Of a DNA stretch of 32,000 bases, positions 1 through 32,000 are shown piece by piece. The first letter of the stretch is position 1; the number at the start of each line of letters is the position of its first letter. The notes below the pieces were generated by a model, which was given only the letters and a program-made list of their open reading frames with translations, made no database searches and was not told the DNA's origin. Origin of the DNA: an uncultured Actinomycetes bacterium (GTDB lineage Bacteria; Actinomycetota; Actinomycetes; S36-B12; CAIYMF01); contig CAWJMG010000003.1 of the NCBI GenBank assembly GCA_963843975.1, positions 2,726,297 to 2,758,296 on the forward strand, given 5' to 3'. The position numbers and the translations under genes are program-made.

Positions 1-30
1 TCCCCCAGCACTTCCCTTGCGACGCGTCAG

Positions 31-843
31 TTGCTGAACAAGGTCCCCGAGATCACCGTGGTGTTCTGGGTCATCAAGATCCTGTGCACCACGGTCGGGG
101 AGACCTTCGCCGACCTGCTCAACGAGAAGCTGGGCCTAGGGCTCACCCTGACGACGTACGTCATGGGGACGTTCCTGGCGCTGATGCTGATCGTGCAGTT
201 CTCATACCGCCGCTACGTGCCCTCGGTGTACTGGACCGTCGTGGTGCTGCTCAGCGTCGTCGGCACGCTGATCACCGACAACATGACCGACAACTTCGGC
301 ATACCGCTGGCGACGTCGACGTTGCTCTTCGCTGCCGCTCTCGCTGTCACGTTCGTGGTCTGGTACGCCGTCGAAGGAACCCTGTCGATCCACAGCATCA
401 CCTCGATCCGGCGCGAGGTCTTCTACTGGCTCACAATCCTGTTCACCTTCGCCCTGGGCACCGCCGCCGGCGACCTGGTCGGGGAGAAGTTCGGCCTGGG
501 CTACCTGTGGTCCGTCGTGCTGTGGGGGTCGCTGATCACGGTCATCGCGGTGGCGCACTCCCGGTTCGCCCTCAACGCTGTCCTGGCGTTCTGGTCCGCC
601 TACATCCTCACCCGCCCGCTGGGTGCCTCGATCGGGGACCTGCTGTCCCAGAAGCCGGTCGACGGCGGACTCGGCCTGGGCATCCTGAAGATCAGCGTCG
701 TGTTCCTGCTGACCATCGCTGCGCTGGTCGGCTACCTCACCAGGACCCGCGCGGACGTCACCGAGTACCACCTCTCACCCGAGGACGACGCTCTCTTGGA
801 CCAGCAGGACACCACCGCGGCTCCTGCGCCCCGCATCGCATGA
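31..843 (+). CDS. polytopic membrane protein with internal two-fold repeat (resembles COG4705-type uncharacterised membrane proteins)
   Basis: 270-aa ORF with a TTG start at 31. The frame stays open to the window edge, so the true start is uncertain. Multiple hydrophobic helices. Two related halves (VFWVIKILCTTVGETFADLL vs VFYWLTILFTFALGTAAGDLVGEKFGLG). G/C-dominated codon position 3. The stop overlaps the next start (ATGA at 840-843). Confidence 0.8.
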   Translation: MLNKVPEITVVFWVIKILCTTVGETFADLLNEKLGLGLTLTTYVMGTFLALMLIVQFSYRRYVPSVYWTVVVLLSVVGTLITDNMTDNFGIPLATSTLLFAAALAVTFVVWYAVEGTLSIHSITSIRREVFYWLTILFTFALGTAAGDLVGEKFGLGYLWSVVLWGSLITVIAVAHSRFALNAVLAFWSAYILTRPLGASIGDLLSQKPVDGGLGLGILKISVVFLLTIAALVGYLTRTRADVTEYHLSPEDDALLDQQDTTAAPAPRIA

Positions 844-1532
844 GCGGCCCAACTGCCGTTGCAGGCCATGTCCGGCTGCAGCCACAGGCGCTGCTCGAGC
901 ACGCACGCCGGGCATGGCCCGTCCTGCTTGTCGCGTCTTCGGCTGCGGTGATCCTCGCGGGACTCACGGACGCCGTCGGCGAGCACGACGGCGTGACCGC
1001 AGTCGACCGGCCTGTCGCCGCCTGGTTCGCCGCGCACCGAACCTTCGCGCAGGGCAGCCTCGGGCTCCAGCTCGCGCACGCCACCTCACCTGCCGTCCTG
1101 ATCGCACTGGTGCTGCTCACCGCCGTCGTCCTGCTGCGACGAGGCCTTCGCAGCGAAGCGCTCCTTCTCACCGGTGCGACGGTGGTCGCCTACGCCTCCG
1201 GTGCGGTGCTCAAGTTCGGCGAGCACCGTGCGCGGCCGTCGTCGCCAGTGAACCTGGCGCCTGAGGGTGAGCCGTCGTACCCATCGGGTCACGTCCTGGT
1301 CGTGGCCGTGATCGCCTTCACCGTCGTCGCCCTGGCGTGGTCGCACCTGTCCCGTGCCGGCCGGGTGACGGCCGTGGCCGTCGCCTCGGTCGCTGTCGGG
1401 GGCATCGCCCTGGACAGGCTGGTCGTGGGGGCGCACTGGCTCACCGACCTTGCCGGGTCTCTCGCCTTGGCCGTGGTCATCGTGAGCGTCGTCATCGCAG
1501 CGCTGCGATTGCTGCCAGAAAAGGCTGCGTAG
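840..1532 (+). CDS. PAP2-family (type 2 phosphatidic acid / undecaprenyl-PP type) membrane phosphatase
   Basis: This is the in-frame distal part of track ORF 84..1532. All three PAP2 motifs are present: KFGEHRARP (KxxxxxxRP), PSGH, and DRLVVGAHWLTD (SRxxxxxHxxxD-like). Several TM helices. ATG at 840 overlaps the upstream stop. The portion from 84 to 839 is an out-of-frame shadow of the previous gene. Confidence 0.85.
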   Translation: MSGPTAVAGHVRLQPQALLEHARRAWPVLLVASSAAVILAGLTDAVGEHDGVTAVDRPVAAWFAAHRTFAQGSLGLQLAHATSPAVLIALVLLTAVVLLRRGLRSEALLLTGATVVAYASGAVLKFGEHRARPSSPVNLAPEGEPSYPSGHVLVVAVIAFTVVALAWSHLSRAGRVTAVAVASVAVGGIALDRLVVGAHWLTDLAGSLALAVVIVSVVIAALRLLPEKAA

Positions 1533-1732
1533 CCGGGCCGCCTCCCCAACGCCAGGCGCCCCACCCGGGCCCCCGGGGGGAGGTGGACCTGGGTGGGGCG
1601 GGCCTTGATCGGACCCCTGAGGAAGGGGCCTTCTACGCGGTTCCGACGTTAGAGCACACCGCAGGAGTGACCGGTGGCGAACTGGCGATTCCAGATCGAC
1701 TGCGGAGGTTCGCTCCCGCGAGGGTGCGCGTG

Positions 1733-2185
1733 TCAGTCGTCCGAACCCGAGTCGTCGGAGCCCGAGCCGGAGTCGTCGGACGAGCCGTCGTGGCTGTCTC
1801 CGGACTGCGAGCCGGCCTGGCCGTTCTCGTGGTCACCGTCGTCCGTGGCCTGCTCGCCCTGGTCGTCGTCACCCTGCGCGTCGGCGTTCTCGCCCTGGTC
1901 GTCGGACTCCACAGACTGGCTGGCAGCGGGCTCGGCAGTCTCCGCCTGGTTGCTGCTCTCGACCGCGTCCGGGGTATCGGACACCTCTGGGGTCTCGGCG
2001 GCGTCGGGGGTCTTGGAGACCTCAGGGGACTCAGACTCGGTCTGGTCAACCTCGGGAATGGAGGTGGCCACCACGTCGGGGGTCGACGAGACCCGCGGGG
2101 TGTCGGCGTGGCTGGCGGCGAACGCAGCCGTCGAGCCGAGCAGCACGCCGGCAACGGCGAGGGGAACAACGAGTTGCAGCTTCAT
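1733..2185 (-). CDS. secreted, highly acidic low-complexity protein
   Basis: 150-aa ORF with an N-terminal signal peptide (MKLQLVVPLAVAGVLLGSTAAFA-AS). The rest is D/E/S/T/P-rich with reiterated TPEVS.TPDA.E units and a DDSGSGSDDSGSDD tail. Codon-3 GC is high. Confidence 0.6.
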   Translation of the reverse strand: MKLQLVVPLAVAGVLLGSTAAFAASHADTPRVSSTPDVVATSIPEVDQTESESPEVSKTPDAAETPEVSDTPDAVESSNQAETAEPAASQSVESDDQGENADAQGDDDQGEQATDDGDHENGQAGSQSGDSHDGSSDDSGSGSDDSGSDD

Positions 2186-2680
2186 GGTGGTCCTTCGCGT
2201 TGGGGGTCGAGTCCTCTCTGCTCAGCATCGGCTGGCGGCAGTGGGTAACCAGCCAACGGGCATCCAAGATCCGTCCAAGAGGTCGCCAAGAACCGAATAT
2301 CGACGCCCACGACACCTCGCGGACGTCGAGCACGGCCTGGGTCCGGCGGCCAGGCGCCAGCCCGCCGTTCGAACGAGCGAGATGTGGCTGGGGGCCGGGG
2401 GGCGTGACGAGGCCACTTTGTCCAGATGACGGTCGGTGGTCCGAGTGACGCGCGAGCAGGCGAGTGGTTCTCGTCGCCGATCTGCCACCCGTCGGGGCTG
2501 ATCTACATCCCGGGCATGCAGAGTGGAACGGCGTCACCGAGCGGCCCCATCATTCTCATCCCCTCGACCCAACGATCACGATCGTCAGCGCGGACTCCTC
2601 TGGCTCCAAGGAGCGGCGGGCCGCTGACGGCGCGCTGTCGAGGCCGTACGCCGCGCATCTTGGAGGTGTGGATGATCTCG

Positions 2681-2702
2681 CGCCCAGCGCGCCCAGCGCG
2701 CC
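2681..2702. repeat. tandem direct repeat CGCCCAGCG x2 plus a partial third copy, 16 nt upstream of the relaxase start
   Basis: Read directly: cgcccagcg (2681-2689), cgcccagcg (2690-2698), cgcc (2699-2702). Confidence 0.6.
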
Positions 2703-2717
2703 TGGTGGTGCTGGGTC

Positions 2718-5700
2718 GTGATGTCTTTGGCGCGTATGTCCGCGGGCGCGGGGTACCAGTACCTGTTGCGCCACACCGCGTGTGGTGATGTGCAACGAGA
2801 CCCTTCGACGCCGTTGACGGCGTACTACACCGCGTCGGGCTATCCGCCCGGCTCCTGGTACGGCGCCGGGCTTGCCGTCCTCGGGATCGCGTCCGGCGCA
2901 GCCGTGACCGAGGTAGGCATGGCCCGTCTCTACGGCCACGGCCAGCACCCCACTAGCGGAACGCCGCTGGGCCGCCCCTACTTGGCGTTCCGCAGCCAGG
3001 CGCAGCGCATCGCCGACTCCGTCGCGGCGCTGCCGGAGTCGATGACGGACTCCGCCCGGGCTGCGGCGGTCGAGGCGATCACCCGGTTGGAGGCCGCACG
3101 GAGGCCGCGTGTCGCGGTTGCCGGGTTCGATCTCACGTTCACTTCACCGAAGTCGGCCAGCGTGCTGTGGGCGTTGGCCGACCCGGACGTTCAGGCCCTC
3201 GTGGTCGCCGCGCATCGGGCTGCGGTCCGCGACGCGCTCGCGTTCCTGGAGGACCGGGCGCTGTTCACCAGGATCGGGCACAACTCGATCGCCCAAGTCC
3301 CGACCCGCGGGATGGTCGCTGCCCTGTTCGATCATTGGGACACCCGCACCGGCGACCCGAACCTGCACACCCATGTCGTGGTGGCGAACAAGGTCCAGGG
3401 CCTCGATGGGGTGTGGCGGTCCCTGGACTCCCGGGCCCTGCACCACGCCGCGGTCGCGGTGTCCGAGCTCTACGACAACCTGCTCGCCGACCACCTCACG
3501 ACCGCGCTCGACCAGAACACCGGCCACCGGGCTGGGTCCTCGTGGGGGTGGCGGGATCGCGGACCGCGGCGCACCCCGGCCTTCGAGCTCGACGCCGTTC
3601 CCGACGACCTACTCACCGAGTTCTCAACCCGATCGGCGGCGATCGCCACCGCGATGACCGACGCCCTGGTCGACTTCCACGCCGCGCACGGACGCGGACC
3701 GAACCGGGTGGAGACGACCCGTCTGCGTCAGCAGCTGACCACCGCGACCCGCCCCGCCAAGACGATGCGCCCGCTGCCCGAGCTAATGGCATGGTGGCGC
3801 GAGCGAGCCCGGCGCCTGCTGCGCCGCGCCCCGCACCCGCTCCTCGCCCCCGCGTGGAGCAGCCAGCACGCGACACCGGCGTTCACCGCCGCCATGGGTC
3901 GTAGTCGCGTCGGAGTCCGTCACGATACTGACGGAGTCGCCGGGCCAGTCCGTCACGGACTCCGTCACGGGACCCTGACCAGCGACGATACCTCAGCCGT
4001 CGGCAGCCAAGGCTGGCGCGGCACGGCACGATCCGGCGGGATGCTCCGCAGCCGGCTGCACCCACGCTCCGCCCACACAGCCCGTCCGAGCGTCTCCGAC
4101 GACGTTGTCGAGCACCTCGCCGCAGTAGCCCTGGACGCGGTACTGGCGAGGCGCTCGACGTGGACCCGGTGGAACCTGCTCGCCGAGGCCGCGCGCGCCA
4201 CCCGCGGTCTGCGGCTACCGAGCGCGGCGGAGCGGATCGCCTTGCACGACCGCGTCTGCGCGACCGCCCTTGCCGGCTGCATGCCGTTGACCGCGCCGGA
4301 CCGGTGGACCGTGCCGGAGGGGTGGCGGCGCCCCGACGGCACCACAGTGTTCGACCGACCCGACGAGGATCGGTTTAGCCACAGGGTCATCCTGGACGCG
4401 GAGGCCCGCCTGCTGGCCGCCGCCGCCGACCAGCACGCCCCCGGCGTGGACGAAACGGTCGCCCGCAGCGCAGCGGTCAAGGTCCAGTCGCCGCGCCACC
4501 CCGGGGGTCGCCACGTGCGCCTCGCCAGCGATCAGGTCGACGCCGTCATCGGCATCGCCACCTCGCGGCGGCTCCTGGATGTCCTGGTCGGTCCGGCGGG
4601 GACCGGGAAGACCACGACCCTGCGCGCCCTGCGCACCGCGTGGGAGAACGTGCACGGGCCCGGCACGGTGCTCGGGCTGGCACCATCGGCGGCTGCGGCG
4701 CACGAGCTCGCCGACGCCCTCGGCGTAGCGTGCGAGAACACCGCGAAGTGGCTGCACGAGTCCACCGGCCCCGCCGCCCAGCAACGCGCCGCGGTGCGCG
4801 CGGGCCTGCTCGAACGGCGCACCGCCGCGACCAGCGCGGGCGACGCGCGCACGGTGCGGCGGGTCGACACCGCGCTGGCCCGACTCGACGCGCAGCAGGA
4901 CCGGTGGCGGCTGCGGCCCGGGACGCTGCTCGTCGTCGACGAGGCGTCCCTGGCCGGCACACTGGCCCTCGACGACCTGGCCGCCCAGGCTGCTGCCGCG
5001 GGGGCCAAGCTGCTGCTCGTCGGCGACCACCACCAGCTCGGCGCCGTCGACGCGGGCGGCGCGTTCGCCCTGCTCGCCGCCACCGGCGCCGCGCACCGGC
5101 TGCGGTCGCTGTGGAGGTTCACCCACCGGTGGGAGGCCCACGCCACCCGGGCCCTGCGCGAGGGGCATCCGGGCGCCCTTGCGACCTACGACCGTCACGG
5201 CCGCATCCATGAGGGAGGGCCCTTGGACGTCCTCGACGCTGCCTACTCCGCGTGGGCGAGCGACAGCCGCGGCGGCGCGTCGGCGCTGCTGCTCGCCGCC
5301 GATGGCGCGACGGTCGCCGCTCTCAACCACCGTGCCCGCACCGACCGCGTCGCCGCCGGTCTCGTCGACGATACGACCACCGTCCGCCTCGCCGATGGAC
5401 TGCAAGCCGGCACCGGGGACCTCGTCGTCACGCGCCGCAACGACCGCCGCCTGGCCACCGCCGCGGGCGGCCATGTCCGCAACGGCACCCGCTGGACGCT
5501 CACGACCATCCACGCAGACGGCAGCGCCGACCTCGCGGCGCAGTCCGGCACCGACCCAGAAGGCACCGGCCAGGACCGTGTTCGTGTGCCTGCCGACTAC
5601 GTGCGCCGCCACCTCGAGCTCGGCTACGCCACCACCATCCATCGGGCCCAAGGACTCACCGTCGACCACACCCATCTCCTGGCCACCGAGGGCATGACCC

Positions 5701-6044
5701 GCGAGTCGCTGTACGTCGGGATGACCCGAGCCCGGCACTCCAACCACGTCTACGTGCCCGTCGACCCACTCGACGACGGATGCGAGCACCTCCCCGACCC
5801 CGGCCGTCACTCCCCCGACGCGCACGAACAGCTGCGCACGATCCTGGCCACCACTGGCCGCGAACGGTCTGCCACCGAGCAATTGCGCGACCAGACGAGG
5901 GGTCCGAGCCAGCGGGAGCGCGATGCCGTGCGCGCCACCCTCGCCGACACCCGACCGCCCTACCCCGCCGCAGATGCGCACGAAGACCCGCGGACGCGCG
6001 CCCGCCGCTCCACCAACCGCTCCGTGAGAGGACCACAGCGATGA
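2718..6044 (+). CDS. MobF/TrwC-family conjugative relaxase fused to a RecD/TraA-like helicase
   Basis: 1108 aa. The N-terminus (MSLARMSAGAGYQYLLRHTA ... TAYYTASGYPPGSWYGAGL) is typical of the TrwC relaxase domain. His-triad motif HWDTRTGDPNLHTHVVVANK. C-terminal helicase features: Walker A VGPAGTGKTT, LLLVGDHHQLGAVDAGGAF, and ATTIHRAQGLTVDHTHL. The start is GTG 2718 or ATG 2721. Confidence 0.95.
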   Translation: MMSLARMSAGAGYQYLLRHTACGDVQRDPSTPLTAYYTASGYPPGSWYGAGLAVLGIASGAAVTEVGMARLYGHGQHPTSGTPLGRPYLAFRSQAQRIADSVAALPESMTDSARAAAVEAITRLEAARRPRVAVAGFDLTFTSPKSASVLWALADPDVQALVVAAHRAAVRDALAFLEDRALFTRIGHNSIAQVPTRGMVAALFDHWDTRTGDPNLHTHVVVANKVQGLDGVWRSLDSRALHHAAVAVSELYDNLLADHLTTALDQNTGHRAGSSWGWRDRGPRRTPAFELDAVPDDLLTEFSTRSAAIATAMTDALVDFHAAHGRGPNRVETTRLRQQLTTATRPAKTMRPLPELMAWWRERARRLLRRAPHPLLAPAWSSQHATPAFTAAMGRSRVGVRHDTDGVAGPVRHGLRHGTLTSDDTSAVGSQGWRGTARSGGMLRSRLHPRSAHTARPSVSDDVVEHLAAVALDAVLARRSTWTRWNLLAEAARATRGLRLPSAAERIALHDRVCATALAGCMPLTAPDRWTVPEGWRRPDGTTVFDRPDEDRFSHRVILDAEARLLAAAADQHAPGVDETVARSAAVKVQSPRHPGGRHVRLASDQVDAVIGIATSRRLLDVLVGPAGTGKTTTLRALRTAWENVHGPGTVLGLAPSAAAAHELADALGVACENTAKWLHESTGPAAQQRAAVRAGLLERRTAATSAGDARTVRRVDTALARLDAQQDRWRLRPGTLLVVDEASLAGTLALDDLAAQAAAAGAKLLLVGDHHQLGAVDAGGAFALLAATGAAHRLRSLWRFTHRWEAHATRALREGHPGALATYDRHGRIHEGGPLDVLDAAYSAWASDSRGGASALLLAADGATVAALNHRARTDRVAAGLVDDTTTVRLADGLQAGTGDLVVTRRNDRRLATAAGGHVRNGTRWTLTTIHADGSADLAAQSGTDPEGTGQDRVRVPADYVRRHLELGYATTIHRAQGLTVDHTHLLATEGMTRESLYVGMTRARHSNHVYVPVDPLDDGCEHLPDPGRHSPDAHEQLRTILATTGRERSATEQLRDQTRGPSQRERDAVRATLADTRPPYPAADAHEDPRTRARRSTNRSVRGPQR
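3913..3971. repeat. cluster of four copies of a GWSTCCGTCAC-like motif (three direct, one inverted) inside the relaxase ORF
   Basis: Copies: gagtccgtcacg (3913-), inverted tgacggagtc (3929-3938), cagtccgtcacgg (3947-), gactccgtcacgg (3958-). 3929-3938 and 3958-3967 are perfect reverse complements. Codon-3 GC drops locally across roughly 3895-3965. Confidence 0.6.
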
Positions 6045-6418
6045 CCTCTAACCAGCCCTACCGTTCGGGCACGACGAACCGGCGGGTCGACCCGTTCGCC
6101 GCCTTCGCCCTTGCCTGGCCGACCCTGAGCGCCGACGAGACCGACGACGCCCTCGCCGAACTCGAGGACTGGATCGACTGGCTGCGCGACCGCTATCACC
6201 TCGACCACCGCCACCTGCCCCATTGCTGGGCCCTGCACAGCGAGCTCATCGAGGAGCTCTCCGCGCTCCACACCGCCTGGCAGCACTCCTACGCACCCGA
6301 CGCCGACGGCAGCGCGCCCTTGCGCTGGCACGACGCCTTCGACGCCGGTCGGCAACGACTCCTGGACTGGGTCGCTCGCACAGGCTGCCGGCCTGACAAC
6401 CACCGTGAGCACCTATGA
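6041..6418 (+). CDS. small conserved relaxase-associated protein (DUF4913-like)
   Basis: 125 aa; distal part of track ORF 5252..6418. ATG 6041 overlaps the relaxase stop (ATGA). The W/H-rich core HLPHCWALHSELIEELSALHTAWQHSY...LRWHDAF resembles the W..H.E....L.ALW.AW signature recalled for DUF4913 proteins next to actinobacterial relaxases. Confidence 0.65.
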   Translation: MTSNQPYRSGTTNRRVDPFAAFALAWPTLSADETDDALAELEDWIDWLRDRYHLDHRHLPHCWALHSELIEELSALHTAWQHSYAPDADGSAPLRWHDAFDAGRQRLLDWVARTGCRPDNHREHL

Positions 6419-6567
6419 GCTGCGGCCCGCCCCATTCGGCGCCTCGCCTGCGGACGGAAACGCGGGCGGGGCAGGCCGACGGCATTCGTCCGGCCACTGA
6501 TGCCCCGGTTCGGTGCCGATGCTGCAGCACCTGGGCGGCTCTCGCGACGCGCAGTAGGTTGCGTCGC

Positions 6568-6879
6568 ATGGAGGTGTCGCTGCTCTACATCCGGGACTGC
6601 CCCAACCGGTCGCTGGCGCAGGCTCGGCTCGGTGAAGCCCTTGCCCGGATTGGGCAGCCCGACCAGGCGATCGACCTCATCCTCATCACCTCCGTCGACG
6701 AGGCGGAGGAGCTGCATTTCAAGGGTTCGCCGACGATCCTCGTCGACGGGGTCGACCCGTGGGCGCCGCCCGGACCGGCCCCTGGAGGGCTCGCCTGCCG
6801 CATGTACCGCACCGACGGGCAGGCGTCGCGTGCGCCCAGCGTCGAGGAGATCGTCCAGGCATTGACTCGACGGACCTGA
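6568..6879 (+). CDS. small thioredoxin-fold protein (of the type often found beside mer / redox genes in actinobacteria)
   Basis: 103 aa from ATG 6568 (MEVSLLYIRDCPNRSLAQARL...HFKGSPTILVDGVDPWA...GLACRMYRTDG...PSVEEIVQAL). The pattern (Y..CPN, GSPTILVDG.DP, GL.CR.Y) matches that family from memory. The 6415-6567 extension has poor coding character. Confidence 0.55.
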   Translation: MEVSLLYIRDCPNRSLAQARLGEALARIGQPDQAIDLILITSVDEAEELHFKGSPTILVDGVDPWAPPGPAPGGLACRMYRTDGQASRAPSVEEIVQALTRRT

Positions 6880-6898
6880 ATGCTGGCTCGCGAGAAGG

Positions 6899-7114
6899 TC
6901 AGCGCACCAGCAACGCGATCTGCTCGCACGTCGCGAGACTCACCGCGCCACGGCTCGGGACGGGGACGTCGTGCTCGGACGCGAGCTCTCGAGCGACCTG
7001 CGGGTTCGCCTTCAAGTAGGCGGTCACGACCTGATGGGAGAGGCGCCCTCGCTGAGCGACTTGCTCGCCCGCCTCGTGCGCCCACGAACGCACCACGTTC
7101 GGCTCGTACGTCAT
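6899..7114 (-). CDS. Lsr2 C-terminal DNA-binding-domain protein lacking the N-terminal oligomerisation domain
   Basis: 71 aa from ATG 7114, with GAGGA about 10 nt upstream. VRSWAHEAGEQVAQRGRLSHQVVTAYLKA matches the Lsr2 DNA-binding domain (IRAWA...G..VS.RGRI...V..AY..A, RGR AT-hook-like core). The upstream extension to 7228 has low codon-3 GC. Confidence 0.65.
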   Translation of the reverse strand: MTYEPNVVRSWAHEAGEQVAQRGRLSHQVVTAYLKANPQVARELASEHDVPVPSRGAVSLATCEQIALLVR

Positions 7115-7318
7115 CGATATCCATCCTCGCGCCCGTGGTTGGCCACGTGGAGCATGCCACGGTTCGACGCCCGCACGCTGCCGTACATCACGACGCACTC
7201 CGCGGTCCGCAGTCGGCCCCGGGAGCAATCGGAGCGCCGATCGACCAGCCGTAGGGCCGGCCGAACGAACCGGGTCAGCCGCCCAGCCGGAACGGGAAGA
7301 ACGACAGCGGTGAGAGCG

Positions 7319-7588
7319 TCAGTCCCTGCGTCGCACGGTGATCGACCACGCGGCCTTCACCGCGGCAGCCACACGGTCGATCGCCTCGTCGAGCGCGCGG
7401 TCCACAACGTTGTCGGTCGCCTTGACCAGCAGGTAGGCGCCGACGAGTTCCACCGCGGTCGTGAGATCCCGCCGTTCCTCGGAGTATCCGGACCCGCTGA
7501 CCTCGAATCCCTCCGCACGAAGGGCGTCCGAGACGAGGGCCAGGCTGCGAGGTGTGGCGGGTTGGACGAGGACAGTCGCGTGTGGCAT
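7319..7588 (-). CDS. hypothetical small protein (89 aa)
   Basis: This is the only protein-like, high-GC3 part of the 721-aa track ORF 7319..9484 (MPHATVLVQPATPRSLALVSDALRAEGFEV...). It lies 71 nt downstream of the ArdC-like gene on the same strand. No family recognised. Confidence 0.5.
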   Translation of the reverse strand: MPHATVLVQPATPRSLALVSDALRAEGFEVSGSGYSEERRDLTTAVELVGAYLLVKATDNVVDRALDEAIDRVAAAVKAAWSITVRRRD

Positions 7589-7659
7589 GTGCTCAGCATG
7601 CCGGTCGGGTCCGACGACTCCGGGCAATGCGTCACGGCGGCGGCTTGCCGGCGTGCGCG

Positions 7660-8628
7660 TCAACGCGCGATGGCGCGTAGCGGGCGCTGGGCAGCCGGGC
7701 GTGTCTCGACCGCCGCGAATGCGACGACAGGCGCTGCAGGTCGGTGGCCGTCGAGCTGCGCGCTGATGCTTGCCGCCACGTCGAGCACCCGCGCGGCGGC
7801 GGCCCTGAGCGCGGTCGGATCGTTGCCGGACCATCCCGCGAGGTAGGGGACGGAGTAGGCGCGGGTGTCGAGGCCGGCTGAGATGGCGACGATGTGGGCG
7901 ATGGATTCGGCTTCGATCTCGGCCTGTCCTCGGCAGCGTGGCGAGGTGCGGTACTGGTCGGCGAAGCGGTTCTCGTGGTCGGCGCGGATGTGCCCGAGTT
8001 CGTGGGCGAGCGTCTTGACCGCTTGGGCGGGCTCTACGTCGTCGCGGACGCGGACGAGCCGGTTGCGGTAGTCGGTGTAGCCGTTGGCGCCGTGGCAGTC
8101 GCCCCGTTCGAGGGTGAACCCGTCGTCGTGCACGAGTTGGGCGAGTCGCTCCCACAGGTCGCTCGGTGCTGGTCCGGTGAGCAGGTGCGGGTCGTCGGGG
8201 AGGTCGGGGCCGTCGGTCTGGCGGAGGTCGAAGACGTGGACGACCCGGAAGCCGCGCGGCACCCGCGGCGCACCTGCACCTGGCTCGACCTGCGTCGTGG
8301 TCCGGTCGACGGGCTCGGCCTGCGCTTGGTCGGGCTTGTAGAGGCAGGGGGCGAGGATCGCGATGCCTTTCTCCCCCTTGCGGACCTGGCGTCCGGCGGC
8401 GCGCCAGGCTCGGTAACCGGCGACGGCGGTGGCGTCGGGTCGCTGGACCGCGACGAGCAGGATGTTGTTCAGGCTGTATGTGGGCATGTGTGCTGCGATG
8501 TGGAGCATGTGCTGCCAGGCGTCGCTGCTGGCGAGGTCGGCGACTGCGGCGGTGAGCCGCTCGTGGATGTCTGTGAGCTGGTCGCGGCGTCGCTGATCGC
8601 GGGCGGCGGTGTCGTCGGCGCTGGTCAT
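7660..8628 (-). CDS. ArdC-like antirestriction protein (ssDNA-binding N-domain plus HExxH metalloprotease domain)
   Basis: 322 aa from ATG 8628 (ATGA overlap with the upstream stop). YSLNNILLVAVQRPDATAVAGYRAWRAAGRQVRKGEKGIAILAP matches the ArdC-N/DUF1738 pattern. The zinc-protease motif is TLAHELGHIRADH. Confidence 0.85.
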   Translation of the reverse strand: MTSADDTAARDQRRRDQLTDIHERLTAAVADLASSDAWQHMLHIAAHMPTYSLNNILLVAVQRPDATAVAGYRAWRAAGRQVRKGEKGIAILAPCLYKPDQAQAEPVDRTTTQVEPGAGAPRVPRGFRVVHVFDLRQTDGPDLPDDPHLLTGPAPSDLWERLAQLVHDDGFTLERGDCHGANGYTDYRNRLVRVRDDVEPAQAVKTLAHELGHIRADHENRFADQYRTSPRCRGQAEIEAESIAHIVAISAGLDTRAYSVPYLAGWSGNDPTALRAAAARVLDVAASISAQLDGHRPAAPVVAFAAVETRPAAQRPLRAIAR

Positions 8629-9797
8629 GCCGCGCCTGCCTGTAAGGCGCCAGCGCAGACGTTGTCGGACCAGCCGCGGTACCCGCTGCGGGACATGAAT
8701 CCGGTCTCGATCTGGGCGAGCGTGACGAGGTAGACCCCGCCGGTGAATCCGGTGGCGTGGTCGAGGGCGTCGTTGGTGACGACCTTGATCCGGGCGGGGT
8801 CGCAGCCAGGGTCGGACTGGACGACGAGGGCGATGTGCCCGGCGGGGCTGCCGGTGGCCCAGTACACGAAGGCGCCGAGCGGGGGGCAGCGGTCGCCGGG
8901 GCGGGCGTGCCCGGTGGCGAGCATGCGGGTCCAGTGCACGGAGGCGGACTCGTAGCCGGAGTTGGCGTAGCCGTATGCGCGGCAGGCGAGCCGGTCGCAG
9001 CGGTTGTACCAGCCGGAGCGGGCACCGACGAGGTTGAGCGCGGCGGCGACCGCGCCTGCCACGTCGGTGGGGGTGCCGGGTGGGACGACGACAGTCCCTG
9101 TGTCGGCGAGACTGGACGCGCAGGCGGCGTCCACGTGGGCCGAAGGCGCCACCTGCGATGGGGCACCGGTGGCGCTGCCGGCGGCGGTGGCAGTGGGTGT
9201 GGTGCTGGTCCAGGCGACGGCGTCGGCGTGAACGCGTTCGAGGTACGTCTTGGCGGAGTCGTCGATCCGCGGGTAGGTGGCGACAGCACCCGGTCCGGAG
9301 TGGTGCGCGAGGGCGAGCGTGTCCAGCCACGACAGGCGACGCGCCCCAGACAGGGGCGTGCCCAGGGGCTGGTCGAGGTCGTCGAGAAGCTGGCACAGCA
9401 TCTGCCCGGCGACATCGGCGACGGTGAGCGGGTCGGAGTCATCGGGCAGGCCGTCGCCGTCGAGGTCCACGTTCCAGCCGGCACCGTGGACCGCGACCCA
9501 GTCCGTGTCGGTCACCGCGATCAGGCCGCGGCCGCGCGGGCCGACATGGGCCGGATCGAAGCCGGAGTCGGCGGCCATGACGGCCGCGATCCACGGCTGC
9601 GGCAACTGGGGGCAGGCGTTCTGCACGGCCGCGATCCACACCCGCGCCGGGGCCGGAACCGGTGCGCCGTCTGCCAGAGCGGGCCCGGGGGCGGTGAAGC
9701 AGGCCAGAGCGGTGCCGGCGGCGCCGAGGACGGCGAGTACCGCGACGACGGGCGCGGCGAGGGCGGTGGCCGCTGCGGCGGCGAGGCCGGCCTTCAC
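8625..9797 (-). CDS. membrane-anchored bifunctional cell-wall hydrolase (SLT-like domain plus NlpC/P60-like domain) of the T4SS
   Basis: 390 aa from GTG 9797 (GTGA overlap). N-terminal anchor/signal VKAGLAAAAATALAAPVVAVLAVLGAAG. SLT-like WIAAVMAADSGFDP...GRGLIAV. C-terminal NlpC/P60-like region: RCDRLACRAYGY ... PGDRCPPLGAFVYWATGSPAGHIALVV. Confidence 0.85.
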   Translation of the reverse strand: MKAGLAAAAATALAAPVVAVLAVLGAAGTALACFTAPGPALADGAPVPAPARVWIAAVQNACPQLPQPWIAAVMAADSGFDPAHVGPRGRGLIAVTDTDWVAVHGAGWNVDLDGDGLPDDSDPLTVADVAGQMLCQLLDDLDQPLGTPLSGARRLSWLDTLALAHHSGPGAVATYPRIDDSAKTYLERVHADAVAWTSTTPTATAAGSATGAPSQVAPSAHVDAACASSLADTGTVVVPPGTPTDVAGAVAAALNLVGARSGWYNRCDRLACRAYGYANSGYESASVHWTRMLATGHARPGDRCPPLGAFVYWATGSPAGHIALVVQSDPGCDPARIKVVTNDALDHATGFTGGVYLVTLAQIETGFMSRSGYRGWSDNVCAGALQAGAA

Positions 9798-11650
9798 CGT
9801 GCCGCTCCATCGCGCGCGGCGAGTTGACCGGTGCTCCCGCGGTCGGCTGCAGCGGCGGTGGCGGCTTCGATGCGCCGCTGCCCCGCGTTGAGCGCGGCGG
9901 CGTCCGGGCGGCTGGGCCAGGGGGCGAGGTCGATAATCGCGGGCCGGGCGTGCCGGAGCAGGAGCACGGCGGAACCGAAGGGCAGGGTCCGCAGGACCGC
10001 GGGCGGCAGGACGGGAACGGTGCGCAGGCTGGTCGTGGTGGAGCGTTCGCCGCCGTGGCCACGTGACTGGGATCGGGTGGTCTCGTCGATGTCGCCGAGG
10101 AGGCGGGAGACGTCGTCGAGGTCGCGCATCTTGGCTAGTCCGCCCAGGACGAGCTTGACGGTGGCGGCGTCCCAGATGGTGTCGGCGGCGTGCTCGCCCC
10201 AGCGGTGGCGGGCCTGGGCGAGGGACTGCAGGACGGCGAGGGTGGTGATGCCGGACCCGCCGCCTTCGGCCATGAGGGAGGGCAGGGAGGGGAGCGGGGT
10301 GAGGTTGGCGATCTCGTCGAGGGCGAGCAGCAGCGGCGGGTCCAGCCGCGCGCCGGGCGAGCGTGCGGCCAGGGTGCGGGCGGTCTCGGTGATGTCTTCG
10401 ACGAATGCGGCGACCAGGGGTGCGCTGGTGCCCGAGGACACCGCGGACGCGAGCAGGTAGAGGGTGCCGCGGTCGGTGAGGAACGCCTCGGGGTCGAACC
10501 GGTCGTCGGGGCCGGGGTCGAGGGCGTGCAGGACATGGGGGTCGGCGAGGGCGGCGAGGGCTTGACGGACGCCGAGCCAGACGCTGTCGCGGGTGCGGGG
10601 GTCGGCGTGGACGATCGCGTCGAGGGCGTCGGCCCAGCCGTCGGCTGCGTCGCGGTGGCGGGTCAGGATGGACACGGCGTCCTCGGCCAGCACGGGGTTG
10701 AGCGACCACCGGTACAGGTCCAGGGCGCGCCGGTCGTCGAGGGCGGCGGCGTGCAGCAGGCAGCGCAGCGCGGTCTCGGTCTGCCCGGTCCAGAAGTCCG
10801 CGTCCGACACGGATCCGTGCATCCCGGCGCCTGAGGCGAGGCCGCGGGCACGGACCAGGGCAATGCGGGGGTGCCGGCAGCCGCGGACCGGGGACCAGCG
10901 CAGCCCGTCGGGAAGACCGGCGAGGCGCTGCGGATCGAACACCGCGACCGGGCCCCGCGTGGCGCGGTGGTCGTGGGTGACGGCGAGGGTGTCCGGGCGG
11001 GTGGAGGTGGCGACGACGGCGCCGGGGGCGTCGAGGATCCAGGGGATGACCACGTGCAGGCCCTTGCCCATTCGGGGCGGTCCGAGGAGCAGCGCGGAGT
11101 CCTCGACCGAGCACCACAGGTCGCTGCCGTGCGCCGCGCCGAGGAGGTAGCCGAGCTCGGTGGGGGGCGCGGTGGCGGGTTGGCTGGGGCGGGCGTGGCG
11201 GGCGCGGGTGCGCAGGGCGCGATCGCCGGCGACGGTGGTGAGCTCGCGACGTGAGGCGAGCCCCGGCAGGTGAGCAAGGCGGCCGCGGCTGGTAGACGGG
11301 TTATGCCGGTCGAGGAGGTGCCGCGCGAACCGTACGGCGACGAACCCCGAGGTGGCCGCGAGGGCGAGGACGGCGAGAGTGGCGGCCCAGTAAGGGATCG
11401 GGCCGGGCAGCTGCTCGGGTCGCGGCCATGCGCCGGCTGGTTCAACGGGCCGCCCTACGGCAGCGAGCGCTGGCAGGATCCCGCCCTCGGGGGCCAGTCG
11501 TCCGGTGAGCAGGCAGGCCGCGGTAGCGCCCGCGTACAGCAGCGCGCCGGCGGCGAGGGTGAGGCCGACGGCGAGCAGGCCGAGGTCGGTGGTGTCCCAC
11601 CCGCCCACACGCGCCCCCGCACCCGTTCCCCCGACGCGGGGGCGGGTCAT
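9794..11650 (-). CDS. type IV coupling protein (VirD4/TraG/TraD family)
   Basis: 618 aa from ATG 11650 (ATGA overlap). Two N-terminal TM helices. Walker A LLLGPPRMGKGLHVVIP. Walker B DPPLLLALDEIANL. Followed by GGGSGITTLAVLQSLAQ. Confidence 0.9.
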   Translation of the reverse strand: MTRPRVGGTGAGARVGGWDTTDLGLLAVGLTLAAGALLYAGATAACLLTGRLAPEGGILPALAAVGRPVEPAGAWPRPEQLPGPIPYWAATLAVLALAATSGFVAVRFARHLLDRHNPSTSRGRLAHLPGLASRRELTTVAGDRALRTRARHARPSQPATAPPTELGYLLGAAHGSDLWCSVEDSALLLGPPRMGKGLHVVIPWILDAPGAVVATSTRPDTLAVTHDHRATRGPVAVFDPQRLAGLPDGLRWSPVRGCRHPRIALVRARGLASGAGMHGSVSDADFWTGQTETALRCLLHAAALDDRRALDLYRWSLNPVLAEDAVSILTRHRDAADGWADALDAIVHADPRTRDSVWLGVRQALAALADPHVLHALDPGPDDRFDPEAFLTDRGTLYLLASAVSSGTSAPLVAAFVEDITETARTLAARSPGARLDPPLLLALDEIANLTPLPSLPSLMAEGGGSGITTLAVLQSLAQARHRWGEHAADTIWDAATVKLVLGGLAKMRDLDDVSRLLGDIDETTRSQSRGHGGERSTTTSLRTVPVLPPAVLRTLPFGSAVLLLRHARPAIIDLAPWPSRPDAAALNAGQRRIEAATAAAADRGSTGQLAARDGAAR

Positions 11651-12849
11651 CGGGGCACCACGGCGAGGTGTCGACCGGCCGTGCCCGCGCGCTGCCGCCG
11701 CATGACGGGCAGCGGGATGGGGACGTGGTCGTCGTCGGCGTCGCTGCCGGGCGGACCGGGGTGAAGGGGTGCGGCGGCGCGGCGCAGGGCGCGGGTGTGC
11801 AGGAGGGTGGTGTCGAGGAGGTCGCGAAGGTCCAGGCCGAGATTGCCTGCTTCGGCGCGGAGCGCTGTGGCGGTGCGGTGCGCGGCCAGGCGTAGCTGGT
11901 CGGCGGCGACCGCGGTGGCGGCGTATGCGGGGTCGAGGATGGTGGCGTGCTCCACCATGGCGGTGAGGTCGCGAGGGTTCGGCCCGGGTCCGGCGGTGGG
12001 TGCGGTGCGGGCGATGCGCCATGCCACAGTGACGGGGTCGATCGGGGCGCCGGTGTCGTGCAGGTCCACCAGCGCTGCGTACACCGGGCGCCACGTGTCG
12101 CCGGTGAGGGCGTCAGGTCGCAGCCAGCCAGTGACCGCGGCGAGGTAGTCGGGGTGCGTGACCAGGCAGGCGGTCAGGTCCGCCTCGCGTTCCGCGACGG
12201 CGTCGGGGTCGGGCAGGGGGTGTCGGGACAGGAGCCGGTCCGCGCCGACCAGGGAGGGCAACAGCCCGACCGGTGACGGAGGCGACACGGGCGCGGCGAC
12301 GGCGGTGCCGGTGGTGGCGCGGGTGGCGATCGCCCACCGGGTAAGGGCCAACTCGGCGACAGCGTCGATCTGCGCGGTGACCGTCTCCACCACCCGAGGG
12401 CTGCGGTCCAAGGCTGCGGCGAGGGCTGCGGCCTGCAGCAGGACGCCGTGGCAGGCGACCTGGCGGCGCAGCGACGCCTCCAGCACGACCGCGGCGTACT
12501 CGGCGGGGCGGGGGCGGGTCGGGACTGCGGCGAGCAGGTCCAGGATGCGCGGGGCGTCGGCGATCCGGTAGCCGTGCCGGTCGATCATCGCCTGTGCAAC
12601 CACGTCCGGGCAGGGTCGCTGGTGGGCGGCGTCGAGCTCGCGGATCGTGGCGTAGAGGGTGTGGTGCCAGGGGTCGGCGAAGTCCTCCGCGCGCAGCCAT
12701 CCGCTCACGGCGACGACCGCGTCCGGGGCCAGCAGAAGCGCGCCGAGGGTGGCCTGCTCCGCCAGCCGCACGGCGGCCGGGACTCTGCCGCCGGTCTCAA
12801 CCGTGTCCTCGGACATGACAGCGGTGCTGCGCATCGGATCGGGCGTCAT
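11647..12849 (-). CDS. protein with two tandem DnaB-helicase N-terminal-like domains and no ATPase core
   Basis: 400 aa from ATG 12849 (ATGA overlap). Repeat 1, aa ~26-133: AEQATLGALLLAPDAVVAVSGWLRAEDFADPWHHTLYATIRELD...PAEYAAVVLEASLRRQV. Repeat 2, aa ~216-320: EREADLTACLVTHPDYLAAVTGWLRPDALTGDTWRPVYAALVDLHDTGAPIDPVTV. No Walker motifs. Confidence 0.8.
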   Translation of the reverse strand: MTPDPMRSTAVMSEDTVETGGRVPAAVRLAEQATLGALLLAPDAVVAVSGWLRAEDFADPWHHTLYATIRELDAAHQRPCPDVVAQAMIDRHGYRIADAPRILDLLAAVPTRPRPAEYAAVVLEASLRRQVACHGVLLQAAALAAALDRSPRVVETVTAQIDAVAELALTRWAIATRATTGTAVAAPVSPPSPVGLLPSLVGADRLLSRHPLPDPDAVAEREADLTACLVTHPDYLAAVTGWLRPDALTGDTWRPVYAALVDLHDTGAPIDPVTVAWRIARTAPTAGPGPNPRDLTAMVEHATILDPAYAATAVAADQLRLAAHRTATALRAEAGNLGLDLRDLLDTTLLHTRALRRAAAPLHPGPPGSDADDDHVPIPLPVMRRQRAGTAGRHLAVVPR

Positions 12850-14192
12850 CGCACGCCTCCCGTCGCCGTGCCCCCTGCAGCACGATGCGTGGCCGTGCCG
12901 GTCATCGCGGTGTCGGTGTCGACCAAGGGGAGCTCGTCGACGTGGAGACGGTGGTGGACCAGGTGGGAGCGGGCGGGCAGCTTCCACAGCCCTGTGCCGC
13001 GCCGCAGCACCGCGATCACCTCGCGTTCCGCGATGGACAGGCCCAGCGCTCGGGCAGTCGCAGCGAGCTGGTCGGCTTCCTGCCGGTAGATGACGCGGGT
13101 CGAGCAGTCGGCGAGCAATCCGTCGGCGATCGCGCGCCCGGCGGTGCCGGTCGCGGCGACGGCGTCGAGATCGGACAGGCGGTGCAGGATCAGCAGGTTC
13201 GCGATGCCATAGGCGCGCGACAGCTTCCACTGCGCCTGCATCCGCCCCAGCAGCGCGGGGCTGCGCAGCAGCCGCCACGCCTCGTCGTACACCACCCACC
13301 GCGGGCCGGGCTGGTCGCCAGAAGTGGTGAGGGACTGCTCCAGCCACGCCGACGCGCACGTCATCGCGATGGCCAGGGCGGTGTCGTCGGATCCGAGCGC
13401 GGACAGATCCAGCACCACCATCGGCGCGGACGGGTCGAGACGGTGGGTGGACGGGCCGTCGAACATGCCGGCGAGGTCGCCGCGGGTCAGGCGGCGCAGC
13501 GCATGCACGAGGTCGGCGCCGTCGCGGGTCCGGGCGGCGACGGTGGTGCGGTCCGCGGAGACGGCACCATGGTCCGGGTCGGCCAGGGCATCGACGAGCC
13601 GCGGCAGCGTCGGGGCGGCGTCCGCACGGACGGCGTCGAGTGCGGCGTGCAGGGCGGTGTGCTCGGCGGGGGCGAGGTCCCGGCCGAGGAGGGTCGCAGC
13701 GACCGCCGCGAGGACCGTCGCGCTCGAGTTCATGGAACCTCGCGACGCGGGCGGTGCGTCGAGGGGATTGAGCCGGGTCGACAGGCCCGGGCCTATCCGG
13801 ATGACGGTGCCGCCGACGGCGTCTGCCAGCGGCGCCCACTCCCCCTTGGGGTCGCCGGGGACGTAGACGCGCCGCCCGGCGGCGAGCGAGCGCAGCGCGA
13901 GGGACTTGGCCAGCGCGGACTTGCCCTGACCGATGACCCCGGCCAGGAGCATGTTCGGGTTGGTCAGCTCCCCTTCTGCGTAGAGGGCCCAGGGGTCGAA
14001 CGCGAACGCCTCACCGGTGAGCGCGTCCGGCCCGATGTAGACCCCGGCCTGCGGCGGAGCCGGGGCCAGGAAGGGGTAGGCGCCGGCCAGGACGGCGCTG
14101 CTGGCCCGGTGGGCCGGGACCCGCATCGGCCACAGCCCCGCCCTGCGCCCCGACACCCGGGTGCCGGAGGTGCGGTGCGCGCCGACGTTCAC
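12846..14192 (-). CDS. VirB4/TrbE-like T4SS ATPase (C-terminal ATPase half of a split VirB4)
   Basis: 448 aa from GTG 14192 (GTGA overlap; alternative ATG 23 codons in). Walker A LLAGVIGQGKSALAKSL. Walker B RWVVYDEAWRLL (the DEAW typical of VirB4). Confidence 0.85.
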   Translation of the reverse strand: MNVGAHRTSGTRVSGRRAGLWPMRVPAHRASSAVLAGAYPFLAPAPPQAGVYIGPDALTGEAFAFDPWALYAEGELTNPNMLLAGVIGQGKSALAKSLALRSLAAGRRVYVPGDPKGEWAPLADAVGGTVIRIGPGLSTRLNPLDAPPASRGSMNSSATVLAAVAATLLGRDLAPAEHTALHAALDAVRADAAPTLPRLVDALADPDHGAVSADRTTVAARTRDGADLVHALRRLTRGDLAGMFDGPSTHRLDPSAPMVVLDLSALGSDDTALAIAMTCASAWLEQSLTTSGDQPGPRWVVYDEAWRLLRSPALLGRMQAQWKLSRAYGIANLLILHRLSDLDAVAATGTAGRAIADGLLADCSTRVIYRQEADQLAATARALGLSIAEREVIAVLRRGTGLWKLPARSHLVHHRLHVDELPLVDTDTAMTGTATHRAAGGTATGGVR

Positions 14193-15601
14193 AGGATCCC
14201 CCGCGCAAGCGGGAGCGCGGCAGCGGTGTGCGCTGCTGCCTGCTGCCCGGCCAGAGGGCGCAACTCGCACATCGCCCGCGCCGCGGCGGCCTCGGTCGCA
14301 CGGCACGCCTCGACCAGGGCCGCCTGGTCGTCGGCGCTGACGGTGACCATGCCGGTGAACCGCAGGTCGCCGTGGCCGGCGACCAGGTCGCGCTCGCGGG
14401 TGGCGACGTCGTCGGCTTCGGCGCGGGCGGCCTCGTCCTCGATGCGGCCCGTGCGGGCGCGGTGCGCAGAGTCCGCGACCAGGTCGACCCGCGCGCGACG
14501 GATGTCCCGCGTCGCCGTGCGCAGCGGTCGCGGCTCCGCGATCAGCGTGACGGTGCGGTGCGCGCCGGGTGCCAGCAGCAGCGGCTGCAGGAACTCGACG
14601 CCCACCTCGGCGCGGGGCCACTCCGCGATCCAGTACGTGGCGTGCACTGCGGTGTCGGTGCGCAGATGCGACCACGACTCCGCAACGGCCATCGGCCCCC
14701 ACACCCCGGCCCGGTCCGCCTGCCGCTCAGCGACCATATGACCAAAGGAGATCAGTGCCAAGGGGTCGTAGGCGCGGCGCATCAGCTCGCACAGCCGGCG
14801 AGGACCGACCCAGCCGTCGACCTTGAGGCCGGCGGCGGCGACCGTGTCCGCGAACGTGCCCAGCAGCGGCTGGACGTCGTCGTGCGCTCCGCCGCGGCGG
14901 AACGCGACCGCGAGCACGGTGGTGATCCGTGTCGTCGACGTGTCGGCGTCGGCGAGCAGGTCGGCCACCAGTCGCGCCGGCAACGGCGCGTCCGCACCGG
15001 TGGCATGGTCGGACCACCAGCGGCGCACATCGCACTCGCCCGCTGGGGCGGTTGCGTGCAGGACCTGCACGCGGACGATCTCCCGGGACTGGGTGAGCCC
15101 CGCCAGCACCCGCCCCCAGGCCGCCGTCGTGGACCCGGCGTCGTCTGCGAGCAGGACGCCCCGCCCGCGGACCGCGAGGACAGCGGTCACCGTCCCCGTC
15201 GTGCGGTCGCTCACCAGCGCCGCACCGCTCGAGCCGGTCGTGACGGGAAGCGGCGTGCGGATCCCCGGCAGCTCCAGCAGGAGCCCACCCGTCGCTGCGC
15301 GGGGATCGCGAAGCCGGTGGAGCTGTCGGGTCGCACCGATGGCCCGCCGCAGCCACCAGTCACCGACGATCGGGATCCACCCCATCACGCTGCGGCCCCC
15401 GAACGACGTCGTGCCCGCCAAGACCAGCGGGCCCCACAGGAGCGCAGCGGCAAGGAGCCCGTGCAGGCCCGCGGCGTACTCGGCGGTCACCGCGATCGCC
15501 GCCGCGGCACCCACGGCGGCGAGCTGAGGCCCCGACAGGCCGAGCAGCACACCCCGGCGCTCCAGGCGGCCGAACCGCACCGTCGCTGCAGGCGCGCTCA
15601 C
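14189..15601 (-). CDS. membrane-associated VirB3/VirB4-N-terminal-like T4SS component (SCO6880-type family)
   Basis: 470 aa with a GTG start at 15601 (GTGA overlap). The N-terminus VRFGRLERRGVLLGLSGPQLAAVG plus two TM helices is the signature recalled for SCO6880-family proteins. It lies directly upstream of and overlapping the ATPase gene. Confidence 0.75.
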   Translation of the reverse strand: MSAPAATVRFGRLERRGVLLGLSGPQLAAVGAAAAIAVTAEYAAGLHGLLAAALLWGPLVLAGTTSFGGRSVMGWIPIVGDWWLRRAIGATRQLHRLRDPRAATGGLLLELPGIRTPLPVTTGSSGAALVSDRTTGTVTAVLAVRGRGVLLADDAGSTTAAWGRVLAGLTQSREIVRVQVLHATAPAGECDVRRWWSDHATGADAPLPARLVADLLADADTSTTRITTVLAVAFRRGGAHDDVQPLLGTFADTVAAAGLKVDGWVGPRRLCELMRRAYDPLALISFGHMVAERQADRAGVWGPMAVAESWSHLRTDTAVHATYWIAEWPRAEVGVEFLQPLLLAPGAHRTVTLIAEPRPLRTATRDIRRARVDLVADSAHRARTGRIEDEAARAEADDVATRERDLVAGHGDLRFTGMVTVSADDQAALVEACRATEAAAARAMCELRPLAGQQAAAHTAAALPLARGIL

Positions 15602-16743
15602 GACCCCTCACCCGCTCCCGCAGGGCTGGCGGCGGGGCGGCGGGGAGCGACCGGGCCGCTCGAGGGCGACGCCGCCCCCGCGGCGGCCACCGTCGCAGCG
15701 CGGGCGCCGGCCCCTGCTGCCGCCCCACCCGGGCCCAGGACCATGCCGGTGGCGACGGACTGGGCCGCGAACCTGGCTTGATTCCCCGCCGCCCGAGCGG
15801 TTCGCGGAATCGGGCCGGCCGCGACAGCCCCGTGCATCACCGACGCTGCTTCCATCCCGGTCCAGTGCACGAACCGCCACGTCAGCCAAGGCGCGAGCAC
15901 CGCGATCGACAGCAGCAGCAGCCCGGCTAGCAGATCCGACAGCGACCCCGACGTCTCCGACGCAGGAGCGCTGCCCGTGCCAGCGTCGGGGCCGGTGCCG
16001 GAGAACGCGCTCGCCCCGACCACGAAGACCACGACGATGACGACCTTGGACAGCACCAGCGCCGCCACGATCTCGATCCAACGCCGCGCCCACACCCGGG
16101 TCTGGTCCCACGCAAGCCCCGCGAACGCGACCGGCGCGAACACGATGACCAGGATCAGCGCTGCCTTGCGGAACAGCAGCACCCCCCACAGCAGCAGGAA
16201 CCCCACGATCAGCGTGCCGCCGAGGACGAGCTGCAGCACCGGGCCCGAGGACGGCCCGGCCAGCCACGTCAGGTCGACGAACCGTGCTGCCGCGTCGCGC
16301 ACGGTCAGCCCGGACGCGGCAGCGATCGCCTGGCACACCTGATCGGTGGCCAGCAGCGCGGACTGTGTCACCACCACGGCGAACCCTGCCCCCAGCACTG
16401 CCTTCGCGACCCCGATGACCGCGCGGGCGAGGCCGCCGGGCTCGCGGCGCAGCACGGAGGTCAGCACCTGAAGCACGAACAGGCCAACCACCGCCGGCAG
16501 GGTCACCGCAGCCAGGACGGCGACGTTCGCCCGCAGCCACGACGCGGAGGTGTCGACCGCGGTCGTGGCGTCCAGCACGGTGAGCGCCGCGCTGGACACC
16601 TGCTCCGCGGCGGTCACGAACGCCGCCCCGAGCCCGCCCAGGATCGACTCCGACACGGCCGACCCCGCCGCATCGACGACGCCTGTCGCGGCCGTGCACA
16701 CCGGGTCCAGCGGCCCCGTACACAGATCCGGGAGCGCGGCCAT
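15598..16743 (-). CDS. polytopic membrane protein, VirB6/TrbL-position T4SS channel component
   Basis: 381 aa from ATG 16743 (TGATG junction with the upstream gene). At least 6 hydrophobic helices and an A/G/P/S-rich C-terminal tail. The assignment rests on position and topology only. Confidence 0.7.
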   Translation of the reverse strand: MAALPDLCTGPLDPVCTAATGVVDAAGSAVSESILGGLGAAFVTAAEQVSSAALTVLDATTAVDTSASWLRANVAVLAAVTLPAVVGLFVLQVLTSVLRREPGGLARAVIGVAKAVLGAGFAVVVTQSALLATDQVCQAIAAASGLTVRDAAARFVDLTWLAGPSSGPVLQLVLGGTLIVGFLLLWGVLLFRKAALILVIVFAPVAFAGLAWDQTRVWARRWIEIVAALVLSKVVIVVVFVVGASAFSGTGPDAGTGSAPASETSGSLSDLLAGLLLLSIAVLAPWLTWRFVHWTGMEAASVMHGAVAAGPIPRTARAAGNQARFAAQSVATGMVLGPGGAAAGAGARAATVAAAGAASPSSGPVAPRRPAASPAGAGEGS

Positions 16744-17048
16744 CAGCCGATCCCCGCGCCCAAGCCGGAGAAGAACGCCACGATCGCGTTCGCGCCACCG
16801 ATCAGCAGCGCCCCGCCCGCCGAGACCAACACGCCGGTCTTGCCGTTGCTGGTGTGGGAGTAGTTGCCGCCGTGGTGCCCGAGCGCCCAGACGATGACGG
16901 AGACCACCAGGCCTGCGACGCACGCCACCAGGCCCCATGTCAGCAGGGCGCCCACGATCTGCTTGAGCACCGACAGTCCCGGCAGGCCTCCGTTGTTCGG
17001 GCTGATCCCCGGATCGGCGGCTAGGACGACAACGCGTGAGACGAACAT
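16743..17048 (-). CDS. small two-TM membrane protein, first gene of the T4SS operon (DUF6112-like; VirB2-position)
   Basis: 101 aa. AGGGAG lies 9 nt upstream of ATG 17048. PNNGGLPGLSVLKQIVGALLTWGLVACVAGLVVSVIVWALG ... GKTGVLVSAGGALLIGGANAIVAFF matches the pattern recalled for DUF6112 proteins. Confidence 0.75.
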   Translation of the reverse strand: MFVSRVVVLAADPGISPNNGGLPGLSVLKQIVGALLTWGLVACVAGLVVSVIVWALGHHGGNYSHTSNGKTGVLVSAGGALLIGGANAIVAFFSGLGAGIG

Positions 17049-17059
17049 CGGAGGCTCCC

Positions 17060-17099
17060 TGTGTCGGCATCCGACCGGGGCGACTACCGGTCCGACACA
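17060..17099 (-). promoter_or_regulatory. bipartite inverted repeat abutting the RBS of the first T4SS gene
   Basis: tgtgtcgg (17060-17067) pairs with ccgacaca (17092-17099). The inner gaccgg (17073-17078) pairs with ccggtc (17087-17092). It sits in the 178-nt gap between the AAA ATPase stop and the T4SS operon start. Confidence 0.4.
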
Positions 17100-17226
17100 A
17101 GGTGCGCGGATTCAGCGCCCGACAGGCGACCGAGCCCTGGACGAGAGAACTGCGGCTGGCCAGCGAGATGCGGCAGGTCATGAGTCGATCTCGGCCGGCT
17201 CGGCTGACGCGCCCCGGGCCGTTGGC

Positions 17227-18432
17227 TCAGCGGCGGCGGACCGGCGGGACTTCCAGGTCGGGAATCGCGCGCTTCATGAACTTGTCGAAGTGCGGCACGG
17301 TGAAGGCGGCGTACCCGTGCTCGGGCGTGTAGAGCAGGCCCATAGCGATGAGCTCAGCGCGTGTCGGTGCCACCTGCGGCGACGTGCGGTCCAGCAGGGC
17401 TGCAACGTCGGCCGCCTTCTGCGGTGCTGCGCCGAGCTCGGCCATGGCGCGCAGGTAGACCCGCTGCATCTCCGTCGCGCGGTCCAGGCGAACGCGGAAG
17501 AACGAGGAGTCCAGCTTCGACTCGTAAAGGGGCAGAGCCGCCTCGACGTCATCGGGGGTGATCGTCGGCCCGCCCGCCACACCCCACACGGCGTAGCCCA
17601 ACTCCTGGATGAAGTACGGGTAGCCCTCGGTCAGCTCAACGGCGAGGTCCAGCGCACCAGGGCTGAAGGTCGCGCCCTCGCTCTCGGCCGGGTCGGCCAG
17701 CGCGCGGCTCGCGTCCGCGTCGCTCAGGCTGCCGATCCGCGGGAACTTGAACAGGCGCTCGGCGTACGACTTCGCGTCCCCTGCCAACTCAGCGATCTGG
17801 GGCAGGCCCGCACCCACCATGGTGACCGGGAGGCCGCGCTGCACCGTCTTGTGCAGAGCCGCGATCAGCGCCTCGAGCTGGGGCTGGGTGAGGAACTGCA
17901 CCTCGTCGTAGAGCAGGACCACCCCGCGGCCCTGCTCCTGCGCCGCTTCGCCGATCGCGACGAACAAATCGCTCAGGTCGCGGTGCAGGTTGCCGCTGTC
18001 CGCCTGCCCCTCCAGCGCAGCCACGTCGACGCCAGCCGTCAGCGACCCGGACGGGTCGACGGAGATCGAGAAGGATCGCAGCACCGAGGCGGCGCGCTTG
18101 AGCCGATCGCTCCACCGCGCCTTCGGGGACAGCTCGAACAGCGCGGTCCGGAAGTCCGACACCAGGTCGCGGCGGAACGCGTCGTCGGAGTGCTTGCTCA
18201 CCTCGCTGTCGATCACGACCCAGCTCTGCCCGAGCGCCTCCGTGCGGAAGCTGCCCAGCAGGACCGTCTTCCCAACCCCGCGAAGACCAGTGATGATCAT
18301 CGACTGCTCGGTGCGACCGGCCGCCATCCGGGCCAGCAGCAGCGCGAAGGTCTGCAACTGGTCGTCGCGACCTAGGATCACCGGCGGTCGCGCGCCAGCG
18401 TTGGGCGTGTAGGGGTTGCGCAGCGGGTCCAC
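17227..18432 (-). CDS. AAA+ ATPase with C-terminal winged-helix-like region (AAA_16 / Orc1-Cdc6-like ATP-binding protein family)
   Basis: 401 aa with a GTG start at 18432. N-terminus NPYTPNAGARPPVILGRDDQL. Walker A ITGLRGVGKTVLL. Walker B GVVLLYDEVQFL. No Shine-Dalgarno is seen upstream, so the transcript may be leaderless. Confidence 0.85.
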   Translation of the reverse strand: MDPLRNPYTPNAGARPPVILGRDDQLQTFALLLARMAAGRTEQSMIITGLRGVGKTVLLGSFRTEALGQSWVVIDSEVSKHSDDAFRRDLVSDFRTALFELSPKARWSDRLKRAASVLRSFSISVDPSGSLTAGVDVAALEGQADSGNLHRDLSDLFVAIGEAAQEQGRGVVLLYDEVQFLTQPQLEALIAALHKTVQRGLPVTMVGAGLPQIAELAGDAKSYAERLFKFPRIGSLSDADASRALADPAESEGATFSPGALDLAVELTEGYPYFIQELGYAVWGVAGGPTITPDDVEAALPLYESKLDSSFFRVRLDRATEMQRVYLRAMAELGAAPQKAADVAALLDRTSPQVAPTRAELIAMGLLYTPEHGYAAFTVPHFDKFMKRAIPDLEVPPVRRR

Positions 18433-18773
18433 GCAAGCAACGTTATCGATGTTAGTTCGCTTTAGCCAGATTCTCTAAACCTCGGTAAACCCCAAAAAGG
18501 CAATGGTGCACGAAGTCCGGGTCGAGCTGCGACACATGGCGCCACAGCACCCCAAGGCTGGCGTGGCAGTGAAGCACCCACCCGGGACACCGTGCAGCCC
18601 AGCTGCCGGCGGCCGACCGGTTCCTACTGTTGTTACTGCGGCAGCGCGGGGCTCCAAGCTGGGTCGACGGGATGTCTTCGGGCCAACCCAATTGCCACCT
18701 GCGACATGGCGGTCACTGTTTCAGTTGTTGTTCCGGTTGTCGTTGAGGTAGCGAGAGGAGTACCATCTCGAAC

Positions 18774-19616
18774 GTGTCCAGCCGCGAGGTCTACCCGAAC
18801 GCGCCCTTGGTCCTGGTGGCAGCGGAGATCCGCCACCCCGATGCCGGCACGTTGAGCGACAGAGAGAAGCAGCAGCTCAAGCGCGCGCTCGCAGACGAAC
18901 TGCCTGTGGCTAGGCCGCTCAATCGCCCCGCTGGAATGGTCGCCACCATCGGTCCCGGCGTCGCCGCCCCTCAGTTCCAACCCACCCCGGCCATCAGCTC
19001 CCCCCGCTTCCTCAGCCGCGACCTGGTTACGAGCGCGACGTTCCATGCGGACGCCGTGGTCATCGAGACGACTGAATACCCTGGGTTTGAGGCGTTTCTT
19101 GCGCTTACCCAACGGGTGCTCTCAGCCCGGCTGAGCGTCGGATCGCTCGACGGGGTGGAACGACTCGGTCTGCGCTACATCGACGAGATCCGAGTACCCA
19201 GCGTCGGCGACACCAGCTCATGGAGAGACTGGATCGGACCCACCCTTCTGGGGCCGAACCACCTGGCTGATCAGCTGGAGCTGACGAACGACGCGTGGCA
19301 GGGCATCTCCACCTACTCCGGCAAGCTGGACGCTGGCGATTTCGAGCAGATGTCGCTCGTCCTGCGCTACGGAACCGGGGAGGGATACGCCCTCGCCCCC
19401 GACGGCGATCTACGGCGCAAGACCCCGCCGCCCGGACCCTTCTTCCTGATCGACATCGACAGCTACTGGGGTCCGGCCACACAGGCGGTTCCGGAGCTTG
19501 ACCTGAACGCGGTCACGAGCGCGTTGGAGGCGCTCCACGGACCAGTGAGAACCCTGTTCGAAAGCTCGATCACCGACCGACTCCGAGACGAGGTGCTTCG
19601 CCGCAATGGCAAGTGA
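18774..19616 (+). CDS. TIGR04255-like conserved hypothetical protein
   Basis: 280 aa. GTG 18774 is the first start after an in-frame stop, with AGAGGAG 13 nt upstream. The N-terminus EVYPNAPLVLVAAEIRHP resembles the Y..APL.E...E.RF start recalled for TIGR04255. Length fits that family. Confidence 0.7.
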   Translation: MSSREVYPNAPLVLVAAEIRHPDAGTLSDREKQQLKRALADELPVARPLNRPAGMVATIGPGVAAPQFQPTPAISSPRFLSRDLVTSATFHADAVVIETTEYPGFEAFLALTQRVLSARLSVGSLDGVERLGLRYIDEIRVPSVGDTSSWRDWIGPTLLGPNHLADQLELTNDAWQGISTYSGKLDAGDFEQMSLVLRYGTGEGYALAPDGDLRRKTPPPGPFFLIDIDSYWGPATQAVPELDLNAVTSALEALHGPVRTLFESSITDRLRDEVLRRNGK

Positions 19617-20244
19617 CAACGACCTGGCCACAGCCGAGTCGCAGCTCGGCGTGCCCCGCCTGGAAGCAGCGCAGCGCTCCTCGACCCAGACATCGACTCA
19701 GCTCACGGAGAAGGCGGGCTTCCTACGCCATCAGGTGCGCCAGCTCAGCGACGACACCCAAGGGCTACACCTCGACACCCAGCTCAACGAGTGGACCGAC
19801 CGGGCCATGCGTCGAGGCAAGGAGGCACCCCTCGAACTCCTGGGTCACCTGTCAGACCTCGGATTCTCCTGGCGAGACATCGCCCGCATGGTCCGCGTGA
19901 GCGTGCCGTCAGTGCAGAAGTGGCGGCGTGGCGGCAAGGTCACTGGAGACAACCGGCGCATGCTCGCCAACCTCGTCGCAGCTTGCGACCTGATCACCGA
20001 GGATTACCTCGTCAGTGAGGTCGCGTCCTGGTTCGAGATGCCGTTGGTCACGGGCATCCCGGTCACCCCCGTCGACCTCTACGCACAGGAGCAGTACCAG
20101 CTTCTGTTCGACTACGCGGGCAACCACACAGACACGGAGACCGTCCTCAACCAGCTGAACCCCGACTGGCGTCAGCAGTACAGCTCGGACTTCGAAGTGT
20201 TCGCGGCCGAGGACGGGCAACTGTCCATCCGGACCAAGGGCTGA
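19606..20244 (+). CDS. HTH protein with Xre/MbcA/ParS-antitoxin-like (DUF2384-like) C-terminal region
   Basis: 212 aa. ATG 19606 overlaps the upstream gene by 11 nt. The HTH is FSWRDIARMVRVSVPSVQKWRRGG. The C-terminal EVASWFEMPLVTGIPVTPVDLYAQEQYQLLFDYA resembles the W...P...L.G..P.DLL motif of DUF2384. Confidence 0.7.
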   Translation: MASDNDLATAESQLGVPRLEAAQRSSTQTSTQLTEKAGFLRHQVRQLSDDTQGLHLDTQLNEWTDRAMRRGKEAPLELLGHLSDLGFSWRDIARMVRVSVPSVQKWRRGGKVTGDNRRMLANLVAACDLITEDYLVSEVASWFEMPLVTGIPVTPVDLYAQEQYQLLFDYAGNHTDTETVLNQLNPDWRQQYSSDFEVFAAEDGQLSIRTKG

Positions 20245-20245
20245 C

Positions 20246-20968
20246 ATGCCCAGTGAGCTCGAGGCACCCCATGACTGGGGAGAGCTGTATCTCGCGCGTG
20301 GAGAGGACGTCGCTGATGAGCGGCCCGTCTTCACCGGAGACGTGTTCACTCGGCGCCCGCTTGCGGAGGGCCAGGCCAGCGAGGCCGTCGGTCCCTCGCA
20401 GCTGCTCGTACTCCAGCACCCCTGCGCGCTCCGCATCAACGGAGTTGACCTTGTCCCGCGCATTCTCGTAGCGGAGGTCGAGCCGGCACCGCTGCTCTCC
20501 ACGGAACAGTGGAAGGGGAGCTTCAAGCTCATGCCACTGCCTGAGCTGCTGGAAGCCGTCGGAGGCGACTCCGGTCACCGCGCGGGCAAGTTCAACCAGA
20601 TCCTGGTGGTCACCCCGGAGGACCTTGCCGCGTACGACCGTGTCGCCTGCCTTTCCGAGGTCGGTGTGAACCTCCTCCTTCAGCGGTGGGTCCACCACAA
20701 CAGCCGAGTCATCGTCCCGACCCATCTCTTCGCAGAAGTCACCGCGGGGCCATCTGCCGAAGCGGAACTGACCGAGGACTGGGTAAGCGAGCGTGTGACC
20801 CAGGGGGCCGACCCCGCCGCCGCCGAACACGAGTGTCACGACTTCCTCCGCAGCCAGCCAAGCGCCGACGGGCCGACACGGCAGGACGCCTTGCGCGACC
20901 CACAGAGAAGGTCCGAAGTCCGGCGAGCTGCGAGGGCACAACTCGCCCTGCCCATGCTGCCTGCCTAG
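20246..20968 (+). CDS. hypothetical protein (240 aa), candidate partner or toxin of the preceding HTH protein
   Basis: ATG lies 1 nt after the upstream stop. Composition is protein-like (RPVFTGDVF ... LVLQHPCALR ... LLLQRWVHHNSRVIVPTH). Codon-3 GC is moderately high. No family recognised. Confidence 0.65.
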   Translation: MPSELEAPHDWGELYLARGEDVADERPVFTGDVFTRRPLAEGQASEAVGPSQLLVLQHPCALRINGVDLVPRILVAEVEPAPLLSTEQWKGSFKLMPLPELLEAVGGDSGHRAGKFNQILVVTPEDLAAYDRVACLSEVGVNLLLQRWVHHNSRVIVPTHLFAEVTAGPSAEAELTEDWVSERVTQGADPAAAEHECHDFLRSQPSADGPTRQDALRDPQRRSEVRRAARAQLALPMLPA

Positions 20969-21034
20969 CCGATCGCCATCAAGTCTACGCAGTTCGCGAA
21001 TAGGGACCTGGGGGAGATGGCTGAGGCGACCAGA

Positions 21035-21271
21035 TCAGCCCGCGTCGAGCTTCTGTTGAGCGATATCGAGGCGGCGGTGCAGCAGACTCGCGGACCCGAG
21101 GTACTCACGGGCGCTCTCTGGGTCCTCGTGTCCGAACAGTTCGTGAGCTCGGGTTGCAGATGCCCAGCATCGCACCGCGGAAGCTGAAGTGAATGCCCTG
21201 CATCTCGTCCAGCCCGCTCCGGCCATGCTCCGTGGACACGTCCAGCCTCGGCGGCTTCCCGGCGGAGTCAT
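21035..21271 (-). pseudogene. possible decayed gene remnant downstream of the LysM-SARP gene
   Basis: A 78-aa ORF whose ATG overlaps the upstream stop (ATGA 21268-21271). However, the high codon-3 GC signal sits in a different frame for the first ~40 codons (..LDVSTEHGRSGLDEMQGIHFSFRGAMLGI..) and switches to the annotated frame only for the last ~35 (HELFGHEDPESAREYLGSASLLHRRLDIAQQKLDAG). Confidence 0.25.
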
Positions 21272-24200
21272 TTGCTCGTCGTCAGTAGTGCGCTCAAGGT
21301 CGCGTCCAGTGTCGCGTCGGGGTCGATAGCCCTGACTTGCTCGCGAAGTCGGTGGGCAAGCCGCTCGAGTTCGCAGCGGTCGCCGGTTCGTGCCGCGAGG
21401 AGCATGGCCTGGTAGGCGAGGGCCTCACTGGCGGGCTCGACGGTGAGTCCTGTGGCGAGTGCGGACCGCGCGGCGGTCGGTCTGCCTCTGTCCATGAGGT
21501 GAGTGGCGGTGTCGTGGGCGATGTCGACGATGGTGCTGATCATCGTCTGGGCATCGGCCTCCGCCCACGCGTAGCTGGCGGGGTCGACCCCGAGGAAGGG
21601 GCGCCCGCGGACGAGCCTGAGCGCCGCGTCTAGCTGATCGCCGTCCTCCTCGACAAGCCCGTGGCGGGCCAGGCGGAGCAGGTCTTGCCAGTCGCTGCGC
21701 ACGGCGGGGTGCAGTCGGTACCCGCGGCCGGAGTTGTTGCTGTGGTCGAGGTAAGGCCGCCCGTCGTGGTCGGTGCCGAGCCAGGTGCGGGTTCGGGAGA
21801 TTAGGGAGTTCCGCATGTCGTACGTGACGCGCTGGCCGGGCCAGAGTGCATCGTCAAGCTCGCTGGCGCTCGCCCCGGGGTGAAGGGCCAGGTAGGCGAG
21901 CAGCTCCAGGGAGCGGCCTCGGCGCGCGGTTGCGGGGGTGCTGGCGCCTGTGACGTCGACGCGGCCGAGCAGCAGAATGCGGGGGGCGTCCGGATCCGGA
22001 GTGAGGTCTCGCTCGTCGGCCGTGCCGGGGATGTCGGGCAGGGCCGCTATGACGGCAGCTCGGGGTGATCTGAGGGCCAGCGGGGCGGTCGAGATGAGCT
22101 GCTCGATGAGCGACTCGACGTCGTCGGCCTCTTCGGATTCGTCCAACTTGCCGATCTGCGCGGTCGGGCCGGTCGCGGGCGGTTCCGAGCCGGGTGCATC
22201 CTCGCTGAGGTTCTCGGGTTGCTGGTTGGCGGCGTCGAGCAGCGCGAGCAGGGATTCGTAGTCGGAGTCGGAGAGCCGCGAGACAACGATGTGCAGGCCT
22301 AGCGGTTCGAGGACGGCGTCGCCGTCGGCGTGGACGCGCAGCATCCACCCGGTGGCGCTGTCCTGTGGTGCGCTGGCGGTCGTGACGACGGCGACACCCG
22401 ACCACGGTGCCGGACAGATGGCGTTGTCGTGCCCCAGATGCACCTCGGGTGCCCAGTGGTCCGGTGCGCGGCCGGTCGAGCGCGCATCTTGCAGGTCGCG
22501 CACATCGGCGGCTTCGAGCGCGTGGCGCACGGTGGCGAGGCGGACGTCCGCCCGACGGGCAGCGGCGGTGTCGTCGACGGCGGCGACGCGGTCGGGGTCG
22601 GCGACGTCGGCGAGGGCGCGCAGGTGGTGGGTGAGGATGAGCGTGGACGCCGCGGACAGGGGGCTGGTGGCCAGCTCGACCCCCAGCGTTCGAAGGACTG
22701 CCGCCGCCGCGTGGTCGTCGCCAACCAGTTCAAGGGTGCCGGCCGCTTCGAGGTTGAGCAGGAGCATGCGGTCCTCGACCGTGCCGAGGGTCACCAGGGC
22801 GGGGTAGGGGGCGATCCCGGACGTCGACGGCGCCGAATCCTTGCCGGGTGCGCTGTCCAGCGCCGTCGGGTCGAGCCGCCACAGAACGAGGTTGTCGCCG
22901 ACGGGCGCTTCGCCGGCTGGCGCGTTGGTGAACGGTGCGAAGGGGGGAGGCTCGTCGCCAGCGGTGGCACCCCCCATCGAGACGTCCACGATGATGTCGA
23001 GCTGGTGCTGGCCGACAAGGACAGCCAGAAGCCGTGGCATGGGCCGTCCAGTGGTGCGGCAGCCATCGGCCATCTGCTGCAGTGCCGACGCGACGATGTC
23101 GAGGGTGATGGGAGTCCGGGCGCCGCGGAGGATGCGTTCCGCGACGGCGGGGTCCCCGGTGGGCAGGGGGAGACGCTGCCCGGGGCGGCGTTGCTGCTGC
23201 TGACGTCGTCGTCGTCGGGCGAGTTCGGCGAGAAACCCGGTGGCGGTTAGCGCGGTGAGTCCGAGGACCAGATGCGACCAGCTCCTGCTGATCGCGTCTC
23301 CGGCTTCTGCCTCAGCTGACGGGGTGGCTGTCTGCTGCGAGCTCGGCCCCGTCGGGGCGGGCGTCGCTGCCGCGCGCTCGGGCTCTGGTGCGGGGGTGCG
23401 GTGGGGCGGGGCCGTGACAGCTCCCGGCGTCGTCGGGACCGGCATCACCGGCGCTCGACCGTCCGGCTCGTCGACGGCAGGCGCTTCGGGCGTCCGGGGT
23501 GGAGTCGTCGGCGCGGTCCGAGGAGCCTGGTCGGCGCCCTGACGGGCGGGCAGCACGAGGATCCAGCCGGGCCGGATGAGCCGGGGGTCGTCGAGGTGCT
23601 GGCCATCGGGTTGGGTGCGGTCACGGTTGAGCCGGTGGATCTCCCGGTAGCGCAGGGGATCGCCGAGCTGATGGGCGGCGATGTCCCAGAGCGTGTCGCC
23701 ACGCTGCACCACATAGGCGCGGTGCTCCGAGCCGCCGTTCTGCGTCGCCGGTTGCGGCGTCGGCTTCGACGCGTGGGCAGTGTCGGGTGCGGCGGCGTGC
23801 TGCTCGGGCAGGAGCAGGACCCAGCCGGGGTGGATCCAGTGGGTGTCGGTGAGGGTGCGGCCGTCGTGCTGGGGGCGCCCGTAGTTGAGGCGGGCGATCT
23901 CGCGGAAGCGTGCGCCGTCGCCGAGGTGGGTGGCTGCGAGGTCCCAGAGGGTGTCGCCACGCATGACGGTGATCGTGCGGTCGCGAGCAGCTCGGCCCGC
24001 CTGATGGACCTGATCATGCGCATGGGCGTGCACCGCGGTCGAGGATGCGGACGGTTGAACTGCGCTGTGGTCGGCCTGCGGCTGACGCGTGGTCGCGGCA
24101 TCAGGCTGCGCCGCCAGCCGCGGCGTGGCCAGCGCCGAGGTCGGGATCGGGGTCGACGCCGTCGACCCTGTTGGTGCCAGGTCTGCGGCTGCGGCCGGGA

Positions 24201-24645
24201 CCGCTTGGAAGTGTCCGGGTGCGGTGCCGGTGGGTGCGGCCAGGAGCATCGCGGCCGACGCGACCAGGGACGCGGCGAGCTTCTGTGGCGCACCCGCCAG
24301 CGGGAGTCGTGGCGTGGGCAGGCCGCGCAGCATCGCGAGCGTCTCCACGACCACGGAGACGGCGAACACCGCCCACGCAGCCCATGCCAGCAGCGTCAGC
24401 GCGGTCAGCAGGAGGCGTCCGTCGTCGGGGCGGGTCAGCGCGGAGGTGATTGCCTGCCAGGACAGGGCCGGCCAGTCCAGCGCCGGGGCGACAACCAGCA
24501 GCAGTGCGGGGATGCCGACCATGAGGGCTGCGAGCGCGAGCAGGGCGGCCAGGGCGCGCGCGATCTCGGCGCCGCGGCGGTGGCGCCTGGCGTGGGTCAC
24601 GGACTCTGCCCCTCGGCTGGTCGCCTGGGTGGTGGTTCTGGTCAT
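21268..24645 (-). CDS. multi-pass membrane protein with two extracytoplasmic LysM domains and a cytoplasmic SARP-type wHTH plus BTAD domain
   Basis: 1125 aa. Three N-terminal TM helices. LysM1 at aa ~224-280 (nt ~23806-23976): ITVMRGDTLWDLAATHLGDGARFREIARLN...IHPGWVLLLP. LysM2 at aa ~310-366 (nt ~23548-23718): YVVQRGDTLWDIAAHQLGDPLRYREIHRLN...IRPGWILVLP. TM4 is SHLVLGLTALTATGFLAELA followed by RRRRRQQQQRR. The C-terminal ~260 aa (RILLLGRVDVTG...SLELLAYLALHPG...ELDDALWPG...GYRL....DW..LL...AL.LVRGRPFLG) fit the SARP/AfsR wHTH plus BTAD pattern. Confidence 0.9.
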   Translation of the reverse strand: MTRTTTQATSRGAESVTHARRHRRGAEIARALAALLALAALMVGIPALLLVVAPALDWPALSWQAITSALTRPDDGRLLLTALTLLAWAAWAVFAVSVVVETLAMLRGLPTPRLPLAGAPQKLAASLVASAAMLLAAPTGTAPGHFQAVPAAAADLAPTGSTASTPIPTSALATPRLAAQPDAATTRQPQADHSAVQPSASSTAVHAHAHDQVHQAGRAARDRTITVMRGDTLWDLAATHLGDGARFREIARLNYGRPQHDGRTLTDTHWIHPGWVLLLPEQHAAAPDTAHASKPTPQPATQNGGSEHRAYVVQRGDTLWDIAAHQLGDPLRYREIHRLNRDRTQPDGQHLDDPRLIRPGWILVLPARQGADQAPRTAPTTPPRTPEAPAVDEPDGRAPVMPVPTTPGAVTAPPHRTPAPEPERAAATPAPTGPSSQQTATPSAEAEAGDAISRSWSHLVLGLTALTATGFLAELARRRRRQQQQRRPGQRLPLPTGDPAVAERILRGARTPITLDIVASALQQMADGCRTTGRPMPRLLAVLVGQHQLDIIVDVSMGGATAGDEPPPFAPFTNAPAGEAPVGDNLVLWRLDPTALDSAPGKDSAPSTSGIAPYPALVTLGTVEDRMLLLNLEAAGTLELVGDDHAAAAVLRTLGVELATSPLSAASTLILTHHLRALADVADPDRVAAVDDTAAARRADVRLATVRHALEAADVRDLQDARSTGRAPDHWAPEVHLGHDNAICPAPWSGVAVVTTASAPQDSATGWMLRVHADGDAVLEPLGLHIVVSRLSDSDYESLLALLDAANQQPENLSEDAPGSEPPATGPTAQIGKLDESEEADDVESLIEQLISTAPLALRSPRAAVIAALPDIPGTADERDLTPDPDAPRILLLGRVDVTGASTPATARRGRSLELLAYLALHPGASASELDDALWPGQRVTYDMRNSLISRTRTWLGTDHDGRPYLDHSNNSGRGYRLHPAVRSDWQDLLRLARHGLVEEDGDQLDAALRLVRGRPFLGVDPASYAWAEADAQTMISTIVDIAHDTATHLMDRGRPTAARSALATGLTVEPASEALAYQAMLLAARTGDRCELERLAHRLREQVRAIDPDATLDATLSALLTTSK

Positions 24646-25088
24646 GGTGCGGCTCCGGTGATGCCGGGGACGAGGGTGGCGCTGGCACGCCCGTTCACGG
24701 TGAGGGTGTGAATACCGATGAGGCCGAGGAACACGGTCGGGGTCGAGTCGGCGACGGTCACGGTGACGGTGGTGCCGGTGGTGGTGACGGTCCCGGTGAC
24801 GCCGCGGGCGGTGAGGTAGGCGCGGGCCGCTGCGGTCGCTGCGCGGGTGTCGAGGGTGGGGTCCTGGCCGGTGATGGCGTCGGAGACGTCGATGCGCTGC
24901 CCGGCGACGCGCGCCGCGTCGGCGGCCAGCGCGTCGGCGCGTTGGATACCGCGGATCTTGGCGCCGCCGTCGACGACGAGGCCGATGAGGACGAGCAGCC
25001 CGAGGACGGTGATGGACAGGAACACCGTCGCCGACCCCTCATCGCAGCGCCCGCCGTGTCGCTGCCTCGTGGGACGTCTGGAGGTCAT
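24642..25088 (-). CDS. TadE/TadG-like pseudopilin (Rv3654c-type)
   Basis: 148 aa with ATGA overlaps at both ends. The N-terminus DEGSATVFLSITVLGLLVLIGLVVDGG followed by RADALAADAARVAG is typical of TadE/G-like N-terminal domains. Confidence 0.75.
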   Translation of the reverse strand: MTSRRPTRQRHGGRCDEGSATVFLSITVLGLLVLIGLVVDGGAKIRGIQRADALAADAARVAGQRIDVSDAITGQDPTLDTRAATAAARAYLTARGVTGTVTTTGTTVTVTVADSTPTVFLGLIGIHTLTVNGRASATLVPGITGAAP

Positions 25089-25561
25089 GACCGGCCCCGG
25101 TAGGTGTCCAGCGGGCTGGTCGCCGTCGCGGTGACCTGCCGCGATCCGGGCATGCCGGGCACGGCGAGACTGGACAGCGACACCGTGCAGGTGACGGTCG
25201 CGGTGACCGATGCCGGGCGTCCGACGGGGACGGCGAACCCGCTGGTATCCACGGTGACGCGCACGGTGGCGCAGTGCAGGTCGCCGGTGTCGAGCTCGCG
25301 GCGCGCGGCGCTGGTCGCGGTGCTGGTGGCGGCCGCCTGGTCGCGGGCCAGGGTCGCAGCGCGTGCGGCGGTCTGGGCGGCGTGGTCGACCTCCTGGTGC
25401 GCGATGGACAGCCGGCCGGCGACGACGACGAGGGCGAGCAGGACCAGCACAGCGGGAGCGAGGATCGACAGCTCGAGGGTCACCGACCCCGCATCGGCGC
25501 GGCGGGCCGCGCCCAGGGCGTGGTCCACGGCGCGCCGCTGTCCCGGGTGTGTGCCGGTCAT
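25085..25561 (-). CDS. TadE-like minor pilin
   Basis: 158 aa from ATG 25561 (ATGA overlap). GSVTLELSILAPAVLVLLALVVVAGRL is a TadE N-terminal motif. Confidence 0.75.
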   Translation of the reverse strand: MTGTHPGQRRAVDHALGAARRADAGSVTLELSILAPAVLVLLALVVVAGRLSIAHQEVDHAAQTAARAATLARDQAAATSTATSAARRELDTGDLHCATVRVTVDTSGFAVPVGRPASVTATVTCTVSLSSLAVPGMPGSRQVTATATSPLDTYRGRS

Positions 25562-25998
25562 GGGGTGTCCGTGGTGAAGCGCTCGACGGGGACGAGGGCG
25601 TCCTGGGTGACGGTCAGGCCGGGGACGCCGGGCAGCACCGACAGGGCTCGGCCGCTCACCTCGATCCGGACGAACGCGGTTGTGGTGCCTGCGGCCGTGA
25701 CGGACGTGCCGGTCAGGGAGTCCCCGGCGTGGTCGGTGAGGAAGGACCGGGCCCGCGCCACCGCCGCTCCCGTGGTCGAGTTGTAGGCAGCGCCGGCGGC
25801 GGCGCCTTCCTGCGCTGCGGCCTGGGCGAGGTTGCGGGCGTGGAACCACAGGCCACCCTGGACGATCGAGAACACCAGCAGCAGCAGTGCGGGCGCGAGG
25901 ATCGCGATCTCCAGGCTCACCGACCCGTCCTGCCCGCGGGCATGCCACCGACGGCATGGGGCGGTGCCGACGGTTCCTGCCGGTGAACGGGCGGGCAT
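25558..25998 (-). CDS. TadE-like minor pilin
   Basis: 146 aa. GSVSLEIAILAPALLLLVFSIVQGGLWFHARN is a TadE N-terminal motif. It starts 18 nt downstream of the pilin gene. Confidence 0.75.
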   Translation of the reverse strand: MPARSPAGTVGTAPCRRWHARGQDGSVSLEIAILAPALLLLVFSIVQGGLWFHARNLAQAAAQEGAAAGAAYNSTTGAAVARARSFLTDHAGDSLTGTSVTAAGTTTAFVRIEVSGRALSVLPGVPGLTVTQDALVPVERFTTDTP

Positions 25999-26016
25999 AA
26001 CTGCGGCGGGCCGTGG

Positions 26017-26217
26017 TCAGTTGATCTGGTCGGTGCGGCGGGTGACGGCCAGGGTGATCGCGGTGACCAGCAGCGTCGCGACCGCGATGAGCCCGAGCAC
26101 GATGATCACCAGCTCCAGGGTCGAGACACCGTCCTCACCCCGATTGCGCAGGGTGCGGCTGGTGCGGGCGAGGTGGCCGGCGAGCAGGACGCGGGCGGCG
26201 AGCAGGGTGCTGGTCAT
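26017..26217 (-). CDS. flp: Flp-type (DUF4244-like) prepilin
   Basis: 66 aa with AGGAG 9 nt upstream of the ATG. A basic leader is followed by G/VSTLELVIIVLGLIAVATLLVTAITLAV (G then xxxxE then a hydrophobic helix). Its position between tadC and the tadE genes matches actinobacterial Tad loci. Confidence 0.65.
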   Translation of the reverse strand: MTSTLLAARVLLAGHLARTSRTLRNRGEDGVSTLELVIIVLGLIAVATLLVTAITLAVTRRTDQIN

Positions 26218-26279
26218 CGGGAGGTGCTCCTGTCCGGTACGGCGTGCATGGGCATTGCTGGGTGGGATTGGAAGTGCTT

Positions 26280-27167
26280 CTAGGAGAACAGGATCCGGGC
26301 GAAGGCGGGGTAGCCGATCAGGGCCATGAAGGCGATGCCCAACAGGGCGACGGGGATGATCATGTGCTCGCTGGCGGCGTTCGCCTCCGCCGCGGACGCG
26401 GCCAAGAGCTGGTGACGCAACGAGGCAGCGCGGGCGCGCAGGGTGGCGTAGACGGCGGCGCCGTCGGTGCCGGACAGTCGCATGATGTCGGCGAGGTCAC
26501 CGAGCTCGGGGACGCCGACCTGCTCCGCGAGCTCGCTCAGGGCGTCCCAGGGCGGGCGCCCGGCGAGTTCGGCGCGGGTCAGGGCGTCGCGGATGCGCAC
26601 GAACCCGGGGGCGTCGGCGACCCATGCCGCGCGCTCGAGGGCCTGCACGGTTCCGGCGTCGCCGGCGCGTTCGAGGGCGACGAGCTCGAGGTAGGCGCAC
26701 ACCGCCAGGCGCATCGCGTCCCGCTCGGTCTGCGCGCGGCGGCGCAGGTCCGCGTCGGGCACCCAGAACAACACCGCGGCCAGCAGCAGCGACACCGCAG
26801 CGGGCACGACGAGCGGGGGCACGATGCCCAGCAGGGCGACCGCGGCGAGCAGGACCGGCGGGAACGCGAGCCCGATCAGCGCGTAGCCGGTCTTGCGCGC
26901 CGCCAGCGCCGCCGGGGTCTCGCCGAGCAGGGCGAGGTCGCGGGCGTAGCGGTCCAGGTGCAGGCGGGCCGCGAGGTCGGTGAAGACGCCGTCGCTGGTG
27001 CGCTGCCACTGTGACCCCCCGACCACGGCGACGGGTTCAGGGTCGGCGGTGTCCAGGCGGGCCAGGGCGGCGGCGAGGTCGGGGACGTCGGGGACCAGGG
27101 CGCGGATCAGCACCGCGACACCCGCGCCCACGCTCGCGCCGGTGGCGATCACCAACGGGTCGATCAT
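26280..27167 (-). CDS. tadC: TadC-like pilus platform protein (T2SS-F domain)
   Basis: 295 aa from ATG 27167 (ATGA overlap). TM helices flank a cytoplasmic helical domain. The gene is third after the ATPase, and its C-terminus IIPVALLGIAFMALIGYPAFARI is typical. Confidence 0.8.
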   Translation of the reverse strand: MIDPLVIATGASVGAGVAVLIRALVPDVPDLAAALARLDTADPEPVAVVGGSQWQRTSDGVFTDLAARLHLDRYARDLALLGETPAALAARKTGYALIGLAFPPVLLAAVALLGIVPPLVVPAAVSLLLAAVLFWVPDADLRRRAQTERDAMRLAVCAYLELVALERAGDAGTVQALERAAWVADAPGFVRIRDALTRAELAGRPPWDALSELAEQVGVPELGDLADIMRLSGTDGAAVYATLRARAASLRHQLLAASAAEANAASEHMIIPVALLGIAFMALIGYPAFARILFS

Positions 27168-28084
27168 GAGCCGGTCCTCCCCGAAGCGGCGGGCGTCCAG
27201 GCGGGGTCCGCGGCGTCGCCGAGCCGGGTTGATCCGGTGGGCAGGAACAGTCGCGGCTGCGGGCGGGTCAGGGTCAGCGCCCGCATCCACGCCAGCGATG
27301 CGATGAACCCGCACGCGATCACCGCGAGGACCAGCTGGCCGAGCAGGGTGCCGTAGGGGGCGAGGTAGGTGCCGTTGAGTGTGCCGACGGCGACCACGCC
27401 GAGGGTGATGAGGGTGACCGCGCGGGCGGTGGTGCGGGGCTTGGCGCGCTCGGCCTCCACCCGGCGGCGCATCGCGACCTCCTCGGCGACGGAGTCCGCG
27501 ACCGCGGCCAGGACTCGTGCCAGGCCAGGGCCGCGGCGGCGGGCACCCAGGATCAACGTGGCGACGACGAGGTCGCCGGTGGCGTCGTCGAGGTCGTCGG
27601 CGAACGCGCGCAGCGCGGCCTCGGTCGACCAGCGGGCGTCCAGCCGCGCCGCCAGCGCGGACACCTCGCCCTGCAGGCGTTGCGGGCAGGTGCGCACGGT
27701 CGCGGCGATGCCCTGCTCGAGACCGACACCGACCACCAGCACGTCGGACAGGCGCCGGGTCCATTCCTCCAGCGCCTCGATCCGGTCGATGCCCGCGGCC
27801 GCGACAGTCGAGGTGCCGAGCAGGATGGGCAGGCCCCACACGGTTGCGGCGACGATGAGTGCGGCGACTGGCCACCCGGTGACCAGCCACGCCGCGGCAG
27901 CGCCCAGGACTGCGACGATGGCGCGCGCCGTCGACCCGGCCCGCATCCGCTGCGGGTGCGTCGTCGCAGTGCGACGCGGCACCGGTGCGGGTGCGGGTGC
28001 GAGCGCAGGGAACAGTCCGGCGACAACCAGCAGCACGCCAGCGACAAGGATCGCGCCGGTGACCGCAGCCAGGACGGCGGTCAC
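27164..28084 (-). CDS. tadB: TadB-like pilus platform protein (T2SS-F domain)
   Basis: 306 aa from GTG 28084 (GTGA overlap with the tadA stop). N-terminal TM and C-terminal TM pair with a central helical domain (LDDATGDLVVATLILGARRRGPGLARVL). Confidence 0.8.
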   Translation of the reverse strand: MTAVLAAVTGAILVAGVLLVVAGLFPALAPAPAPVPRRTATTHPQRMRAGSTARAIVAVLGAAAAWLVTGWPVAALIVAATVWGLPILLGTSTVAAAGIDRIEALEEWTRRLSDVLVVGVGLEQGIAATVRTCPQRLQGEVSALAARLDARWSTEAALRAFADDLDDATGDLVVATLILGARRRGPGLARVLAAVADSVAEEVAMRRRVEAERAKPRTTARAVTLITLGVVAVGTLNGTYLAPYGTLLGQLVLAVIACGFIASLAWMRALTLTRPQPRLFLPTGSTRLGDAADPAWTPAASGRTGS

Positions 28085-29541
28085 GACGGTGCTCCGACCA
28101 CGTCGAGCGGCATGGTCCAGGTGCCGGTGCGGTGGTCTAGGAACCCGGGGTCGAACCCGGCCCGGATGAGTTCCGGCAGGCACGCCGGTGCGTGGGTGGG
28201 GACGCCGCGCCCGTCGGGTCCGGGGGCGAAGACGGTCGTGGTGGTGGGGCGGCCGAACTCGCCCATCCCGTTGATCTCCACGATGTCGGACACGAACCTG
28301 TGCCGCCGCCCGCCGATGTGGGTCTCGTCCAGCAGGCGTGCGTGGACGATGAGGTCCACGGAGCCTGCGACCAGGCGGTAGGCGAACGTGTCGGTCATCC
28401 CGATGTCTGCGGACAGGCACAACGTGACGAGGCGGTCCAGGGCGTGCGCGGCGGTGCGGGAGTGGATCGTGCACAGCGACCCGTCGCCGGTCGACATCGC
28501 CTCCAGCATCGGGACCGCCTCGCTGCCGCGGACCTCGCCGACGATGATGCGCCGCAGGTTCATCCGTAGCGCATCCACCACCAGCTCGGACAGCGTCACC
28601 TCGCCCGCGCGGCGGCCCGATGGGTCGCGTTCGCTGGATCCGTCGCGGGCCTCCATCGCCACCACCCGGGGGTGTCGGTCGGGGAGCTCGTGCAGGTGCA
28701 GCTCGTACTCCCGCTCGATGGTTGCGAAACGCTCCATCGGGTCGAACTCGTTGGCCAGCGCCCGGATCAGGGTGGTCTTGCCCGCGTTCTGCAGCCCGGT
28801 GACGATGATGTTCTTCCCGGACCGCAGCGCCGCGCGCAGGAACGCGACCAGCGCGGTGTCGAGCATCCCGAGGGCGATCAGGTCGTCGAGGTCGACGTCG
28901 CGGACCCGGTGGCGGCGCACCACCACCTGAGGGCGCGGTGTCGTCCACGCCATCGCCGCCAGACGGGATCCGTCCTCCAGGCGCAGGTGCAAGCGCGGGT
29001 TCGCGGTGGTGAAGGTGCGTTCGTTGCCCGCCACCCGAGCGGCCAGGTGCTGGAGCTGCTCGAGGAGCTCGGCGTCGGAGTCCGCAACAGCTGGGCCGCG
29101 CTCCTCGCGGCCATCCGCATAGGACACCCAGACCTGGTCGTGGCCGTTGACCTCGATGTTCTCCACCATCGGGTCATCGACCAGCGGCTGCAGGCGTCCC
29201 AGGCCGAACAGCGCCGACATGACCGCGTCGGCGAGCGCGAACTCCTCCTCCACGCTCCACCCCGGGACGCCGGCTCGCGCGGCGTCGCGGGACCGGGCGG
29301 TCAGGACATCGGCGAGCAGGGAGCGGCACAGCTCCTGCCGGGCCGCGGTGTCTGTCAGCGGGTCGGTCTGCAGGCGGGCGGCGAGGCGTTCGGCGACCTC
29401 TCGGCGCAGCACCCGGACCAGCCCGTGATCGACCGACAACCCTGCGCCCGGGTCGGCCGCGGGCGGTTCGGGCTCGGGCCACGCGCGCAGCGCGGGCGTG
29501 CCGAGGTCGTCGACTTGCCAGGCGCGCAGCTGCTCGGTCAC
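28081..29541 (-). CDS. tadA: TadA/CpaF-family secretion ATPase
   Basis: 486 aa. Walker A IIVTGLQNAGKTTLIRAL. Asp box FATIEREYEL. Walker B RRIIVGEVRGSEAVPMLEAMSTG. His box SLCTIHSRTAAHALDRL. Confidence 0.95.
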   Translation of the reverse strand: MTEQLRAWQVDDLGTPALRAWPEPEPPAADPGAGLSVDHGLVRVLRREVAERLAARLQTDPLTDTAARQELCRSLLADVLTARSRDAARAGVPGWSVEEEFALADAVMSALFGLGRLQPLVDDPMVENIEVNGHDQVWVSYADGREERGPAVADSDAELLEQLQHLAARVAGNERTFTTANPRLHLRLEDGSRLAAMAWTTPRPQVVVRRHRVRDVDLDDLIALGMLDTALVAFLRAALRSGKNIIVTGLQNAGKTTLIRALANEFDPMERFATIEREYELHLHELPDRHPRVVAMEARDGSSERDPSGRRAGEVTLSELVVDALRMNLRRIIVGEVRGSEAVPMLEAMSTGDGSLCTIHSRTAAHALDRLVTLCLSADIGMTDTFAYRLVAGSVDLIVHARLLDETHIGGRRHRFVSDIVEINGMGEFGRPTTTTVFAPGPDGRGVPTHAPACLPELIRAGFDPGFLDHRTGTWTMPLDVVGAPS

Positions 29542-30375
29542 GACCCCACCACCGTCGCCTGGTCGGGGGCGGATGCGGAAGAGCGCAGCGGCGCCTCGTC
29601 GGACGTCGGGGCGGACAACGGCGTGCGACGCTCGGCGCTGTCGCGGAGCCGAGTGGTCACGGCGGCCGCGGAGCGCATCAGCGCGGTGCGAGCGAACCAG
29701 CGTCCGGCAGGCGCGCCGTCGCTGAGCACCACGGCCGCCCGAGGATCCCAGGCCAACGATCCGAGCAGCGGCAGCCCGAGGGAGGATGCGACCTCGTCGG
29801 CAGCGTAGGGGCGTCGCTCACCGACGACCAGCAGCCAGCGCCGCGGCGACGCCGAGCCCGCCGGCTCGGCTGTGCGCATCGCCTTCGCGGCGGGCCGCGC
29901 TGCAGCGACCGCACGCAACGACGACCCGGTCACGAGCACCACGAGGTCCGCAGCCGCCAGCAGCGATGCGTCAGCGCCGGCAGGCAGTCGTCCGACGTCG
30001 ACGAGGACCGTCCAACTCTCCTCGCCGGTGCTGTCGAGCTGCACGCAGCCGCGACCAGGCCGGGGTCGCGCCGGGCTTGGTCGGCGGGAACGGTGCGGGA
30101 CCGGCGAGCAGGAGCCGGGACCCGGTCGCGTCGAGCGCGACAGCGGAACCGTGGACCGCGTCGAGCAGGTCGCTGCGTGCCGTCGCGACGGCGCCGGCTC
30201 CGGCGCCCGGCCCGGTCCCGCCCAGCAGGTACCCGGAGGCGAGGTCCGCGCCGGCCGGGTCGGCGTCGACCAGAAGCACCGAGCCCCCGTTCAGCGGCCA
30301 GGCCAGAGCCAGGGCCAGCGCGGTGGTGGTCGCCCCGGGCGCGCCCTTGGCCGAGCACACCACGATCACGGTCAT
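29538..30375 (-). pseudogene. tadZ: TadZ/Ssd-like ParA/MinD-family protein, reading frame interrupted by a 1-nt shift near 30045
   Basis: The span is 838 nt, which is not a multiple of 3. The N-terminal part (ORF 29971..30375) is MTVIVVCSAKGAPGATTTALALALAW...VLLVDADPAGADLA, with a deviant Walker A. The C-terminal part (ORF 29538..30044) is WTVLVDVGRLPAG...ADLVVLVTGSSLRAVAAA...WLLVVGERRPYAADEVASSLGLPLLGSLAWDP. The high codon-3 GC switches frame exactly at ...tcg cgg ctg / c / gtg cag ctc... (30044-30048). Confidence 0.7.
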
Positions 30376-31052
30376 GACACGGCCACCCGCGGCAGCAGCA
30401 CCAGCGCGATGCGCCCCGTCGCGGCCCGAGCCGCCAGCGCCGGACCGTCCCCGGCCGCGACGGTGACGTCGAGCACCGACACCCCGTTGAGGTCAACCGG
30501 GCCGACCCGCACGACGGTCGCCGCCAGAGTCGCGGGCGGCCCGGTCGGCGGGTCGCCGTCCACGCCAGGGGTCTCGACGATGAGGATCCGGTCACCGGGC
30601 GTCAAACCACCCGCCGGCAGCCGGTCGGCCTTGAGCGGAACACCGACCAGGACCTCCCCCGCCTTCGGGGGTGCCGCGGCGGTGAGCTGCGCGGGCGCCA
30701 GCAGCGACCCAGCCACGATCGTCGTCGCAGCGACCTGGCCCACGACCTGGTCACGCTCGCCCGCCGGGATAACGGCGACCCCGCCCGTGCCGGCGACCTC
30801 GACGGTCGACAGGTCGGCGTCGGTCAGGACCGTCCCATAGGGGACGTCGCGCGCCGCGACCAGCACCGCGACGCGGGCGCTGCTGGTCGACACCAGCCAC
30901 GCAGCCGCGAGCGCTCCCACCGCGACCAGGGCCACACCCAGGGCAAGCAGCCCCGGACGGCGGCGCGGCCGTGGGGCGCGCATCGGTGCAGCGACCGGCA
31001 TCGCCCGCGTCGGCCCGTCCGCCCGGGCCGTGCCAGAACTCGTGGTCATCAC
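30372..31052 (-). CDS. cpaB: SAF-domain Flp pilus assembly protein (CpaB-like), first gene of the Tad operon
   Basis: 226 aa (GTG 31052 or ATG 31049). N-terminal TM LLALGVALVAVGALAAAWLV. SAF-like VAVLVAARDVPYGTVLTDADLSTVEV. The stop overlaps the tadZ start (ATGA). Confidence 0.8.
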   Translation of the reverse strand: MMTTSSGTARADGPTRAMPVAAPMRAPRPRRRPGLLALGVALVAVGALAAAWLVSTSSARVAVLVAARDVPYGTVLTDADLSTVEVAGTGGVAVIPAGERDQVVGQVAATTIVAGSLLAPAQLTAAAPPKAGEVLVGVPLKADRLPAGGLTPGDRILIVETPGVDGDPPTGPPATLAATVVRVGPVDLNGVSVLDVTVAAGDGPALAARAATGRIALVLLPRVAVS

Positions 31053-31708
31053 CGCCCCAATTCAGTCTTGACAGATGCGGCTCTACCTCTCTTGATAGTT
31101 GATGTAGGGATGGTCTTTAATGTCTCGAGAGATAGGGTGTAATAGCCAAGTTGGTTAGGAACACGCTTCCATCTATTTTCACCTTTACCTTTGGATAGAT
31201 TTTTGGTGACACGCTCTTTCGCAACTCGGAAAACTGTTTCTGTAAGCTCTCCGTATAGGATATTTACCACATCATCAGCATTAATTGCTTGCCCTTGACG
31301 TTCATTCAAAATCTTGGCGATCGCTTCGGTGAGGGTGAGACCTTCATAGGCAGGACGAGTTGTCAAAGAACCACGACGATGACCTCTTCCTCTTCCCTTT
31401 GATACAGGAGCAGGAGCTACCTCGACCTTGGCTTTAGGTTTACGACCTTTGGTAGGCGCTGGTGGAGCTTCAACAATAACAGGAAGGACTGGTACAACAG
31501 CCGCTACAGCTTCTTTCTTTTTACCTTTAGCCTTAGGAGCTTCAGCAGGTAAGCTTCCTAGAAGGGCTTCAACGTGAGCGAGTTGGGCGCGAGCTTGAGC
31601 AACTTTATCTTCGTATTCAGCGAGAAATCCTTGCAAATGGGATTGTAAAGCTTGTAGAGACGCGCCAAAACCGTCTGGCTGTAAACTTACAGGTAGATCT
31701 ATACTCAT
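31049..31708 (-). CDS. AT-rich-genome protein: N-terminal coiled coil, K/A/P-rich histone-H1-like linker, C-terminal HARE-HTH-like winged-helix domain
   Basis: 219 aa with A/T-preferring codons. LTLTEAIAKILNERQGQAINADDVVNILYGEL...VTKNLSKGKGENRWKRVPNQLGYYTLS resembles the HARE-HTH pattern. The linker is APKAKGKKKEAVAAVVPV...PAPTKGRKPKAKVEVAPAPVSKGRGRG. The last two codons and the stop come from the GC-rich side of the junction, so the 3' end may be non-native. Confidence 0.65.
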   Translation of the reverse strand: MSIDLPVSLQPDGFGASLQALQSHLQGFLAEYEDKVAQARAQLAHVEALLGSLPAEAPKAKGKKKEAVAAVVPVLPVIVEAPPAPTKGRKPKAKVEVAPAPVSKGRGRGHRRGSLTTRPAYEGLTLTEAIAKILNERQGQAINADDVVNILYGELTETVFRVAKERVTKNLSKGKGENRWKRVPNQLGYYTLSLETLKTIPTSTIKRGRAASVKTELGR

Positions 31709-31744
31709 ACTATGGGAACCAAAAAAATAATGATTGATTGATGT

Positions 31745-31792
31745 GATGAGTTTACTTCCTCATGGTTTTTCTAATGATGGAAGAAACTCATC
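31745..31792. repeat. imperfect inverted repeat upstream of the AT-rich ORF
   Basis: gatgagtttacttcc (31745-31759) pairs with ggaagaaactcatc (31779-31792) with a 1-nt bulge and a 19-nt loop. It lies 37 nt upstream of the ORF start at 31708 on the minus strand. Confidence 0.5.
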
Positions 31793-31955
31793 ATTTCGTT
31801 CTATCACGTTTTGAGAGAACTCGCAATAGTTTAGAAAGAATTCTCACCATTATCTATTTTTTTATGGCAACTTTTAAACGAGTGGCTGCTCTTGAGAAAG
31901 CTGGAAATTGTTTCTAGTAAAGCTTTATAGCCTTCAAACCACCTAGATATAGCTA

Positions 31956-31994
31956 AAAGACAGAAAGAGACGAATATTGTCCCTTTCTGTCTTT
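31956..31994 (+). terminator. candidate intrinsic terminator hairpin
   Basis: A perfect 12-bp stem: aaagacagaaag (31956-31967) pairs with ctttctgtcttt (31983-31994). Three further inner pairs follow one mismatch. On the plus strand it is followed by ATTTCT. The stem is AT-rich, so strength is uncertain. Confidence 0.35.
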
Positions 31995-32000
31995 ATTTCT

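Follow-up and report, generated by a model that had tools for sequence, protein, structure and literature searches.

A blunt join between actinobacterial and Pseudanabaena DNA, almost certainly an artefact of assembly or data handling

The window analysed here, a stretch of 32,000 nt, changes abruptly from GC-rich to AT-rich DNA near its right end, where a piece of an actinobacterial integrative conjugative element (ICE) directly abuts a fragment of a Pseudanabaena chromosome. We conclude that this junction almost certainly arose as an artefact of assembly or data handling and not by cross-phylum transfer. The artefact is favoured because both parents were found intact and unjoined, and because each of them is cut at a non-functional place. 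The single sequencing run ERR12037365 yields both parents unjoined, the ICE on two contigs (L001 and L005) and the cyanobacterial gene on a third (L004). As biology, the junction is probably unimportant, but as a matter of quality control it is important: foreign cyanobacterial sequence and a frameshifted gene are present in the 2.76 Mb actinobacterial contig, or in the window taken from it. Left unflagged, the join would lead to a false call of cross-phylum transfer, and a "promoterless operon" and a fusion protein would be annotated spuriously. We found no paper in the literature for the two accessions. The coordinates of the features discussed below are collected in Table 1.

Table 1. Features of the window and of the related Pseudanabaena sequences (positions refer to the window unless a contig is named).
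Feature	Position	Strand	Evidence or remark
GC-rich (0.72) piece of an Actinomycetota ICE	1..31060	.	Pfam; identity to L001/L005/L007
TrwC relaxase-helicase	2718..6044		Pfam, 1.6e-81
TraG/TraD-type coupling protein	9794..12094		Pfam TraG-D_C/T4SS-DNA_transf
TrbL/VirB6-like protein	15598..17181		Pfam
1125-aa LysM protein	21268-24645		Pfam
TadA-like secretion ATPase (T2SSE)	28081..29541	-	Pfam; query for finding relatives
ParA/CpaE(TadZ)-like gene, in two pieces owing to a 1-nt insertion near 30041	29538..30375	-	intact 278 aa in L001
SAF-domain (CpaB/RcpC-like) gene, complete, native upstream genes lost	30372..31049	-	Pfam SAF
Fusion ORF	31049..31708	-	P0001-family codons 1-216, then TTG GGG CGG TGA from actinobacterial DNA
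Blunt junction between the two parents	31060..31061	.	BLAST end-points and three-way comparison
AT-rich (0.42) Pseudanabaena chromosome fragment	31061..32000	.	99.04% to L002/L003; protein homologues
Small 51-aa ORF, Pseudanabaena locus	31762..31917	+	called as a gene in L002 and L003 too
Native 372-aa Pseudanabaena gene	L002 10001-11119
tRNA-Ser(tga)	L002 11241-11327		122 nt downstream of the 372-aa gene; ~590 nt from the breakpoint
N gap in L079	about 2765-2775		~20 nt before the equivalent breakpoint
N gap in L077	about 2720-2840		inside the linker

Composition break and exact position of the junction

The computed G+C content is 0.723 over 1..31060 and 0.421 over 31061..32000, and the hand counts of 60-nt lines given in the original prediction (47/60, 27/60 and 20/60 G+C) were reproduced exactly. 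Over the whole 32,000 nt, the largest drop in GC between adjacent segments lies at the junction and amounts to 0.37 with segments of 100 nt and 0.34 with segments of 300 nt; with a background standard deviation of 0.053 and 0.032, respectively, these drops correspond to z values of 7.0 and 10.6. The abrupt change from GC-rich to AT-rich DNA was in this way confirmed as the strongest change-point in the window, and its maximum-likelihood position by composition is 31058.

When we compared the two sides with their closest relatives by BLAST, window 31060..28786 matched 6725..8998 of L001 with 99.96% identity, while positions 1..6724 of this contig remained unmatched in the window. On the other side, window 32000..31061 matched 9709..10648 of L002 without gaps and with 99.04% identity over 940 nt, and the match to L003 was likewise 99.04%. 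We place the join at 31060|31061 because the homology end-points of the L001 and L002 matches meet there. The switch had originally been put at about 31058/31059; the break is as sharp as was claimed, but homology moves its exact site 2 nt rightward. The junction is blunt, as each base could be assigned to one parent in a three-way comparison of the window, L001 and L002, and the same comparison detected no microhomology, filler or adapter at 31060|31061.

The tetranucleotide profiles of the two sides are dissimilar. The three GC-rich thirds correlate at 0.97-0.99 with one another and with actinobacterial references, whereas the correlation of the GC-rich side with the 940-nt tail is -0.4 and that of the tail with the Pseudanabaena locus is +0.55. 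Homology, examined for each side on its own, also assigned the sides to different taxa, the Actinomycetota and Pseudanabaena.

The actinobacterial conjugative element and its truncation

The GC-rich side is 100% identical to L005 and L007 and 99.96% identical to L001, a Logan contig of run ERR12037365 that was found by an exact look-up of the ATG-start SAF-domain protein; the identical 225-aa SAF product is encoded on L001. Look-ups of the GTG-start SAF product and of the fusion ORF, in a search that leaves out the source contig of the window and is therefore uninformative for products specific to that source, gave no match. The contig L005, from the same run, corresponds to window 14360..26460 at 100% over 12,101 nt. 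The GC side thus shows no amelioration, with 100% identity to a free-living actinobacterial population over 12.1 kb.

In addition to the genes listed in Table 1, the ICE parts recognised by Pfam in the window comprise an AAA_16 ATPase, TadE-like proteins, a T2SSF protein and DUF6112; VirB4 was not recognised by Pfam among the ORFs scanned. Beyond the breakpoint, L001 carries 6.7 kb more of the ICE, consisting of five ORFs, an Xis-like HTH_17 protein and a tyrosine integrase (Phage_integrase). The integrase is located at 153-1358 of L001, and together with the Xis-like HTH it lies 5.4-6.6 kb past the breakpoint, which is at 6724|6725 of this contig. The set of genes that defines an ICE was found, with a relaxase, a coupling protein and a mating-channel component in the window and an integrase in L001; because of these genes, and of the Xis-like HTH in L001, we regard the GC-rich element as an ICE. 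Judged by its predicted genes, the "Tad operon" is one module of this actinobacterial ICE. When the TadA-like ATPase was used as a query, the related loci all came from Actinomycetota (66/66). The closest of these relatives (96-97%) belong to a Pseudonocardia MAG, an Actinomycetota MAG and the cultured Longivirga aurantiaca, and relatives of the element occur in Longivirga, Cellulomonas, Actinotalea, Pseudonocardia and Nanopelagicales-like MAGs.

Some local features of the GC-rich side were recorded in their own right. A patch at 18000-21000 has a lower GC content (about 0.65, versus 0.72-0.78) and holds three plus-strand genes of 280, 212 (HTH_23) and 240 aa, which run opposite to the flanking minus-strand transfer genes; the patch may represent an ICE islet with a regulatory or cargo role. 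Within the gene of the 1125-aa LysM-domain protein there is an internal direct repeat of 173 nt with 71% identity (23532-23704 and 23790-23962). At the left edge of the window, which cuts it, lies the gene of a DUF347-repeat membrane protein (1-843), and its first 500 nt have the lowest GC content of the GC-rich part (0.63); this gene may be either cargo of the ICE or flanking chromosome.

The ParA/CpaE-like gene differs from its counterpart in L001 by a 1-nt insertion near 30041 (GCGTGCAGCTC against GCGTGAGCTC), which splits the 278-aa gene into pieces of 134 and 133 aa. Both halves (P0108 and P0111) are called products on one 2,758,296-bp NCBI/ENA contig, to which the GC side can thereby be traced, and a 40-mer carrying the window allele had 0 matches in the metagenome contig collection. 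From the sequence comparison, this indel is to be read as a consensus error or a private pseudogene; since a short-read contig from the same population lacks the frameshift, the consensus of the assembly is probably imperfect.

The junction interrupts the ICE within a 43-nt intergenic spacer, and 11 nt separate the cut from the ATG of the SAF gene downstream. In the native context represented by L001, same-strand genes are found upstream of the SAF gene, the nearest ending 43 nt before it. The breakpoint is therefore inside the ICE, 6.7 kb from the integrase end, and the window is without these 6.7 kb, the integrase included. Two details of the original prediction do not survive this comparison: the native 5′ sequence left to the SAF gene amounts to 11 nt (31050..31060), not 6-10 nt, and this CpaB-like gene is not the first of its operon, as L001 has same-strand genes further upstream. 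Seven independent actinobacterial sequences continue uninterrupted across the breakpoint, namely L001 and the species-representative genomes L009, L010, L011 (an isolate), L012, L013 and L016, and L001 is colinear over its full 9 kb with the genome of the cultured isolate Longivirga aurantiaca at 89.8%. The "promoterless Tad operon" is very probably an accidental by-product of the join and without function. We found no assembler-terminating sequence feature at the GC-side breakpoint.

The Pseudanabaena fragment and the fusion ORF

The closest relative of the AT-rich tail, L002, is contig_2947 of ENA ERZ25039499, with a length of 4,565,174 bp. When we compared the two sequences, we found nine substitutions and not a single indel; of the eight codons that differ, seven have synonymous changes and one a conservative change (A-to-V). 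Because the changes are nearly all synonymous and no indels occur, the tail must be the accurate sequence of a real strain about 1% away from L002, and an origin of the nine substitutions in read errors was ruled out on the same grounds. In L002, the sequence corresponding to the tail lies among housekeeping genes and adjoins a tRNA-Ser gene, which is a classic kind of integration target.

The AT-rich ORF equals the first 216 residues of P0001, a protein of 372 aa, except for the one A-to-V change, and the homologues of P0001 come exclusively from Pseudanabaena or Pseudanabaenaceae. The contigs L002, L003 and L004 run through the AT-side breakpoint into the remainder of the 372-aa gene, which is intact in L004, from run ERR12037365. 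The truncated or fused 3′ end that had been suspected for this ORF was borne out, as the 372-aa gene is cut after codon 216. It was also right that the ORF takes its last codons and its TGA from the GC side, although these codons number three (TTG GGG CGG) and not two. The overlap of stop and start (TGATG) is real too; it is native actinobacterial sequence that chances to be in frame.

The 219-aa fusion product (ATG version) is absent from the collection of 15 billion proteins. The alternative-start versions of the fusion ORF are not on record either, but their TTG and GTG starts may have been translated as L or V, so that the negative is sound for the ATG version only. A 41-mer across the junction had 0 matches in the metagenome and viral contig collections, and a 46-mer from the AT side had 0 matches in the genome contig collection. 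In all likelihood, the fusion ORF and its TGATG overlap with the SAF gene are accidental by-products of the join that have no function.

The protein P0001 is made up of two duplicated domains of about 75 aa each, with an AAPKAPK low-complexity linker between them. These domains are HARE-HTH-like, and one homologue is named HTH HARE-type in UniRef, while a Pfam search of the 372-aa protein gave no match. The AAPKAPK linker begins where the gene is broken, at codon 216|217. N gaps occur at this linker in two short-read scaffolds obtained independently from Pseudanabaena relatives (L077 and L079), and as a consequence the 372-aa gene is often split in public gene calls, as exemplified by the 85-aa P0142, which is present on nine contigs. 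Since the AT-side breakpoint is at the linker start, where other assemblies leave N gaps, it resembles a contig end.

Origin of the join and comparison with known systems

Three readings had been offered for the junction in the original prediction. The two artefactual ones are supported, whereas the evidence speaks against the third, in which the junction is the insertion end of the GC-rich element: the break is internal to the ICE, it cuts through a synteny block of seven sequences, and no att repeat, tRNA or inverted repeat accompanies it. The 32,000-nt window has no tRNA and no Rfam match, and in a repeat search of the window no direct or inverted repeat family touches 31040-31080. A comparison of the integrase end of L001 (1-400) with the window gave only chance 9-12-mers, and the att-like direct repeat that had been envisaged was found neither within the window nor against this integrase end. 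Among the inverted-repeat arms reported, none lies at the junction, and no transposase is near it; the other end of the element falls outside the window. On the AT side, the break is in the middle of a CDS, about 590 nt from the native tRNA-Ser, and thus neither in that tRNA nor at the 3′ end of a gene. An ICE att junction would lie at the element end, its relatives would end at the same point, and an att repeat would occur in a tRNA or the 3′ end of a gene; none of these marks is present here.

These observations bear directly on the proposal that at least 31 kb of the actinobacterial conjugative element was truly inserted into the Pseudanabaena chromosome, disrupting the 372-aa gene. We consider this extremely unlikely. 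The GC side is a conjugative element and as such mobile in principle, and the native cyanobacterial locus has a tRNA-Ser gene at a distance of about 590 nt from the breakpoint. However, the break is in a CDS and not in this tRNA, and it is internal to the ICE, with the integrase, the Xis and five other genes missing and hence no att junction. The GC side is 100% identical to an actinobacterial population, without amelioration, and the relatives of the element are all in Actinomycetota. In addition, neither the C-terminal remainder of the gene nor any member of the neighbouring Pseudanabaena gene clusters (seven fully read 90% clusters, from both sides) is on record for the 2,758,296-bp contig, although a gene caller trained on GC-rich DNA could skip AT-rich ORFs, so that missing cyanobacterial products are weak evidence.

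The opposite event, in which a Pseudanabaena chromosomal fragment was really captured inside the actinobacterial ICE, we hold to be very unlikely. In this scenario, non-homologous end joining would have sealed a double-strand break between the 303-aa and SAF genes with a piece of environmental DNA, and the window would then show the first junction only, with the ICE resuming further right. Ku/LigD end joining is present in many Actinomycetota, and a blunt junction without microhomology is compatible with such a mechanism. The GC side is on a 2.76 Mb contig that is otherwise actinobacterial in its behaviour, the two organisms have a common habitat, and a copy frozen after its capture could, like the tail, represent a distinct strain accurately. 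Against this, the short-read contig L001, from a run with an identical ICE, is uninterrupted at the site, and both the junction k-mer and the fusion product are unmatched elsewhere in the collections searched. The captured piece would be half a gene without function, and the cyanobacterial breakpoint coincides with a hot spot of assembly breaks, which is unexpected for a random DNA end. Furthermore, metagenome assemblies contain chimeras of two genomes far more often than DNA captured across phyla at 99% identity. Taken as a whole, a real junction, whether the Pseudanabaena fragment was captured in the actinobacterial conjugative element or the reverse, is very unlikely. It would have arisen in a natural freshwater community by the joining of blunt ends without microhomology, and so recently that either side retains 99-100% identity to its donor. 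If the junction were supported by reads, it would be a rare direct observation of DNA capture that took place very recently, on a conjugative element, between Cyanobacteriota and Actinomycetota.

The explanation that we prefer, and with high probability, is a non-biological join at 31060|31061 between two organisms of one community. The parents are an actinobacterium with the ICE and a Pseudanabaena cyanobacterium living in the same community. The join may stem from a chimeric long read that was incorporated at the end of the 2.76 Mb actinobacterial contig or within it, from scaffolding that abutted two contig ends without Ns, or from a concatenation of two records that preceded the cutting of the window. 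A de Bruijn or shared-k-mer misjoin was ruled out by the zero microhomology at the junction. Being the accurate sequence of a slightly different real strain, the tail does not represent the raw end of one error-prone read. A simple concatenation of two deposited records fits poorly, because the hypothetical 216-aa edge-cut product that it predicts is not on record (it is absent from the collection of 15 billion proteins). Whereas the identities of the parents, the exact breakpoint, the two truncations, the unjoined copies and the run common to both parents are observed, we infer, with strong confidence, that the join is artificial; any of these three routes may have made it.

In its gene content, 1..31060 resembles those T4SS-type conjugative elements of Actinomycetota in which a Tad-like module (TadA/TadB-C/TadE/CpaB/CpaE) is present, a likeness that covers the GC-rich partner only and has no bearing on the junction. 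The comparison with an attL/attR junction of an ICE holds insofar as the GC-rich partner is truly an ICE, with a tyrosine integrase and Xis-like HTH in L001, a TrwC relaxase and a coupling protein; however, the junction described here is 6.7 kb inside the element, is without an att core repeat, and lies where relatives continue across. Inter-genome chimeric contigs and unmarked MAG joins differ from it in two respects, since the usual shared-k-mer misjoin contrasts with the zero microhomology found here, and the tail is of clean consensus quality and not a noisy read end. In their other traits they resemble it: unrelated sequences of one community abut bluntly, both are truncated illogically, each parent can be recovered intact from further assemblies of that sample or of similar ones, and one of the breakpoints is at a repeat where assemblers stop.
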